A stretch of 64,000 nt of DNA from an uncultured virus (IMG/VR IMGVR_UViG_3300048020_000241) (taxonomy: Duplodnaviria; Heunggongvirae; Uroviricota; Caudoviricetes): the IMG/VR virus record IMGVR_UViG_3300048020_000241; one strand, written 5' to 3'. Below the pieces are notes generated by a model. That model did not search any database. It saw only the letters and a list, made by a program, of their open reading frames with translations, and had not been told where the DNA came from. Positions 1 to 64,000 of this stretch are shown one piece after another. Position 1 is the stretch's first letter. Each line of letters opens with the position of its first letter. The translations under genes and the position numbers were made by a program.

Positions 1-1059
1 GGTAATTTATTTACACCCAAAAGTGGTTTTTATTGTCACGCAGGTATCGGTATAGTCAATGATCCAACTTTAAGAAACGATAAAAATGTGGCAAGATTTT
101 ATGTTCCATATATAGATGAAAGTGATGCTTCACAACCTTTAGCATTTTTACGAGGAAACGTACCAATAGGTGAAGATGCACCTAATTACTACATTTGGGA
201 TGTCAGAAAATGTAATATTACACCAGTTGCCGGTAATATAAATGCAGATTTACTAAAATACGAAAATCAAGGACATCCAAGTTTAGGAAATTCTAGTTAT
301 TCTTATCGTGAAATAAAAACAACTTATTTTGAAGACAATGGTAAAAGTTATTTGTTTGTTTATATCGGAGATAGTAGTGGTGTTTATATGGACGATTCAC
401 CTACAATGTGTCCTAATTTTTATGTATTTAGAATAAAAAATCATGCAACTTCTATTAAAGAAGATATACACGAAACTGATTCAATTGAACTTGAACTTAT
501 TCAAACAGAAACTGAAACATACGGAACAATGGGAGTATTTTATCCAGGTGGGTATACCGGTGGATTTAAAAAGTTTGTATGGGTACAACTTGCAGGAACA
601 AAAAATCCAATTTACGAATGGGATACTACATCAGAAACTTTTAAAACAGAAAAAAACAAAGGTATATATGGTGATATTACGGAAATAGGTGAAGACTCTC
701 AAGGAAGAATTTGGACAATTAAATGGCCAGATTCACCAAGACGTATAAATCGTGAACTTCATCTTGAATCTTTAAATCTCCCAAGAAGAGTAGAAGTCGT
801 ACCTGACAAAAATAATTACGAATATTTAGGTGTAAATATAGATGGTGAACTTAAACTGAATGTTTATGATTATGAGAATAATCGTGTCGCAGTTACAGTA
901 GAAATATTTTTGATTGGTGATGGAGTTGAGTTCACATCAAATAGTAGTCAAACTATTACAATCGATTCTTTGCCCGATAACGATAAAATTATACCAATTA
1001 CTATAACAGGTGTTACTTCTATTGAAATAAGTGCCACAATAACATCAGGAATTTCATAA
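1..1059 (+). CDS. 5'-truncated putative virion structural protein (beta-rich, C-terminal Ig-like); paralog 1 of a tandem trio
   Basis: Frame is open from base 1. Shares motifs with the next two ORFs (VARFY/VARLY/IARWY, DVRKC/DIRLC, ELELIQ/DLKLVQ, GEDSQGRI/VDSTGRL/VDSEGRI, ELHLES/EIHIES). Confidence 0.6.
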   Translation, partial: GNLFTPKSGFYCHAGIGIVNDPTLRNDKNVARFYVPYIDESDASQPLAFLRGNVPIGEDAPNYYIWDVRKCNITPVAGNINADLLKYENQGHPSLGNSSYSYREIKTTYFEDNGKSYLFVYIGDSSGVYMDDSPTMCPNFYVFRIKNHATSIKEDIHETDSIELELIQTETETYGTMGVFYPGGYTGGFKKFVWVQLAGTKNPIYEWDTTSETFKTEKNKGIYGDITEIGEDSQGRIWTIKWPDSPRRINRELHLESLNLPRRVEVVPDKNNYEYLGVNIDGELKLNVYDYENNRVAVTVEIFLIGDGVEFTSNSSQTITIDSLPDNDKIIPITITGVTSIEISATITSGIS

Positions 1060-1063
1060 AAAA

Positions 1064-3025
1064 ATGAGGATATACAGTAATAATAATTTAAGTAACTGGT
1101 ATGATGGTTCTAAAGCTAGCGATATACGATTATTTGAAGATGATGATTATATTTTCATAAATGGAAAGGCACACGACAAAACTACATTAAGTCCTATATT
1201 CGGAAAATACCACAATGCACATAATCATCATAGTCCCTATATGCGTTTAGATAATTCTGCTATGATTCCAACTTACGGTGAAGATTTTCAAATAGGTACG
1301 GATAATGGAAATACAAGTTATTATGGACCTTTTACTATGAATTCTCATTTAACGAATAATGGTCAATCTAATTTATGTGGAATAAATGCGAAATATACTT
1401 GGCAGTCATTATACGAACCAAATATAATTTATTTTCATGAAGCAAATGGACATCATGGACGAGTAATTGGGGTAGATAAAACAAAAAATTATAAACGTGT
1501 AAGATTTTTATATACTAGAGGACCCTCAGTTGATTGGTATTCAGTCAAGGGTATGTTTTTTCACGAAGACGAAGATTACTTATACTCTTTTATGGCAAGT
1601 AGGTTAGTAAATAATTCAGATGATTACAGGCATCATTTTGCAAGAACAAGAAAAAAAGGTACATCTCAAATGTATCGTGGTGGATACCGAAATGAGTATA
1701 CACACGATTTCACGATGTTTTACAAAGATGAAAATACATTCATGTACTCAATGGCACAATGGAATTTTAGTAGTTATCGTCCAGGATTTGGTATACGTAA
1801 AATAAATTTTGACGATGATTGGACAGGATGGGCAACGACATGGAACAGCTATCGTGACGCAGGTGACAAGGCAAATCAGGATTTGTTAAGACAATATGTT
1901 CCCACCGAGGGTGAAGATTATACAACAGGCACTGGTCAAATATATGTAAATATGCCATTATCAGATGGAAATACTTTAAAATTATTTGGAAACCATTATT
2001 ATTATACCTGTAGCCCTGCAATTGTACACGATCACGATGAAACACAAGGACTTCGTGTAAAATATAATGTAGCAAGATTATATTATGCAATGATTAATGA
2101 TGATGGTCATTTGCAGATATTACGAGCAAATGTACCAATTAAAGATCACGAAGGTTTTGTAAACACAACAGCACCAATTTTTGATATACGATTATGTAAT
2201 ATTTCAACAGAGGGTCTTCACACAGAAAATATTGCATTTGATGATTTACGATATAATGGTGATATGTATCATGGTTCAGAGGGATACGGTCATAACTTTT
2301 TTTGTATGTCTTACTTCTACGATGAATTCGTTGGAGAAAAAAGACATTTTCTCATGTTCACTACCGAGCAACGTGATGGAGTCGGACACTATGCTCCACC
2401 ACACCCAGGTGGTACCCGTGCATGGATTTTTGAAATAGATAAATTTGATGAAGCACTCGATGATTATTTACACGAAATAAAAAGTTTAGATTTAAAATTA
2501 GTTCAGGTACTTGATGTTACCACAGTGAGTTGCTATCAAGTATTTCGTCCTGATTATGATCCAAAAAAATGGATTGCCTTTAGAAACGGAAAAAATAAAC
2601 ACGACATTTATACATGGAATCCTGCAACAAAGCAATTTATTACAAATTCATCAATATACGGCCGATTAACAGGAATGCAAGTAGATAGTACAGGTAGACT
2701 TTATACCATTCATAATCCATCGGATCGTCGTTTTGAAATTCACATTGAATCAATTGATTATCCTGCGAGAGTTATAATTGAACCAACCGAGGATAGATTA
2801 GATTATCTATCTTCACCGATTACTACTATTATTAAAATATCTGCATTTAATTATGAAGGTACTCAGATTAATTTGAATAACGTAAAACTTAAAATAAACG
2901 GAGTGAATACTAAGTTTGATAATAATAGTAAAGAAAAAATTGTGAATTTACAAAAAGATGCAATACTCGAAGAAACACTTACAATTAGTGGTCCTACTGA
3001 ACTCGATATAACTGCAACAATTTAA
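1064..3025 (+). CDS. putative virion structural protein, paralog 2
   Basis: 653 aa, aromatic and beta-rich. N-terminus aligns with 3029..5353 (IRLFEDDDYIFING/IKLYETPKFIYIND, TLSPIFGK/TLSPVFGK, FHEDEDYLY in both). Confidence 0.6.
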   Translation: MRIYSNNNLSNWYDGSKASDIRLFEDDDYIFINGKAHDKTTLSPIFGKYHNAHNHHSPYMRLDNSAMIPTYGEDFQIGTDNGNTSYYGPFTMNSHLTNNGQSNLCGINAKYTWQSLYEPNIIYFHEANGHHGRVIGVDKTKNYKRVRFLYTRGPSVDWYSVKGMFFHEDEDYLYSFMASRLVNNSDDYRHHFARTRKKGTSQMYRGGYRNEYTHDFTMFYKDENTFMYSMAQWNFSSYRPGFGIRKINFDDDWTGWATTWNSYRDAGDKANQDLLRQYVPTEGEDYTTGTGQIYVNMPLSDGNTLKLFGNHYYYTCSPAIVHDHDETQGLRVKYNVARLYYAMINDDGHLQILRANVPIKDHEGFVNTTAPIFDIRLCNISTEGLHTENIAFDDLRYNGDMYHGSEGYGHNFFCMSYFYDEFVGEKRHFLMFTTEQRDGVGHYAPPHPGGTRAWIFEIDKFDEALDDYLHEIKSLDLKLVQVLDVTTVSCYQVFRPDYDPKKWIAFRNGKNKHDIYTWNPATKQFITNSSIYGRLTGMQVDSTGRLYTIHNPSDRRFEIHIESIDYPARVIIEPTEDRLDYLSSPITTIIKISAFNYEGTQINLNNVKLKINGVNTKFDNNSKEKIVNLQKDAILEETLTISGPTELDITATI

Positions 3026-3028
3026 ATT

Positions 3029-5353
3029 ATGAAAATTTTACACATACAAGGATATTATTGGGATGGATACTGGTACTCAGATAGAAATTATAATATAAAA
3101 TTATATGAAACTCCTAAATTCATTTATATCAATGATCAACCACATACGAAAGATACATTGAGTCCAGTTTTTGGAAAAGATTTTGCCCTTTATAATGAAT
3201 ACGAGCAAGTATTTTTTGAGAATTCAGTAGGAAATGCAAATAGCACTCCACGTGAAGGTTCAAGTAATAGAAATGTTTATCCTTGGAATAATGGACCAGT
3301 TCGTTACCATAGTGCATTGTTTAATAATGGTCAGTATGCTTTATTAAACGAAAAAACATATAAAAAATTTTGGCAATCTTCGTTTGAACCAAATTATTAT
3401 TATGTATGGAGTATGAGTGGTTCAGCCACTATGTGGTTATATAAAATTGACAAAAATACAAACGAAATTGTAAAAAGAAAATCTTGGGGTGGAGATTTTT
3501 ATGACGGAAATTGGCCTATATTCCACGAAGATGAAGATTATTTGTATGGATATGCAGATACAAATAATTCATCCGTTTCAGGTGCTGGATATAGATTTTA
3601 TATGTTAGATAAAAAAACTTGGTCACTCGATTGGGGAGGATATTCTCATGCAAATCGAAGTATTCAAATGATTCACATGAATGATAAGAATTTGACTTAT
3701 ATCAACGAGTGGAGAAATAGTGTTAATGGTCATAGTTTTACTGTACATAAAAATGCTTGGAAAGATGCACGTTATCATGGAAGTTCCGATTCATGGAAGG
3801 AGGGAAATCCGGATACTTGGAGATACACTCGTTTAAAAATGTTTCAAAAAAATGAAGAATCTGGAGAATACGAACCTGCTCCGTATCATCTTGGTCACGG
3901 TGAGGGATATAATCGTTTCTCAGACAATGAAACATATGATGCTTTAAATAGCACATATGTAAGATATGGTAGTGCAATAGTTCATGATTACAAAAATGAA
4001 GCAAAAGATTCATTGCGAAGAAAATACGAAATAGCAAGATGGTATATGCCATTTATAGATGCAGAATATAATTTTCAGATAATCAGGTTTAATGTCAGTA
4101 TTTCTGATGATGATGTCATTCCTGCATATGATGTTAGAAAATGCAGAATATCTAATTCAAAAGATTTAGAATTACCACGATGGACAGCAGAAAGTTGGGG
4201 AGAAGGAGGAACACTGTCATCAAATGCAAGTCACCCAAGGCATTCAGCAATGCTTGCTTATTTTTCAAGTGAAGATGAAAATCATCATTATATGATATTA
4301 TCTGGAGAATCACAAACAAATCAGGCATTAAAAACAGAAAGTGAAGATGACGATTTTGCACGAAAAATGTATGTTTTTAAAATAAAAAACCATTTAGATT
4401 CTATCGTTGATGATATACATGAAAATACATCAAGAGAACTTGAATTGATACAAGTCATAAAAGAAAGTGGATGTCCAATGGGACTTCTTCGTCCTAACCA
4501 TGATCCAAAAACATTTATTCATGTGAAAAGCAGAGGAACTAATCAAACAGTTTACAATTGGAATCAAACAAAAGAAGAATTTGAAAAAATAGATACAATT
4601 CACAACGGAGAAACATTAGAAGCAGGAGTTGATTCAGAAGGAAGAATTTATTTTGTTGATTATCCAAGCACATACAACTTTGAAATTCATATGTATACAT
4701 TAAATTTGCCAAGTACGATTTTTATAAGAACAGAAAAAGAAAGTTATGAATTCACTGGTGCTCCGATAACTTCATTTGTAAATGTTTCCGCATATAATTA
4801 TATGGGTGAACGAATTGAAATGGAAGTAGATTTGCAGATTGTGGGAGGTGGTGTAGAATTTGACGGATCATTATCAAAAACTACAATCACCACACTAACG
4901 GGTGATCACAAACCCGTGCCAATAACTATTACATCAGGTGCAGTTGTTCAAATAAATGCAAGTGTTGGTTTTTCTGATTCAGGAGATAATTTGACAACAT
5001 TTTCTTTGGATAATAAAACAACCAATGAAACCGAAACTACTATTATCAATGATGCAAAATTTAGCATCACCGAGCAACCAACTGAAACAACAAAAGAAAA
5101 TGCAAGTTTTGTAAATCCTCCGTATAAGATTATGCACAACGGATTTGACTTTTTTCTTATTTCTCAGAATACAGATTATATAAAATACCAATGTATAGAT
5201 GATCAAAATAAAATTCATACCATCTTTTTCGAAAATAATTACGAAGGTTCACTCACCTCGGTAAGTGATGATGATAACGATGTATTTTTTGTTGGAGTAA
5301 GTAATTTGCGTGAATTTGTAGAATCAGGTAATTGTGAATATAATCAAATGTAA
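3029..5353 (+). CDS. putative virion structural protein, paralog 3 with C-terminal extension
   Basis: 774 aa; same motif series as the two upstream ORFs plus about 125 extra C-terminal residues. Confidence 0.6.
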   Translation: MKILHIQGYYWDGYWYSDRNYNIKLYETPKFIYINDQPHTKDTLSPVFGKDFALYNEYEQVFFENSVGNANSTPREGSSNRNVYPWNNGPVRYHSALFNNGQYALLNEKTYKKFWQSSFEPNYYYVWSMSGSATMWLYKIDKNTNEIVKRKSWGGDFYDGNWPIFHEDEDYLYGYADTNNSSVSGAGYRFYMLDKKTWSLDWGGYSHANRSIQMIHMNDKNLTYINEWRNSVNGHSFTVHKNAWKDARYHGSSDSWKEGNPDTWRYTRLKMFQKNEESGEYEPAPYHLGHGEGYNRFSDNETYDALNSTYVRYGSAIVHDYKNEAKDSLRRKYEIARWYMPFIDAEYNFQIIRFNVSISDDDVIPAYDVRKCRISNSKDLELPRWTAESWGEGGTLSSNASHPRHSAMLAYFSSEDENHHYMILSGESQTNQALKTESEDDDFARKMYVFKIKNHLDSIVDDIHENTSRELELIQVIKESGCPMGLLRPNHDPKTFIHVKSRGTNQTVYNWNQTKEEFEKIDTIHNGETLEAGVDSEGRIYFVDYPSTYNFEIHMYTLNLPSTIFIRTEKESYEFTGAPITSFVNVSAYNYMGERIEMEVDLQIVGGGVEFDGSLSKTTITTLTGDHKPVPITITSGAVVQINASVGFSDSGDNLTTFSLDNKTTNETETTIINDAKFSITEQPTETTKENASFVNPPYKIMHNGFDFFLISQNTDYIKYQCIDDQNKIHTIFFENNYEGSLTSVSDDDNDVFFVGVSNLREFVESGNCEYNQM

Positions 5354-5402
5354 ATTATTTGATTGATAATGTATTGTTAATGTGTTAAATTAACGATCAT
5401 AC

Positions 5403-6035
5403 ATGAAGTCTAAATCAAAAATATTACAGGAAATTATCAATGATGTTCGTGGGAAGCATCGGTATTTGTGTGTAGAAACTCGTTTGAAATTAAAAGAACT
5501 TCAAAAACCATTTCTTGGTTTAAGAATGGCATTCAAAAATCCAAAGGTTAAAAACAGAACATATAAAGTCAAAGGACTAGAATTAAAGCATTTGAGTGTA
5601 TTGCCGGTTAATTCAAGAAAACGAAAATCGACTGAATTTATTTCGGTATGCAGTAATGCTTCTTTTTTTGGATATGCATTAAACGAAGTTAAACTTGATT
5701 TTGTTAAAATGCAAAATGATGGCTATGATCAGGAATTATTAAAAATCGAAAGATCAATTCACGAAGAATTTTCAAATAAAACAAGAATAATGATGATGTC
5801 GGTAGAAGTTGACATGGTTGCAAATAACATTTTAGAAGCAGATGCCGATTTTTATTTAGCATCAAAAGGATATAAAATCAGTAATTTGTATAATTCATCA
5901 CGGCATAGTGGAAAAATAATAGGAGTAGAATATAATCCATTTATGGCTGAAATCAATACAAAGGTACAATGCGAACGAACAAATGCAACGCATATTATTG
6001 ACAACGAAGAGCATATTGTTAATATTTGGGATTGA
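5403..6035 (+). CDS. hypothetical protein
   Basis: 210-aa ORF with genome-typical codon usage. Confidence 0.6.
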   Translation: MKSKSKILQEIINDVRGKHRYLCVETRLKLKELQKPFLGLRMAFKNPKVKNRTYKVKGLELKHLSVLPVNSRKRKSTEFISVCSNASFFGYALNEVKLDFVKMQNDGYDQELLKIERSIHEEFSNKTRIMMMSVEVDMVANNILEADADFYLASKGYKISNLYNSSRHSGKIIGVEYNPFMAEINTKVQCERTNATHIIDNEEHIVNIWD

Positions 6036-6037
6036 GT

Positions 6038-6625
6038 ATGAAAGCAATATTTGGAATGCACAAGGGTGAGTTTGGTGATGTTCAATTTTCAGAACTTGTT
6101 GAAAATCAACTTTATCGTGTGAGCATTACTTGTGGAGATGAAAGATGGGTCAATCCTAAATTAAGTCGGTGGAAAGGTCACTTGATATTATGGGTTCGTC
6201 AAAAAAACGATGAAGGATATTTTCCACGAAAAGGATGGGGATTCAATTTGTTGTTTCAACCTGAGAATGATGCTGAGAAGAAAATGTTATATGAATATCA
6301 ATGGACTTATTCACCTGCACCGAATGTTATTTCTTATTTGATAACACCATTGTGGCCAAACAAAGTCGACCCCGATGCTACTTGGGAAAAAGTTCGTGAT
6401 AACAAGTTATACACAAAAATGATTTCAGATTATCAAGATGATTTAAAAAGCAAAATGCAAGAAAAAGCAAAAGAAAATGAAGCACAACGCAAAACTCTTG
6501 AGCAGTTTGTGCCTGAAAAGGTAGATGAGATTGTGCCAGAAGAAAACTATGAAGATTTGTTTGATGGAGAAGATTTACCATCACACGAAGAACTTCAAGC
6601 AGAATTTAATGTTGACGATGATTAA
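6038..6625 (+). CDS. hypothetical protein with acidic C-terminus
   Basis: ATG at 6038 just after the upstream stop. Confidence 0.65.
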   Translation: MKAIFGMHKGEFGDVQFSELVENQLYRVSITCGDERWVNPKLSRWKGHLILWVRQKNDEGYFPRKGWGFNLLFQPENDAEKKMLYEYQWTYSPAPNVISYLITPLWPNKVDPDATWEKVRDNKLYTKMISDYQDDLKSKMQEKAKENEAQRKTLEQFVPEKVDEIVPEENYEDLFDGEDLPSHEELQAEFNVDDD

Positions 6626-6944
6626 AATAATTGAAATAATAAAAAACATGAAAATTAATTTGAATGATAAACTGGTGGAAGAACTTGATTCTATTTTTGA
6701 TAATAAACGCACTTCACAAGAAGAGTGGGATGTCTGCATTGAAGATATTGTAGAAGAATATATTGCAAGACACAACGGAACTTGGGAAGAATTACCTTAC
6801 GAGGAAGAAGAAGAAAATGATGATGTTCATTTTGATTTGCGTAATATTGGAATGAGTAATGGAAAAAATGGCCAACTCAATGGAACATTAACGCAACCAC
6901 CATTTAAGAAAAAGAATTTACGAAACCGGTTAAACGATAAGTAA
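6618..6944 (+). CDS. hypothetical protein, possible ribbon-helix-helix N-terminus
   Basis: ATG 6618 overlaps the upstream stop (alternative start 6648); MKINLNDKLVEEL...IEDIVEEYI pattern; followed by a terminator. Confidence 0.5.
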   Translation: MIKIIEIIKNMKINLNDKLVEELDSIFDNKRTSQEEWDVCIEDIVEEYIARHNGTWEELPYEEEEENDDVHFDLRNIGMSNGKNGQLNGTLTQPPFKKKNLRNRLNDK

Positions 6945-6976
6945 ATGGTGGAGTTGTGTCATTCGTGGCATCCCTT

Positions 6977-7010
6977 AAAGTGGTCATCTCTCGGTGACCA
7001 CTTTTTTTTT
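6977..7010 (+). terminator. intrinsic terminator
   Basis: Stem AAAGTGGTCATC/GGTGACCACTTT, 4-nt loop TCTC, then a T run. Confidence 0.85.
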
Positions 7011-7074
7011 GTAAAATTTTAAGTGTTAATAACTTTTTGTTGCAATAATCATTAATATCATTCATAGTATTTAA

Positions 7075-7198
7075 ATCATGTATATCAATCATTCATTCAA
7101 AAGAAGTCGAGTGGTGAAAACCTAGTCGGAGCAATTCGGCATCGTCCGCAAAACGAAGATATCGTGCGACCCCCTCTTTCCCCAGAGGGGGTCTTTTT
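7075..7198 (+). ncRNA. putative small structured RNA (contains a 15-aa ORF at 7078..7125)
   Basis: Own promoter candidate (TTGCAA 7040, N17, CATAGT 7063) and GC-rich GNRA hairpins GGT-GAAA-ACC and GTCGGA-GCAA-TTCGGC; ends in a terminator. A related motif occurs at 33701-33785. Confidence 0.4.
7168..7198 (+). terminator. intrinsic terminator
   Basis: 10-bp stem GACCCCCTCT/AGAGGGGGTC, 6-nt loop, then TTTTT. Confidence 0.85.
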
Positions 7199-7201
7199 AT
7201 A

Positions 7202-7256
7202 AAAATAATGCTTGACTTTTTATAATAATTTTGGTAGTATACTTGTATTGAGAGTG
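7202..7256 (+). promoter_or_regulatory. conserved sigma70-type promoter/leader element (copy 1)
   Basis: TTGACT 7212, N17, TAGTAT 7235, then TATTGAGAGTG leader; 55 bp identical to 52832-52886. Confidence 0.85.
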
Positions 7257-7286
7257 GGAAAAAAGAAACTTAAAAAAGAAAAAAAT

Positions 7287-7442
7287 ATGAATGAGAGTGA
7301 AATAGTAGAATACGTCCAAATTAACGCAAGGTATCATAGTCAGATTGATATGCCTTATGCAGTATATTTCAACGGTCGTCCTCTTTTTGGAGATGACCCG
7401 AGAGATTTGGTGGAACAAATTTTGGACATTGTAAACGGATAA
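7287..7442 (+). CDS. small hypothetical protein
   Basis: ATG 7287 downstream of the promoter element; the track's TTG start is the -35 box. Confidence 0.55.
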   Translation: MNESEIVEYVQINARYHSQIDMPYAVYFNGRPLFGDDPRDLVEQILDIVNG

Positions 7443-7446
7443 TAAA

Positions 7447-7704
7447 ATGAATATCAAAGAAAACATATACGCAAACGAAAATTTAACCAAGTCACAAGAA
7501 GATGTTATTAACGTAATCAATTCACAGGGTTTGGAAACTTTCTTTCACACTTCAACTTACGGATCAGAAGTTACTCCTAATACCGAAGGTGGTTATGGTG
7601 GGTATGCTCATCAAATGGCAATTCGTGGTCTTGAAAAACGAGGAATAATTACTGTACAACATATGTGGAGAGGTGCAACTTGTAGATTGGTTTTAAACGG
7701 ATAA
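7447..7704 (+). CDS. hypothetical protein (possible winged helix)
   Basis: 85-aa ORF; AIRGLEKRGII motif. Confidence 0.55.
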   Translation: MNIKENIYANENLTKSQEDVINVINSQGLETFFHTSTYGSEVTPNTEGGYGGYAHQMAIRGLEKRGIITVQHMWRGATCRLVLNG

Positions 7705-7774
7705 AATCTCGGAAAACCATGACCATAATAATGTAGTTGTTGACACATACGGAGAAATTTGTTACTAACATAAT

Positions 7775-8095
7775 ATGAGCAATTACGTATTTAACGGAAA
7801 AGATAACTTGGATGATGATACAACACATCCATTCGCAGGAATAACAGGAACCTTAATTGATCAAGGTGCAATGACAGAAGCAGGATACGATGGTTTAATT
7901 GCTTTGAATACCACATTCAAAGATTTAGCAAATACCATGACCGAACAAAGCAACGGACAATATACTTTTACAGAACAAGAAGTAGAAGAATTGTATTCTC
8001 CACACAACTTTGATTTTGATTCTACTCAAACTGCAATTGTTGCAGAACGACCTGTTACAGAAGTAAATATCAAGGTTGAATTGTTTCCTTTGTAA
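7775..8095 (+). CDS. acidic hypothetical protein
   Basis: 106 aa; TTGACA at 7740 upstream. Confidence 0.6.
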
Positions 8096-8139
8096 TTAGA
8101 TTTGACACACCGAGTTTCGTTGCTTATTATTATTTGAAT

Positions 8140-8757
8140 ATGGAAATTCAAAACAATGTATACTTACCACTTCCTCATGTTTACGAACGTGAAGGCAGAC
8201 AAGAACGTGCTTGGGACATTTATAGTCGGTTGCTTCGTGATAGAATCATTTTTATCGGAACGCAAATTGATTCGTATGTAACCAATTCTATTATTGCACA
8301 ACTTTTGTTTTTGCAAATGGAAGACCCCAAAAAAGATGTTCATGTGTACATCAATTCACCTGGAGGAAGTGTTTCGGATGGAATGGCAATTTATGACACT
8401 TTGAAGTTTATGGAGTGTGATGTTACAACTTATTGCATTGGAATGGCGGCAAGTATGGGAGCAGTATTGCTTGCAAGTGGAACACAAGGTAAACGATTCG
8501 CACTTCCAAATAGTCGTGTTATGATTCACCAACCAAGTGGAGGAGCACAAGGTCAAGCAAGTGACATTAGCATTTCAGCAAAAGAAATTCTTCGTTGGAG
8601 ACAAATTCTTAATCAAGTTCTTGCTGATCGTAGTGGACAACCCATTGAAAAAATTGAAAAAGATACAGACCGTGATTATTATATGACTGCATACGAAGCA
8701 AAAGAATATGGTCTTATTGACAAAGTAGTTGATCATAAATCTGACTCGGCCAAGTGA
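8140..8757 (+). CDS. clpP: ATP-dependent Clp protease proteolytic subunit
   Basis: [20 protein letters not shown], catalytic Ser (AASMGA), His (MIHQP) and Asp (DRD). Promoter TTGACA 8102-N17-TATTAT 8125. Confidence 0.97.
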
Positions 8758-8933
8758 ATTTTATTTTAAAAGTATTATTAAGTGTTTCTCTTGGATTTTT
8801 ATGTTGCTTCAGCATATACGGATTTTTATCCACATTTGAACCAATCAATCCAAGTGAACAAATTGCGTGGAGAGCAGTTTATGTTTTGTCCACGACTTTA
8901 TCAATCGTAGGAATCACAAAATTAAACAAATAA
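8754..8933 (+). CDS. small two-helix membrane protein (59 aa, below the ORF-track cutoff)
   Basis: GTG overlaps the clpP stop (GTGA) and TAA overlaps the next ATG (TAATG); two hydrophobic segments. Confidence 0.6.
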
Positions 8934-9115
8934 TGGCAAACTCAAAATTAAGCATACACGACCAAATTCAAGTATTACAAGAAACCATTGAATGGTATCA
9001 AGCACAAATCCTTCCACAAGATTGTGGTTGGATGCACACAACCATCAGTGGATTAAAGAACCGAATAAAAGACTTAAAGAGACAACTTCCACCAAATCCA
9101 CATATTCATCTTTAG
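8933..9115 (+). CDS. small coiled-coil hypothetical protein
   Basis: ATG coupled to the upstream stop. Confidence 0.55.
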   Translation: MANSKLSIHDQIQVLQETIEWYQAQILPQDCGWMHTTISGLKNRIKDLKRQLPPNPHIHL

Positions 9116-9117
9116 AC

Positions 9118-9146
9118 TTGACTTTTTATAGTTTCTATGTCATACT
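9118..9146 (+). promoter_or_regulatory. conserved promoter element (leaderless variant)
   Basis: TTGACTTTTTATA 9118, CATACT 9141, ATG at 9153. Confidence 0.7.
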
Positions 9147-9152
9147 ATAGGT

Positions 9153-9368
9153 ATGATTGAGAGAACAAGAAGATGGATTAAATATCATATTCGTTGGCAA
9201 AGTGGATTTCTTATTTCATTTCCAACGATGTGGATTTTTAGTGAAATGTGGAATTGGCCTCTTTGGGCAAGTATTATAGGATTTCAGTTTATTGGTGCAT
9301 TAGTGTACTATCCTATTGACAACAAAATATTTTCAACAAAAGACAAGATTTCCAAATTTGGTGCTTGA
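9153..9368 (+). CDS. small membrane protein
   Basis: 71 aa with two hydrophobic segments; its stop TGA lies inside the next -35 box. Confidence 0.65.
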   Translation: MIERTRRWIKYHIRWQSGFLISFPTMWIFSEMWNWPLWASIIGFQFIGALVYYPIDNKIFSTKDKISKFGA

Positions 9369-9415
9369 CTTTTTATAATAATTTTGGTAATATAATTGTA
9401 TTGAGAATGAGAAAA
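9365..9415 (+). promoter_or_regulatory. conserved promoter/leader element
   Basis: TTGACT 9365, TAATAT 9388, TATTGAGAATGAGAAAAGGAG. Confidence 0.85.
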
Positions 9416-9432
9416 GGAGAAAATAAAAAAAT

Positions 9433-11730
9433 ATGAGTTCAGTAAAAGATTTGCATAGTTCGTTTTGGATGGAAGAAGATGAATGGGATGATGACTTCCT
9501 TGTGGATAATTCCCATCAAGAACGTAAAGGTGGTTTGAATTATACTGAACTTATTAAGTTGTCAGCAAGACGTCGTGCGATTGCTAATTTCGTAAACATT
9601 TTAACTGGTCAAGATATTCCTGTTCAATTTAGTTCACGTGGTGGTGAAAATTATACTGATGGTAAAGTGGTGGTAATTTCAGCAGATGCCAAGAATGAAA
9701 CATTTGATTCGGATGTTGGATTGGCACTTCACGAAGCATCTCATATTCTTTTGAGTGAGTTTGACGTTATTCATCGTCTTATTGGTGATACAAGCACTTT
9801 TGATCAAAATACTCATTTTCCTATTCTTCGTGAAGGATTTACCCCAAAAAATAATGCTGAAAAGAAGTTGGAAACATTTTTGTGGGACATTCTGAAAAAC
9901 GAAGATATTAAAAAGCAACTCAACGAAAAAGGTCAAATCAAGTTTCAACGTCAAATGCTTTTGTTTGCAAAGGATATGTGGAATTGGGTGGAAGACCGTA
10001 GAATTGATAATTATGTTTTTACAAATGCTCCTGGTTATCGTGAGTATTATATGTCTCTTTATGCAAAGTATTTTCGCACAAAAGAAATGGCAAAGACTTT
10101 GCAAAGTGATGAATATCGTGAAGAAAATCTTGATAGTTATTCAATGCGTGTTATTAATCTTCTTAGTGAAGAACGTGATCTGGATGCGTTGAATGGTCTT
10201 CGTGATATTGTTAAGGTTCTTGATCTTAATAATGTTGCTCGGATGAAGAATTCTTATGATGCTCTTTCAGTTGCAGTTGATGTTGCAGAAATCATTTTCA
10301 ATAACGTTGATTGGAATGCTGAAATGGAACAAACTAAAAATGGTGAAAGTTCTGAAGGTGATTCTGATACGAATTTCAGCAACGATGATTTTAATGATCC
10401 ACCTGAAAGTAAAGAATCTTCAGAAAGTGATTCTGATGACAATAAAGAAGGTGAAGGAAATTCTTCGGAAAATTCTGATGATGATAATAACGAATCATCA
10501 TCTGCTTCTTCATCTTCCGATGAAAACTCTGATGGTTCAGAAAATTCTGATTCAAACGATTCTGATTCTGACAACGATTCAAACGATTCTGATTCTGATG
10601 GAAAGAATGCCAAGGAAAGTAAGAATGCTTTGAGCAAGACAATGAAGAAACGTGTTGAAAATCAACTTAAAAAGCAAAAGGATTTTATGGAAGGTAATCT
10701 CAAGAAAAAGAGTGCTTCCAAGAAAGACCAACAAGCAATGAAGGCTGCTGAACAAAGTGGTTCGGAAATTGTTCAAGTTGGAAGTGATGTTCACGATGAA
10801 CGTGGTTACTATAAAGCACGTTCTATTGATTGCATCATCGTTAAGAATCTTACTCACGAAGTTATTGATAGCAACGAATTTCCAATGAAGTATTATCACA
10901 AAGATTTGTTTTCAAAGAATAGTGTTGAAAAAGGAATCGTAATGGGAACCGTTCTTGGAAAAAGATTGAAAATTCGTAGTGAAGTTCGTGAACTTAAAAC
11001 GATGCGTCAACGCACGGGTAGAATTGAAAGAAGATTGCTAAGTGAACTTGGTTACGGAATGGAAAATGTATTTGGTCACATTGAAATCAGCAAATACAAA
11101 AAAGCAATGCTTTACATTAGCATTGATGCTTCATCAAGTATGTTTAGTGGAAGCACTTCAAATGAAAATAGCAAGTGGCATCGTACCATGACTGCAACCG
11201 TAGGAATGGCAAAGGCCGCAAGCATGATTGACAATCTTGATGTTCGCATTGACTTTCGTGCAACTAAAGGTGATTTTCCTTATGTTGTAATCGCATACGA
11301 TTCAACGAAAGATTCATTTTCAAAGATTAGAAATTTGTTTCCACGTCTTTCTCCTTGTGGTTATACACCCGAAGGATTGTGCTTTGAAGCACTTTCAAAA
11401 AGTTTCGTACCTGCGACAACTGAACGTGACGTTTACTTCGTCAACATTTCAGACGGACAACCTTACTTCTGCACCAAAGGAGCAAGTGGATTTGATTACA
11501 ATGGTGAAAGTGCAGTTCAACACACAAAACGTCAAGTTGATGTACTTCGTAAAAAAGGAATTCGTGTTGCGAGTTACTATGTAGAAGAAGAAAATGGTTG
11601 GTATCGTGAAACGACTCAAAGAATGTTCAAAAGAATGTACGGACAAGATGCACAATTTATTAATGTTGGTAATGTTCACGAAATTGCAAAAACGATGAAT
11701 CGCAAGTTTCTTCAAAAAAATGCAAATTAG
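9433..11730 (+). CDS. VWA-domain protein with N-terminal HExxH domain and acidic linker (MoxR/CobT-type partner)
   Basis: LHEASH and WNWVEDRRID motifs, Ser/Asp-rich linker, MIDAS-like DASSSM, YTPEG and ISDGQP. Confidence 0.85.
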   Translation: MSSVKDLHSSFWMEEDEWDDDFLVDNSHQERKGGLNYTELIKLSARRRAIANFVNILTGQDIPVQFSSRGGENYTDGKVVVISADAKNETFDSDVGLALHEASHILLSEFDVIHRLIGDTSTFDQNTHFPILREGFTPKNNAEKKLETFLWDILKNEDIKKQLNEKGQIKFQRQMLLFAKDMWNWVEDRRIDNYVFTNAPGYREYYMSLYAKYFRTKEMAKTLQSDEYREENLDSYSMRVINLLSEERDLDALNGLRDIVKVLDLNNVARMKNSYDALSVAVDVAEIIFNNVDWNAEMEQTKNGESSEGDSDTNFSNDDFNDPPESKESSESDSDDNKEGEGNSSENSDDDNNESSSASSSSDENSDGSENSDSNDSDSDNDSNDSDSDGKNAKESKNALSKTMKKRVENQLKKQKDFMEGNLKKKSASKKDQQAMKAAEQSGSEIVQVGSDVHDERGYYKARSIDCIIVKNLTHEVIDSNEFPMKYYHKDLFSKNSVEKGIVMGTVLGKRLKIRSEVRELKTMRQRTGRIERRLLSELGYGMENVFGHIEISKYKKAMLYISIDASSSMFSGSTSNENSKWHRTMTATVGMAKAASMIDNLDVRIDFRATKGDFPYVVIAYDSTKDSFSKIRNLFPRLSPCGYTPEGLCFEALSKSFVPATTERDVYFVNISDGQPYFCTKGASGFDYNGESAVQHTKRQVDVLRKKGIRVASYYVEEENGWYRETTQRMFKRMYGQDAQFINVGNVHEIAKTMNRKFLQKNAN

Positions 11731-11733
11731 GTG

Positions 11734-11762
11734 TTGACTTTTTATAATAATTTTTGTAAGAT
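11734..11762 (+). promoter_or_regulatory. conserved promoter element
   Basis: TTGACTTTTTATA 11734, N17, TAAGAT 11757. Confidence 0.8.
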
Positions 11763-11771
11763 ATAAAAACA

Positions 11772-12026
11772 ATGGGAAATGAAAACAAAATGAAGTGGCA
11801 ACCAATTCCATCTTTGAAGTCTGAGCAAATTGATGATTTGTTTAAAAATTTATACGGAGTTGATCGTAAAACTTCTATCGTTGAAAAAACTTGTGTTTCA
11901 TGTGGATCAGAAGTTGCAGAAAAAGGATTTCGTGATGATCTTTCGTTGCGTGAATTTCACATTTCAGGACTTTGCCAAGTATGCCAAGATAAAGTTTTTG
12001 GATTTGAAGAAACTTTAGAGAAATAA
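11772..12026 (+). CDS. small zinc-binding phage protein
   Basis: CVSC...FRDDLSLREFHISGLCQVCQD, two CxxC pairs. Confidence 0.7.
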   Translation: MGNENKMKWQPIPSLKSEQIDDLFKNLYGVDRKTSIVEKTCVSCGSEVAEKGFRDDLSLREFHISGLCQVCQDKVFGFEETLEK

Positions 12027-12029
12027 GGC

Positions 12030-12058
12030 TTGACATTTTATAGAAAATTTAGTAAGAT
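12030..12058 (+). promoter_or_regulatory. variant of the conserved promoter
   Basis: TTGACATTTTATA 12030, N17, TAAGAT 12053. Confidence 0.75.
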
Positions 12059-12097
12059 CATAATACAAACTGAGAGAAAAACATTAACAAAAAAATT

Positions 12098-13294
12098 ATG
12101 GAAAGTATGAGTGAGGTAGTAGTAAAAGTTGTTCAAAACAAAAGTCGTTTTAATGCAGTTGATGCAGACGGAAATGTTATCAAGGGAATTTCTGCTAGTA
12201 TGCGGAAGAAGGCATTTAATAAAAACAAAGCACTTCAACGTGCAATTGGAAAAACTGGTCGTCCGTTTTGGAGATTGGTAAACATTGAGGAATTTGTATC
12301 TATTGATACCAAGTCTGCTCCTACCACTTCACGTGATGAAGCAAGCATGGAAATCAATGAGATTCCGGAAAAGCATAATGAGATTGTTGACTTTCTCAAA
12401 AACTGCTTTAATCTTAAACCAAACAAGTTGTTTATGAATGAAACCAAGTGGAAGTATTTGGTTCGTTCAGCAGTTCGTGGTAAGAATGTTATGATGACTG
12501 GTAACTCTGGTTGTGGTAAAACTCTTGCAAGTAAGACTCTTGCGGAAGTTCTTGATCGTCCATTCTTTTATTTTAATCTTGGAGCAACTCAAGATCCTCG
12601 TAGTTCTTTGATTGGTAATACCCATTTCAAAAAAGAAACCGGAACCGTGTTTGCTGAAAGTTCTTTCATCAAAGCAATTCGTACTCCGAATTCTATTATT
12701 CTTCTTGATGAATTATCAAGAGCACATCCTGATGCGTGGAACATTTTGATGACTCCACTTGATCCACTTCAACGTTATGTTCGTTTAGACGAATCAGAAG
12801 ATTCTGAAGTTGTACCTGTTGCAGACGGAGTAACTTTCGTTGCTACTGCAAATGTCGGTAACGAATACACTTCCACACGTGTAATGGACAGAGCATTGCT
12901 TGATCGTTTCGTTACGGTGGAAATGGATGAACTTGAATACGAAGATGAAGTTGCTCTTCTTAAATTGCTTTACCCAGATGCGGACATCAATATGCTTGGT
13001 ACGATTGGTGAAATCACCACTCATACTCGTAAGGTTGTAAAGTCTGCTGAATCTAAGATTACCGACTCACTTTCAACTCGTAGTGCAGTTGAAATGGCAG
13101 GTCTTGCTTATGATGGATTCAATTTGCTTGAAATCGCAGAAGCATCAATTTACCCTCACTTTTCTGATGATGGTGGTGCAGATTCTGAAAGAACTTACAT
13201 GAAGCAATTTGTTCAGAAGTATGTTCAAAACGAAGATACACCTGAAGAATTATTTTCTCTCAATCCCGATGAAAATGAATCAGTTCCATACTGA
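12098..13294 (+). CDS. MoxR/CobS-like AAA+ ATPase
   Basis: Walker A GNSGCGKT, Walker B ILLDE, ATAN sensor, DRALLDRF arginine finger. Confidence 0.92.
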   Translation: MESMSEVVVKVVQNKSRFNAVDADGNVIKGISASMRKKAFNKNKALQRAIGKTGRPFWRLVNIEEFVSIDTKSAPTTSRDEASMEINEIPEKHNEIVDFLKNCFNLKPNKLFMNETKWKYLVRSAVRGKNVMMTGNSGCGKTLASKTLAEVLDRPFFYFNLGATQDPRSSLIGNTHFKKETGTVFAESSFIKAIRTPNSIILLDELSRAHPDAWNILMTPLDPLQRYVRLDESEDSEVVPVADGVTFVATANVGNEYTSTRVMDRALLDRFVTVEMDELEYEDEVALLKLLYPDADINMLGTIGEITTHTRKVVKSAESKITDSLSTRSAVEMAGLAYDGFNLLEIAEASIYPHFSDDGGADSERTYMKQFVQKYVQNEDTPEELFSLNPDENESVPY

Positions 13295-13317
13295 TTAAGT
13301 AATCGGTTCTCTCACTC

Positions 13318-13356
13318 GGTGGGACTCCTTTCTCTCGGGAGTCCCACCTTTTTTTT
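13318..13356 (+). terminator. intrinsic terminator
   Basis: Stem GGTGGGACTCC/GGAGTCCCACC followed by a T run. Confidence 0.9.
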
Positions 13357-13394
13357 GGCTTGTTTTTATTTCAAAATAGTTTATATTATATTTA

Positions 13395-13661
13395 ATGAAA
13401 ATAGAGTTAGAAATAAATGGGGAAATATATTCGTGGAAATCTGATTATGAAGATCACACGATATATGATATTGCAGAAAAATTCAAAGGATTATTGGTAA
13501 GTGCTGGATTTCATCCTGATAATGCTGATGATTTATTTGAAGAAGGTGTTATTGGAAGTTGGAAGTTACCAAGTGATAAAAATTTGTATGCAGAAGAACT
13601 TGAAGATGAATACGATATTTTTGATAATGAAACTAATATTAATGCTGAAAGTTTGAAGTAA
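13395..13661 (+). CDS. hypothetical protein
   Basis: 88 aa; stop coupled to the next start (TAATG). Confidence 0.6.
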   Translation: MKIELEINGEIYSWKSDYEDHTIYDIAEKFKGLLVSAGFHPDNADDLFEEGVIGSWKLPSDKNLYAEELEDEYDIFDNETNINAESLK

Positions 13662-14215
13662 TGGGAATGTTTGATTATGTAATCTGTGAACACGCATTGC
13701 CTTTGCCAAAAGATTGCAAAGAACTTGCAGATGTAGTGTGGAATAAATATCAATTTCAAAGCAAGAATATGAATTGCTTGATGGATGATTACAGAATAAA
13801 TAAAAATGGAAAACTTTTAGTTCGTGCAGGTAGAACTGATTTTTTTGATGATCCTTCTCAAACTTTGCCAGAGGTTGAAAGTAATTATCACGGAGAACTT
13901 GAATTTTACACATACGAGCAACGAAATAAATACGATTATAGTGTAAGTTTCAATGCAAAATTTTCAAATGGTAACCTTGATAAAATAGAATTATCAGAAT
14001 TTGAAAAGCATTCCAACGAAAAACGTAAAAAATATCAAGCAGAATTTGAAGAAGCAAGAAACCGGTTTAAAAAATTAACACAATCTTGGTGGTTTCCCGT
14101 TTACGATACGTTGTATAAAAAACCAGTTCAAAGAATTTCAAAATATACTTATAAATTGTTACAAAAACTAATTTCTAATTGGTTTCGGTACGAGCAAAAA
14201 ATACTTCCTTGGTAA
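13661..14215 (+). CDS. conserved phage hypothetical protein (MGMFD N-terminus)
   Basis: MGMFDYVIC...FQSK...YRI...G motif seen in many phage proteins; translational coupling. Confidence 0.65.
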   Translation: MGMFDYVICEHALPLPKDCKELADVVWNKYQFQSKNMNCLMDDYRINKNGKLLVRAGRTDFFDDPSQTLPEVESNYHGELEFYTYEQRNKYDYSVSFNAKFSNGNLDKIELSEFEKHSNEKRKKYQAEFEEARNRFKKLTQSWWFPVYDTLYKKPVQRISKYTYKLLQKLISNWFRYEQKILPW

Positions 14216-14847
14216 TGAAATCTGCAAAAGCATCTAATTTATCTGAATATAAAAAACTTTCAAAGTCTGAACGTGAATGTTATGGATTATACAGAACACC
14301 TGAGTTTTACGAAATGAATGGAGATTCATTTGAAGATTATTGGAAATCAAATTATCCAATTCAATTTACCATTAGAAATTCCGCAGAAAATTTTTGGATA
14401 ACATTATCTGTGTGGAAAGATAAAATCATTGATAATACTTGGAGAAGATTATTTCCTAGAAATAAATGGGCAAGAAAAAGTATTCCGCATACCTATTCAG
14501 ATAAAGTTGAACTGGTCAAAGATTTTTTGTTTGCAAGTATAGTAGATTTTGTTGAAAACGAACCAATTGAGTTTACCGATTGGGAATCATCCGAAACTCA
14601 TAAAAATGCTTTTCGTAGAATTAATAAATGTTATGCTTTCATAAAAAAAGAAATGTCGGAGAAACAAAACACAATAGATGAACTTATGGATGATTTGTAT
14701 GGTGGTAGAGAACTGGATGATTTTTTTAGTGAGAAAGAAGAGGATAAAATGTTTGATGAAATAAACAAATTAAGCAAGGAACTTGAAGAAGAAATTCAGT
14801 TTTATTGTATTGAAATTGTATCATTGCGAAACTTTCTTTGGACTTAG
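14215..14847 (+). CDS. hypothetical protein
   Basis: ATG 14215 overlaps the upstream TAA. Confidence 0.6.
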   Translation: MKSAKASNLSEYKKLSKSERECYGLYRTPEFYEMNGDSFEDYWKSNYPIQFTIRNSAENFWITLSVWKDKIIDNTWRRLFPRNKWARKSIPHTYSDKVELVKDFLFASIVDFVENEPIEFTDWESSETHKNAFRRINKCYAFIKKEMSEKQNTIDELMDDLYGGRELDDFFSEKEEDKMFDEINKLSKELEEEIQFYCIEIVSLRNFLWT

Positions 14848-14859
14848 GAATCTTTTTTC

Positions 14860-14907
14860 TTGACTTTTTATAAGAATTTTGGTAGTATTCTTATATTGAG
14901 AGTGAGT
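14860..14907 (+). promoter_or_regulatory. conserved promoter/leader element
   Basis: TTGACT 14860, TAGTAT 14883, TATTGAGAGTGAG. Confidence 0.85.
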
Positions 14908-14937
14908 TAAGGATGGGTAACTAAAAAAAGAGAGATT

Positions 14938-15600
14938 ATGGCAAAGATATACAAAGACGGTAAGTTTTTCAAATATTACAAAGAAAATTGGTTCAATCCT
15001 ATTGGCATGACCGATGATGGATATTACATTCATGTTCCTTCCACAGATAGTGATGAACATCAAATTGTCAAGGAACATGGACGATTGAAAGCATTTCATC
15101 CTTCGTCCAAGTGGAGAAGAGAATCTAGTGATATTGAACCTGCTGGATTGTTTGTCACCAAGAATTTCACCGGTCGTTGGTACTACATTGATACCGAGAT
15201 TACCGACAAAGAACTTGCAAACAAACAAAATTGGATGTCGGAGAATATTCGCAGACGTGAAGATGCAAAACTTCGCAAAGAAGAAAACATTAAAAATTGG
15301 AAAGCAAAAAGTTCTTTTCAAGGTGAGATTGGTGATTCTCTTGAATTGGAACTTAGTATCATGTTTCAGAGCAGTTTTTCTACCAATTGGGGAACAGGTC
15401 ACATTACAACTCTTAAAGACGAGAACGCAAACGTTTATGTTATTTGGAGAGAATTTTGGGACAACGAAACTGATGAACCTATGAGCAAGGGAACTAAGAT
15501 CAAAGGAATTTTTAAGGTCACGGGTCACAATGAACGCAATGACCAAAAGCAAACAATTCTTCAAAACAAAATTGAAAATTCTGAATTTATTTTTGCCTAA
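14938..15600 (+). CDS. hypothetical protein, C-terminal OB-fold-like domain
   Basis: SSFQGEIGD...LKDENANVYVIW...KVTGHNERNDQKQT pattern. Confidence 0.55.
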   Translation: MAKIYKDGKFFKYYKENWFNPIGMTDDGYYIHVPSTDSDEHQIVKEHGRLKAFHPSSKWRRESSDIEPAGLFVTKNFTGRWYYIDTEITDKELANKQNWMSENIRRREDAKLRKEENIKNWKAKSSFQGEIGDSLELELSIMFQSSFSTNWGTGHITTLKDENANVYVIWREFWDNETDEPMSKGTKIKGIFKVTGHNERNDQKQTILQNKIENSEFIFA

Positions 15601-15614
15601 AACGCATTTAACTG

Positions 15615-15670
15615 TTGACTTTTTATAAAAACTATGGTAGGGTTACTGTATTGAGAGTGAGAAAAGAGAA
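15615..15670 (+). promoter_or_regulatory. conserved promoter/leader element
   Basis: TTGACT 15615, TAGGGT 15638, TATTGAGAGTGAGAAAAGAGAA. Confidence 0.8.
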
Positions 15671-15692
15671 ACTAAAATAAGGAGAGAAAAAA

Positions 15693-16313
15693 ATGCCATT
15701 ATACACACCAATTTATTCTAAAGAAGAACCAAGAGGTCATCTTGATATAACTGAAACCAAAGAATCTTATGTAGGACGAGTTTTGGAAACCTACGAAGAA
15801 AATGGTTATCACGATTCTGATTTTTATGCAGTTGTTTGGGATGACGCAACTGAATCAATTCTTCACAAGCAATATGCAACGACTCGTTTTTACTCTAATG
15901 GTTACGGAGCAAAGGTTGATGCAACTCCTGAGGTCATTGCCAAGGCAACTGCTGAACGCAAATCAAGGTTCTTGGAGTCTGCAATTGAAGCAGACGAAGA
16001 AACTGCAAAGACGGTTGCAAAAAGCAAGATGGTTGAAATTAACCGTGGTCGCAAGAATCGTGGTGTTATCGGTGAAGTATTTTGGGTTGGAAACCCTGAA
16101 AAGTTTTCTTATTATGCAAAAGAGCATCGTTCAGTTGGAATCAAGTTAGACGATGAACGTGATGATAACGGAAAGTTCAAGAACATTGTTTTTGCTTATG
16201 ACTACAACTGCGATGTTGTTAACTACGAGTCCCATTTGACTGATAAAAAGCACCTTGAAGAAATTGCAAATAACAAAGCAAAATCACATTCCTATTCTTA
16301 TCCAACCAATTAA
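15693..16313 (+). CDS. conserved phage hypothetical protein
   Basis: EENGYHDSDFYAVVWD motif, KOW-like segment, strong SD AAGGAG. Confidence 0.7.
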   Translation: MPLYTPIYSKEEPRGHLDITETKESYVGRVLETYEENGYHDSDFYAVVWDDATESILHKQYATTRFYSNGYGAKVDATPEVIAKATAERKSRFLESAIEADEETAKTVAKSKMVEINRGRKNRGVIGEVFWVGNPEKFSYYAKEHRSVGIKLDDERDDNGKFKNIVFAYDYNCDVVNYESHLTDKKHLEEIANNKAKSHSYSYPTN

Positions 16314-16323
16314 TAAATTTGTT

Positions 16324-16605
16324 ATGAAAAAAAATAATCCAAAAGATATTCCTTATGTTCTCGTTCAACACAACGACTCGGGCAAGTCATTTGCCCTGAG
16401 TCGTGGTTATCGTTTAATGAGTGCAAATGTTCCCACACCTGTAAAGTTGTGGATGATTAACAACCAAGTTCAAAAAGATGCAGGATGGTTTCCTACTTTC
16501 GATGATCAAAGTCCAAGTTGGGCAAGAGAATTTAATGCGGAAGACTTTACTGCGTATTGGATTGATTACGACAAGCATTTTGAGGAACTTGTAGTAAATT
16601 CTTAA
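16324..16605 (+). CDS. hypothetical protein
   Basis: ATG at 16324. Confidence 0.55.
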   Translation: MKKNNPKDIPYVLVQHNDSGKSFALSRGYRLMSANVPTPVKLWMINNQVQKDAGWFPTFDDQSPSWAREFNAEDFTAYWIDYDKHFEELVVNS

Positions 16606-16643
16606 TTTTAACCAAATATAAACAATAAAAAAGGAGAGATAAA

Positions 16644-16748
16644 ATGAGCAAAGAGCAACTTAAAAAACTAAAGAAACAACTTGAAGGACTTAGTCCTGAA
16701 GAAAGAATGCTTGCGTTGATGGTAGCATTAGCAAAAGGTGGTGCATAA
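16644..16748 (+). CDS. 34-aa small protein
   Basis: Strong SD AAGGAG; MSKEQLKKLKKQLEGLSPEERMLALMVALAKGGA fills the intergenic gap. Confidence 0.5.
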   Translation: MSKEQLKKLKKQLEGLSPEERMLALMVALAKGGA

Positions 16749-16750
16749 TA

Positions 16751-17077
16751 ATGACCACTCTACGTTTCAATACACACAATGATTCTAGTATTGATGTCAA
16801 CGGAACATCGCACCAAGGAGCAATTTCCGAAACCTTTGAAAAATTATTAAAGGTTTTCGGAACTCCTATGGGTGCTTCGGATGATGGTAAAGTTGACGTA
16901 GAATGGAATATTATGTTTAATGACGGAGTTGTTGCAACCATTTACAATTGGAAAAACGGACCTGCAAGTATGGGTTCAGGGGGAACTAATCCAGTTGATA
17001 TTGAAACATGGCACATCGGTGGAAAAACTACCTGTGCAGTTTACGATGTTGAGGAGATTCTTAAAAATAATGCTTGA
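16751..17077 (+). CDS. conserved phage hypothetical protein
   Basis: GTSHQG...VFGTP...KVDVEW...TIYNWK...WHIGG; stop supplied by the next -35 box. Confidence 0.7.
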   Translation: MTTLRFNTHNDSSIDVNGTSHQGAISETFEKLLKVFGTPMGASDDGKVDVEWNIMFNDGVVATIYNWKNGPASMGSGGTNPVDIETWHIGGKTTCAVYDVEEILKNNA

Positions 17078-17118
17078 CTTTTTATAATTTTTTTGGTAGT
17101 GTATTACTATTGAGAATG
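17074..17118 (+). promoter_or_regulatory. conserved promoter/leader element
   Basis: TTGACT 17074, TAGTGT 17097, TATTGAGAATG. Confidence 0.8.
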
Positions 17119-17142
17119 ATTATTAACAAAACAAAAAGAGAG

Positions 17143-20103
17143 ATGAAAAAACTATTATTAACATTGCTATTAGTGAACTCTGCGTTTGCACATGGTCCAC
17201 AAGGACACGAAGGAGATGGAGTAGATGCAAATCACAACCATAATCCAGAACACATGACAAACTATGTCGGTGATTTCACGGACAAAGACAAAGACGGAAT
17301 GACTGATGTTGCTGAAATACGATATGGATTTGATCCAAAAGATTCAGCAAGTGTTCCTAATCAGTTTACATCAACTTATTTTATTGATGAACTTGGAATC
17401 TCTAAATCGGATGTAGTAGATGATGTCAATATAGGTTCTGATAACGATAAGATTTACTTTGAGTTTTCAAGGTTTTCTGACGATGTTGAACTCAAAACGA
17501 GAAACTTTATGTATAAGTTGTTTCCCATCTTGTATGATCGTCTTGGAAATCCATCGAGAAATATTGTATGTAGGTTGCATAATCGTGGTGGTAATGGTGG
17601 TTCATGGATGGCAAATTCAAGTGGAACACGGATTTATACAACCAACAGATATAGTCCAAGATTACTTGTTCACGAACTCGTTCATGTGTGGACTGGAAAA
17701 TACAGGTTGGCATCCTCTCCCAATTGGAGTTACGAAAAAAATCTAAGTGGGTATGAAGAAATTGCCGAAGGACTTGCGTATGAAATCATCAGAGATTATA
17801 TCAATGCGTATCCAAATGATGAAAATTCAATTACATTTGTTAAAGGTGGTGCTTGGAATGAATGGTCAGGTAGGTTCAGTAACTATGATCTAATTAAGCA
17901 TCAAAGATGGACTGGTGGTGGGGATTTTTGGATCGGACCATTGACAACAAATGATAGGTATAACATTTCAGCAGTTCTTGTTCAAATATTTCTTGCTTAT
18001 GATGCTGACTTCTTCAAGAAGGTCATGCAAAAGTTTTACGAAAAAATAAACAACGATTCTGATTTCTTTCCTACTTCTACTAATATTAAGGAATTGTGGG
18101 CAGAGGTTGTTCCAAGTATAAATGGAATTCCCACGAAGAAGTATCTTGATGCAATGCCAATATTAAATGGTAGACCACTTGATACAGAGTTATATGCAGT
18201 TGCATTACCAAATGCTAAACTTAGTTCATATTCTCAAAAATTGTTTTGTGTTTTTCCTGATGCAAAAAAAGGAGAGTTTTGGTGGTCTTCAAGTATTTGG
18301 GATTCTAATATAAGAGAATTTGGTATACCTGAGTGGTTTGGTAAATTTAAAGGTGGTGACAACTATTACTACACAGATAATAGAAACTTACCGTATGTTG
18401 TTAACATAAACGATGCGAATGGAAATCATGTGACTGAGATAGTTGGGAGTCTTGGAAATCCTACTCGTTCAAATGATGGTGGTCCATCCACCATTGCTAC
18501 TGATATTCCTCAAGGTTTATACGGAACAAACCATGAATTTGGTTTATATAAAATGACTTTGGAATTTCCAACCTACAAGGATTTTACTAAGTTCTACAAA
18601 GAAGATTCTTATTTCTTCGGTTACAAAAATTTCGTGCGGAACAAATCCGAAAGAACAATATTAGTTGGTATTGAATCTGATGTAGAAACTGATTCTGTTG
18701 AATTAATTTTGAATGGAAATAGTTATGTAGGAAATACAACACGTGGAGCAGTATTATTTAATATTCCAACTTTTAATGACATTGGAGTTGCAACGATAAA
18801 AGTAAATTCTGACGAAGCAGGTATTTCAAATACTTACGAAAGAGCAATTATTATTGGTGGTACGGCAGATGATTACAGACACCAACCAATTCTTATATTA
18901 GATAAAGATTTTGATGGTAATGAAGATTTATATAGCATCTATCGTGAAAACGAAGTTGTTGTAGAAGATGATACAACTCCTGTAATTGATAACAATGAAA
19001 CTGAAGTGATTGTTGTAGATAATAACACGACTATCGTTGATGATAATACTTCAATCGTGGTTGTAGACAATAACACGACTATCGTTGATGATAATACTTC
19101 AATCGTGGTTGTAGACAATAACACGACTATCGTTGATGATAATAATGTGGTTGTTAATGATGATACAAATACATCTTTTGAACTTAATACAAATGTTGCA
19201 TGGAATTCAGATAAAAGTTTTGTTCTGATTTCATGGAATGAGCATCCTACATCAAGTTTGTTTCTTGATTTAAAAAACGGAACGAAATCAGTATTTTGGG
19301 GTGGACATTATTCAGATAGAGCAGAATTAATTCTTGAGGATCACAACCTTACCGGTAATGAAATTCTTGAAGGAAGATTTCTTAGATACGAAGGACAAGC
19401 ATTTGTAGAGTATATTGGTGAGTTTGTTTTAAATTTATCAGATGTTGTTCCAACTGCAACAATGAATGTGGTTGTTGAAACTAACAACACTACTATAATT
19501 GTACAGGATGTAGTTTCAATTGAAGTTGATGATTCAAATACAACAATAATCAATACCGATGACACCGTGGTACTAATAGAGAACACAGAATCAATTGTAG
19601 AAGGAAACTCTACTGACAACAATGAAACTAATGTTATAGTAATCTCTGATGATAACATGACTATTAATACTGAGACTGATACATTTGAAGAAAATGCAAG
19701 TAATTCAGTTGTGGTTGTCACAGATTCTAATGTAACTATCACAGAAGATACAAGTAAGAACGTAGAGTTTGGTGATGATTCTATTGCTCCACCACCTGTT
19801 GTAAAAAGTGCGTGGGACTCTGCAATTTCAATTGGTAACAATTGGTTTTACATTGAGTGGTTCGGATATTTTTTCAAGGTTGCTGGTAATGATTGGATAT
19901 TCCACGAAGACTTGGGTTGGATGTATGCTGACTGGACATCTTCTTTTGACAATGTTTGGTTGTTCCACGACAAACTTGGATGGTTGTGGACATCAAGTCA
20001 ATACTTTCCATACCTATACATTCCAAATGAGACTAAGTGGGTATATCTCGTAAAGGGTGGTTACTTTGACTTTAATGAGAACTCATGGGTAAAACTTGAC
20101 TAA
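17143..20103 (+). CDS. secreted putative zinc metallopeptidase with low-complexity stalk and Trp-rich C-terminal domain
   Basis: Signal peptide MKKLLLTLLLVNSAFA, DKDKDGMTD Ca-binding-like motif, HELVH (17671-17685) with downstream EEIAEG, Val/Asp/Asn/Thr stalk, C-terminal WFGYF...WIFHEDLGW...LGWLWT...FPYLY. Confidence 0.7.
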   Translation: MKKLLLTLLLVNSAFAHGPQGHEGDGVDANHNHNPEHMTNYVGDFTDKDKDGMTDVAEIRYGFDPKDSASVPNQFTSTYFIDELGISKSDVVDDVNIGSDNDKIYFEFSRFSDDVELKTRNFMYKLFPILYDRLGNPSRNIVCRLHNRGGNGGSWMANSSGTRIYTTNRYSPRLLVHELVHVWTGKYRLASSPNWSYEKNLSGYEEIAEGLAYEIIRDYINAYPNDENSITFVKGGAWNEWSGRFSNYDLIKHQRWTGGGDFWIGPLTTNDRYNISAVLVQIFLAYDADFFKKVMQKFYEKINNDSDFFPTSTNIKELWAEVVPSINGIPTKKYLDAMPILNGRPLDTELYAVALPNAKLSSYSQKLFCVFPDAKKGEFWWSSSIWDSNIREFGIPEWFGKFKGGDNYYYTDNRNLPYVVNINDANGNHVTEIVGSLGNPTRSNDGGPSTIATDIPQGLYGTNHEFGLYKMTLEFPTYKDFTKFYKEDSYFFGYKNFVRNKSERTILVGIESDVETDSVELILNGNSYVGNTTRGAVLFNIPTFNDIGVATIKVNSDEAGISNTYERAIIIGGTADDYRHQPILILDKDFDGNEDLYSIYRENEVVVEDDTTPVIDNNETEVIVVDNNTTIVDDNTSIVVVDNNTTIVDDNTSIVVVDNNTTIVDDNNVVVNDDTNTSFELNTNVAWNSDKSFVLISWNEHPTSSLFLDLKNGTKSVFWGGHYSDRAELILEDHNLTGNEILEGRFLRYEGQAFVEYIGEFVLNLSDVVPTATMNVVVETNNTTIIVQDVVSIEVDDSNTTIINTDDTVVLIENTESIVEGNSTDNNETNVIVISDDNMTINTETDTFEENASNSVVVVTDSNVTITEDTSKNVEFGDDSIAPPPVVKSAWDSAISIGNNWFYIEWFGYFFKVAGNDWIFHEDLGWMYADWTSSFDNVWLFHDKLGWLWTSSQYFPYLYIPNETKWVYLVKGGYFDFNENSWVKLD
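19012..19143 (+). repeat. 48-bp coding tandem repeat, about 2.75 copies
   Basis: Unit GTTGTAGAYAATAACACGACTATCGTTGATGATAATACTTCAATCGTG encoding VVDNNTTIVDDNTSIV. Confidence 0.9.
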
Positions 20104-20126
20104 TAAAAACTTAACTAAATAAAAAA

Positions 20127-20702
20127 ATGACAAAGAAAAAAAGAGAGTTAGAAATCGGTGACAATATCAAAGAAATTAAACCAAGGAAAGGGGGGAAGAA
20201 ACGGTTTGGTGAAATCCTCTTGATATTAGATGATAGCAAAACCGATCCTATGGTGGAGTGTGCGGAAATTGATCCAAAAGAACTCACACTAATTGAGGAT
20301 GCGTTTGGTAATCTAAAAAAGTTTAAAACTAGACGTAGTAACATTAAGCATTATGTCCCACGTAAAACATTATTCAGAAAAGAAACATTTGATGTAGGAA
20401 AGTGCGTTGCGTGTAAAAGTGGAAATCGTACAAGATACGGAAGAATTATGGGTTATCTAAATCAGGAAGAAGGTTTATACCCAAATTCTTACAACGAGGG
20501 AAGATACAATGGACATGATTTGTTGCAATGCGTTCAAATTGATCCAAAACCTGGATTACACAGAATGCTTGAATCTGATGGTAGTCCAAAAATATTCGTA
20601 GGATATCCTGATAAGTGTAAACTTGTTCAAATTATTGATGTAGATTCAAACGGAAATCCTACAACAAAACTGAGGTTAGACATTCCTACACAGGGAAACT
20701 GA
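20127..20702 (+). CDS. hypothetical protein with two tandem SH3/KOW-like repeats
   Basis: EIGD...RFGEI...ECAEIDPK and DVGK...RYGRI...QCVQIDPK. Confidence 0.55.
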   Translation: MTKKKRELEIGDNIKEIKPRKGGKKRFGEILLILDDSKTDPMVECAEIDPKELTLIEDAFGNLKKFKTRRSNIKHYVPRKTLFRKETFDVGKCVACKSGNRTRYGRIMGYLNQEEGLYPNSYNEGRYNGHDLLQCVQIDPKPGLHRMLESDGSPKIFVGYPDKCKLVQIIDVDSNGNPTTKLRLDIPTQGN

Positions 20703-20758
20703 GTTTTTATAGCAATTTTTTGTTTGAATATATTTCAAACAAATATATATTTATTGTT

Positions 20759-22621
20759 ATGAAAAATTCTATTGTTGAAGGTGGTGGCATACCAAAACCT
20801 GATAAAATAAAAATTATCAAGGTTATGCGTAGTACATCATTTATGAATTATCGGAAAGACCTTGAAAAACAAGGAATCAAAGTTGATTTTGCAACCAGTC
20901 CTTTTGCTTATTACAAACTTACACATCGCAAGTGGGGTAAAAAATCTGACGGAAAAGAACGTGCTATTTACATTACAAGCAAAAAAAATGTTGGTGATGA
21001 TGCGGAATACATAAGCAACGATAATATTGCAATGGGTGAACTAAACGAAAATTCTCAAGAAAGTATGTTTAATAAAATGAAAACAAAAGCAGAAATTAAA
21101 AAGTTGGTAAAAGAAGTTGTTACAGAAATTTTAGCAGAAAATCATAATTTTAAGGTTGGTGACGAAGTAAAATTTAATGGTGATCACGATGGTGTGGTTG
21201 TTAAAGTTCATACAAGTGGTAAACTAAAGGGTCACATTGATGTACAAAAGAAAGGTCGTACTTCAACTGTAACACTTCACGGTGGCAACAAACGTGAAGT
21301 TCGTCTTGCAGAATCTATTTTGGAAGAAGGTGAAGCAAACATCAATGTTAATGCTTTATCACCAACTGAACAACAACTTGCAGTAGGTTTAATCAACGCA
21401 CTTGGCCACGGATCACATCCTATGGCAGATGTAAAAGGACTTAAATACTTTAAAGTTGATTATCTTGTGGACATCGTTTCAAAGAACAAAAGCAGACTTA
21501 GAGGTGATGTTAAAAAGCACGTTGCTAAAATACTAAAGAAACTTTCAGGTGCAATGGCAGAAGCAGAAATTGATGAAGGATCAAAGTGGTTAAAGTATAG
21601 TGATTTGCTTTTGGCAAAAAGTCGTGCAGTTGAAAAGTTCGGACCCGAATCCAAGGAAGTTCAAAAAATTGATAAAGAAATCAAAAAAGAAATGAACAAA
21701 CTTGGAATACACGAATCGTTGATAAACGAATCAAAAGATATTGCTTTCGTTTTAGACCAACTTGCAAATGCAGTTGATTTGTATCCAAAAGATGAATTTG
21801 CTAAACATATGGCAAAAAATACAAAGTACGATGAAAAGTCTTTTGAGAAGTTGTATGACGCATATTTCAAAATGAAAGCAATGGATCGTTTTCATATGGC
21901 AACGGACATTAGTAAGTCAAAGAGGTTTTTGAAGAAGTTTGGAATTAGTGAAACTGCTCAATCTGTAAACGAAGGAATGAGTGATTTAGACTTTGTTATT
22001 GACCAAATTTCAAACTCAATGGAACATTATGACGAAAAAGATTTTGTTAAGGATTTGTCAAAAGAAACCAAATATAATGCAAACTCATTAAAGAAGGTAT
22101 TCAATGCATATTGGGATATGGGTGCAATGGAACGTCATAAGATGAGTATGAACACAAACGATACAAAGAAGTTTCTTAAGAAGTTTGGAATTAAAGAAGA
22201 AGTTCAACCTATAAATGAAGGTTTGTGGACTGGATTAAAAAGAAGAGGAGACTCGAAGGGTATTAACGGTAAAAAAGGAATATGGGCAGAATGGGGTTCT
22301 GGAACAAGTTTTCAGCAAATTCTGTGGAGAATTTCTCCCAAAAAGGGTTTCTTAGATAAAGACGCATTGGATAAAGATGGTAAACCTGAAATGGATAGTT
22401 ACTGGACAGGTTGGCCTGGACCGGGAGAAGTGGGATTACTTCGTTTTTTTCAGCATAATGAATGGGAAGGTCTTGACATTGAAAAAGATTTTCCTTATGA
22501 CGATGTTAATAAAATGAGAATAGCATATAACAAACTTCCTGTTAAGACAAAAGTTCAAATGGCACACGGAGATCATAAACTCGCAATGAGATTTTTGGCA
22601 AAATTTGGAATCAAACCTTGA
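20759..22621 (+). CDS. putative capsid-internal polyprotein
   Basis: Lys-rich small domains separated by IVE/LNE/LAE/IDE/INE/VNE motifs; repeated helical domain; TATTTAT motif 4 nt before the ATG. Confidence 0.55.
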   Translation: MKNSIVEGGGIPKPDKIKIIKVMRSTSFMNYRKDLEKQGIKVDFATSPFAYYKLTHRKWGKKSDGKERAIYITSKKNVGDDAEYISNDNIAMGELNENSQESMFNKMKTKAEIKKLVKEVVTEILAENHNFKVGDEVKFNGDHDGVVVKVHTSGKLKGHIDVQKKGRTSTVTLHGGNKREVRLAESILEEGEANINVNALSPTEQQLAVGLINALGHGSHPMADVKGLKYFKVDYLVDIVSKNKSRLRGDVKKHVAKILKKLSGAMAEAEIDEGSKWLKYSDLLLAKSRAVEKFGPESKEVQKIDKEIKKEMNKLGIHESLINESKDIAFVLDQLANAVDLYPKDEFAKHMAKNTKYDEKSFEKLYDAYFKMKAMDRFHMATDISKSKRFLKKFGISETAQSVNEGMSDLDFVIDQISNSMEHYDEKDFVKDLSKETKYNANSLKKVFNAYWDMGAMERHKMSMNTNDTKKFLKKFGIKEEVQPINEGLWTGLKRRGDSKGINGKKGIWAEWGSGTSFQQILWRISPKKGFLDKDALDKDGKPEMDSYWTGWPGPGEVGLLRFFQHNEWEGLDIEKDFPYDDVNKMRIAYNKLPVKTKVQMAHGDHKLAMRFLAKFGIKP

Positions 22622-22626
22622 TTAAA

Positions 22627-22989
22627 ATGAAAATTACAAAAGAAAAACTTAAAGAAATGATTCAAGTAGAACTTGAACACATCAACGAAGGAATGAGCAA
22701 ACGAGAAGGTGCAGAAGTTATCAAGCAACTAGGTGGTGGTCGTTTCATCGCAATGACAGGTGCCAAAGACTTTTTTATTGGACCAAAAGGTGTTGTATTT
22801 AAAATCGGAAGAAATTCAAAAGGTGTAAATTATGTTCGCATTAATTTGAATAGCATGGACACTTACGATGTTGAGTATCTTTCAGTTAGAGCATACAAAG
22901 AAAAAGTAAAAAGCACATCAAAAGGAATTTATGCGGATATGCTTCGTGATTCATTTGAAGCAAACACAGGACTTAGAACATCATTATGA
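22627..22989 (+). CDS. putative capsid-internal protein
   Basis: Leader MKITKEKLKEMIQVELEHINE fused to a QLGGGRFIAMTGAK...DTYDVEY phage domain. Confidence 0.6.
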   Translation: MKITKEKLKEMIQVELEHINEGMSKREGAEVIKQLGGGRFIAMTGAKDFFIGPKGVVFKIGRNSKGVNYVRINLNSMDTYDVEYLSVRAYKEKVKSTSKGIYADMLRDSFEANTGLRTSL

Positions 22990-23282
22990 AAATTACAAAA
23001 AGCAGATTAAAAGAAATCGTTCGTGAAGAACTTAATGAAATGCGTCCTCATACTTCCAAGGATTTACCAACCCAAACTATTCTTGACACCATCAAAAAAG
23101 ATTTAGATTGGGAAGATGAATATCTTGGTTCAAAAGGAATGAAACAACTTGAAAAAGATTTAAAAAGAAAAAAAAGAATGTCTGCAACTGATTTAAGCAA
23201 ACTTCTTCCTGGGTACATTCCAAGTGACGAGATATTTGGAATATTCAAAAACCATTTAGCAATAGGACCCGATGACAAATGA
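22986..23282 (+). CDS. putative capsid-internal protein
   Basis: Leader MKITKSRLKEIVREELNE; ATGA coupling. Confidence 0.6.
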   Translation: MKITKSRLKEIVREELNEMRPHTSKDLPTQTILDTIKKDLDWEDEYLGSKGMKQLEKDLKRKKRMSATDLSKLLPGYIPSDEIFGIFKNHLAIGPDDK

Positions 23283-23899
23283 AAAAAATAAATGAAGTAA
23301 AAGTATCACCTGAACACAAAAAGCAGTTTTTAAAAGATGCACTTGTGATTCTTGATAATATGGAAAAAGCAAATCTTGTTGATAAAGACACGGATTTTAA
23401 AACCGTTAATAATACTTTGCGTATGGTTTTTAGTAAAATTGCAGGTGGAAAAGATAGTTACAACAATCGTTTATTTCATAAAATTCTTCCAAAAAAACTT
23501 AATACAGATTTGTACGACAATGGAGATGGCAATACATACGATAGTGTATGGATGTCACAAAATGATACTCAACGTGATACAATTCTTAAAAAAGCAATTA
23601 AAGCAAAACTTAATATAAGTGAAGCAGATGTTGATGAAAATCGTGCATTGGATAATGCAATTGCTAATCGTGATGCTAATCGTGCAAATCGTAAAGGAAT
23701 TGAACAATACCAAGATTTGTATTTTGGTTTACATAAACTAATAAGTAAAGTATCCAAAAACAATAAAGTAAAAGGATACGGTGGTGAATTAACTCACGCA
23801 TTCGTTGATTTACTTTGGGCAGTAGAAGATGATCGTCTTGCAGTTGGTGAAATATTTAATGCACTTAAAAAAGTAAAAAGTAAGATTTCCAAGAAGTGA
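23279..23899 (+). CDS. putative capsid-internal protein
   Basis: MKKINE leader, internal ISE/VDE motifs; ATGA coupling. Confidence 0.55.
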   Translation: MKKINEVKVSPEHKKQFLKDALVILDNMEKANLVDKDTDFKTVNNTLRMVFSKIAGGKDSYNNRLFHKILPKKLNTDLYDNGDGNTYDSVWMSQNDTQRDTILKKAIKAKLNISEADVDENRALDNAIANRDANRANRKGIEQYQDLYFGLHKLISKVSKNNKVKGYGGELTHAFVDLLWAVEDDRLAVGEIFNALKKVKSKISKK

Positions 23900-24639
23900 A
23901 AATATCAAAACAACAACTCAAAGAAATTATTCGTGAGGAACTTGCAAGTTTAAATGAGCAATTAACTGATCTACAATTTATCATCAACCAGGTTTCATTC
24001 GATATGAGACGATATAGCAATGAAAAAAAATTCGTTGATCATTTGTCAAAAGAAACCTCGTATGATGCAGATAAACTTAAAAATGTTTTTAAAGCATATC
24101 AAAAGTTAAGTAATACCGAAAAATACAAAATGGAAACACCATATAGTGGTGCGATACTTGCAAAAAAGTTTCTTGCCAAACATGGAATTGTTCGTGAAGA
24201 ACTTGCAAGTTTAAACGAAGATCAATACGGAGATGTTTCTTTTTCTCGTAGAAAACTCAAACTTGCGTGTGAAGACTCCGAAAGTATTCTTCAGTTGTTG
24301 GCAAATAAAGCAGAAGATGAGGAACTTCCAAACTGGTGGAAAGATAAAGTAAGCAAAGCAGCCGATTATCTTAATATTGCACGTGATTATCTTGCAACTG
24401 ATTCTCATACTGATGCAATCCACGAAGAAACCGAAAAAGAATTTCCGATTTGGGGCATTCCACCAGGGAAAAACTCAGAGGAATTGTTATACACAAAAGC
24501 ACCTTCTCATTCGCAAGCAAAAGTTATTGCAAGAATTCTTCGTGATAAACATGGATGTAAAAAAGTTAGAATTCAAGTATTAGATTTAGCACAAAATCCT
24601 GCGGATATTTTTAACTCTGATAAATTATTTAACAAATAA
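23896..24639 (+). CDS. putative capsid-internal polyprotein
   Basis: Leader MKISKQQLKEIIREELASLNE, REELASLNE duplicated, LPNWWKDKVSKAADYL motif. Confidence 0.6.
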   Translation: MKISKQQLKEIIREELASLNEQLTDLQFIINQVSFDMRRYSNEKKFVDHLSKETSYDADKLKNVFKAYQKLSNTEKYKMETPYSGAILAKKFLAKHGIVREELASLNEDQYGDVSFSRRKLKLACEDSESILQLLANKAEDEELPNWWKDKVSKAADYLNIARDYLATDSHTDAIHEETEKEFPIWGIPPGKNSEELLYTKAPSHSQAKVIARILRDKHGCKKVRIQVLDLAQNPADIFNSDKLFNK

Positions 24640-24644
24640 ATGTC

Positions 24645-24673
24645 TTGACTTTTTATAATAACTTTGATAGATT
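24645..24673 (+). promoter_or_regulatory. conserved promoter element
   Basis: TTGACTTTTTATA 24645, TAGATT 24668. Confidence 0.8.
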
Positions 24674-24682
24674 ATATAAAGA

Positions 24683-25747
24683 ATGAGGTACATGAGAATA
24701 GTAAACGAGATAAGATTATCTCAAACGGTGGATGCTAAACACAAAGATTCAATTGAGTTTGTGCAAAAATGGAAACAGGGTCAAAAGATTCCAAATCCAC
24801 AATTTCAGAAAATCAAAAGTGATGTATCAAGAGCATTTGATATTGCAACAAACAGCACAAAGTTGAAAGGTGCAAACGAGTTTACCGTTTGGGGACTACA
24901 AAAACAAGACGGAGAAACAGAAGAATACAAATATTCTTTTCCAAATAGTGTTCTTCACGTTTCGGGGTATCTTAAAAGAACTGCAAAGCAACTTAAAAGA
25001 ACAATCAAAAGTCCCAAAGCAAGCAAGATTGTAAAAGACGCAATGACTGCGTGTGAACCTTGGGAAAAGATTGCGATTACTTTAAAAGCAATGAAAAATG
25101 ATGTTGTTAAACGTCAGATTGGTGCAGGATCAAATAAACCAATGATACCCAAAGGTGCAATCAGCAAGGAAATTGAAGAAGAACTTGAAAAAATCGGTAA
25201 AGGATTTGAAAAAGAGTTGCAAGAAAACTTTGAAGATTATTATGAAATGATCATTGATCAATATCAAAAAGATGCAAAAAAACACGGAATCACAAGCACC
25301 TACGATTTATATAAGTCTCAGTCAAATTATCATTTGAATAAAATATTAAGTAGTTTTCTTGATAGCAAGTATGACCACAACGAACGTGGTGGATATGCTT
25401 ACACCCTTAAATCAGATTACAAAAAGATATTAAAAGATACTGCAAAACAAAATGCCAAAGAAGGTGTTGAGAAGTTTGTTTACAAAATGAAAATGAAACT
25501 TAGTGTGATTGTTGGTGGTCGTGGCATCGGTGTTAATGTTGACGGAAATCATAATCGCAATACAATGTCTTTTGATTTTGAGGACGGAAGTCGTTTCACG
25601 GTTAAAAATGGAATTGTTTTAAGTTATAGTGTTTATGGAAAACCTTTTTATCGTTATCCAACCACTTTTCATGATGTAATTTTACCGAATGGTGACAAAT
25701 TAAGAAATCCATCTGAGACAAAAATCAAAAAAGAGTTTGCAAAATAG
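24683..25747 (+). CDS. basic hypothetical protein, possibly virion-internal
   Basis: 354 aa, Lys-rich, N-terminal IVNE; C-terminal SVYGKPFYRYPTTFHDV. Confidence 0.6.
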   Translation: MRYMRIVNEIRLSQTVDAKHKDSIEFVQKWKQGQKIPNPQFQKIKSDVSRAFDIATNSTKLKGANEFTVWGLQKQDGETEEYKYSFPNSVLHVSGYLKRTAKQLKRTIKSPKASKIVKDAMTACEPWEKIAITLKAMKNDVVKRQIGAGSNKPMIPKGAISKEIEEELEKIGKGFEKELQENFEDYYEMIIDQYQKDAKKHGITSTYDLYKSQSNYHLNKILSSFLDSKYDHNERGGYAYTLKSDYKKILKDTAKQNAKEGVEKFVYKMKMKLSVIVGGRGIGVNVDGNHNRNTMSFDFEDGSRFTVKNGIVLSYSVYGKPFYRYPTTFHDVILPNGDKLRNPSETKIKKEFAK

Positions 25748-25782
25748 TCATATTTGTATATATTTAAGGTATTAGATATATC

Positions 25783-27912
25783 ATGAAAACCATAGTTTAT
25801 GTGCTTTTAGGGCTACTTGTGAGCTTGCCGGTGTGGTCTAATGAAACACCGCCGGAAAGAATTAATGCAGAGGAATTGCGTGAAATTTCTCAGAAAAGAA
25901 AAGTTGTTATTATCATCAACAAAGAAGGAAAACAACTTGAAGGAAAGGTTTTAGAATATGACGGTGAGTCTGTGCTATTTCAACGACAGAAAGATTTACA
26001 ATTATTTCGTTTTGATTTAACTGGTTTAGCACAACAATCGCAACGTATGATTAAAGACAATTATATGACTGCGAATTATAATGTGCCAAAATTACAAAGA
26101 CCACTTCAAGAAAATCAAATCAAGAAGTTCGCCGCATATGCAGACAATTTGGTGTTGGAAAAACTTCGTAGTGAAAAACAAAGACCAACCCGTGATGTAG
26201 ATGATTATACTTTTATGCGTAGAGCATATCTTAAAATCATTGGTCGTATTCCAAACAAAGCAGAAATTGATGAATTCAAAAAAGAAATGCGTGGAAACAA
26301 ACTGAAACTAATCAATAAGTTACTAGATAGTGAAGGTTACATTAATCATCAGTTGAATTATTATAGTGATATTCTTCGTATTCAGAATAAATTAAATAAT
26401 ACTAATATCAATAGTGGATTTCGTTATCGTGAATGGGTTCGCAATGAAATTCGTAATAATACTCCGTTTGACGAAATGGTACAAAAATTAATTGCATCAG
26501 AAGGTGCTTATTATGAACCAGGAAGTGAACCAATAGGTTTTTATTTGCGTGATCGTGGTATGCCATTAGATAATCTTGCAAACACGGTACAAGTGTTTTT
26601 AGGAACTCGTTTAGAATGTGCTATGTGTCACGATCATCCATTTGATAAATGGACACAAAAGCAGTTTTATGAAATGGCCGCATTTACCGATGGAGTAAGT
26701 CGTGTTCAATATCGTGAGAACTCTAAACTTGTTGGAGACTTCAATCGTATTGTTCGCAACGACAAAACAGAAGATGTCGGAACACTTAATCAATATCGCA
26801 ATTATATTCGTGACATTATGGGTTATGGATTAGATGATAATCTTGGTAAGGGTTCTATAAAACTTACAGATGCGTTTATGGAAGATGACGCAAAACCAGG
26901 AGATACTCTTCTTGCAAAAGCAATATTTGCTCCACCATTGGAAATTGAAAAAACTGACACACTTCCACAAAGTCGCAAACAATTTGCAGAATGGATTACC
27001 TCAGAAGCAAATCCAAGATTTACTACTGTTATTGTAAATCGTTTATGGAAACGAGCATTTGGAATTGGTTTGATTGAACCGGTTGATGATATGAACGATA
27101 ACACTCAATCAAGCAATCCTCAGTTACTTGCGTATCTTGAAAAAATTATGGCATCTGTTGATTATGATGTTAAAGAATTTATGCGAGTATTATATAGTAT
27201 GGACTTGTTTACACGTGATAGTGTTAAAGATGATCACAAAGGAGTAGAAACATTTTACTTTGCAGGACCACCTCTTCAACGAATGAAAGGTGAGCAAATA
27301 TGGGATTCACTTGTAACATTGGTATACAACGATATTGATTCACCTGATCGTTTTCCGAGCAATTACGATGAAAAGTATCAAGCAGTTTATGATCGTTACA
27401 AAGAATATACTGCTCAAGAAATTTATGATGAACTTAAAGAGTATCTTGCTAATACAGAAAAACCAAGTCGCAATCTTGCAGAAGTAGTTCAGCAATTAAA
27501 CGAGTCAGAAGGAAGGTACAAATCAAAGCAACTTAAAGACAGAGATTTAATTCGTAGTAGTTATGTAGGTTATCCACCACCTGGTGGACATCTTATTCGC
27601 CAGTTTGGTGGAAGTGACAAAGCACTTATTGAAAACTCAAACTTTGAAGCAACAACACCACAAGTATTGAATATGTTGAATGGTTTCGTGGAAAAAAGAA
27701 TTATCAATAATAAGAATGCTGATTTTATGAAGCAGATGGCACAAGAAAATCGTGAAACCGGAAAAATTGAGGACATCTTTATGAGCATTCTTAATCGTAA
27801 ACCAACTTCAACGGAGATGAAATTACTTAAAAAATATATCGATGAACCAAACGGTGCAAAACATATTGCGTGGATTCTTATGAACTCCCACGAATTTATT
27901 TTCATTCGTTAA
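25783..27912 (+). CDS. DUF1549/DUF1553 (PSCyt2/PSD1) protein with signal peptide, SHD1-like domain and CxxCH motif
   Basis: FMRRAYLKIIGRIP, FLGTRLECAMCHDHPFDKWTQKQFY, VNRLWKRAFGIGLIEPVDD, IAWILMNSHEFIF; N-terminal EGKQLEGKVL...FRFDLTGLAQQSQ. Confidence 0.9.
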   Translation: MKTIVYVLLGLLVSLPVWSNETPPERINAEELREISQKRKVVIIINKEGKQLEGKVLEYDGESVLFQRQKDLQLFRFDLTGLAQQSQRMIKDNYMTANYNVPKLQRPLQENQIKKFAAYADNLVLEKLRSEKQRPTRDVDDYTFMRRAYLKIIGRIPNKAEIDEFKKEMRGNKLKLINKLLDSEGYINHQLNYYSDILRIQNKLNNTNINSGFRYREWVRNEIRNNTPFDEMVQKLIASEGAYYEPGSEPIGFYLRDRGMPLDNLANTVQVFLGTRLECAMCHDHPFDKWTQKQFYEMAAFTDGVSRVQYRENSKLVGDFNRIVRNDKTEDVGTLNQYRNYIRDIMGYGLDDNLGKGSIKLTDAFMEDDAKPGDTLLAKAIFAPPLEIEKTDTLPQSRKQFAEWITSEANPRFTTVIVNRLWKRAFGIGLIEPVDDMNDNTQSSNPQLLAYLEKIMASVDYDVKEFMRVLYSMDLFTRDSVKDDHKGVETFYFAGPPLQRMKGEQIWDSLVTLVYNDIDSPDRFPSNYDEKYQAVYDRYKEYTAQEIYDELKEYLANTEKPSRNLAEVVQQLNESEGRYKSKQLKDRDLIRSSYVGYPPPGGHLIRQFGGSDKALIENSNFEATTPQVLNMLNGFVEKRIINNKNADFMKQMAQENRETGKIEDIFMSILNRKPTSTEMKLLKKYIDEPNGAKHIAWILMNSHEFIFIR

Positions 27913-27940
27913 TTTTAAACTAGAAAAGGAAAAAAATAAA

Positions 27941-29224
27941 ATGGAAAACCTATTAAAAGACGAACTCTCAAGAAGAGGATTCCTCACAGGCATGGCAAAA
28001 TCTTGTCTTGGTGTTAGTGCAATCTTAGGAGCAGAAGATTTGCTTGCGTATGAAATACCTGGTAAAACTGCATCTGCTCGTCACGTTATCTTTTTGTATA
28101 TGGCAGGTGGAATGACTCATATTGATACATTTGATCCTAAACCTGAGAACAAAGATGTTATGGGTGAAACAACTGCTATCAACACATCTGCTGATGGAAT
28201 TCAGTTGGGTAATTGGTTACCAAATACTGCAAAGCAAATGCACAATGCGGCTTTGATTCGTAGTTTGACAAGTAATCAAGGAGCACACCAACAAGCAAAC
28301 TATTTGCTTCATACTTCTTATCAACGCAGAGGAACTATCAAGCATCCTACATTGGGAAGTTGGGTAAGTCGTTTATCAGGTAAATTGAATCGCACTCTTC
28401 CTGCTCACGTTCGTATCAACGGTGGAAGTGATGTATTGGGTGCTGGATTCTTAGAAAGCAAACACGGTCCTCTTCCATTGGGTAATCCAAGTAGTGGAAT
28501 TCAGAATGTTAAGGCAGCCGGTTATCTTGAGCAATCATTATACACACAACGTCTTCATACTGCACAAGAATTTAACAAAATGTTTCTGAATGAATACTCT
28601 CAAAAACAAGTACGTGCGTACACAGACTTATATAACGATGCAGTAAAGTTGATGAGCAGTAAAGATTTGGAAGCATTTGATCTTACAAAAGAAACCGAAG
28701 AAACCCGTGAACTTTACGGAGAAAATAACTTTGGACAAGGATGTTTGCTTGCTCGTCGTTTAGTTGAAACTGGTGTTCGTTTTGTTGAAGTTCAACTTGG
28801 TGGTTGGGATATGCACAACGGAGTATTTGACGGAATGGCAACCCGTGGTGCTACACTTGACCAAGGTTTATCAGCATTGCTTTCTGATCTCGAAAGAACA
28901 GGTAAAATTGATGACACTATGGTTGTTGTTGCAAGTGAGTTCGGAAGAACACCTGAAGTTAAAGCAGGTCGTATCGGACGAGACCATCACCCAACTGCTT
29001 TTAGTGCAATGCTTGCAGGTGGAGGAATCAAGGGTGGAACCGTTTATGGTAAGAGTGACGAACGAGCACACTATGTAGAAGAAGAAGGTTCATCTGTAGA
29101 AGACCTCAATGCAACGGTTGCTCATGCTCTTGGTCTTAAACTTGAAGAAATACACTACTCACCAAGTGGACGTCCATTCAAGGTAGCACACGATGGTAAA
29201 GTGCTTACCAAGTTGTTAGTGTAA
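27941..29224 (+). CDS. DUF1501 family protein with twin-arginine signal
   Basis: SRRGFL, VIFLYMAGGMTHIDTFDPKP, FGQGCLLARRLVETGVRFVEV, GWDMH, SEFGRTP, GRDHHP. Confidence 0.95.
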   Translation: MENLLKDELSRRGFLTGMAKSCLGVSAILGAEDLLAYEIPGKTASARHVIFLYMAGGMTHIDTFDPKPENKDVMGETTAINTSADGIQLGNWLPNTAKQMHNAALIRSLTSNQGAHQQANYLLHTSYQRRGTIKHPTLGSWVSRLSGKLNRTLPAHVRINGGSDVLGAGFLESKHGPLPLGNPSSGIQNVKAAGYLEQSLYTQRLHTAQEFNKMFLNEYSQKQVRAYTDLYNDAVKLMSSKDLEAFDLTKETEETRELYGENNFGQGCLLARRLVETGVRFVEVQLGGWDMHNGVFDGMATRGATLDQGLSALLSDLERTGKIDDTMVVVASEFGRTPEVKAGRIGRDHHPTAFSAMLAGGGIKGGTVYGKSDERAHYVEEEGSSVEDLNATVAHALGLKLEEIHYSPSGRPFKVAHDGKVLTKLLV

Positions 29225-29261
29225 TTTAAGTTAATTACTTACAGTTTAGTTAGTTTAGTGC

Positions 29262-29311
29262 TTGACTTTTTATAAAAAGTTTGGTAGTATTCTTGTATTG
29301 AGAGTGAGAAA
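29262..29311 (+). promoter_or_regulatory. conserved promoter/leader element
   Basis: TTGACT 29262, TAGTAT 29285, TATTGAGAGTGAGAA. Confidence 0.85.
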
Positions 29312-29336
29312 GAACCAAACTAAAAAAGGAGAAAAT

Positions 29337-29507
29337 ATGAGTGAGTTCGTTAATAAAAGTGATATACTAGCAGAAAAGATTGCAAGAAGAACAGAAGTTA
29401 CCAAGGAAATAAAGGAAATGAGGTCAGTTGGAAATTATGATGGTGCTGAGTTTTTATTGAATGAATTGAGAAATCTGAATCGGATGATCAAGAATTTCAG
29501 CAAGTAA
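29337..29507 (+). CDS. small hypothetical protein
   Basis: SD AAGGAG, ATG 29337. Confidence 0.6.
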   Translation: MSEFVNKSDILAEKIARRTEVTKEIKEMRSVGNYDGAEFLLNELRNLNRMIKNFSK

Positions 29508-29519
29508 TGATTTTTTAGG

Positions 29520-29575
29520 TTGACTTTTTATAATAATTCTGATAGGATTACTGTATTGAAAGTGAGAGAAGAGAA
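29520..29575 (+). promoter_or_regulatory. conserved promoter/leader element
   Basis: TTGACT 29520, TAGGAT 29543, TATTGAAAGTGAGAGAAGAGAA. Confidence 0.85.
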
Positions 29576-29584
29576 ACAAAAAAT

Positions 29585-29932
29585 ATGAGAGAAACTAAGT
29601 TTGATTTAACTACCCCACGTGGAATTTACGATGCTATGAAGCAACGCAAGATTGATCTTCACAACGATGCCAAGTCAACGGCAGAAATTTTTAGGAAGCA
29701 TAATCTGTTTGTGCGAGTTGTGTATCGCAAGCATTATGATCCTTATGTAAGAATTTATGGTAGTGCTTGCAAGCAAGTTCACGGTGATCCCAAGTGGATT
29801 GATATTGCTAATACTGCAATGCAAGAAGCAATTGCAATGGGATATCAAAATGATGTCTTTTTTAGTCACGAAGGTGAATGTAGCACCGGTATCGGCAATA
29901 GTCTTCGTTGGAGAAATTGCCAAAGTGCTTAA
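29585..29932 (+). CDS. hypothetical protein
   Basis: 115 aa directly after the promoter element. Confidence 0.6.
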   Translation: MRETKFDLTTPRGIYDAMKQRKIDLHNDAKSTAEIFRKHNLFVRVVYRKHYDPYVRIYGSACKQVHGDPKWIDIANTAMQEAIAMGYQNDVFFSHEGECSTGIGNSLRWRNCQSA

Positions 29933-29958
29933 TACACAGAATTACAAAAATAACAATT

Positions 29959-30195
29959 ATGACACAAGCAGAAATTAGAAACAAAATCAAAGAAATCGTT
30001 AACGAAAATACTCGTTATGCTGATCCCAAGGATTCTATTAACACAAGTAAGTTTCACGGATGGGAAGCAAAGAAGTTTGCCGGAAAAGAAGGTTACTGCA
30101 TTCAGTCAGCAGAAGAAGCACTTGATGATATCATACACGACTTGAAGTCTTTGCAAAGAGAAATTGCTACTTCACCATCACTTACAACAAGTTAA
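29959..30195 (+). CDS. hypothetical protein
   Basis: ATG at 29959. Confidence 0.55.
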   Translation: MTQAEIRNKIKEIVNENTRYADPKDSINTSKFHGWEAKKFAGKEGYCIQSAEEALDDIIHDLKSLQREIATSPSLTTS

Positions 30196-30202
30196 CAATA
30201 TT

Positions 30203-30442
30203 ATGAGTATAAATCAGCATATAGAAGAATGTGCAACGGAAAGTGGAGTTGACCTTGAGGTTAGCAATTCCAACGAAGAAAACATTGAATACAAAAGTCA
30301 CATCATTGAGGTATGGTACGATGAGAATTCCAGTTCACCTCTTGCATGGAATGCTTTTATCAAAGGATTTGGAACTTATTCAGAGTATGGACGTGATCGG
30401 GTTGTTCACGTCGCAAAACGAAAAATTGACGGACTATGCTAA
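30203..30442 (+). CDS. hypothetical protein
   Basis: ATG at 30203. Confidence 0.55.
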   Translation: MSINQHIEECATESGVDLEVSNSNEENIEYKSHIIEVWYDENSSSPLAWNAFIKGFGTYSEYGRDRVVHVAKRKIDGLC

Positions 30443-30595
30443 ATCTACTTAAAAACATTATTGGTATAGCAATTACTTTATACGGAACATTACTGATTAT
30501 CAATTTAGTGTATTGTATTATCGGAGAACTTGAATGGAATAGATTTTTTTATTTGTAATTGAGTCTAACTTACATCTATTCAATATATATTGAGT

Positions 30596-31867
30596 ATGGA
30601 AAAGTTAGACAAGGCAGATAAAGATATGCTAATAGAATGTGTATCTGGTGGTGTAAATAATCTTGAGTTTTTGTCTAAAAAATCATCAACAAGAATTAAT
30701 GTGTATAAGATTCTTGCGAATGATCGTCCAAGTGCAAGAAGAAAAGTTCAAGCAAGACTTAGAAAAGAAAAAATACGATTCACCGAAAAGAAAACTAATT
30801 TATCAAGTGAATCAATCACAGAATTCAATCGTGGACAACTTATAGTACGGATTTTGTATAAACCACTACGGGGTGGTATGACTGAAACTACATTAAATTC
30901 TACGATTACTGAACTTGTGCCATGTTTAATGTTCCATAACAACATCAATACAAGTGATGTCAATAAACTACAAACCGAGTTATTTAAATTAAAACATTCA
31001 TCTCAAAAGTGCTATGTAGATGTCGCAGACTCGGTAAACGGTTTAAAATTTATTGAAAGATTTGAAACATCTTCAAAATACAATGAAAAAATGAAGAACG
31101 CAATGGCAGTATATAAGTTTTTATGTGAAACAAACAAAAAGAAACCCATAAAAACAGTCTATTGGACATATCGCAGAAAACCAGCAGGAGTTCCAAGTAA
31201 TTCCCCTGCTGACATTGTAATTTGTTTTCAGGACAGAGAACTTTTGGGAGTGAGTCTTAAAGCAGGAACTAGTTCAAGTAAAGAACCTTTGCTTAACACT
31301 TATATAAATCCTATATTTGATTATTTTGATTCAAGTAAAACTTCTGCATTACGAAAGAAACTTTATACATCAGTATACAATAAAATAGAAAATATACCTT
31401 CAATAGAAAACTACGATAAGTCGCAAAAAAAGCAAACACTTGAACTTTTAGATTTACTTGAAAGAACCGACTTAAAAAGATACAATGACTTGTACGATGA
31501 TTCTCTTAAAATAATACGAGACAATCTTGTAAAAACTCTTGTAAGTGATAAAAAGAAGTTTTTAGATTACTTGAAGTATGCAGTCTTAAAAGAAAGTAAT
31601 GTTCCTGTGATAATAATAAAAGCATCTGGTTCATCGTTTGAAGAAAAAAAAGATTCCAATAAACTTAAAAAACTTCTTCCACAAATAGTTTCAATAGATG
31701 CAAAGATCACAAGTTCATCTAAACAAAATTTTTGTATACTATTAAAAGGGAAAACGGGAATTATTGGTAAAACGAATTGGTCCGTGAGAAGTAATAAGGT
31801 GGGAGTCGACCATAAACTTGGCCAATTTTTTAATATGGCAGTCAAATACAATGGTTTAGATTATTAA
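30596..31867 (+). CDS. putative PD-(D/E)XK-fold nuclease
   Basis: TITELVP helix, SPADIVI and GVSLKAG motifs. Confidence 0.55.
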   Translation: MEKLDKADKDMLIECVSGGVNNLEFLSKKSSTRINVYKILANDRPSARRKVQARLRKEKIRFTEKKTNLSSESITEFNRGQLIVRILYKPLRGGMTETTLNSTITELVPCLMFHNNINTSDVNKLQTELFKLKHSSQKCYVDVADSVNGLKFIERFETSSKYNEKMKNAMAVYKFLCETNKKKPIKTVYWTYRRKPAGVPSNSPADIVICFQDRELLGVSLKAGTSSSKEPLLNTYINPIFDYFDSSKTSALRKKLYTSVYNKIENIPSIENYDKSQKKQTLELLDLLERTDLKRYNDLYDDSLKIIRDNLVKTLVSDKKKFLDYLKYAVLKESNVPVIIIKASGSSFEEKKDSNKLKKLLPQIVSIDAKITSSSKQNFCILLKGKTGIIGKTNWSVRSNKVGVDHKLGQFFNMAVKYNGLDY

Positions 31868-32259
31868 CCATTTTGTTTCCATTCTTCACCTTCATCATCT
31901 CCAAAGTCCTCGATGTCTTCAACTTCATCAAAATCCGTATAGGCATCAAGGTATTTACTTTCATCAGATGTAAAGTGATTTATATCATGCAAAAACAAAT
32001 GACCATCAAAAGTAGGATATTTTTCACGAAACTTCTTTTCAAACTCAACAAACTTTTCAAGTGTCAAAGTTTCATAAGGAAAATCAATACAGGCCTCAAT
32101 GTCTTCTCCAAATGTACCACCTGCAGAACCTTTAAAAGATTCAACAAAATCTAAAATTTCATCTACACGGGCATCAATTTCAGCATCATTTATACCAACG
32201 AAACCATATTCTTTACCACGGATGGAGATACCGTGTTTTATGTCAAAAAGTCCTTCCAT
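31864..32259 (-). CDS. acidic hypothetical protein (only minus-strand gene)
   Basis: ATG 32259 preceded by TATTTAT on the minus strand; its stop shares TTAA with the convergent gene. Confidence 0.65.
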   Translation of the reverse strand: MEGLFDIKHGISIRGKEYGFVGINDAEIDARVDEILDFVESFKGSAGGTFGEDIEACIDFPYETLTLEKFVEFEKKFREKYPTFDGHLFLHDINHFTSDESKYLDAYTDFDEVEDIEDFGDDEGEEWKQNG

Positions 32260-32312
32260 GTTAAACATAAATATCAAAAAAAAATAGAAACATATATATA
32301 TTCGCATTTTGC

Positions 32313-32341
32313 TTGACTTTTTATAGTTTTTTTAATAGTAT
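32313..32341 (+). promoter_or_regulatory. conserved promoter element (leaderless variant)
   Basis: TTGACTTTTTATA 32313, TAGTAT 32336, ATG 32348. Confidence 0.8.
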
Positions 32342-32347
32342 TTAAAA

Positions 32348-33004
32348 ATGAGAGAATCTGTTATAGAAAAATATAATAAAGGTGTAATTCTGCATTTTCA
32401 TAAAAGTATGCATGATAATTGCAAGTGGGACAAAAACAATAGCACTTGGAATGTGCTTAAAAAGAGATATGATAATGGTCAACGTGACTCGCAAATGCAA
32501 AAACTTTATGATGCTGAGTATTCTTTAATTCCATGTTCTCCCAAAGATAATCTTAGTTTTGATGAATTGATTTACAAAATAAACGAGGTGGTCAATCATA
32601 CTTGGTTTAGAAAAAAGTTCGGAAGACTTTTCTCGGACACAGTATTGAAAGTGGAAAATGCAAGTTCTCGTCAGAATATGGCATACGCATTTGGTACAGA
32701 TTTGCTATCATTTCCACCTCACTTTTGTAATGTACCAATCATTTTACACGAATTAACACATATTATAGTAGATAGATTACATTTTGTGGTAAACATGAAC
32801 AAAAGTTATACTACTCACGGAAGAATGTTTGCTTTTATTTATCTTGAACTCGTTAAGAAATTTATGGGTGATCGTAGTTACACTATTCTTAAAACTGGAT
32901 ACAAAAACTATAATGTTAAGTATCGTAATAGAATTCCACAAACTTCAGCAAAAAAGAAAATACTAAGAGAAAGATTAAAAGTTATAAAAAGTCAAAATGT
33001 ATAA
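32348..33004 (+). CDS. HExxH putative metallohydrolase (Rv0185/SprT-like)
   Basis: RDSQMQKLYDAE, ILHELTH, HGRMF motifs. Confidence 0.7.
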   Translation: MRESVIEKYNKGVILHFHKSMHDNCKWDKNNSTWNVLKKRYDNGQRDSQMQKLYDAEYSLIPCSPKDNLSFDELIYKINEVVNHTWFRKKFGRLFSDTVLKVENASSRQNMAYAFGTDLLSFPPHFCNVPIILHELTHIIVDRLHFVVNMNKSYTTHGRMFAFIYLELVKKFMGDRSYTILKTGYKNYNVKYRNRIPQTSAKKKILRERLKVIKSQNV

Positions 33005-33016
33005 TATTTATATTTT

Positions 33017-33160
33017 GTGTTAGACAAAATACTTGATAAACTTAGTTGGATAATTGCATATATGTGCTTACCTATAACATATCCTATTCATTATTTCAGA
33101 ATGAAAGAACTTGATAAAAAGATAGCAAACGAAAGAAAAGAACGAGAAGCACATCTTTGA
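33017..33160 (+). CDS. 47-aa single-pass membrane protein
   Basis: GTG start 5 nt after TATTTAT; hydrophobic segment followed by a charged tail. Confidence 0.45.
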   Translation: MLDKILDKLSWIIAYMCLPITYPIHYFRMKELDKKIANERKEREAHL

Positions 33161-33464
33161 AGATAAAATACTATAAAAGGGGTTGACACAATTAGTATTT
33201 TGTAATATATTTGTTACTTTATGAATATTTTAAAGAATAGCAAATGTAATCAGCAATGTGCTAATAATACATTTGAGGCGGACAACAATAATGTCATATA
33301 TGGTGATGCTAACCATATCAGGGGTGTGGATAGAAAGTATAACTTTTTATAAAAACTCTTTAATTATAGTAAAAAAGCAAAACATTATTATAATTATAAT
33401 AAAGTCCTTCATAACGAAGGCACGTTTTCAATTAAGAAAACATAGAACATAAGGAAATAGCAAA

Positions 33465-33698
33465 ATGAAAGCAATATTCGAAAAAGTAAATGGATTCGTT
33501 AAGGGCTTGACTGGTATTTTTCTCGGAGTTGTAGGACTCGGAGTTGCTGGTCAAATCGTTCTTGGTGATAAAGTTGGACTCGATGTTATCGGTAACCTTC
33601 AAGGTATCGTTGACGGGTTCGTTGGTGAAGGTGCAAGTCTTGCAGGTTTAATTACTCTGCTTGTAGTTTTAGCATTGATCGCTGGTGACGACAAGTAA
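33465..33698 (+). CDS. small Gly-rich membrane protein
   Basis: 77 aa, two hydrophobic helices around DVIGNL; SD TAAGGA; hairpins in both UTRs. Confidence 0.75.
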   Translation: MKAIFEKVNGFVKGLTGIFLGVVGLGVAGQIVLGDKVGLDVIGNLQGIVDGFVGEGASLAGLITLLVVLALIAGDDK

Positions 33699-33700
33699 AC

Positions 33701-33787
33701 TATACTAGGTAACACCTAGAATATGTCTGAGCAATCAGGCTTTAGTTTTGTACCCCTTTCCTTATGGTCTGGGGTACATTTCTTTTA
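33701..33787 (+). terminator. 3' hairpin cluster and terminator
   Basis: CTAGGT/ACCTAG, GTCTGA-GCAA-TCAGGC and TGTACCCC/GGGGTACA followed by a T-rich tract. Confidence 0.7.
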
Positions 33788-33830
33788 TAAAGGTATTGAT
33801 AATCTGTATTGAATTTGTTAAAATACTTTT

Positions 33831-35585
33831 ATGCTTATTCTTCCAAAAAGTGTTTTGTCGTGCGTAGATAATTACGATGATCGTATTCGTGCTTTGTGCG
33901 AGCATTTTGTAAATGAAGTAACATGGAACGAAACTTACGAAAATCGTTTGTGCGAAGAATTTGATATTATTCAGCAAAAGAACTTTATTCAATGCTTTGA
34001 ACAAGTAACTTATATTGTGAGTTATATGCGTTCGCAGAATATTCCGCACGTTTTGCGTGGAAGTGGTGCGTGTAGTTTAGTTTGTTACTTGCTTGGTATT
34101 ACTCATATTGATCCTGTGAAAGAGAATATGGCATTAGCACGATTTATGAACTTTCATAGAAACGATCAACCTGATATTGATTTGGATGTTCCACATTATT
34201 ATCGTGATGACATATTAAAGCATTTATATGAAAAGTATCCGAATCGTGTTGCAAGAATCAGCAACGATGTCAAGTATTCCGAGAAAACTGCGTTGCGAGA
34301 AGTTATGCGTAAATACGGATTTCGTAAACAACTTCCACGGAATTTTAAAGTGGAGCATTATTTTCTTGATCCAACTGATGTTGCCAAGATTTATGCTGAA
34401 GCAGATAAATTAATCGGTGAACATAATCATTGGTCTTTGCATTGTGGTGGAATTATTGTGTATGATGATAAAGTGCCTGAAAAGGATATTCTCAAAGACA
34501 ATCAAATAAAACTCACAAAATACGATGTAGAAGAACAAAATTTAATTAAAATAGATTTGCTTTGCAATCGTGGATTAAGTCAGTTGTGGGATATAAATAA
34601 AAAATTGGTACATGAATATCCTGTTAACGATGAAAATGTAGAAGAGTTATTCAGAAACGGAGATGTTATCGGATTAACACAAGCAGAATCACGAACGATG
34701 CGTAAATGCGTTATGGCAATTCAACCTAAAAGTTACAAAGACCTTGCATTGTGTCTTGCTATAATTCGTCCTGCGGCTGCTGACAACAAACGCAAAAAGA
34801 ATTACTTTGAAGATTATACATCAGGTAATAAAAATCATATGTTGATATATGACGATGATAGCATTTATTATATTGCAGAAGTTCTTGGATGTGATTATGG
34901 AACTGCTGATGCTTATCGTAGAGCATTCAAACGAAACGAAACGACACGCATAGAAGATTTCCAAAATACTTACGACAACAAAATGCTGAATAGTACATCT
35001 TCTACATTCAACGACAAAACACAATACTCTCAGTTGCGTGAGTTGGACAAGTATTCGTTTTGCAAAGGTCATGCTCTTGCGTATGGTCAACTTGTATGGG
35101 CATTAGCATACAACAAGCATTATCACGCAGAAAAATTTTGGGAAAGCACTCTTAAAAACAATCAAAGCAGTTATCGTAAATGGGTTCATATTCGTGAAGC
35201 ACAGATTGCAGGTGTATTTGTTCCAAACAAAAACCATTTTATGAGTAGCAAAGATCAATTTCTTAAACAAGGATGGTGGACAGGTGAAGAGTTTTTACCA
35301 GGATGCTTTCTTGAACCATACGAAGATGAACCGAATGTTTATATGTTTCGTGGTATAATTGCGAATAGTCGTACTTTACGAAAGTTCGGCAAAACAACAC
35401 GTATGATTACTATTGGATACGACAACGGAAAATTTTTGGACTTAATTGTTGAAGGAGATGTTTGGTGTGGTAATCATACAATTATTCAGGGTGTCGGGGA
35501 AATAACAACGCATTGTAATTGCGAAAGTATGAAAGTAATCAAGATGTGGAAAACTTGGTTTGACAAAAAGCATTATTCTTTCTAA
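33831..35585 (+). CDS. dnaE: DNA polymerase III alpha-like (family C) protein lacking the PHP domain
   Basis: RGSGACSLVCYLLGITHIDP, PDIDLD, HCGGII, KIDLL, AIIRP, YSFCKGHALAY; 584 aa. Confidence 0.85.
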   Translation: MLILPKSVLSCVDNYDDRIRALCEHFVNEVTWNETYENRLCEEFDIIQQKNFIQCFEQVTYIVSYMRSQNIPHVLRGSGACSLVCYLLGITHIDPVKENMALARFMNFHRNDQPDIDLDVPHYYRDDILKHLYEKYPNRVARISNDVKYSEKTALREVMRKYGFRKQLPRNFKVEHYFLDPTDVAKIYAEADKLIGEHNHWSLHCGGIIVYDDKVPEKDILKDNQIKLTKYDVEEQNLIKIDLLCNRGLSQLWDINKKLVHEYPVNDENVEELFRNGDVIGLTQAESRTMRKCVMAIQPKSYKDLALCLAIIRPAAADNKRKKNYFEDYTSGNKNHMLIYDDDSIYYIAEVLGCDYGTADAYRRAFKRNETTRIEDFQNTYDNKMLNSTSSTFNDKTQYSQLRELDKYSFCKGHALAYGQLVWALAYNKHYHAEKFWESTLKNNQSSYRKWVHIREAQIAGVFVPNKNHFMSSKDQFLKQGWWTGEEFLPGCFLEPYEDEPNVYMFRGIIANSRTLRKFGKTTRMITIGYDNGKFLDLIVEGDVWCGNHTIIQGVGEITTHCNCESMKVIKMWKTWFDKKHYSF

Positions 35586-35840
35586 TTGATATTTATATTA
35601 ATATGATACAATTACTTATTGATGATAGTTTAATAAATTACGAGTATGGACAAGAACTAGAAAGTCCTGTCAGAGCAAAGTTTTTAATTTCAGATACAGA
35701 GATACCTGAAATAGAAGTTTTAATGGAACTTGCAGACGATGGAATTCTTGAAATTAACTTACCTTACACAACTACAATTGAGGGAAAGCATTATTATTCA
35801 CTTCCGTATAAATTATTTACCTCGATTGACTTAACAATTG
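35555..35840 (+). repeat. 286-bp direct repeat A, copy 1
   Basis: Near-identical to 39196-39481; covers the upstream region and first ~79 codons. Confidence 0.95.
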
Positions 35841-38800
35841 AGGGACCTACTGAGAATAATATTTCGCAAAATAATTACAAAATTCCAACATTGGGTGGTA
35901 ATCACAAAGCAGTTGGTATGTATTCTCGTTCAATTCACGCAAATGCTAATTTTCTATGGATTTCAAATGAATCTATGCCAACTGGACAAACTCCTATTTG
36001 GGATATTCGTGAAGATGGACCACCAAAATATTTAGGTTTGTTTGCTTCTTGGGGAACAGCTGAAGCACTTGTATCAAACAAAAATCCTATGCTGAATATA
36101 AGTAATACAAATATTTTTACTATAAATGATGCAAATGATGGAATATTTTATACATTTGATTTAACAAATTTCATGGAATATATTGATGATGAAGAAGATA
36201 ATATAAATAATATTTGGGCATTTGATACCGATGGAATGAAAGTAGTTTATACATTTACTCATGCTAGACATCCATATAAAAAAGCAGAATACGAAGCACT
36301 TGGGGCAGGAACTATAAGTGGATATTCAGAAAACGGAGGTGGTTCTGGTATACCCGCCAATTCTGGTGGTTCTGATGGACAGGTAGGTTCACGTGCAAGT
36401 AATAGAGGATGTTGTTTGTATACAATCGATGATGTTACTTATGCGTATCAATGTGTAAGAAATAGTTGGTGGTCATATGATTATGGTCTTTTAACTGTTG
36501 CAAGTATCAATAAAAACGATCCTACTATACACAATTGGACTACGCATGGTGAAAAACGAGCAATTGATTTAAACAATCCATCTGGTGATAATTTTATTTG
36601 CAAACAACCCATGATTGTAAAATCACCATATAATGATTCTGAAGACCGTGTGTATTTGTATATGATTTCAGAATCTTCACACGAAGCATTAATTTATAGA
36701 ATTGATGATGATCCAACTTTGAGTGGATATTTTGAGGGTACTAAGCAACCAATTCATACAGATAAGGTATTTGCACATGACATTGGAGTTAACGAAAGAA
36801 CTGATGAAACAAGTTTTATTGTTTCAAAAATACCAGAGGATGTTGATATGCCAACTGAATTTGATGATTTTGTAGAATCGTCACCTTCGTATTCTGGTGA
36901 CACAACTCCTTCTTTTATAGTTACGGATGTAAGTGACCCTGAGAATCCAGTTTTAGCATCTGTTGTTTATATGAATATGTTTTCTACACCACCAAGTGAT
37001 GAAGAATCAGAGTGGAACGAGAACACAAACTCTGCAATCGCAGAATTTAGTTTTACAACTGCAAAACACTGTTCTTCATGTAAGTCTTTAATAGTAACTG
37101 CGTGGAATTCAAATGAAGTATATAGTGTAGACATGGCAGACATATATGCACCAAAACCTGTGTGGAAATACTCTTTAAATAGGACATACCAAGATTCTGT
37201 TGATAATCATGTAGAAAGATGTATTGTAAGAAGAACTCCTGGATCTGATATTTGGTGGGATCATGAAATATTTGTATTAGCAGGAAGTGATGGATCAAAC
37301 GATGAAATGGAAATAATTCATTTAACGAATGTGCCAGATGGTTACGGATCAGGACAACTTGTCCGTGATAATTTAGTCGATATAACCGACGAAGATATGG
37401 AGGGTAATTTCTTATGCTATTCTCCTGGAGTTAAAAACCATTCATTTACTGATATTGATTCATTTGTAAGTTTATCTAACGAACTGGAAACTGCGGAAAA
37501 CGGAGAATACAATAAACTTAATATAAAATTTAGTGATGATTTTGATTTCAATACTCCTACTTTTACATCTAAAACACTTTTTAATAATATAACTGAATCA
37601 GATAGAAGTGCTAATACATTTGTAAGTGGAGATGTTTCGTATTGTCATTTTGACGAAATTCCAACATCAGAGTTTTATGGATGGTGTCCATTATCCAAGA
37701 ATTCATCTTCTCAAATGAAGCAAGACGATGGAACATCGGGAATAAAATTTAACTTAAAGGGTAACCGAGATGCACAAGGAAATAATACTCAAGTGAATAA
37801 TTTTGCGATAGTTTACGGTGCACCTTGGATTAAAGATGCGTCTGTTGTTGATAATACTATTATTGGTCTTGGTTATGGAGAAAATAAAGAATACTATAAA
37901 CCAGTTGGAGAAGGTGGAAGTGCTTCTTGGTACGACAAATGGGTGAAAAATAATTGGTCTGGTGCGGGTATTGCATTTGCAAGATATTCTGCTGGTTATA
38001 GTATTGAAAATCTTGATTTTAATGATATTAAAGTTAAATCTTCTTCTATGAGGACCTCTGTATTTGCATCTACTTGCTATGGAGATGTCAAAGTAAATAA
38101 TTGTAGTTTTACAGGTTCGATGGAAACATTAAGTTATCATTGTTGGGATGCTGGTATATTTTTTAGTAATTCGTATGAAGATTCGTCTTCAAACGGAACA
38201 ATTACTATGAATAATGTAAATATTGACTTTTATATAAGAGGTGGTAAATATTCAGCAGGTATGATCGGTGGTGTATTAAGAAAACGGTCTACACCTATTG
38301 TTCATCGTTTTTCTAATATTACAATCAATGGATATAATAATACTGAATATTGGGGTATTCGTAATTTTGTTGAAAATCCTTCGTTGCATATTGGGAACTT
38401 TTATCCATCTTGTTTTATGGCTGTAGTACAAGCAAATAATAATATGGTTTTAGATAATGTTACTATAAATGCAGACTTGTCTTCATATAAAGGAGATTCG
38501 GGAGGAAATTCAGGTGGCATTTTATTCGGTAGATTATTAGGTGATGCAAGTGGAACAACTGAAATAGTTTTAAAAAATGTTCATTTAAATGGAGATTTTC
38601 TTTATTCATCTGATATCGGACAAAGTGGTACATCGGCTGCTTGCTTCGTAAATGACGCAGAGAATAATAACAATCCTGCAAATAAAACTGGACGTGGTTT
38701 GTATCCATATGATCCACTTGATTCAAATTTGACAGATACTCAAAAAGATGAATTGTCACCTTCACCATACGGAAATTATAATACCGATGAAGATACTGAA

Positions 38801-39175
38801 AAAACTGAAAATGGTAGATCATGCTCATATTTAGGACATTATTTAATAGGTGGATATGTTCGCACAGGTTATTTAAAATTTAGTTTATATAATTTTAATA
38901 TAAAAGGTCAGCAAATATTTGCGAATGAATTCGTAAGTGCAAATTTAATGGATTGGAACTCATCCATTCATCATTATATCAACGATGAAGGACCATTTTA
39001 TGCTAAAGAAGAAGTTGCGAATGGTAATAGTAATAACGGACAATCAACAAAAGTAGCAGTTAATTCAGAGGGTTCGGATAAAACATTTCATTATTGGAAA
39101 CCAGATGATCCGACTTCAGATGCGTTGACCAAGAAATTTATGATAAACGATGTAGACGCAAGTTACAATATTTAA
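35603..39175 (+). CDS. putative fibre/adhesin: anchor domain + LVIVD-like propeller + beta-helix-like domain
   Basis: 1190 aa; shared N-terminal domain; IVTDVSDPENPVLAS repeat-like motif; C-terminal half homologous to the N-terminal half of 39244..42777 (FARYSAGY/FARHCAGY, YPYDPLDS, YINDEGPFY/YINGEGPFY). Confidence 0.65.
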   Translation: MIQLLIDDSLINYEYGQELESPVRAKFLISDTEIPEIEVLMELADDGILEINLPYTTTIEGKHYYSLPYKLFTSIDLTIEGPTENNISQNNYKIPTLGGNHKAVGMYSRSIHANANFLWISNESMPTGQTPIWDIREDGPPKYLGLFASWGTAEALVSNKNPMLNISNTNIFTINDANDGIFYTFDLTNFMEYIDDEEDNINNIWAFDTDGMKVVYTFTHARHPYKKAEYEALGAGTISGYSENGGGSGIPANSGGSDGQVGSRASNRGCCLYTIDDVTYAYQCVRNSWWSYDYGLLTVASINKNDPTIHNWTTHGEKRAIDLNNPSGDNFICKQPMIVKSPYNDSEDRVYLYMISESSHEALIYRIDDDPTLSGYFEGTKQPIHTDKVFAHDIGVNERTDETSFIVSKIPEDVDMPTEFDDFVESSPSYSGDTTPSFIVTDVSDPENPVLASVVYMNMFSTPPSDEESEWNENTNSAIAEFSFTTAKHCSSCKSLIVTAWNSNEVYSVDMADIYAPKPVWKYSLNRTYQDSVDNHVERCIVRRTPGSDIWWDHEIFVLAGSDGSNDEMEIIHLTNVPDGYGSGQLVRDNLVDITDEDMEGNFLCYSPGVKNHSFTDIDSFVSLSNELETAENGEYNKLNIKFSDDFDFNTPTFTSKTLFNNITESDRSANTFVSGDVSYCHFDEIPTSEFYGWCPLSKNSSSQMKQDDGTSGIKFNLKGNRDAQGNNTQVNNFAIVYGAPWIKDASVVDNTIIGLGYGENKEYYKPVGEGGSASWYDKWVKNNWSGAGIAFARYSAGYSIENLDFNDIKVKSSSMRTSVFASTCYGDVKVNNCSFTGSMETLSYHCWDAGIFFSNSYEDSSSNGTITMNNVNIDFYIRGGKYSAGMIGGVLRKRSTPIVHRFSNITINGYNNTEYWGIRNFVENPSLHIGNFYPSCFMAVVQANNNMVLDNVTINADLSSYKGDSGGNSGGILFGRLLGDASGTTEIVLKNVHLNGDFLYSSDIGQSGTSAACFVNDAENNNNPANKTGRGLYPYDPLDSNLTDTQKDELSPSPYGNYNTDEDTEKTENGRSCSYLGHYLIGGYVRTGYLKFSLYNFNIKGQQIFANEFVSANLMDWNSSIHHYINDEGPFYAKEEVANGNSNNGQSTKVAVNSEGSDKTFHYWKPDDPTSDALTKKFMINDVDASYNI

Positions 39176-39195
39176 TCAATTTATTCTTGGTTGAA

Positions 39196-39481
39196 TTGGT
39201 TTGACAAAAAGCATTATTCTTTCTAATTGATATTTATATTAATATGATACAATTACTTATTGATGATAGTTTAATAAATTACGAGTATGGACAAGAACTA
39301 GAAAGCCCGAACCGTGCTAAGTTTTTAATTTCAGATACAGAGATACCTGAAATAGAGGTTATAATGGAACTTGCAGACGATGGAATTCTTGAAATTAACT
39401 TGCCTTACACAACTACAATTGAGGGAAAGCATTATTATTCACTTCCGTATAAATTATTTACTTCTATTGACTTAACAATTG
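39196..39481 (+). repeat. 286-bp direct repeat A, copy 2
   Basis: Offset 3641 bp from copy 1. Confidence 0.95.
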
Positions 39482-42400
39482 GTGGTACAGGTGGAGATAG
39501 TATTGTAACTGGAAGTTTTAGTACATTATCGTCTTTGATAACTGAGGTTATGGAAGTTGATGCAGAAAAATACATTATTAATATAGAAAACGATATAAAT
39601 TGTGCATCATTATCAGAAAGAACTATATTTGACACAGACAGGACCTCGTTGAGTCTCGATGAAACCACATTCACCACTACTATTGAGGGTGAAAGTGTTG
39701 TAATAAATCATTTTGATGAATTAGCAGATGGAGATAAATCTGGATGGACACCACTTGGTTGGTCACGTGAGAACGCAGAGGATGAAACAGTTGCTCCAAC
39801 GCAACCTGACGGAACTACTGGTATTATTTTTGAAATCAAAGGAACTGGTGATACAAGAAAAACATTATCTAACTTTAAACTGAATTTAAAAGCACCGTGG
39901 AAAGAAATTGGTGATTACAATAACACAACACTTGAAGGATTTGGAATAACAAAGTCAAAATATCCATGTGGTAGTGTATCCGACACTCAGTCATTTATCA
40001 ATGGACCAAGATTGGCATTTGCAAGACACTGTGCCGGATATAAATTAAATAATGTCAATTTTACAAACATCGATTTTAAATCATCTACACGTTCTCCTTC
40101 ATTATTTGCGGTTAATGTTTATGGTGATATAAATGTTGACGGTGTTAATATTACAGGTGACTTTATGGCACAAGCAGTTAGTTGTTATGATATGGGTTTA
40201 TTTTTTGCATGGCACAACAGTGGAAATACCAGTATTAAAAATGTTAACATTGATGTACAAATGAGGTCAGGTAGATGGTCTTCGGCTATGATGGGAAGTA
40301 GTTATGCAACTGCAACTTCTCAACCTCGGTTTCATGTTTTTGAAAATATTGTTTTAAATGGTTATCATAATTCAGAATGGTGGCAGGAGTGTGATCGTCT
40401 TGGTGGATCATCAACTGACGGTGGTGGCAAAGTAGGTGTGTTTATTGGTACAGTTCGTGCGGGTAATAATATAACTTGTAAAAATGTTGTAATAAACGCA
40501 AATGTTACAACATATCGTGGTTATTGGTCAAATGAAAGTGGGTATATGTTTGGAATGGTGAAAGGTTCTGAAGATTTTTCAACCACAATTACTTTGGATA
40601 ATGTAAAACTCAATGGAGATATGCTATGGTCATATGGTTCGGCTCATGCATCATGCTTTGATGATGATATAATGAATCCGAGTGGAAAAGAAGGATATGG
40701 AGTATATCCATATGATCCATTAGATTCATCTTTAAGTGAGCAAGATAAAATAGATTATAGACCACCGTACGTAACAAACAGACGAGCATCTGAGTTAAAT
40801 GGTGAACGAACGGAAAGACCTTGTGGTTGGCATGGTTATTATTTAATCGGACATTCGTATCACTATGTCAATTTAAATTTAAAAGATTTTGAAATTCAAG
40901 GAACTCAATATTATGCAAATGAAATTCTTGATTTAGGAATTATAAAACCGACTTATGAAACAGGATGGCCTTCTACCCATCATCCTATTCATGTTTATAT
41001 AAACGGAGAAGGACCTTTTTATTACCACGAACCTTGGGCAAACAATAATAGTAAAGATGGAACATCGAATGTAGTAGAAGTTTCATCGGAACTTTCCGAA
41101 AAGAAATTTAAGTATTATTCACCGAACGATCCTACAGATGATGCTTTGAATAAAAGATTTAATATAAATGATATAAAACAAACTACTTCATTATCCACAT
41201 CCGTTTCTGCATCGTCCACCACATTGCAAGTAGTTACAACTGCCGATATGAGTGTTGGTGATAAAGTTATATTAGCACAAGGAACAGAAAAAGAAGAAGA
41301 AAATGAAATTGCGAGTTTCGGATCAATCGTTTTAAAATACCCGTTAACTTATGATCATGATTCAAATACAGAGATACAGATAATTGCAAAATCTGAAATT
41401 GAAGTAATTCCACTTACTAACAACTATAATCTTAGTCTTGATGGAGTAAATGGATATGCCAGTACCGAGTTAAGTGTTGCAGGAGCATCTGCTTTAACAG
41501 TTTCTGCTTGGGTTAAATTGGACTCTTTATCAGAAACAAGAGGATTTGTAACTCAATATGTTGCTGGTGATAATCGCACTTTTCGGTTGGCTTATTTTCC
41601 TAATCTTCAAAGTATGTGGTTTGAGGTTTACGGTCCTAACTCTTATGCAGGATTCAAGGATGGGAATTTACTTGCTGATACATGGTATCATGTCGCAGGA
41701 GTGTACAATGGTACTAATACAGTGTGTTATGTCAACGGAGTTGCATCAACTACTACATCAGGTCTTCATGCATCGGGTACCGGTAACTTAGATTCATGCA
41801 CCGACAATATTGATATTGGACGAATGGCAAATGCTGAATACATGAAAGGTAATATTGATGAAGTGGGAATATGGACATCTGCATTATCTGCCTCTGATAT
41901 TAACTCAATATTTAATGAGGGAGTACCTAATGATTTACCCCATTCACCTTTGGCATGGTATCGTATGGGAGATAATGACGATGGAGCAGGAACTATTATT
42001 ACAGACCAAGGAAGTGGTGAAAATAATGCAACTTTGCAAGGATCGGCAAAAATTTATCCACCAATTCCGTATAGTGTAGAATTCACAGGTTCAGCTGCTT
42101 ATATGGATACTGGTTCTACATTTCAATCTACTTTTCAAAGTGATTTCTCTATATCATGTTGGTTTAAACAAAATTCGTCTTCGTCTTTTATGGGACTATT
42201 TGGAAGTAGAAAAACTTCTGATCCGAGAAATGCCGTACTTGCTTATATAACAAATACTAATGTTATTGTTTTCTGGGTGGAAGTTAATGGCACTCCAAAA
42301 ATACAATCATCATTCACTCATACATCAGATAATAATTGGCATCATTTTTGTGGAACTGTTAAACAAACTGAAGATAAAGTTGAAGTAAGATGTTATATAG

Positions 42401-42777
42401 ACGGTGAATATAAATCGTTAGCATCTAATACTGTAACATTATCATCTTACGAAAACTCAGCACCACTTGCAATAGGTGCCCGTAATTATGCTTCATCCGA
42501 TCCTGATCTCTATTTTGACGGAAAAATAGATGAAGTAGCAATATTTGATTCTGCTTTATCCGACGGTGGTGTATCACAATCCGAATCTGCAAGTGGAGAA
42601 ATTGCCACATTGTATAACAATGGAATTGTTGGTGATTTAACATCTCTCAATCCAGTTTCTTGGTGGAAAATGGGTGACACCGAAAATGGAGCAGGAACCA
42701 CGATTGCTGATGAGATTGGAGAAAACAATGGAACACTCATAGGTGAAATTAATTTCACAGCAGATGTGCCAAATTAA
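39244..42777 (+). CDS. putative fibre/adhesin: anchor domain + beta-helix-like domain + two LamG/concanavalin A-like domains
   Basis: TVSAWVK...WYHVAGVY...GNIDEVGIW and FSISCWFK...WHHFCGT...GKIDEVAIF. Confidence 0.75.
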   Translation: MIQLLIDDSLINYEYGQELESPNRAKFLISDTEIPEIEVIMELADDGILEINLPYTTTIEGKHYYSLPYKLFTSIDLTIGGTGGDSIVTGSFSTLSSLITEVMEVDAEKYIINIENDINCASLSERTIFDTDRTSLSLDETTFTTTIEGESVVINHFDELADGDKSGWTPLGWSRENAEDETVAPTQPDGTTGIIFEIKGTGDTRKTLSNFKLNLKAPWKEIGDYNNTTLEGFGITKSKYPCGSVSDTQSFINGPRLAFARHCAGYKLNNVNFTNIDFKSSTRSPSLFAVNVYGDINVDGVNITGDFMAQAVSCYDMGLFFAWHNSGNTSIKNVNIDVQMRSGRWSSAMMGSSYATATSQPRFHVFENIVLNGYHNSEWWQECDRLGGSSTDGGGKVGVFIGTVRAGNNITCKNVVINANVTTYRGYWSNESGYMFGMVKGSEDFSTTITLDNVKLNGDMLWSYGSAHASCFDDDIMNPSGKEGYGVYPYDPLDSSLSEQDKIDYRPPYVTNRRASELNGERTERPCGWHGYYLIGHSYHYVNLNLKDFEIQGTQYYANEILDLGIIKPTYETGWPSTHHPIHVYINGEGPFYYHEPWANNNSKDGTSNVVEVSSELSEKKFKYYSPNDPTDDALNKRFNINDIKQTTSLSTSVSASSTTLQVVTTADMSVGDKVILAQGTEKEEENEIASFGSIVLKYPLTYDHDSNTEIQIIAKSEIEVIPLTNNYNLSLDGVNGYASTELSVAGASALTVSAWVKLDSLSETRGFVTQYVAGDNRTFRLAYFPNLQSMWFEVYGPNSYAGFKDGNLLADTWYHVAGVYNGTNTVCYVNGVASTTTSGLHASGTGNLDSCTDNIDIGRMANAEYMKGNIDEVGIWTSALSASDINSIFNEGVPNDLPHSPLAWYRMGDNDDGAGTIITDQGSGENNATLQGSAKIYPPIPYSVEFTGSAAYMDTGSTFQSTFQSDFSISCWFKQNSSSSFMGLFGSRKTSDPRNAVLAYITNTNVIVFWVEVNGTPKIQSSFTHTSDNNWHHFCGTVKQTEDKVEVRCYIDGEYKSLASNTVTLSSYENSAPLAIGARNYASSDPDLYFDGKIDEVAIFDSALSDGGVSQSESASGEIATLYNNGIVGDLTSLNPVSWWKMGDTENGAGTTIADEIGENNGTLIGEINFTADVPN

Positions 42778-42815
42778 ATAATTGATAATAGTTTGATCAC
42801 ACGTTGAAACTTGGT

Positions 42816-42844
42816 TTGACAAAAAGCATTATATGTTTTAGTAT
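42816..42844 (+). promoter_or_regulatory. sigma70-type promoter whose -35 half is duplicated at 35551-35576 and 39196-39217
   Basis: TTGACA 42816, N17, TAGTAT 42839, ATG 42852. Confidence 0.7.
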
Positions 42845-42851
42845 TATAATA

Positions 42852-43013
42852 ATGAATTTATATACAGAAGTATTAAATGCACTTAAAATTGTAAACGACC
42901 CACGTGAAGACTCGTTGGATAGAATGCTAAAGCACGAAGACCTTGTGAAGATCAAACGTCTTCTCGATGACCAACTTACAAGAAAGTTTCCTGCTGATGG
43001 AAATCAAGCCTAA
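42852..43013 (+). CDS. small hypothetical protein
   Basis: ATG 42852 just after the -10 box. Confidence 0.5.
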   Translation: MNLYTEVLNALKIVNDPREDSLDRMLKHEDLVKIKRLLDDQLTRKFPADGNQA

Positions 43014-43236
43014 AAGATTTTTCTTTCACTACAACAAACCTGAAAGTCGTAGACAAGGTCGCAATGTGCTAACGGTGCATTGGAGAAATACTTGTATACC
43101 CGTGAATCATCTGAAAATTAATGTTCCAATAGAATCACATACTCAGAAATCACAACCACATTGTGTTATGCGTGGATTCGCAAATTCAGTGGAAATTTTG
43201 GAAGTAAAGCAAGAAAGAACTGCGATAATTAGTTAA
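42997..43236 (+). CDS. conserved phage hypothetical protein
   Basis: FFFHYNKP...TVHW...QPHCVMRG motif. Confidence 0.65.
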   Translation: MEIKPKRFFFHYNKPESRRQGRNVLTVHWRNTCIPVNHLKINVPIESHTQKSQPHCVMRGFANSVEILEVKQERTAIIS

Positions 43237-43549
43237 TTCATATTTTAGTTGTAAGAATATTTATATTCGTGGCAATATATTTTTATTCAAACAATGAATT
43301 AGTATTATATGAACTTGGTGATATTCTTAATCCACCAATTCGTGCTGAATTTTTGGTGTCCGATGATTTAAATGAAACTTTAGAAGTTACAATTGAATTT
43401 GCCGATGATGAAATTGAGGATCTAGTTTTGCCATTTGTTGCAACGATTGATGATAAACATTATTATTCGTTTTCACACAAATTAATAAAAAGTGTAGATA
43501 ATACAATTCCAGGTGTAGACGAAGAAACTCCAACACCTACAATTACACC
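43208..43549 (+). repeat. 342-bp direct repeat B, copy 1
   Basis: Near-identical to 45826-46167 except a short divergent patch near 43298-43335. Confidence 0.95.
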
Positions 43550-45827
43550 TTCACCTACACATACACTAACACCAACTCAAACACCAACCCAAACACCTAC
43601 TCCAACACCTACAATTACTCCAAGTCAAACATCAAGTTCTTATCTTGAATGTACAGATGGAGGACCCTATGGAGTCTGTACATATAGGAACGGAGATCCT
43701 GCATGGGGTCCTGGTTGGGATGATACCGGTGGTAACACATACAATTTGACACCAATGCCTGCAATACCCTTGGAACTAAATGTAAAGTGGTTAGGTTACA
43801 ACAAATATACAAACACTCCTGCCGGTACGAATAACACAAGTTTTACAGGTCCTGCCACCTTTACTAAAGTTGACAGTTCATGGAACTCATCGGCTCTTGG
43901 GGGTAGGGGTATTTATGAATTATTAGTTTCATCGTCTGGTGATGAACAACTCATATGGAATGGCACATCAAATCAGTATGATTTACATGGATATTGTAAA
44001 ACACCTACTTCCACACCTACAATTACACCTTCACCTACATCTACACCAACACCAACTCACACTCCAACAATAACAAATTATGAAGAAGAACCAATCGATG
44101 AATATATTTATGATAGTATGGAAGCAGTAAGCATAACAGGTGGACCAGATGGAGGTTCTGAGGTTGGATACAATGACAGAAGTTTAACGACAATTCAAGG
44201 TGTAAACGGAGTAACTGGGTTATCCATTGACAACAACATTGTCACGTTAACCGAAAGTGGACGATATTATTTAAAAGCACGAAGTGATGCGTATATGTCG
44301 GAATATATTTTCACAAGCATTAAATTTTTAAGTGGAGATTATCAAGGTCAAAACTTCGATGGACCAACCCGTTGGTCAAACAACAATCATGGTGATATGG
44401 TTGTTTCCGAAAATAGTGTTGTGGTTGACATCACCCAAACAACAACATTTAAAATCCAGACAAACGTTACAGATGCCAAACCCACTTCTGGATTAAACCA
44501 CGGAGGAGCAACATTATTCGTTCAAAAACTTGCGAATGCAGACGGTGGTTCTTCTCCACAGAGTGGAGGAATTGGTGATTTACCAGAAATTATTGCTCAA
44601 AGTAATTTTGATAGCAAAATACCGGATGAAATATTATTACACGCAAATAATATTTTGAAACCAAGATCATACACATTTTGGGGATTTGACAATTCACTAA
44701 CTCCACCGATCATTGTATATAGATTGAAAGGTGATGGTGGTTCATCTTTACAAATTGCATTTAAAAATGAAGGAGTTGGTGAATTGGTAAATAATCATAC
44801 TACCACCAGTCATAAAAGATACGATGGAGATACAACTCTTCAAAGTATAATTGATAATAATCATGCAATTTATTATGGTGGTGGTTCTTCAAGTGTGGCT
44901 GTTGATTCATCTTCAATTGAAAGTTTCACTACAAAAAGTTGTGGAACAATCAGTAAACGTTCAACTGATACGAATGCCTCGACAAATAATTATTATCGTG
45001 TGCCAATTTCTGACCTAGCATTTGATGACCTAGTGGTTGGAGAAACTTATAGATTCAGTGTTAATGCTAAGGCAGTAAATTCTACAACTGACTTGGCTTG
45101 TCAGTTGAATATTTATAATCGCAACGAGTTTCACTCTGATAATAATCAAACTTTGACCGAAAACCAAGTTTGGGATTCAAGTAAAGATGCAGACCCTATG
45201 ATTATTACTATTGCAACAAGTGCAAATCATGATGTATATAGCAATTCTTATTTTCAAAGTAAAATATTTACTGCCACTGGTACGCATTTGGAAGCAATGG
45301 CATTTTCGGTCAGCAGTAAGTCTTACTTTACCAACATTGAAGTACAACTTGAAAAAATAGCAGTAGGGAGAACTTCATCAAGTGGTGGTTCTTCTGACTT
45401 AACTCTATTTGGAGCAAAAATAAGTATTACAAATAAAGTCGGAACGGTTTTGTCACAAACATCAGATTTTATAGAGTCAATAACACATTTTGGTGGAAAT
45501 AGTAATAACTATTATATTACATTTAAAGATGGAATATTTACCGAAGCACCTATTGTAGCAACATCTACATTTAATACATCAGGAAGTTACGCAGAAACAA
45601 TTTCAATAAATTCACCTGAAACCACAGATTATATAAATGGCAAAAAGGTGGTTATAAAATTTGAACTTGTAAGTAATGCATCGAATGACTTCAATTCAAA
45701 TACTGTAGGTACTTATATTGCGGATTTAATATTTATGAAGTCTAGTGCCTATTCAAGTGCGTCTTCTGCATCTTCACAAAATATTTCATCACCAAATCAA
45801 GATCAATTTAAAATAGACGATCTATAG
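43269..45827 (+). CDS. putative modular fibre/adhesin with Pro/Thr and Gly/Ser linkers
   Basis: 852 aa; shared anchor domain, TPTPT linkers, about five beta-rich modules. Confidence 0.65.
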   Translation: MAIYFYSNNELVLYELGDILNPPIRAEFLVSDDLNETLEVTIEFADDEIEDLVLPFVATIDDKHYYSFSHKLIKSVDNTIPGVDEETPTPTITPSPTHTLTPTQTPTQTPTPTPTITPSQTSSSYLECTDGGPYGVCTYRNGDPAWGPGWDDTGGNTYNLTPMPAIPLELNVKWLGYNKYTNTPAGTNNTSFTGPATFTKVDSSWNSSALGGRGIYELLVSSSGDEQLIWNGTSNQYDLHGYCKTPTSTPTITPSPTSTPTPTHTPTITNYEEEPIDEYIYDSMEAVSITGGPDGGSEVGYNDRSLTTIQGVNGVTGLSIDNNIVTLTESGRYYLKARSDAYMSEYIFTSIKFLSGDYQGQNFDGPTRWSNNNHGDMVVSENSVVVDITQTTTFKIQTNVTDAKPTSGLNHGGATLFVQKLANADGGSSPQSGGIGDLPEIIAQSNFDSKIPDEILLHANNILKPRSYTFWGFDNSLTPPIIVYRLKGDGGSSLQIAFKNEGVGELVNNHTTTSHKRYDGDTTLQSIIDNNHAIYYGGGSSSVAVDSSSIESFTTKSCGTISKRSTDTNASTNNYYRVPISDLAFDDLVVGETYRFSVNAKAVNSTTDLACQLNIYNRNEFHSDNNQTLTENQVWDSSKDADPMIITIATSANHDVYSNSYFQSKIFTATGTHLEAMAFSVSSKSYFTNIEVQLEKIAVGRTSSSGGSSDLTLFGAKISITNKVGTVLSQTSDFIESITHFGGNSNNYYITFKDGIFTEAPIVATSTFNTSGSYAETISINSPETTDYINGKKVVIKFELVSNASNDFNSNTVGTYIADLIFMKSSAYSSASSASSQNISSPNQDQFKIDDL

Positions 45828-46167
45828 CAAGAAAGAACTGCGATAATTAGTTAATTCATATTTTAGTTGTAAGAATATTTATATTCGTGGCAATATATTT
45901 TTATTCAAACAATGACTTAATAGATTATGATTTAGGTGATAATTTAACATCACCAATTCGTGCTGAATTTTTGGTGTCCGATGATTTAAATGAAACTTTA
46001 GAAGTTACAATTGAATTTGCCGATGATGAAATTGAAGATCTAGTTTTGCCATTTGTTGCAACGATTGATGATAAACATTATTATTCGTTTTCACACAAAT
46101 TAATAAAAAGTGTAGATAATACAATTCCAGGTGTAGACGAAGAAACTCCAACACCTACAATTACACC
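45826..46167 (+). repeat. 342-bp direct repeat B, copy 2
   Basis: Offset 2618 bp from copy 1. Confidence 0.95.
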
Positions 46168-49100
46168 ATCATTAAGTGAATGTGTTTCATCACCAGTTAC
46201 AATCACCGTTGAGTCGGAATATATAGGTCCTGGTAACTCAATCTATAAGTATATAACAAGTGATTCGTCTGAAGCAGGTGGGTTGTTTGGTTGTATAAAT
46301 GCTGAACGTGGTTCTAGATTAACAATATTTGTTGATGGTGATGAACCGAATTTAGTTTTACATCCTATAAAAATAACTGAATTTCGTAATGATGGTAACC
46401 ACGGAACACCACGCACGGATGTAGTAAAAACAGACTTAACCGAAGGTCAAACCGAAGATCACACATACTCTTTAACATGGGTGGTACCGTGTGACGAAAC
46501 GATTGATAAGTATCAATACCAATGTGAAGAACACGCACATATGCGTGGTACAATCAATGTATTTGGAGAATGTGAACACACTCCAACACCAAGTCCAACT
46601 CACACTCCAACAATAACAAATTATGAAGAAGAACCAATCGATGAATATATTTATGATAGTATGGAAGCAGTTAGTATTATAGGTGGAGATATGGAAGGTC
46701 AATCTGTTGTCGGATATAACGACAGACAATTAACAACTTTTCAAGGTGTAAATGGAGTAACAGGTCTTACATTAGAAAACAACATTGTTACACTCACAGA
46801 AACTGGAAGATATTATATCAAGGCAAGAACTTCTGCAAATAAGTCAGAAAGTACATATACTGCTATAAAATTTTTAAGTGGAGATTACGCAAATGAAGAA
46901 TTTTTAGGACCACGGAGATATGCAAGACAAAATATGAGTCAAATGGTAATATGCGAATGCTCTGTCGTTGTTGATATTACCCAAACAACTACTTTTAAAA
47001 TACAAACAAAAGTTGGATATGCCGATGCACAAGGACTTAGTGTAGGTGAATCAAATTTATTCGTTCAGAAACTTGCGAGTGTAGATGGTGGTTCTTCTTC
47101 AAGTAACGGTTCTTCTTCAGGCAACGCAATAATCCAACAAGGAACTTACACTGGAAATAGCACAGAAAATAATGCTGAACAATTCATAAATCTTGGATTT
47201 ACTCCGATTCGTGTGGAAATATTCGGAAGAAACGAATATAAGACACACGCAATATTACTAAAGGATAAAACGGATAACTTGGTTTCTTGGAGAGATACTG
47301 GTGGATCGCATGATGATCATAGAAGTTATTCTGCTACGTCAATAATAGTCGAGAATGGATTCAAAGTAGCAAATAATAATCCTGCAAATGCTTCACATTT
47401 AAACTATAATGATGTTGAATTTGATTATTATGTAACTGCTGAAGGAAATGATGCTTCTTCAAGTGGTGGTTCTTCTTCAAGTAATGGTTCTTCAACGACA
47501 TCAGATGCAACACTTTCATTCAATGTATTTCCACGTGTAGATTCAACGGATTTATCAGAAATCACCATTAAATGTAAAAATGACTATTTAAAATCAGTAG
47601 ATCCTGTAAATAACAATATTATTACAAACATTACAAAGTTTGATGTTGTAGATACCACCGAGGCATCAAGTTTGACGTCCACAACTATTTCGCATACAAA
47701 TTTATTTTTTGTGATAAACGATACATTATATTACGTTACGGATGATGATGGTGCATCGGTTGCTTGCACAGTTGGTGAATTATCAAGCATAGAAATTTAT
47801 ACAGATTACAATCCAAGTACACCACAAATTATTAATTTTCTCGTTTCTGACATAGAAATAACATTCACAGGTAATCAAAATAATCCTGTGCTAGTAGAGC
47901 ATATAAATGGATATAAAAGTTTTGTAAGAAACGGGACAACTTTGTCTGATGGTGGTTCTTCTCCACAGAGTGGTGGAATCGGAGATTTAGCAGAGGTGAT
48001 TGCTCAAAGCAATTTTGATGGAATTTTACCAGACCGTATCATTTTAACCGACAATACTAATCAAATAGTTCCTTATACGTTGTCTTATGTTAAATCTACC
48101 TATATTGAATATGCTTTCTCTGCCGACACAATCAATACTAATTTGCATATCAGATTTAATAATGATCCAAGTGGTACACTCAAAGAAAAAACGACAGGAC
48201 ACGAATTGTACACAGGAGATACAACTCTTCAAGATATTATCGATAACGGTCACGCAATTTATTTGGGGGGTTCTTCAAGTGCATCTTCAACCTTCGCATC
48301 ACTAACAGATACACCATCTGATCTTTCTGCCGGAAAATACATCAAAGTAAATGATGCAGGTGACGGAATTGAATTTGTTGATGCACCGAGTGGTTCATCT
48401 TCAAGTGGTGGTTCTTCTTCGTCTATTAACAATATTACTAGCATTCGTAATTTAACAAGTTTTAGTGGTGAGTTACCAGATGCAATTGTGGTTCAATTAA
48501 GATACCAAAGCGATGATACTGCAAAATATCCTCTTGTTTTACGATTGCTTTATGGAGAACCCGGAGGAATATATTATGGAAACGATAATAATTCATTCGG
48601 TAGTCACATCAACATAAAATTTAATTCTGATGCAACTGGAACCACAGAAACATCTCAAATCACTGGTAACTCAACTACATATAATGTACATCCTGATGAT
48701 TACAGCACTTCACTTGCTGAATATGTATCACGGAATGATGCATTGTTTTATGGTTCTTCAGATGGTGGTTCATCTTCAAGTGGTGGAATTTCTGCATGGG
48801 GTGTTTTTGATGGAACTTCCAATTACGATGCTGATAATTATTTACCAATAAAAGCAAGTGAAAATGTAGAATCTATAAAGTATATTTCAACTGGAGTATA
48901 CGAAGTTACATTAACAACTCCAATGCCAAATGAGCATTATTCAGTTTCAGTAAATTGTAATCCAAGTGGTTATGGAGGAGCATTTGGTGGTGTAATGGAT
49001 TTTTATACATCTAGCACCTTTGATGGTTCTGCTGATGTTCCAACTGCATCTACATTTAAAATAGATGTAAGAACTGCTACTAATGCTCAAACAAATTCAA

Positions 49101-51757
49101 ACAGAATAACATTTCATGTTGTCGCAGAAGTTTCTGATACAGGAAGTTCTAGTTCAAGTGGTGGTTCAAGTTCAAGTGGTGGTTCTTCAAGTGGTTCTTC
49201 AGGTGGTGGTTCGCAAATAATATTCCAAACCAAATATGGAGCAGAAAACCAAATCACTTCATATCCAAAGAATACTGATAACATAATAAATTTTACAAAT
49301 ATCGATACTGATAAATACAACACATACAACTCAGAAAATGGATACTTTGTTGCTCCGCATGATATGCAAATTGGTATAAATGCATATTCAAACATTTCAT
49401 ATAATGCAAGTGATGCAACCATACGTTCATATCTAGCAATACTTACAATTGATAGTGAAGGTGTAACAAAAATGTTGGCACGACAAAGTGATATTCATGA
49501 AGTTAATGCTTATGGTGGTTCATTGAGTGCTTCTGCATATGTTTCATTGAAACAAGGAGAATCTATATATGCTTCATTTAAACATTTTGGAACAACATCA
49601 AGTATAAATGTATCTACCGCAATGACAATCGTTGAATTGTCAAGTTCTTCTTCAAGTAATGGTTCATCTTCAAGTAATGGTGCTTCAACCTTCGCATCAC
49701 TAACAGATACACCATCTGAACTTTCTGCCGGAAAATACATTAAAGTAAATGATGAAGGGAATGGAATTGAATTTGTTGATGCACCGAGTGGTTCATCTTC
49801 AAGTGGTGGAATGGGTAGTCTTGCGTATTTGAAAAATGAATACGGAACGGGTGACGTGAGAATGAGATTCTACACGGACCTTCCCGATGCGATTGTGACT
49901 AAGGATGGAGATGGTGGGGGTGCTCTTTGGGATATGCGTCTTGAATTAACCGAGATAGCAATTTGGGATGGACAGTTACAGGCCTACTATATCAGAGCAT
50001 CGGGAGGATATAATATAAGATTTGATTTAAATACGGCAGATGGAGACTATATTAATGATACTGAGGTGGACGAGGATGACGTTAGTGATGATGCAAGTCT
50101 GAAAGATTACATTGAAGGTGGACGAGCACTTTATTATGGTGGTTCTTCAAGTAATGGTTCTAGTTCAAGTGGTGCATCTAATATCGTAACAGGAAACTAC
50201 ACAGGAACTGGTGAGGCTTCACAACCAATTGAATTAGGTTTTCGTCCTGCAATGGTTCATGTAAAATGTACATCTGCTCCATATTACGGTGAAATGACAC
50301 AAATTGACGGACTCGAAGGAACTTCATTACGGTCATATCACACACTTAATAATTCCGATGACGGATTTAAAATTGAGATTACAGACACAGGATTTATAGC
50401 AACTGGAAAAGACAACAATTCTACTTTTAATCACAATGAAAGTGCTTATTATTATTATGCAATTTCTTCTTCAAGTGGTGCTTCTTCTAGTGGTGCTTCT
50501 TCTTCAAGTGCAAGTTCTGTTACTATACCAGATTCTTGTTATGCTTTTATCAAAGAAGATGGAACAATTTCTCGTAAATCCGATAATTGGGATGATTATG
50601 TACAAGAAGTTAAAATTTTAACCACCGATCCAAATGGTTATTACAGGATAATATATAAATCTGAATTTTTTAATTATGCACCAATTGTTATAGCAACTGC
50701 TGATCATAAAGATAATGCAAGTCAACCGCATATAATAGCACAAACTCAAGCAATGAACACGACACAAGCAGACATAGTAATTGGAGATGCAAATGGTTTA
50801 CAAACTCCGTCACAATTTAATGTTGTGATATATAGTCCACAAATAAAATCTACAATAGCATTGCAGACGACTTCTTCAAGTAATGGTTCATCTTCAAGTG
50901 GTAGTTCTTCAAGTGCAAGTTCTTCAATTGAGTTCAGTAAATGCTATTTTCAAGCAACAAGTGTGGGTCATGGCGGAAAAAATATTTCTTTGGACGAAGC
51001 AACACTTGTTAATCAATCAAGTAATTGGATTTATGAGGACACAACAAATAATATAATTGGATTGCGTCCACCAAAAGACGGATTATATAATATAAGTTCA
51101 TATATTCATGTAAATGGTGTAGGTGCAAGATGGAATGATAGTGTAAGTTATTTGGATTTATCCGTAAACAAACGAAATATAACAACCGATGTCGTTGAAC
51201 GTATCGGACTTGATACAGAAAATAAAGGTTCTGCTTCAGTTGGGGCATACATTGATAATTCTGTAAATGAAAATTTTGTTTATTTGACTACCAATGAGTA
51301 TATTTATGTGAGTTATGGAGGATGGGTATCATCTGCTGGTCAATCAACATTTCATCCGATTGCAACCGATAAAAGTTATTTGGAATTATCAAGTGTAAAT
51401 GTTGCGTCTTCATCAAGTGATTCTTCTGATGGTGGTTTTTCTACCTCGGAATCTGATATTTTGGCAAATGGTACTATGAAGGTTAGCAGTCAAATAAGTT
51501 CGTTAGAAAATTCAATAGGAATCTCGTCTGTGACAAGAACTGCACTTGGTACTTTTAAATTTACATTAACGACTCCAATTCAAGATGCAGAATATAATGT
51601 ATTTGCAAATACTATAGGATCATCTATTTGCGTAGCATTCGTGATGTCCAAAACTGCAAATGATTTTACAATAGAAACACGTAGAATCGATCATGCAAAC
51701 AACATATCGATAGCAGATGTTGACGCAAATTTACAATTTGTGGTGATTGCAAAATAA
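45887..51757 (+). CDS. large modular fibre/adhesin (cupredoxin-like, C1q-like and other modules joined by GGSSSS linkers)
   Basis: 1956 aa; anchor domain, YQCEEHAHMRG motif, about a dozen 100-150-aa modules. Confidence 0.7.
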   Translation: MAIYFYSNNDLIDYDLGDNLTSPIRAEFLVSDDLNETLEVTIEFADDEIEDLVLPFVATIDDKHYYSFSHKLIKSVDNTIPGVDEETPTPTITPSLSECVSSPVTITVESEYIGPGNSIYKYITSDSSEAGGLFGCINAERGSRLTIFVDGDEPNLVLHPIKITEFRNDGNHGTPRTDVVKTDLTEGQTEDHTYSLTWVVPCDETIDKYQYQCEEHAHMRGTINVFGECEHTPTPSPTHTPTITNYEEEPIDEYIYDSMEAVSIIGGDMEGQSVVGYNDRQLTTFQGVNGVTGLTLENNIVTLTETGRYYIKARTSANKSESTYTAIKFLSGDYANEEFLGPRRYARQNMSQMVICECSVVVDITQTTTFKIQTKVGYADAQGLSVGESNLFVQKLASVDGGSSSSNGSSSGNAIIQQGTYTGNSTENNAEQFINLGFTPIRVEIFGRNEYKTHAILLKDKTDNLVSWRDTGGSHDDHRSYSATSIIVENGFKVANNNPANASHLNYNDVEFDYYVTAEGNDASSSGGSSSSNGSSTTSDATLSFNVFPRVDSTDLSEITIKCKNDYLKSVDPVNNNIITNITKFDVVDTTEASSLTSTTISHTNLFFVINDTLYYVTDDDGASVACTVGELSSIEIYTDYNPSTPQIINFLVSDIEITFTGNQNNPVLVEHINGYKSFVRNGTTLSDGGSSPQSGGIGDLAEVIAQSNFDGILPDRIILTDNTNQIVPYTLSYVKSTYIEYAFSADTINTNLHIRFNNDPSGTLKEKTTGHELYTGDTTLQDIIDNGHAIYLGGSSSASSTFASLTDTPSDLSAGKYIKVNDAGDGIEFVDAPSGSSSSGGSSSSINNITSIRNLTSFSGELPDAIVVQLRYQSDDTAKYPLVLRLLYGEPGGIYYGNDNNSFGSHINIKFNSDATGTTETSQITGNSTTYNVHPDDYSTSLAEYVSRNDALFYGSSDGGSSSSGGISAWGVFDGTSNYDADNYLPIKASENVESIKYISTGVYEVTLTTPMPNEHYSVSVNCNPSGYGGAFGGVMDFYTSSTFDGSADVPTASTFKIDVRTATNAQTNSNRITFHVVAEVSDTGSSSSSGGSSSSGGSSSGSSGGGSQIIFQTKYGAENQITSYPKNTDNIINFTNIDTDKYNTYNSENGYFVAPHDMQIGINAYSNISYNASDATIRSYLAILTIDSEGVTKMLARQSDIHEVNAYGGSLSASAYVSLKQGESIYASFKHFGTTSSINVSTAMTIVELSSSSSSNGSSSSNGASTFASLTDTPSELSAGKYIKVNDEGNGIEFVDAPSGSSSSGGMGSLAYLKNEYGTGDVRMRFYTDLPDAIVTKDGDGGGALWDMRLELTEIAIWDGQLQAYYIRASGGYNIRFDLNTADGDYINDTEVDEDDVSDDASLKDYIEGGRALYYGGSSSNGSSSSGASNIVTGNYTGTGEASQPIELGFRPAMVHVKCTSAPYYGEMTQIDGLEGTSLRSYHTLNNSDDGFKIEITDTGFIATGKDNNSTFNHNESAYYYYAISSSSGASSSGASSSSASSVTIPDSCYAFIKEDGTISRKSDNWDDYVQEVKILTTDPNGYYRIIYKSEFFNYAPIVIATADHKDNASQPHIIAQTQAMNTTQADIVIGDANGLQTPSQFNVVIYSPQIKSTIALQTTSSSNGSSSSGSSSSASSSIEFSKCYFQATSVGHGGKNISLDEATLVNQSSNWIYEDTTNNIIGLRPPKDGLYNISSYIHVNGVGARWNDSVSYLDLSVNKRNITTDVVERIGLDTENKGSASVGAYIDNSVNENFVYLTTNEYIYVSYGGWVSSAGQSTFHPIATDKSYLELSSVNVASSSSDSSDGGFSTSESDILANGTMKVSSQISSLENSIGISSVTRTALGTFKFTLTTPIQDAEYNVFANTIGSSICVAFVMSKTANDFTIETRRIDHANNISIADVDANLQFVVIAK
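48285..48411 (+). repeat. 127-bp intragenic direct repeat (second copy 49683-49809)
   Basis: Both copies encode STFASLTDTPS(D/E)LSAGKYIKVND..G.GIEFVDAPSGSSSSGG. Confidence 0.9.
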
Positions 51758-51789
51758 TGCTTGACTTTTTATAATATCTATGATTGAAT
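51751..51789 (+). promoter_or_regulatory. conserved promoter element (leaderless variant)
   Basis: AAAATAATGCTTGACTTTTTATA with degenerate -10 TTGAAT 51784 and ATG 51796; contains the stop of the 1956-aa gene. Confidence 0.7.
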
Positions 51790-51795
51790 ATAGGT

Positions 51796-52116
51796 ATGCT
51801 TGAGAGAGAACGAGTATTAAAAAAGTTAAAATTTGCATATTCCCAAAAATGGGATTCCCACAAAACGGTTAGATGTCCACGACTTAAAACTCTTGCGAAC
51901 ATCATCAATGAATTTGTGGATGGATATACTGCCAAGGTTCGTAGTAGTTATCATACTTCAAGCACACTCACAGGAAGGTACTGCATTGATGGAGCAACTC
52001 GTTCTGCTACTATGCTAACAATCCAAGGAGAAAATGGGTATATTAAACGACACAATAGTGCAGAAGCATATCGTAGCAATTACGACATCGTAGATTGGAT
52101 TTTAAATCATATATGA
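51796..52116 (+). CDS. hypothetical protein
   Basis: ATG 51796; ATGA coupling to the next gene. Confidence 0.6.
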   Translation: MLERERVLKKLKFAYSQKWDSHKTVRCPRLKTLANIINEFVDGYTAKVRSSYHTSSTLTGRYCIDGATRSATMLTIQGENGYIKRHNSAEAYRSNYDIVDWILNHI

Positions 52117-52361
52117 AACTACTACTTAGAAATCACAAAGCAAATGGTGGAAAATACAACAACGAAAACCACGGAAAATTACTCAAGATATTCAAAATCC
52201 TTGAAGCAGATTCACTTGGATTTGTTCAAGAATATTGGTCTGAAACATTTGAACCTATTCCAAATACCAAAGATTGGTTGCTTGAATTGAACACAGAACC
52301 CGAATGGTATAAGTTAGAAAAAATTCTTGCATTAAAGAATGTTGAAGAATTTAGTGCTTGA
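52113..52361 (+). CDS. hypothetical protein
   Basis: Stop lies in the next -35 box. Confidence 0.6.
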   Translation: MKLLLRNHKANGGKYNNENHGKLLKIFKILEADSLGFVQEYWSETFEPIPNTKDWLLELNTEPEWYKLEKILALKNVEEFSA

Positions 52362-52413
52362 CTTTTTATAATAATTCTGATAGATTACTTGTATTGAGAG
52401 TGAGAAAAGAGAA
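52358..52413 (+). promoter_or_regulatory. conserved promoter/leader element
   Basis: TTGACT 52358, TAGATT 52381, TATTGAGAGTGAGAAAAGAGAA. Confidence 0.85.
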
Positions 52414-52414
52414 T

Positions 52415-52639
52415 ATGAAAATTACGATAAAACATTTTGTTCAGACCGGTAGTTCCACTTGGGTTCTTACGAACGAAAACAAAGAACTTATTTATGATTC
52501 AAACGACAATGCTTTGTTTGGTTATACTCGTAAAGAAGCAGAAGCACTTGCACTTAGAGTTGCCGATGATATGAATTTCACCAATATTCAGACCGAATAT
52601 TTTTATGGTGGTCAACGCAAATATAAAATCATTAAATGA
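52415..52639 (+). CDS. hypothetical protein
   Basis: ATG 52415 after the leader. Confidence 0.6.
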   Translation: MKITIKHFVQTGSSTWVLTNENKELIYDSNDNALFGYTRKEAEALALRVADDMNFTNIQTEYFYGGQRKYKIIK

Positions 52640-52845
52640 AAAAATCAGATGCAAGAGAACGAATTCGTTATCTTAAAAAGGTCATCCATAAATCAACTGA
52701 AAGATTGACCGAAACTCTTGTTAATAATCATTACAAAACTGCCAATACCCATCTCATAATACTATCAGGTAATATGCGTGAGTTAAATGACATTAGAAGC
52801 AAAATAAAAGCAAAAAAGAATGCGATTTCGCAAAATAATGCTTGA
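52636..52845 (+). CDS. basic hypothetical protein
   Basis: ATGA coupling; stop lies in the next -35 box. Confidence 0.55.
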   Translation: MKKSDARERIRYLKKVIHKSTERLTETLVNNHYKTANTHLIILSGNMRELNDIRSKIKAKKNAISQNNA

Positions 52846-52897
52846 CTTTTTATAATAATTTTGGTAGTATACTTGTATTGAGAGTGAGAAAAGAGAA
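52832..52897 (+). promoter_or_regulatory. conserved promoter/leader element
   Basis: TTGACT 52842, TAGTAT 52865; 55 bp identical to 7202-7256. Confidence 0.85.
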
Positions 52898-52928
52898 CAT
52901 TAAAAATTTAAAAAAGGAGAGAAAAAAT

Positions 52929-53138
52929 ATGTTAGTTGCACAATATAATGTGGGTGATAATGTTAACGTCGATGGTCGTGATGCCATCATCACTAAGGTT
53001 GAAACCGAGTCTTGGGTGACCGGTGGTAAGCAACCTTATTACTTCGTGGAACTACTTTCTGATGGAAGTAAGGAACTTCACGCAGAAGAAGACATCAACT
53101 CGGGTGAGTTGCTTTCTGTTATCACCTTCAATTCATAA
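52929..53138 (+). CDS. small SH3/KOW-like hypothetical protein
   Basis: YNVGDNV...AIITKV...PYYFVE; SD AAGGAG. Confidence 0.6.
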   Translation: MLVAQYNVGDNVNVDGRDAIITKVETESWVTGGKQPYYFVELLSDGSKELHAEEDINSGELLSVITFNS

Positions 53139-53159
53139 TCAACAAAGGAGAGAATTAAA

Positions 53160-53603
53160 ATGGCATATATAACACAAGAAGACAAAAAAGAACTCGCAGT
53201 AGGAATCAAGAAGGTTCTTGCAAAGTATAACGTCAAAGGAACAATTGGAATTCACAATCATAGCACCATCGTTGTTAGATTAAAAAGTGGTGATTTGGAT
53301 ATCCTCGGAAATTATTGGGAAAATTATACCAATAAAGTTGAAACCGGAAGAATCGAACAATGGAATCTACGCACCGAAAAACCCACGTCTATTTCAGTAA
53401 ATAATCATTTCGTGGATAGCAGTTATTCCTCGGAAGTTGCAAACTTTCTAAATGAACTTATCGTGGAAATGAAAGGTGAAAGGTATTTTAATGATACCGA
53501 TATTATGACCGATTATTTTCATTGTTCTCATTATCTTGACATTGAAGTCGGTAATTGGGAAAAACCTTACATCTATAACCAAGAACTTGCTCAAGCAGCT
53601 TAA
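53160..53603 (+). CDS. conserved phage protein (LPD29-like DxMTDYF motif)
   Basis: FNDTDIMTDYFHCSHYLDIEVGNWEKPY; SD AAGGAG. Confidence 0.65.
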   Translation: MAYITQEDKKELAVGIKKVLAKYNVKGTIGIHNHSTIVVRLKSGDLDILGNYWENYTNKVETGRIEQWNLRTEKPTSISVNNHFVDSSYSSEVANFLNELIVEMKGERYFNDTDIMTDYFHCSHYLDIEVGNWEKPYIYNQELAQAA

Positions 53604-53605
53604 TT

Positions 53606-53839
53606 ATGAAACTAACAAACTACAACGGAACGAAGGCAAGTGAAAAGGCCTGCAATATTCAAGAAAGCATCGATTTGATTCAAAATGAAACGATACCAAG
53701 ATTACAAGAAAATTACTTTGATTTATCAGATGAAGAAAATGCCGAACGCATTACTAACCTGAAGAACTATCTTAAAAGATTGCAATATGATCTCGGTGTT
53801 GAACTCGGCAACAATGATGCGTTTGAGAATGTTGAATGA
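53606..53839 (+). CDS. hypothetical coiled-coil protein
   Basis: 77-aa ORF in an operon. Confidence 0.55.
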   Translation: MKLTNYNGTKASEKACNIQESIDLIQNETIPRLQENYFDLSDEENAERITNLKNYLKRLQYDLGVELGNNDAFENVE

Positions 53840-53842
53840 TAT

Positions 53843-54142
53843 ATGACACTTTACGATTACAATGTAGATAAACATCAAGTTTTTGATGGCAACCCCAATC
53901 ATCTGATCGTAGATGCTTCCAAGATAGGTCTTCCACCAGGATTCTTTCCAAATTGGATAAGTACAAATGATATTGGTAACGGAAATCCGTTTTATTCAGA
54001 TAAAATAATTCGTGAAATGGTCGGACAAACCGATAGTGAAATTGAAGATATTATGTACGGAGATGTTGAGTGTTATGTGTACAAGCAAAATGGTGGTGGC
54101 ACCGTATTACTTGTAGTAAATGATTCATATAATGCAAAATAA
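53843..54142 (+). CDS. hypothetical protein
   Basis: 99 aa; stop lies within the following repeat element. Confidence 0.55.
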   Translation: MTLYDYNVDKHQVFDGNPNHLIVDASKIGLPPGFFPNWISTNDIGNGNPFYSDKIIREMVGQTDSEIEDIMYGDVECYVYKQNGGGTVLLVVNDSYNAK

Positions 54143-54190
54143 TGCTTGACTTTTTATAATAATCGTGCTTTAGTAATAATTGAGAGTAAA
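54136..54190 (+). promoter_or_regulatory. conserved promoter/leader element (degenerate -10)
   Basis: AAAATAATGCTTGACTTTTTATAATAAT...TTGAGAGT. Confidence 0.7.
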
Positions 54191-54207
54191 AAAGTAAAAA
54201 GAGAAAA

Positions 54208-54951
54208 ATGAAATTAAACGAACTTAAAAATAAATTAAAAATCATCTCAAATAAGGGATATATACCAACACTTAGAAACGGAGATACCGGTGTTGGGCAA
54301 ACACTTGAGCAAGAACTTGGTCTAACTGAAAATAATGACTCTGCACCTGACTTGGGAAGTTTGGGGGAATTGAAGGCAAGACGATCAAAACAAAATTCCT
54401 TAATATCTCTTGTTTCAATTAATAGGTGCATTGAGTGGGGAAGTCGTTGTGGATGCCTATATGATGCAATTACATATTTTGGAAAGGAACGAACAGACGG
54501 AGAATTTGTTTTAAATTTGTCGTTAAACTTTAAAGGTAAAACTGAAATTGTAAATGAAGAAAGAGGTTTTACTGCGAAAATTTGGGGAAATAAAATAAGA
54601 TTCTATGGCACAGAACAATGGATGCCTTCTGGATACTTTTTTAGTATAAACTTGAATAAAGCATATGAATTGTACGAAAACAAGTTTGGAAGTGGGTTAA
54701 TTTCAGTTAATGCGGATACAATGGGAACTGGAGTTCACGAAAAATTTCATTACAAAAGTGCATATAGATATTCTTTTTTGAATCTTCAAAGACTTGTAAA
54801 TTTAGTAAAAAGTGGAATAATTAAGATTGATTTCAGATGTCGTACACAAAATGGTGGGTACGGAGTTCGTGATCGTGGTACGGTGCTTAGAATTCATCCA
54901 AAGGATGTCGGTTGCTTATACAATCACACAGAAAATCTATTATCTGCATAA
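54208..54951 (+). CDS. MvaI/BcnI-family endonuclease
   Basis: GDTGVGQTLEQELGLTENNDSAPD...ELKARR, EKFHY, RDRGTVLRI. Confidence 0.85.
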   Translation: MKLNELKNKLKIISNKGYIPTLRNGDTGVGQTLEQELGLTENNDSAPDLGSLGELKARRSKQNSLISLVSINRCIEWGSRCGCLYDAITYFGKERTDGEFVLNLSLNFKGKTEIVNEERGFTAKIWGNKIRFYGTEQWMPSGYFFSINLNKAYELYENKFGSGLISVNADTMGTGVHEKFHYKSAYRYSFLNLQRLVNLVKSGIIKIDFRCRTQNGGYGVRDRGTVLRIHPKDVGCLYNHTENLLSA

Positions 54952-55016
54952 AAATAATGCTTGACTTTTTATAATAATTGTGATAGATTACTTGTATTGA
55001 GAGTGAGAAAAGAGAA
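54952..55016 (+). promoter_or_regulatory. conserved promoter/leader element
   Basis: TTGACT 54961, TAGATT 54984, TATTGAGAGTGAGAAAAGAGAA. Confidence 0.85.
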
Positions 55017-55026
55017 AGATACAAAA

Positions 55027-55410
55027 ATGACATTAGAATTAGTAGAAACACGCAAAGCATATGTAGTTCAATTTTGGGGAACGAGAACGCACGTTACGTC
55101 TCCTATTTTCAAAAGCAAGCAAGCAGCTGCCAACTATGTAGTTCGTGAAGGTTATAGGGTAGTTGAAGATTTGCAACTTCTTGAAATTGATTTGGACAAA
55201 ATTGCCAATAATGAAAATGCGGTAGTTGAACAATATCACATTAGTACTGCAAAGGTGGGGTTTCGTATGAGTGAAGGTGATGATCCTCACGAATTTGTGT
55301 TTGATTCAATCAGTCAATCAGAACGTCAAAAGAATTCATTGTATTCTTTGAATGCTTTTAGTATTCCTTTTCCGATGATTGCTAAGTTGACTAATATGGC
55401 AAATGTCTAA
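55027..55410 (+). CDS. hypothetical protein
   Basis: ATG 55027; weak similarity to the next ORF (SPIFKSK/SPLYSNK, LLEIDLDK/VYELDSEK). Confidence 0.55.
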   Translation: MTLELVETRKAYVVQFWGTRTHVTSPIFKSKQAAANYVVREGYRVVEDLQLLEIDLDKIANNENAVVEQYHISTAKVGFRMSEGDDPHEFVFDSISQSERQKNSLYSLNAFSIPFPMIAKLTNMANV

Positions 55411-55741
55411 TAAACTTTACAAAGCAACTTTTAAGGGGGTTCGCAAAACTGCGAAATCTCCTTTATACAGCAACAAAAATGCTTGTTTACGGTGGGTCGC
55501 AAATAATTCACATCGTGTGCTTGGAGAGTTGTTGGTATACGAACTTGATTCAGAAAAAGCAAAACAATCCGATGATCGTGTAGCAAGTGCATACGAGTAC
55601 CCTGAATTAAGACTTGATGATGAACAAACAATTTCGGTGGAAAATTTATTGAATGCAGAAAAATTTGCATTTGATTTAGGAAGAACCACATTATTCGGAA
55701 TATTAAATTTAACGGAAGAACTTAAACTTGGTATTGCATAA
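55403..55741 (+). CDS. hypothetical protein
   Basis: 112 aa, overlaps the upstream stop. Confidence 0.55.
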   Translation: MSNKLYKATFKGVRKTAKSPLYSNKNACLRWVANNSHRVLGELLVYELDSEKAKQSDDRVASAYEYPELRLDDEQTISVENLLNAEKFAFDLGRTTLFGILNLTEELKLGIA

Positions 55742-55768
55742 TTAATCCAAATTTGTAATAATAATAAT

Positions 55769-55987
55769 ATGACAAAAGTAACAATGATTGATCCCGATGG
55801 AGGGTGGAAATATGGATTTCCAAAGATGCTACCAAACGAACTTGAAGGTAAGGATGTTACCGAGTGGTTAATTGAAAAAGGTTATCCACGTGAGGTGATT
55901 GACAAATGGAAACAATCTGACTTGGGATATCTACCTTGCAGATACTGGGAAACGGAGATAATAAATGTCACACAAGAAAACAAGTAA
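55769..55987 (+). CDS. conserved phage hypothetical protein
   Basis: IDPDGGWKYGFPK...WLIEKGYP motif. Confidence 0.7.
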   Translation: MTKVTMIDPDGGWKYGFPKMLPNELEGKDVTEWLIEKGYPREVIDKWKQSDLGYLPCRYWETEIINVTQENK

Positions 55988-56130
55988 TTTTCACCAGATA
56001 CTTCGTAATTTGACAATCGAGTTGCGAAAAGGTGACCAAATTACGATTTGGCACGATGGATACCAAGTTTGTTTTAAAAATGTAGGAACAAGTAATTTCA
56101 AAATAGTAAAAAATCAAGATAATAATAAAA

Positions 56131-57300
56131 ATGCAAGCACTAACTACTCTATATAAATTAGATACAACTGGTAAAATCCGTCAATGGACGGTCAAGGTAA
56201 AGGACAATTCGTTTTGGACTGAGCAAGGTCAAGTGGATGGTAAGATTGTAATTAACAAACCTACAATTACCACTCCCAAGAACGAAGGACGTGCTAATGC
56301 TACAACTGCTGAAGAGCAAGCAATACTTGAAGCAAAAGCAAAATATACCAAGTATCTTGATAAAGGATATGTAGAAAACATTGAAGATGTTGATAAAATC
56401 ACTTTGTATAATCCTATGCTTGCTCAGAAGTTTGAAGACCGTGTAGATGGTCTTACGTTTCCTTTATACACTCAACCCAAGTTGGATGGAGTTCGTTGTA
56501 TTGTGTATATGCAAGACGGAGAATTGGTTGCTAAGTCTCGTCAAGGAAAACCTATTGATACCGTTGTTCATATTCTTGAAGAATTGAAACCTTTTTTTGA
56601 GCAAAGTCCAAATGCAGTTCTTGATGGAGAACTTTACAATCACGATTACAAAAACGACTTTAACAAAATCATTTCACTTGTCCGCAAAATGAAACCGGTT
56701 CGTAGTGAAAAAGATACCGACAAAACATTCGCAAAGAAACAGGAAAAGTTTGCGATTGCTCTTGAAGAAGCAAAATCTAAAATTCAGTATTGGATTTATG
56801 ATGTTCCACGTGATGGTAATCTAACAGAAGCAGATGATTTTCATCCTCGTTTTTTTGGTGTGGAAATTCCAGAAACGAATTCGTGTGTAATTGTTAAAAC
56901 CGGCATCGTTAATGATATGAAACAACTTGATGAATATTATGACACTTACATGGAGTTTGGATACGAAGGACAAATCGTTCGTATAAATGGTCCTTACGAA
57001 AACAAACGAAGCAAACTTCTTCTTAAACGAAAAGACTTTACAGATGCTGAATATCTTGTTATTGGCATCAACGAAGGAGATGGTAATCGCACCGGTACTG
57101 CAAAAAACCTTGTATGCAAAGATGAAGCAACTGGTAAAATCTTTAATAGCAACATCAAGGGAACGCACGAATATCTTGCGGAAATTCTTGTGAATAAAGA
57201 AAATTATATCGGAAAGCAAGCAACCATCAAGTTCTTTGAGTTAACACCTGATGGTATTCCACGTTTTCCTTATGCTATCGCATTTCGTGATTACGAATAA
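56131..57300 (+). CDS. ATP-dependent DNA ligase with N-terminal WGR-like domain
   Basis: Motif I KLDGVRC, LDGELY, YEGQIVR, LLKRKDF; C-terminal TPDGIPRFP. Confidence 0.95.
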   Translation: MQALTTLYKLDTTGKIRQWTVKVKDNSFWTEQGQVDGKIVINKPTITTPKNEGRANATTAEEQAILEAKAKYTKYLDKGYVENIEDVDKITLYNPMLAQKFEDRVDGLTFPLYTQPKLDGVRCIVYMQDGELVAKSRQGKPIDTVVHILEELKPFFEQSPNAVLDGELYNHDYKNDFNKIISLVRKMKPVRSEKDTDKTFAKKQEKFAIALEEAKSKIQYWIYDVPRDGNLTEADDFHPRFFGVEIPETNSCVIVKTGIVNDMKQLDEYYDTYMEFGYEGQIVRINGPYENKRSKLLLKRKDFTDAEYLVIGINEGDGNRTGTAKNLVCKDEATGKIFNSNIKGTHEYLAEILVNKENYIGKQATIKFFELTPDGIPRFPYAIAFRDYE

Positions 57301-57339
57301 TCCTTGACAATACAATACTAAAATTATATTATATAAATT

Positions 57340-57576
57340 ATGATTATACAAAGTGAAACAATAATGTCGGTTGTAAGTTCTCTTGAGAAAATCGCAGATC
57401 AATCTGATGATGTCGCAAGTAGATTTCTTGCAAATGCTCTTAAAACTGCATCTGAGGAGAATCGTACTGAACTTCTATATTCAGAGAAAAACGAGTATGA
57501 GGTGTTATCAGAACGTGCTGACGCATTAAAAGGAGCAGTTACAGAAATCAAATCACAATTACAAGATAATGAGTGA
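57340..57576 (+). CDS. hypothetical protein
   Basis: Promoter TTGACA 57304-N17-TATTAT 57327. Confidence 0.6.
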   Translation: MIIQSETIMSVVSSLEKIADQSDDVASRFLANALKTASEENRTELLYSEKNEYEVLSERADALKGAVTEIKSQLQDNE

Positions 57577-57802
57577 AGAATTTCAAAAGTGTCCTGTTGT
57601 TCAAGAAACAATTTTGCGAGTAGCAGCCGATCCGTATTCAGAGAATGTTACTCATGGTGGGTTGCATCCAAGTTCTTTGGCAAAAATTGTAGAAAATGTT
57701 TTTTGGTCTGGTGACAAAAACTTTAATAGTGTTACTCTTGAAATAAAAAAAGAGTTGGATGATCATCATATATCAGTAAAAGTAGTAGAACGAGGTCACT
57801 AA
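57569..57802 (+). CDS. hypothetical protein
   Basis: Overlapping operon arrangement. Confidence 0.55.
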   Translation: MSEEFQKCPVVQETILRVAADPYSENVTHGGLHPSSLAKIVENVFWSGDKNFNSVTLEIKKELDDHHISVKVVERGH

Positions 57803-57803
57803 T

Positions 57804-57832
57804 TTGACAATAACGATAGGTTGTGGTATAAT
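57804..57832 (+). promoter_or_regulatory. consensus sigma70 promoter
   Basis: TTGACA 57804, N17, TATAAT 57827 with TG extension; ATG 57838. Confidence 0.85.
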
Positions 57833-57837
57833 ACAGT

Positions 57838-58113
57838 ATGAGCAATAAAAAAAGATATAGTGAAACTCCTATTCACGAATATCGTATTAAATATTTGACG
57901 AAAGGAGCAACTGTACCTAATTATCACTATTATATGTGTGAAGATGCAGAACAGGCACTTGCATTTCAATTAGAAATGGCAAAACACAAAAAGTGGGAAT
58001 TTGAAATTCTTAAAATAGAAAAATTTTTTAAATACGCAGATAAATGGGTAGATGAAAGTGATGTAATCACAGATGACAATAAATACATAACAAAGGATAT
58101 GCATAATGAGTAA
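57838..58113 (+). CDS. hypothetical protein
   Basis: 91 aa, probably leaderless. Confidence 0.6.
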   Translation: MSNKKRYSETPIHEYRIKYLTKGATVPNYHYYMCEDAEQALAFQLEMAKHKKWEFEILKIEKFFKYADKWVDESDVITDDNKYITKDMHNE

Positions 58114-58405
58114 CTTATACGAAATTCCAATTCAAAAAGATGAAGAAACAGACGAATGTTTTTTTGAATTACCTGATGCTTTGCTAAATAATCTTGGGTG
58201 GAAACCTGGTGACGATTTAAAGTGGGAAGAAACAAATGAAGGAGTTCGTCTTAGAAAAGTAAAATATCAAACGGTTGAACTTGAACTTGACGAAGAAGAT
58301 TATGTAAAGTATTTAAAGTATGCTCACGAAAACAATATGAGTTTCAATGAGTTGGCAGAAAACGCAGTAAAAGAAGCAATGGAGAAAAAAAATGGAACAA
58401 CTTGA
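58106..58405 (+). CDS. AbrB/MazE/SpoVT-like DNA-binding protein
   Basis: FELPDALLNNLGWKPGDDLKW followed by an RHH-like segment. Confidence 0.7.
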   Translation: MSNLYEIPIQKDEETDECFFELPDALLNNLGWKPGDDLKWEETNEGVRLRKVKYQTVELELDEEDYVKYLKYAHENNMSFNELAENAVKEAMEKKNGTT

Positions 58406-59616
58406 AGCAGATATGTCAGATACTTACAATATCTTCAATGAACTTGAAACAATATTGTACAAGGTAGGAGATGCTCCAACACAACCTACCGAAGATCAAC
58501 TAATGAATATGCTCATCGGAGTAATTGATTTGCACAAAGTTCGTTACGAAAAAATGTGGGCATCTTGGAACGAATTTCAAAAACAAAATACCAAAGTTGA
58601 TATTACGATATGAGTAAAAAACCTTCGTATGAAGAATTCACAAAAGATTGGTCTATCAGCCAGAAAATTAAATTTTATTACGAGGTTGATATAGATAATT
58701 TTGATGGAGATATAAATGAAGTCATACGACATATATCTCATGAGGTTACTCGCATTCAACAATTTGAATCAGAATTTAAACAATACCTAATAGAAAAAGA
58801 ATACATACAATGAGCGAAATAACAACTGGAGAAGAAGTAACAATTAAACTAAGTCACTATACCGATGAATTTGGTGGAACGCAATATGATTGGGATGCAA
58901 TCATTGAAGAAGCAGAGCAACAAATAAAAGAAACCACAGGTCGTGATGTCGGTGTGTGGATGAGTGAGTAATGAGTGAACAAATAACAGAAAGTGTATAT
59001 TTTGATCGTGGGTACAATAAAGGATTTGTATCTGGTTTAAAAAGAGCATTTGAGTTGGTTGACCAACTTGGTGATTTTTATGAAAATGGAGTGGGTATAT
59101 CAGAAAATGCAACAGATGAAGAAAAACTATTTCACGAAAATTCAAGAAAGAGTCAAGTGAATGCGTGTCGTTATGCCCAACACCTCATTCGCAAAAATTC
59201 ATTTGGAGAAGAAGATTTACCTTGGTGATTATGAATACAATTAAAGAAAAATATAAAACTACATTAAATCATCGTCTTGAGTGTATTCAAGAAGATTTGG
59301 CAGTATTAGTGGATTTCATTGAAAAGCAAAATCTAACAGAAGCATTCAAAAAAAGCACAGAGTTTGCTGAAGAAGCATGGCATCATATCAGTAACATTGA
59401 AATTGCGTGTGATTTGAAAGATGATGCTCCTAACGAATGGAGTTGTGCTTCTTGTAAATGAATAAATTAGTTTCAATATTTGCGTGTATTTTAATTTACG
59501 GATTGGGATTTTTACACGGCAATAGTTCAGATAGTAAACTAGTTGGTTATATCGTGTGTGGTATCATTGGTTATTTTGTTGGTACTGCAATTTATCAATA
59601 TTTTAAAAGAAGTTAA
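58392..59616 (+). other. run of six small coupled hypothetical ORFs (58392..58613, 58610..58813, 58810..58971, 58971..59228, 59231..59461, 59458..59616)
   Basis: Mostly ATGA/TAATG overlaps; the last ORF is a 52-aa membrane protein. Confidence 0.55.
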
Positions 59617-59618
59617 TT

Positions 59619-59879
59619 ATGAAAATTAAACTTGGAGTGCGTGGAAATTCCGATGCCGTAAAAGGGATTATCATAAAAATGGATGATCTTATGCTTGTTA
59701 CTGCTGATAATATATTTTTTATTGGTGAGGAAAGTCGTAATAAGATGGGAAAGAACATTGTTGCTTTGCTTGATTCTTTGAGCAAAGAGCATGAAATAGA
59801 AATCGGAGAAAAGGTAGTACCTATGATAGAATCCGAATTAAACTTAAAAGAAGGAACATTTAACAAATATCGTAAATGA
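59619..59879 (+). CDS. hypothetical protein
   Basis: 86-aa ORF. Confidence 0.55.
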   Translation: MKIKLGVRGNSDAVKGIIIKMDDLMLVTADNIFFIGEESRNKMGKNIVALLDSLSKEHEIEIGEKVVPMIESELNLKEGTFNKYRK

Positions 59880-59891
59880 TAATAACTTCTT

Positions 59892-60419
59892 ATGAAGAAT
59901 AAAAAAGAAATAGGATTTTTATATGGCAATCTACTTGATTTTCCATATGGAATAAATACGATAGCACATTGTTGCAATACTATGAATGTGATGGGTGCAG
60001 GTATTGCAAAATCAATTGCAGAAAGATACCCACAAGCAAAAGAAGCAGATGATGAATGTGCAAAAATTGGACAAAATGAATTAGGAGAAAGAAGTTTTGC
60101 GGAAGTTGAAATAGAAGATGCAAATACATTTCCACATCAGGAGTTCGGAAAAAATACACGCAAATGTAAAATCTATAATTTGTACACTCAGGATGGTATA
60201 GGTTTTGGTCGTGAAGTAAATTATGAAGCATTGTATCGTAATCTGCATTTAATGCGAAATGCATTAAACAATGATCCTAATTGTGTTCTTGGTTTACCGT
60301 ATCAAATGAGTAGTGGACTTGCAGGAGGAAGTTGGGAAATTGTAAATGCCATGATCAACACAATATTTGCATCTGATGCAACTTATTTTAAAACTTATAT
60401 AGTAAAATACGAACCATAA
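59892..60419 (+). CDS. macro domain protein (T4 Tk.4-like ADP-ribose processing)
   Basis: GNLL...IAHCCNTMNVMGAGIAKSI...YP, YNLYTQ, SSGLAGGSW. Confidence 0.9.
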   Translation: MKNKKEIGFLYGNLLDFPYGINTIAHCCNTMNVMGAGIAKSIAERYPQAKEADDECAKIGQNELGERSFAEVEIEDANTFPHQEFGKNTRKCKIYNLYTQDGIGFGREVNYEALYRNLHLMRNALNNDPNCVLGLPYQMSSGLAGGSWEIVNAMINTIFASDATYFKTYIVKYEP

Positions 60420-60445
60420 GTTGATTTGCTAAATATATATATTTT

Positions 60446-61042
60446 ATGAAATTAAGTACACTTAAATCTATTGTTAAAGAGGAAGTTAAAAATCTTCTTA
60501 CAAGCAAACCAAAAATGTCAAAGCATCTTGAGTATCACATGGAAAATCACTCAACATTAGTTGAAGGGGTATTTCGTTATGGTTCTGACTCTTATATTGA
60601 TTTGTTTGAAGAAGCAAGAACTCTTCACGGAAAAAATAAAATTCAGTTAAGTGAGGTAGATCAGCATTTGATTGAGAATACAGATATTGGTAAATGGGGT
60701 GAATATAATGAAATGCGTGTTCCATTGGATTGTCCGTTTCAAATTCATGAATCAGAATATCAAGGAAAAGATGTTGAACTCAACAAACCAAAACGTGGTG
60801 GAAAAAAGAAGTTTTATGTTTATGTAAAAGACCCAAGTAGTGGAAACATCAAGAAAGTATCATTTGGTGATACCACGGGATTAAGTGTAAAGTTCAAAGA
60901 TCCTGAAAAACGCAAAGCATTTGCTGATCGTCATAATTGTTCTACCAAGAAAGATAGAACCAAAGCAGGATATTGGTCTTGTAATCTTCCTCGTTATGCA
61001 AAGCAACTTGGAATGGGTGATAACCAAAATACCTATTGGTAA
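60446..61042 (+). CDS. conserved phage protein, putative virion-internal
   Basis: MKLSTLKSIVKEEV leader; ELNKPKRGGKKKFYVYVKDP...KVSFGD...RHNC...AGYWSC domain. Confidence 0.65.
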   Translation: MKLSTLKSIVKEEVKNLLTSKPKMSKHLEYHMENHSTLVEGVFRYGSDSYIDLFEEARTLHGKNKIQLSEVDQHLIENTDIGKWGEYNEMRVPLDCPFQIHESEYQGKDVELNKPKRGGKKKFYVYVKDPSSGNIKKVSFGDTTGLSVKFKDPEKRKAFADRHNCSTKKDRTKAGYWSCNLPRYAKQLGMGDNQNTYW

Positions 61043-61567
61043 ATGAAACTTGGTAGTTTAGTTTCCGAAATACAATTAGAAAGCAAACTCGGTGATGAGT
61101 TTGCAGATATCGGTGACGAACTTGCACAAGAATTAAAAGACGAACTTGAAAACCAAGATGAATTAAACGAGGTGGTAATGAGCATCGTTGCTTATGTAAT
61201 GTTAAGCAACGGAATAATGGGACTTACAAGTAAACTCGTTAAAAGAATTAGCAAGAAATATAATTTTGGTAAGGGTCAAGTAGCCGCAGAGAAAATAGAA
61301 GCATTTGCAAAAGCAAACGATGATCGTTTTATGTATCCAATTCGTAAAGCAGTTTCATTGTTTACCAAAGATGAAAAGAAAATAAAAAAGGTCACTCATA
61401 TTCTATTTGCGATTGCTGTGCTAAGTATGGCATTAAACGCAGGTATGGAAGTATTTGATTTAATTAAAAATTCTGACTTTATGCAAAGTTCAGTTAACTC
61501 GTTGAGAACGGCTGTGGGTGGTACAAAAGTACACGCACTCGTTAGAACAATAGCAAAATTATTGTGA
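61043..61567 (+). CDS. putative virion-internal protein with hydrophobic helices
   Basis: MKLGSLVSEIQLE and LNE motifs before a hydrophobic segment. Confidence 0.55.
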   Translation: MKLGSLVSEIQLESKLGDEFADIGDELAQELKDELENQDELNEVVMSIVAYVMLSNGIMGLTSKLVKRISKKYNFGKGQVAAEKIEAFAKANDDRFMYPIRKAVSLFTKDEKKIKKVTHILFAIAVLSMALNAGMEVFDLIKNSDFMQSSVNSLRTAVGGTKVHALVRTIAKLL

Positions 61568-61827
61568 ACCCATACACTGAGCAAAAAATTTGGCACAACA
61601 CTTATCTTCGCACTTTTTCTGCGGATACACCTGAAACCGATTTAATATGGCATCTTGATCGTGAGGACCGTGTTATAGAAGCAACTCATTATACTGATTG
61701 GAAGTTTCAGTTTGATGATGAATTGCCGGTGTCTTTGAACAATTTAATTACTATCCCAAAAAATACATTCCATAGAATCATCAAAGGAACTGATGATTGT
61801 ACAATTAGAATTACGAAGTATGAATAA
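61564..61827 (+). CDS. cupin-like conserved phage protein
   Basis: LIWHLDREDR...WKFQFDDELP...IPKNTFHRIIKG. Confidence 0.7.
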   Translation: MNPYTEQKIWHNTYLRTFSADTPETDLIWHLDREDRVIEATHYTDWKFQFDDELPVSLNNLITIPKNTFHRIIKGTDDCTIRITKYE

Positions 61828-62647
61828 AAAGTTAATTGAAATAAAAAACAAAATTACTGAGATGGTCAATAAAGGTGAACACGTAGATAAAGTAATTGAG
61901 AAAACAACTTTATATTTAAGCACGAAGGAAAAAATAGAACTAAAATTGCTATTTGAAGATGCCATGCGAACACATCGATTAAACGCAGAAAATTGGACGC
62001 AAACAGATTTAATATTTCCATTAAGTGAGATATTGAAATCCAGATTGTTTGTATATCCAGAGTCAAGTGAACAATACTATGGATATGAACCAAGTCCACT
62101 TGAACAAAAAATACAAAGATGGAAAGAGTTGGAAAATGAAGAAGGTGGTTTGTACGCATTAATTTACAATGACATAGAAAAACGAAATAAAGCAATTTAT
62201 GATTTAGCAGACAAAGTAGCAAGAAATAATCAATCCAATATTGACTTGGGAATTTTTATAAGTGAACTAGATAAGCATATTACAAGATACTCAAGTGATA
62301 TAGATTTAATGTCAGGTTTACATCTTCGTTATAGTATTCCACAAAAAAATATATTAGTGTGGGATACTTTAACTTGTGCTGAAAATATAGGAGGAACAAA
62401 TTCGCAAACTTTTGGTAGATACAAAATCTCTTGTAAGTTTCAATGGGAAATTCTCAATAGAACTCCTGAACCAGAGGTAGGTTATCTTCAAATAGAAGAA
62501 AACGATGATGTCAAAAATTTAAGTGATTCGTTTAGTCCTATTTTTGTGGAAATGGTGGAAAACTTTTATGATCTTGATAAAAAATTAGATTTACTATATA
62601 ATATACTTAATGATATTAGACAAACAAACGATAGAGTCACAGACTGA
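61820..62647 (+). CDS. hypothetical protein
   Basis: ATG 61820 overlapping the upstream stop. Confidence 0.55.
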   Translation: MNKKLIEIKNKITEMVNKGEHVDKVIEKTTLYLSTKEKIELKLLFEDAMRTHRLNAENWTQTDLIFPLSEILKSRLFVYPESSEQYYGYEPSPLEQKIQRWKELENEEGGLYALIYNDIEKRNKAIYDLADKVARNNQSNIDLGIFISELDKHITRYSSDIDLMSGLHLRYSIPQKNILVWDTLTCAENIGGTNSQTFGRYKISCKFQWEILNRTPEPEVGYLQIEENDDVKNLSDSFSPIFVEMVENFYDLDKKLDLLYNILNDIRQTNDRVTD

Positions 62648-63620
62648 ATATTTTCTATCAGAATTTGAAAGATTACTTGTTTGTGAAATAGAATCTTTAG
62701 ACAAACGAGTTCAGTATCTTGTAGACTTCGTATTAAAAAATAAAGGAAAACGACTTAGACCTTTGTTGGTTCATAGTTGTTGTGATATTAAAACCAAGCA
62801 TACATTTGATGATGCAATAAAAGCAAGTATTATTGTTGAACTAATTCACATCGCAACATTGATTCACGATGATGTAATTGATAACGCAAATGTTCGTAGA
62901 AATCAAGCAACACTTCACAGCATCACTAAAGCAAATGAAGCAATTTTGGTAGGAGACATTTTATTTTCACACGCACTTGAAATGGCATCTTCGTTTCCTG
63001 ATACAATGGTATGTCGTGAAGTAGCATCGGCAGTTAAGTTGACCTGCATGGGTGAAGTAAGTCAATCATTTGCTCAATGCAACTATGACACTACACTTGA
63101 AGAATACGAAGATATTCTGATTGGTAAAACAGGTAAACTATTTGCGTGTGCGTGTCGGTTGGGAGCAAGATTAAGTAATCAAAAAATAAATGTCGTTGGA
63201 AGTGTAGAACGATTCGCAGAAAATCTCGGACTTGCTTATCAATTATACGATGACACAGTTGATGTATTTGGTTCAGAAAGTAATGCTCATAAAACATTAA
63301 AGACCGATTTGAAAACAGGTAAAGTAACATTGCCTGTTATATTACTTTTGCAAAGTTGTTGCGAAGAAGAAAGAAAACCAATCATAGATTTATTTCAAAA
63401 TTATGATGTGTGCAATATAGGTGACTTTGACGATAATGCAAATAAACTTAATGAACTATTTGAAGCATATTCTATCAAACAAAAATGTTGCGACATCATT
63501 GCGAACAAAATAAACGAAATCAAAAACTGTATTGCTAACATTAGTTATTTACCAATATCAGATAGAATGAAATCTATATCAGAAAATGTTTGCAATAAAA
63601 TCCAAAACACTATAGTATAA
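62610..63620 (+). CDS. polyprenyl diphosphate synthase (IspB-like)
   Basis: GKRLRP, ELIHIATLIHDDVID...RR (FARM), AILVGD, KTGKLF, AYQLYDDTVD (SARM), DLKTGKVTLP. Confidence 0.93.
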   Translation: MILDKQTIESQTEYFLSEFERLLVCEIESLDKRVQYLVDFVLKNKGKRLRPLLVHSCCDIKTKHTFDDAIKASIIVELIHIATLIHDDVIDNANVRRNQATLHSITKANEAILVGDILFSHALEMASSFPDTMVCREVASAVKLTCMGEVSQSFAQCNYDTTLEEYEDILIGKTGKLFACACRLGARLSNQKINVVGSVERFAENLGLAYQLYDDTVDVFGSESNAHKTLKTDLKTGKVTLPVILLLQSCCEEERKPIIDLFQNYDVCNIGDFDDNANKLNELFEAYSIKQKCCDIIANKINEIKNCIANISYLPISDRMKSISENVCNKIQNTIV

Positions 63621-63627
63621 TATTATT

Positions 63628-64000
63628 ATGACAACAGGAACTATTAAAACAAATGCTGGCTCAATGAAGATTGAGTTTTATGATAACGATGCACCTAACA
63701 CAGTGAAGAACTTTTGTGATTTGGCAAATAAAGGATTTTATGAAGGATTGAATTTTCATAGAGTGATACCTGGATTTGTGGCACAGGGTGGTTGTCCAGA
63801 CGGAACTGGTGCAGGTGGACCGGGTTATACAATTGATTGTGAAACGCAAGGTGGTAATCAATATCACGATAAAGGAGTATTGAGCATGGCACACGCAGGA
63901 CCTAACACAGGAGGTTCTCAATTCTTTTTAGTCCACACTCGTCAAGCAACGCAACATCTTGATGGTGGTCACACCTGCTTTGGTAAGGTTACAGTGGGTT
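63628..64000 (+). CDS. cyclophilin-type peptidyl-prolyl isomerase (3'-truncated; absent from the ORF track)
   Basis: APNTVKNF...FHRVIPGFVAQGGCP...GVLSMAHAGPNTGGSQFF...HLDGGHTCFGKV. Confidence 0.95.
   Translation, partial: MTTGTIKTNAGSMKIEFYDNDAPNTVKNFCDLANKGFYEGLNFHRVIPGFVAQGGCPDGTGAGGPGYTIDCETQGGNQYHDKGVLSMAHAGPNTGGSQFFLVHTRQATQHLDGGHTCFGKVTVG

Follow-up and report, generated by a model that had tools for sequence, protein, structure and literature searches.

In Kamneva et al. 2012 (PMC3542564), DUF1501 proteins and proteins bearing PSCyt1, PSCyt2, and PSD1 domains are presented as a 'conserved genetic module' of Planctomycetes, Verrucomicrobia, and Lentisphaerae (the PVC module), and the naming of the PSCyt/PSD domains is credited there to Studholme et al. 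2004. Herein, we analyzed a 64,000-nt stretch of DNA from an uncultured virus (the window), which carries a pair of this kind at positions 25783-29224: gene A, encoding a PSCyt2/PSD1 protein, and gene B, encoding a DUF1501 protein. The phage pair shares with the PVC module the Pfam families, the A-then-B order, the common strand, the signal peptide of A, the twin-arginine motif of B, and the CxxCH motif, and the phage genes nest within the Verrucomicrobiota branch of the module in both gene trees. However, the pair is single-copy in the phages, whereas the PVC module occurs as tens of paralogues per genome. Unlike the PVC module, phage A is minimal, with an SHD1-like domain, PSCyt2, and PSD1 and without PSCyt1 or a carbohydrate-binding module; its 709 aa compare with 845 aa for the closest Opitutia copy, its motif reads CAMCH instead of the cellular CAQCH, and the phage pair lacks the third cytochrome gene that follows B in the cellular locus L043. 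The preliminary description of this DNA, made from the letters alone, had spoken of a new system, which is too strong, since the module has been described in PVC bacteria since 2012 (PMC3542564); what is new is the phage context.

The core fold of B, over residues 43-427, is shared with the alkaline-phosphatase superfamily (PafA, 5too; NPP/ENPP, 5ege, 5udy, 4lr2, and 7mw8; type I sulfatases, 1p49 and others), with Z scores of 17-20, 245-277 residues aligned, an rmsd of 3.2-4.2, and 10-18% identity. B also has conserved Asp, His, and Glu residues that may correspond to the metal site of this superfamily. In contrast, no family of the superfamily was detectable for B by sequence (the PDB profile search was empty), and B differs from these enzymes in the lack of a conserved C/SxPxR, in its invariant H116, in its Tat signal, and in having an obligate-looking partner, A, of a kind that the listed enzymes do not have. 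Cyanophage pstS and phoA-type genes are phage auxiliary metabolic genes for nutrient gain. The pair is like them in being host-derived and exported, in being under purifying selection in a lytic-type phage genome, and in plausibly serving nutrient supply, but it differs in being a two-gene exported predicted complex with two distinct export routes and in stemming from a host lineage of PVC type, whose described phages are very few; the first lytic phage of Verrucomicrobia is announced in the title of PMC4642752.

The window has 60 of its 64 ORFs on one strand, is 92% coding, and encodes a ClpP-type prohead protease, a CobS/MoxR and CobT-like pair, a ligase, Pol III alpha, and phrog_2496; searches for capsid, portal, and terminase gave no match within its 64 kb. 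Among deposited sequences, its best relative is an uncultured phage of 484 kb, LR756508.1 (43% identity for Pol III alpha and 36.5% for the CobT-like protein). The window is a fragment of a huge phage. A tRNA search found none, so that no host clue came from tRNAs. Alignments to the window were obtained for 22 metagenome loci. In 15 of these, a single unbroken alignment runs from the upstream gene through A to B; several extend downstream, and one 359-kb contig (L125) spans window positions 16982-33791. Since the junctions around the pair recur in at least 15 independent assemblies, the window is not chimeric.

A search of viral databases for the pair, as suggested in the preliminary description, retrieved it unannotated from 13 IMG/VR contigs, three of which are complete phages of 184-222 kb with a terminase (all three records examined were CheckV-complete and terminase-encoding). 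By tblastn, neither A nor B had a match among 50,697 GenBank phage records; PHROGs and NCBIfam held no family for either, and no description of phage copies of the module was found in the literature. The claim that the pair is undescribed in phages thus holds for the literature searched and for GenBank phages, but unannotated copies exist in IMG/VR. Among cellular sequences, A lies directly upstream of B in most relatives. A 50%-identity library contains 16,352 cluster representatives with a match to B at E≤0.001. Around 13 close cellular loci, the flanking genes differ from locus to locus, and hence only the pair itself is conserved. Candidates for a third module component were rejected: the small very basic gene, a neighbour of the pair in 10 IMG/VR loci, is 31 kb distant from it in the window, the upstream 354-aa gene is missing from the IMG/VR loci, and the small ORFs after B have neither a family match nor a CxxCH. 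The features of the locus are collected in Table 1.

Table 1. Positions in the window of the A-B pair and of the elements discussed in the text.
Feature	Position	Strand	Remarks
Promoter-like motif copy, one mismatch to GCTTGACTTTT	24643-24653	+	Nearest copy 5' of the pair
Upstream 354-aa phage gene	24683-25747	+	No signal peptide; no Pfam or PHROG match
Gene A (ORF A)	25783-27912	+	709 aa; signal peptide, SHD1-like beta domain, PSCyt2 (DUF1549), PSD1 (DUF1553)
SHD1-like small beta-barrel of A	25897-26067	+	Residues 39-95
CAMCH of A	26617-26631	+	C279-H283, residues 279-283; within the invariant block C-A-x-C-H-x-H-P
PSD1/DUF1553 domain of A	26974-27837	+	Residues 398-685
A C-terminal motif W-x-L-x-N-x-x-E-F-x-F	27871-27903	+	Residues 697-707; predicted core of the B-docking surface
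Gene B (ORF B)	27941-29224	+	427 aa; twin-arginine signal and DUF1501, predicted alkaline-phosphatase-superfamily fold
Twin-arginine motif SRRGFL of B	27968-27985	+	Residues 10-15
Helical insert of B	28454-28654	+	Residues 172-238; predicted contact surface for A
Exact promoter-like motif copy just after B	29260-29270	+	TTGACT-17-TAGTAT with TG at 29262-29290
Small very basic gene	60446-61042		Looks like a phage structural or internal protein

The origin of the pair was assessed with trees of A (55 rows) and B (100 rows), both inferred by quick search, supported by SH-aLRT values only, and rooted at the midpoint. The phage copies formed a clade with an SH-aLRT of 100 in each tree (12 members for A and 19 for B), which was sister to the Opitutia loci L050 and L043 with a support of 98 for A and 96 for B; the phage clade and its marine Opitutia MAG sisters nest inside Verrucomicrobiota in both trees, and the flanks of L043 are cellular. 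It is strongly supported that A and B were acquired as one unit from a Verrucomicrobiota bacterium near marine Opitutia and were thereafter passed on by inheritance in the phages. The median dN/dS, for which a value below 1 had been named beforehand as a check, was 0.139 for A (94 pairs) and 0.096 for B (291 pairs), with 0.152 for the neighbouring 354-aa gene upstream (50 pairs). Purifying selection on A and B in the phages is strong, and the universally conserved residues are all retained in phage A and B. The GC3 values of A (0.23) and B (0.25) fall within the range of 11 other window genes (0.18-0.28), which bears out the phage-like, AT-rich codon usage seen at first sight and strongly supports full adaptation of the codon usage of both genes to the phage.

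The intact two-gene operon of the preliminary description was recovered to the nucleotide, with both ORFs on the + strand and 28 bp apart, and Pfam agreed with its family assignments. In A, PSCyt2/DUF1549 covers residues 121-304 (E 2.6e-40; 139 bits, cut-off 29.8), and PSD1/DUF1553 was matched with E 3.7e-37 (128.5 bits, cut-off 28.5). A hydrophobic, signal-peptide-like N-terminus was read from the sequence of A of the window and of 13/13 viral homologues; A probably carries a Sec-type signal peptide and would be exported. The SHD1-like domain proposed for A stood in part. The Pfam SHD1 model (PF03983) did not match the phage A N-terminus even at E≤10, but a profile of phage and Opitutia N-termini matched one built from cellular N-termini (92% probability by hhalign, E 6.6e-7), which includes L041 and L051, both above the Pfam SHD1 cut-off, and the top structural match of the whole A model was the small beta-barrel of Sla1 homology domain 1 (2hbp; Z 6.7, rmsd 2.1, 56 residues aligned). 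The structure model of A (AF2) had a pLDDT of 88.5 and a pTM of 0.86. In a search with the whole model, the helical part of A found no counterpart among solved structures, and PDB sequence-profile searches with A and B reached at best an E of 0.58.

The CAMCH motif, found where it had been reported, is the sole CxxCH among window ORFs of at least 80 aa. C279, A280, C282, H283, H285, and P286 are invariant in 55/55 aligned A proteins, at 22-51% identity. The motif is spelled CAMCH in all 12 phage copies of A and CAQCH in 51 of the 55 cellular upstream ORFs, the other four being fragments truncated at contig ends. Neither VIA-align (48,161 chains) nor Foldseek, both queried with the whole 709-aa model, listed a cytochrome for A residues 100-709. 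Instead of attaching haem, the CxxCH of A could bind a metal or form a redox disulfide. The C-terminal motif of A is highly conserved as well (W697 0.96, L699 0.96, N701 0.98, and F707 0.96).

The DUF1501 match of B is full-length (profile positions 1-390 of 390, E 1.5e-114; 383.6 bits, cut-off 27). The motif SRRGFL is present as first described; (S/T)RRxF was found in 13/13 viral copies of B, and R11 and R12 are kept in 95% and 94%, respectively, of 132 DUF1501 relatives. The structure model of B (AF2) had a pLDDT of 93.6 and a pTM of 0.89. A structure search with it gave 69 chains at Z≥8, and the 50 listed entries, spanning Z 20.3-15.5, included PafA (Z 20.3, 277 aligned, rmsd 4.2), ENPP6 (20.2), and steroid sulfatase (19.1); Foldseek gave E values down to 4.8e-8. 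The predicted structure of B is that of an alkaline-phosphatase-superfamily enzyme. Conservation among the 132 relatives is 83-100% for D62/D65, H116, D290, H292, E333, and H349 and 94% for S/T59; the modelled fold and the conserved Asp, His, and Glu residues suggest that B may bind metal. The C/S-x-P-x-R formylglycine signature is absent from B and occurs anywhere in just 7 of the 132 relatives, in no conserved column, and Pfam Sulfatase did not match B at E≤10. We infer that B is not a formylglycine sulfatase. A Pfam Phosphodiest match was weak (E 0.11). The hhalign comparison of the DUF1501 alignment with the sulfatase of L043 aligned 40 columns at a probability of 2.5%, too weak to serve as an active-site map for B, and was dropped. 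Conservation is lower in the helical insert of B than in the remainder of the protein (0.36 vs 0.51).

Structure prediction of the complex, which the preliminary description had proposed, gave a score of 0.81 for A-B against 0.00 for the best of three controls; the mark for this score is reached by 116/157 solved complexes and by 2/215 mismatched pairs. Contact agreement between runs was at least 97%, and the partner pLDDT was at least 85. Sequence profiles detect no relative of known structure for either family, so that a known template does not explain this pass. Contacts with the lowest error are those of A 697-707, with the helical insert of B as the partner surface, and the predicted interface of A contains the invariant residues R500, G609, Q627, and N633. 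A and B are thus predicted to bind via the conserved PSD1 C-terminus of A and the helical insert of B. The predicted interface includes neither the CxxCH nor the conserved metal-type residues of B and is therefore uninformative on chemistry.

The GCTTGACTTTT motif has 15 matches in the window, all on the + strand, against 2.1 expected, and 0/100 shuffles reached 15. Its nearest copy upstream of the pair coincides with TTGACT-17-TAGATT with TG at 24645-24673 in the sigma-70 scan and is likely the start of a unit running from the 354-aa gene through A to B. Within the lineage of the window, the 354-aa gene, A, and B are collinear, and the 13 IMG/VR loci lack a homologue of the 354-aa gene; it is probably co-transcribed with A and B and outside the module. 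The exact motif copy after B starts the next unit, so that the pair closes its own transcription unit. Neither the sigma-70 scan (41 sites vs 28.9 ± 5.3 in shuffles) nor the terminator scan (4 vs 3.4) is informative alone, and the repeated motif proved of greater use. RNA-library contigs from four runs of four studies cover A and B at about 95-98% identity, and one of 1226 nt spans the A-B junction; strand, level, and timing are not readable from these contigs, and DNA carry-over is possible. Parts of the window are without RNA-contig cover (about 29.8-33.1 kb in three runs), an observation that is given no evidential weight.

We consider it somewhat better than an even chance (roughly 55%) that the pair is a host-derived auxiliary module of a very large marine phage lineage and acts as a periplasmic two-subunit metalloenzyme. 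Mature A, exported by Sec, and mature B, exported by Tat, would meet in the host periplasm and form a heterodimer, in which the most conserved part of PSD1, including the C-terminal motif of A, is predicted to dock on the helical insert of B. B would be the catalytic subunit, a metalloenzyme of the alkaline-phosphatase superfamily exported pre-folded, and A would be an adaptor or cofactor subunit without catalytic activity, with haem or metal possibly bound at its invariant CxxCHxHP site. Our leading guess, at clearly less than even odds, is that the complex cleaves periplasmic phosphate or sulfate esters, by which the infected cell would gain more nutrient to build a very large phage genome. 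The periplasmic metallo- or redox complex of the preliminary description survives in that the pair is phage-borne, host-derived, exported according to its signal motifs, under selection, and predicted to form a complex; for its redox side, searches with the whole A model recognized no cytochrome c fold around the invariant CxxCH.

If A were a genuine c-type cytochrome that exchanges electrons with B through its haem, the phage would instead supply a periplasmic electron-transfer or oxidoreductase unit. The invariance of the CxxCH across such divergent A proteins, the Sec-type export of A, as in apocytochromes, and the Tat export of B, which suits a cofactor-bearing enzyme, all agree with this, and in L043, the closest cellular locus, B is followed by a PSCyt1/cytochrome c protein, with a multihaem cytochrome on the upstream side; electron transport is also what Kamneva et al. 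2012 propose (PMC3542564). However, structure searches with the whole A model found no cytochrome fold in the PSCyt2 region, the fold family of B comprises hydrolases and transferases and not oxidoreductases, the window has no PSCyt1 gene or further CxxCH protein, and the predicted A-B interface is far from the CxxCH in sequence; we regard electron transfer as unlikely. That the complex alters a periplasmic or outer-membrane polymer, in the manner of the phosphoethanolamine or phosphoglycerol transferases of its fold superfamily, as a block to superinfection or an aid to lysis and not for nutrient gain, appears improbable. The structural neighbours of B include LtaS, EptA, EptC, and PbgA (Z 16-17), but transferases of this type are anchored in the membrane, unlike B, a soluble Tat substrate, and soluble phosphatases and phosphodiesterases outscore them; the SHD1-like domain of A would be of a peptide-binding type, and cellular A paralogues bear carbohydrate-binding modules (PMC3542564 and PMC5615132), yet no lysis or exclusion genes surround the pair. 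Finally, the notion that the pair is bacterial and mis-binned or mis-assembled, or a decaying phage passenger, which could draw on a close relative (93%) labelled as a Flavobacteriaceae MAG protein, on the absence of a recognizable capsid or terminase from the window, and on the failure of the IMG/VR search to return the window's own lineage, is largely refuted by identical junctions in 15 independent assemblies, phage-like GC3, virus-type neighbours on either side, dN/dS of 0.10-0.14 with all universally conserved residues kept, and the presence of the pair in related complete phages with a terminase; neither the chimera, nor the neutral evolution, nor the loss of conserved residues named beforehand as grounds against the pair was found.

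The PSCyt/PSD-DUF1501 modules have been among the largest orphan families of Planctomycetota and Verrucomicrobiota since 2004-2012 and are now more testable. The phage pair offers a simpler model, being single-copy, minimal in domains, strongly selected, and predicted to form a defined heterodimer; expression, mutation, and assay should be much less demanding for it than for any of the tens of paralogues that a single bacterial genome carries. Since the phage keeps the pair, its activity can be argued to pay off within one infection cycle. As a clue to the host, the pair also connects a group of very large marine phages with Verrucomicrobiota, from which very few phages are known. A wider proposal is tentative and rather doubtful as a whole: PSD1 would serve to dock DUF1501, and the thousands of PSCyt/PSD and DUF1501 pairs of PVC bacteria would be two-subunit periplasmic enzymes in which a variable adaptor A targets a conserved catalytic B and cognate pairing is determined by the cap helices of B, which show little conservation, while a lineage of jumbo to mega phages, ranging from 184 kb up to contigs of about 570 kb and infecting marine Verrucomicrobia of the Opitutia type, would keep a minimal version as a new class of auxiliary gene. 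If this proposal holds, it would provide the first workable model of the chemistry of the family and a host marker for these phages.

The pair of adjoining genes is real, intact and under selection: it is a phage version of a bacterial module that is known but still uncharacterised. Both open reading frames of the operon proposed in the preliminary description, gene A for a PSCyt2/PSD1 protein with a Sec-type signal and gene B for a DUF1501 protein with a twin-arginine signal, were found exactly as it had delimited them, on the same strand and separated by 28 bp. All three Pfam families it had named were matched, and the CAMCH and SRRGFL motifs it had reported were present, the former being the sole CxxCH among the window ORFs of at least 80 aa. 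Its reading of the codon usage as AT-rich and phage-like was also borne out: 11 other window genes span a GC3 of 0.18-0.28, which takes in the values for A (0.23) and B (0.25).

Positions of the gene pair, its domains and other features of the window (nt unless residues are indicated)
Feature	Position	Strand	Remarks
Gene A	25783-27912	+	709 aa
Gene B	27941-29224	+	427 aa
PSCyt2/DUF1549 in A	residues 121-304		Pfam E 2.6e-40
PSD1/DUF1553 in A	residues 398-685		Pfam E 3.7e-37
DUF1501 in B	full-length		Pfam E 1.5e-114
CAMCH in A	residues 279-283; 26617-26631		
SRRGFL in B	residues 10-15		
GCTTGACTTTT copies	7210, 9116, 9363, 12028, 14858, 17072, 24643, 29260, 29518, 32311, 51759, 52356, 52840, 54144, 54959	+	
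ClpP protease, full	8134-8757	+	E 1.7e-83
CobT-like VWA protein	9433-11730	+	Atlas score 0.98
MoxR/CobS-type AAA ATPase	12098-13294	+	adjoins CobT-like VWA protein
Genes opening with MKI(T/S)K..LKE(I/M)(I/V).(E/V)EL	22627, 22986, 23896	+	neighbouring
Stretch resembling this motif	within 20720-22621		
Pol III alpha	33831-35585	+	584 aa; NTPase and finger domains only
MvaI/BcnI-family restriction endonuclease	54208-54951	+	Pfam E 4.9e-23
phrog_7595-like basic protein	60446-61042		31 kb from pair
Polyprenyl synthetase	62610-63620	+	E 4.3e-59

A metagenome scan returned 80 loci, and for 22 of them more than 2.5 kb could be aligned to the window. The upstream gene, A and B are spanned by a single unbroken alignment in 15 of these 22, and many extend into the downstream genes; a 359-kb contig (L125) is collinear with window positions 16982-33791. 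The junctions are therefore real and kept across the phage family at 75-96% nucleotide identity, and the chimeric assembly that the preliminary description had allowed for at the flanks can be set aside. Close relatives of B (82-99% identity) made up 95 of 120 among the matches listed, on contigs of up to 566-570 kb. One relative at 93% (P0020) bears the source label of a Flavobacteriaceae MAG protein, which probably arose when a contig from a phage was placed in the bin of a low-GC bacterium; the label could serve as a weak host hint, at odds with the descent of the genes from Verrucomicrobiota.

The window is 92% coding, with 60 of its 64 ORFs of at least 80 aa on one strand, and encodes a ClpP-type prohead protease, a MoxR/CobS-type ATPase, an ATP-dependent ligase, Pol III alpha, giant Laminin_G_3 proteins and phrog_2496, the last in common with Synechococcus phages (36% identity). 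No capsid, portal or terminase was recognisable within the window. The nearest named Atlas clusters of the 765-aa CobT-like protein (scores 0.97-0.98) were 100% viral and labelled Uroviricota, and the best deposited relative of both this protein (36.5%) and Pol III alpha (43%) was LR756508.1, an uncultured 484-kb phage. The arrangement of the CobT-like and MoxR/CobS-type neighbours is typical of large marine phages. The polymerase may be split, with its remainder encoded by another gene. A restriction endonuclease gene was also found, and the polyprenyl synthetase and full ClpP protease look host-derived. Phage internal proteins bear capsid-targeting or processing signals; by analogy, the MKI(T/S)K..LKE N-terminal motif may be such a signal. 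A 633-aa and a 247-aa protein share a repeated domain of ~65 aa that ends in KKFLKKFGI.

No copy of A or B was found in GenBank phages. In IMG/VR, 13 distinct contigs carry both genes close together, with B 65-72% and A 47-51% identical to the window copies, and in 9 of the 13 the pair is followed, 1.6-7.1 kb further downstream, by a Pol III alpha-like gene (4.6 kb in the window). Three records with the pair were examined whole; all were CheckV-complete (184, 205 and 222 kb) and encoded a large terminase above the Pfam cut-off. A very basic, lysine-rich, phrog_7595-like domain adjoins the pair in 10 IMG/VR loci (L001, L003-L010 and L018).

The nearest cellular relatives of B were found in Opitutia/Opitutae MAGs (57% and 55%), followed by Verrucomicrobiales (~50%) and Planctomycetota (35-46%), and in most of these cellular loci A immediately precedes B. 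In a tree of B (100 rows, quick IQ-TREE, LG+C20), the 19 rows from phages and metagenomes formed a single clade (SH-aLRT 100) nested in Verrucomicrobiota, with two Opitutia loci as its sister (SH-aLRT 96). The phage clade that the preliminary description had envisaged was likewise recovered in a matching tree of A (55 rows, LG+G4; phage clade 100, Opitutia sister grouping 98), and this agreement indicates that the pair was transferred as a unit. One of the Opitutia loci, L043, is truly cellular, since its flanks encode TPR/multihaem cytochrome, aminotransferase, sulfatase and glyoxalase proteins. The flanks of 13 close cellular loci had no other genes in common, so A and B are the conserved core. 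The IMG/VR contig L008 (82,790 bp) has an additional DUF1501 gene (8709-9980) between A and B, 34% identical to the first; its grouping with Planctomycetota (SH-aLRT 100) marks it as a separate, independent gain.

Selection was assessed with pairwise Nei-Gojobori dN/dS (pairs with 0.05<dS<1.5). The medians were 0.139 for A (94 pairs, 59 sequences), 0.096 for B (291 pairs, 87 sequences) and 0.152 for the neighbouring 354-aa phage gene (50 pairs, 11 sequences); neutral evolution, named earlier as grounds for doubt, is contradicted by these values. With up to 1 mismatch allowed, the 11-base motif GCTTGACTTTT has 15 copies in the window, always intergenic and on the + strand, against 2.1 copies expected, and 15 copies were reached in 0 of 100 shuffles. 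Short matches were also found in nearly all related loci. The motif probably marks a promoter class belonging to the phage itself and includes a sigma-70-like -35 element. One copy (24643) lies upstream of the 354-aa gene that precedes A, and the next (29260) just after B; hence the pair seems to close a phage-promoter-driven transcription unit. RNA-library contigs from four runs, each of a different study, match segments of A and B with about 95-98% identity, and one of 1226 nt crosses the A-B junction. This agrees with transcription in nature but falls short of proof because the contigs are strandless and DNA can occur in such libraries. The phage pair is probably expressed.

The preliminary description had presented the pair as a candidate new system with no known description in phages. 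In the accessible part of the full-text literature, with most subscription journals outside its scope, the only phage mention was a weak CDD match in a 61-aa Pseudomonas phage ORF (PMC5418858). The module itself is not new, having been described in PVC bacteria by Kamneva et al. 2012 (PMC3542564); what stands as new is an intact phage-borne variant.

The A-B complex was predicted from A(121-709) and B(40-427), each with its own alignment, and scored 0.81, as against 0.00 for the best of three controls. Of 157 solved complexes 116 attain the mark applied, as do 2 of 215 mismatched pairs; these counts are only rough here because our own alignments were used. At least 97% of contacts agreed among three runs, with partner pLDDT of at least 85. 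No solved relative of either family was found, so the predicted complex is not a remembered one. The predicted interface joins A 480-500, 601-642 and 677-707 to B 172-238, and its A side includes invariant R500, G609, Q627 and N633 and near-invariant W697, L699, N701 and F707. Mean conservation of A was 0.57 at the interface versus 0.48 elsewhere, whereas the B interface was less conserved than the remainder of B (0.36 versus 0.51). On this model, PSD1 would be a DUF1501-docking domain, and the cap helices of B would be tuned to their own partner.

The AlphaFold2 model of B (pLDDT 93.6, pTM 0.89; alignment of 132 sequences) matched sulfatases, LtaS and alkaline phosphatases in Foldseek (E 5e-8 to 1e-5), with a TM of only ~0.4. 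Exhaustive structural alignment gave PafA (Z 20.3), ENPP6 (20.2), steroid sulfatase (19.1) and Xac NPP (18.8), which tie with ENPP7 and ENPP4 as neighbours. H116, D290 and R336 were invariant in the 132 sequences, and H292 and H349 (99%), E333 (95%), S/T59 (94%), D65 (93%) and D62 (83%) were conserved. B is thus a putative metalloenzyme, with a centre like those of alkaline phosphatases and NPP. A C/SxPxR pentapeptide occurred at any position in only 7 of the 132 sequences, which rules out a formylglycine sulfatase.

In the AlphaFold2 model of A (pLDDT 88.5, pTM 0.86; alignment of 55 sequences), a small beta domain precedes a large body made up wholly of helices. The SHD1-like domain claimed for A was upheld in part. 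The Pfam SHD1 model (cut-off 23.7 bits) did not match the phage N-terminus even at E<=10, but it scored above cut-off at the equivalent position in two cellular homologues (L041, 28.6 bits; L051, 25.8 bits); a profile-profile comparison of phage and Opitutia N-termini with SHD1-bearing ones gave 92% probability (E 6.6e-7), and the best structural match of the whole model was 2hbp, a solved Sla1 homology domain 1 (Z 6.7, rmsd 2.1, 56 residues aligned).

We tentatively propose, at roughly one chance in three, that the complex hydrolyses esters for phosphorus or sulfur gain. A would be exported unfolded via Sec and B folded via Tat, its metal probably already bound; the two would assemble in the periplasm, with B as catalytic and A as adaptor or cofactor subunit. 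An adaptor role agrees with the carbohydrate-binding or protein-binding modules that cellular A paralogues bear, according to PMC3542564 and PMC5615132. The latter (He et al. 2017) reports that PSCyt genes lie close to sulfatases in freshwater Verrucomicrobia and assigns them no function.

A haem-dependent redox role appears rather unlikely. Electron transport was proposed for the module by Kamneva et al., and C279, A280, C282, H283, H285 and P286 of A were invariant in 55 sequences, the CxxCH site being a possible haem site, metal site or redox disulfide. No cytochrome c fold was recognised in A among 48,161 chains or by Foldseek; its helical body gave nothing above Z 5.1 among these chains and no Foldseek match at E<=0.001. 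In L043, the closest cellular locus, the gene directly after B (7293-9011) encodes a protein that has two PSCyt1 domains and also matches a cbb3-type cytochrome c; no counterpart occurs in the phage. Envelope remodelling by the complex is improbable. The chief value of the phage pair is that it offers a tractable model for a long-standing orphan family.
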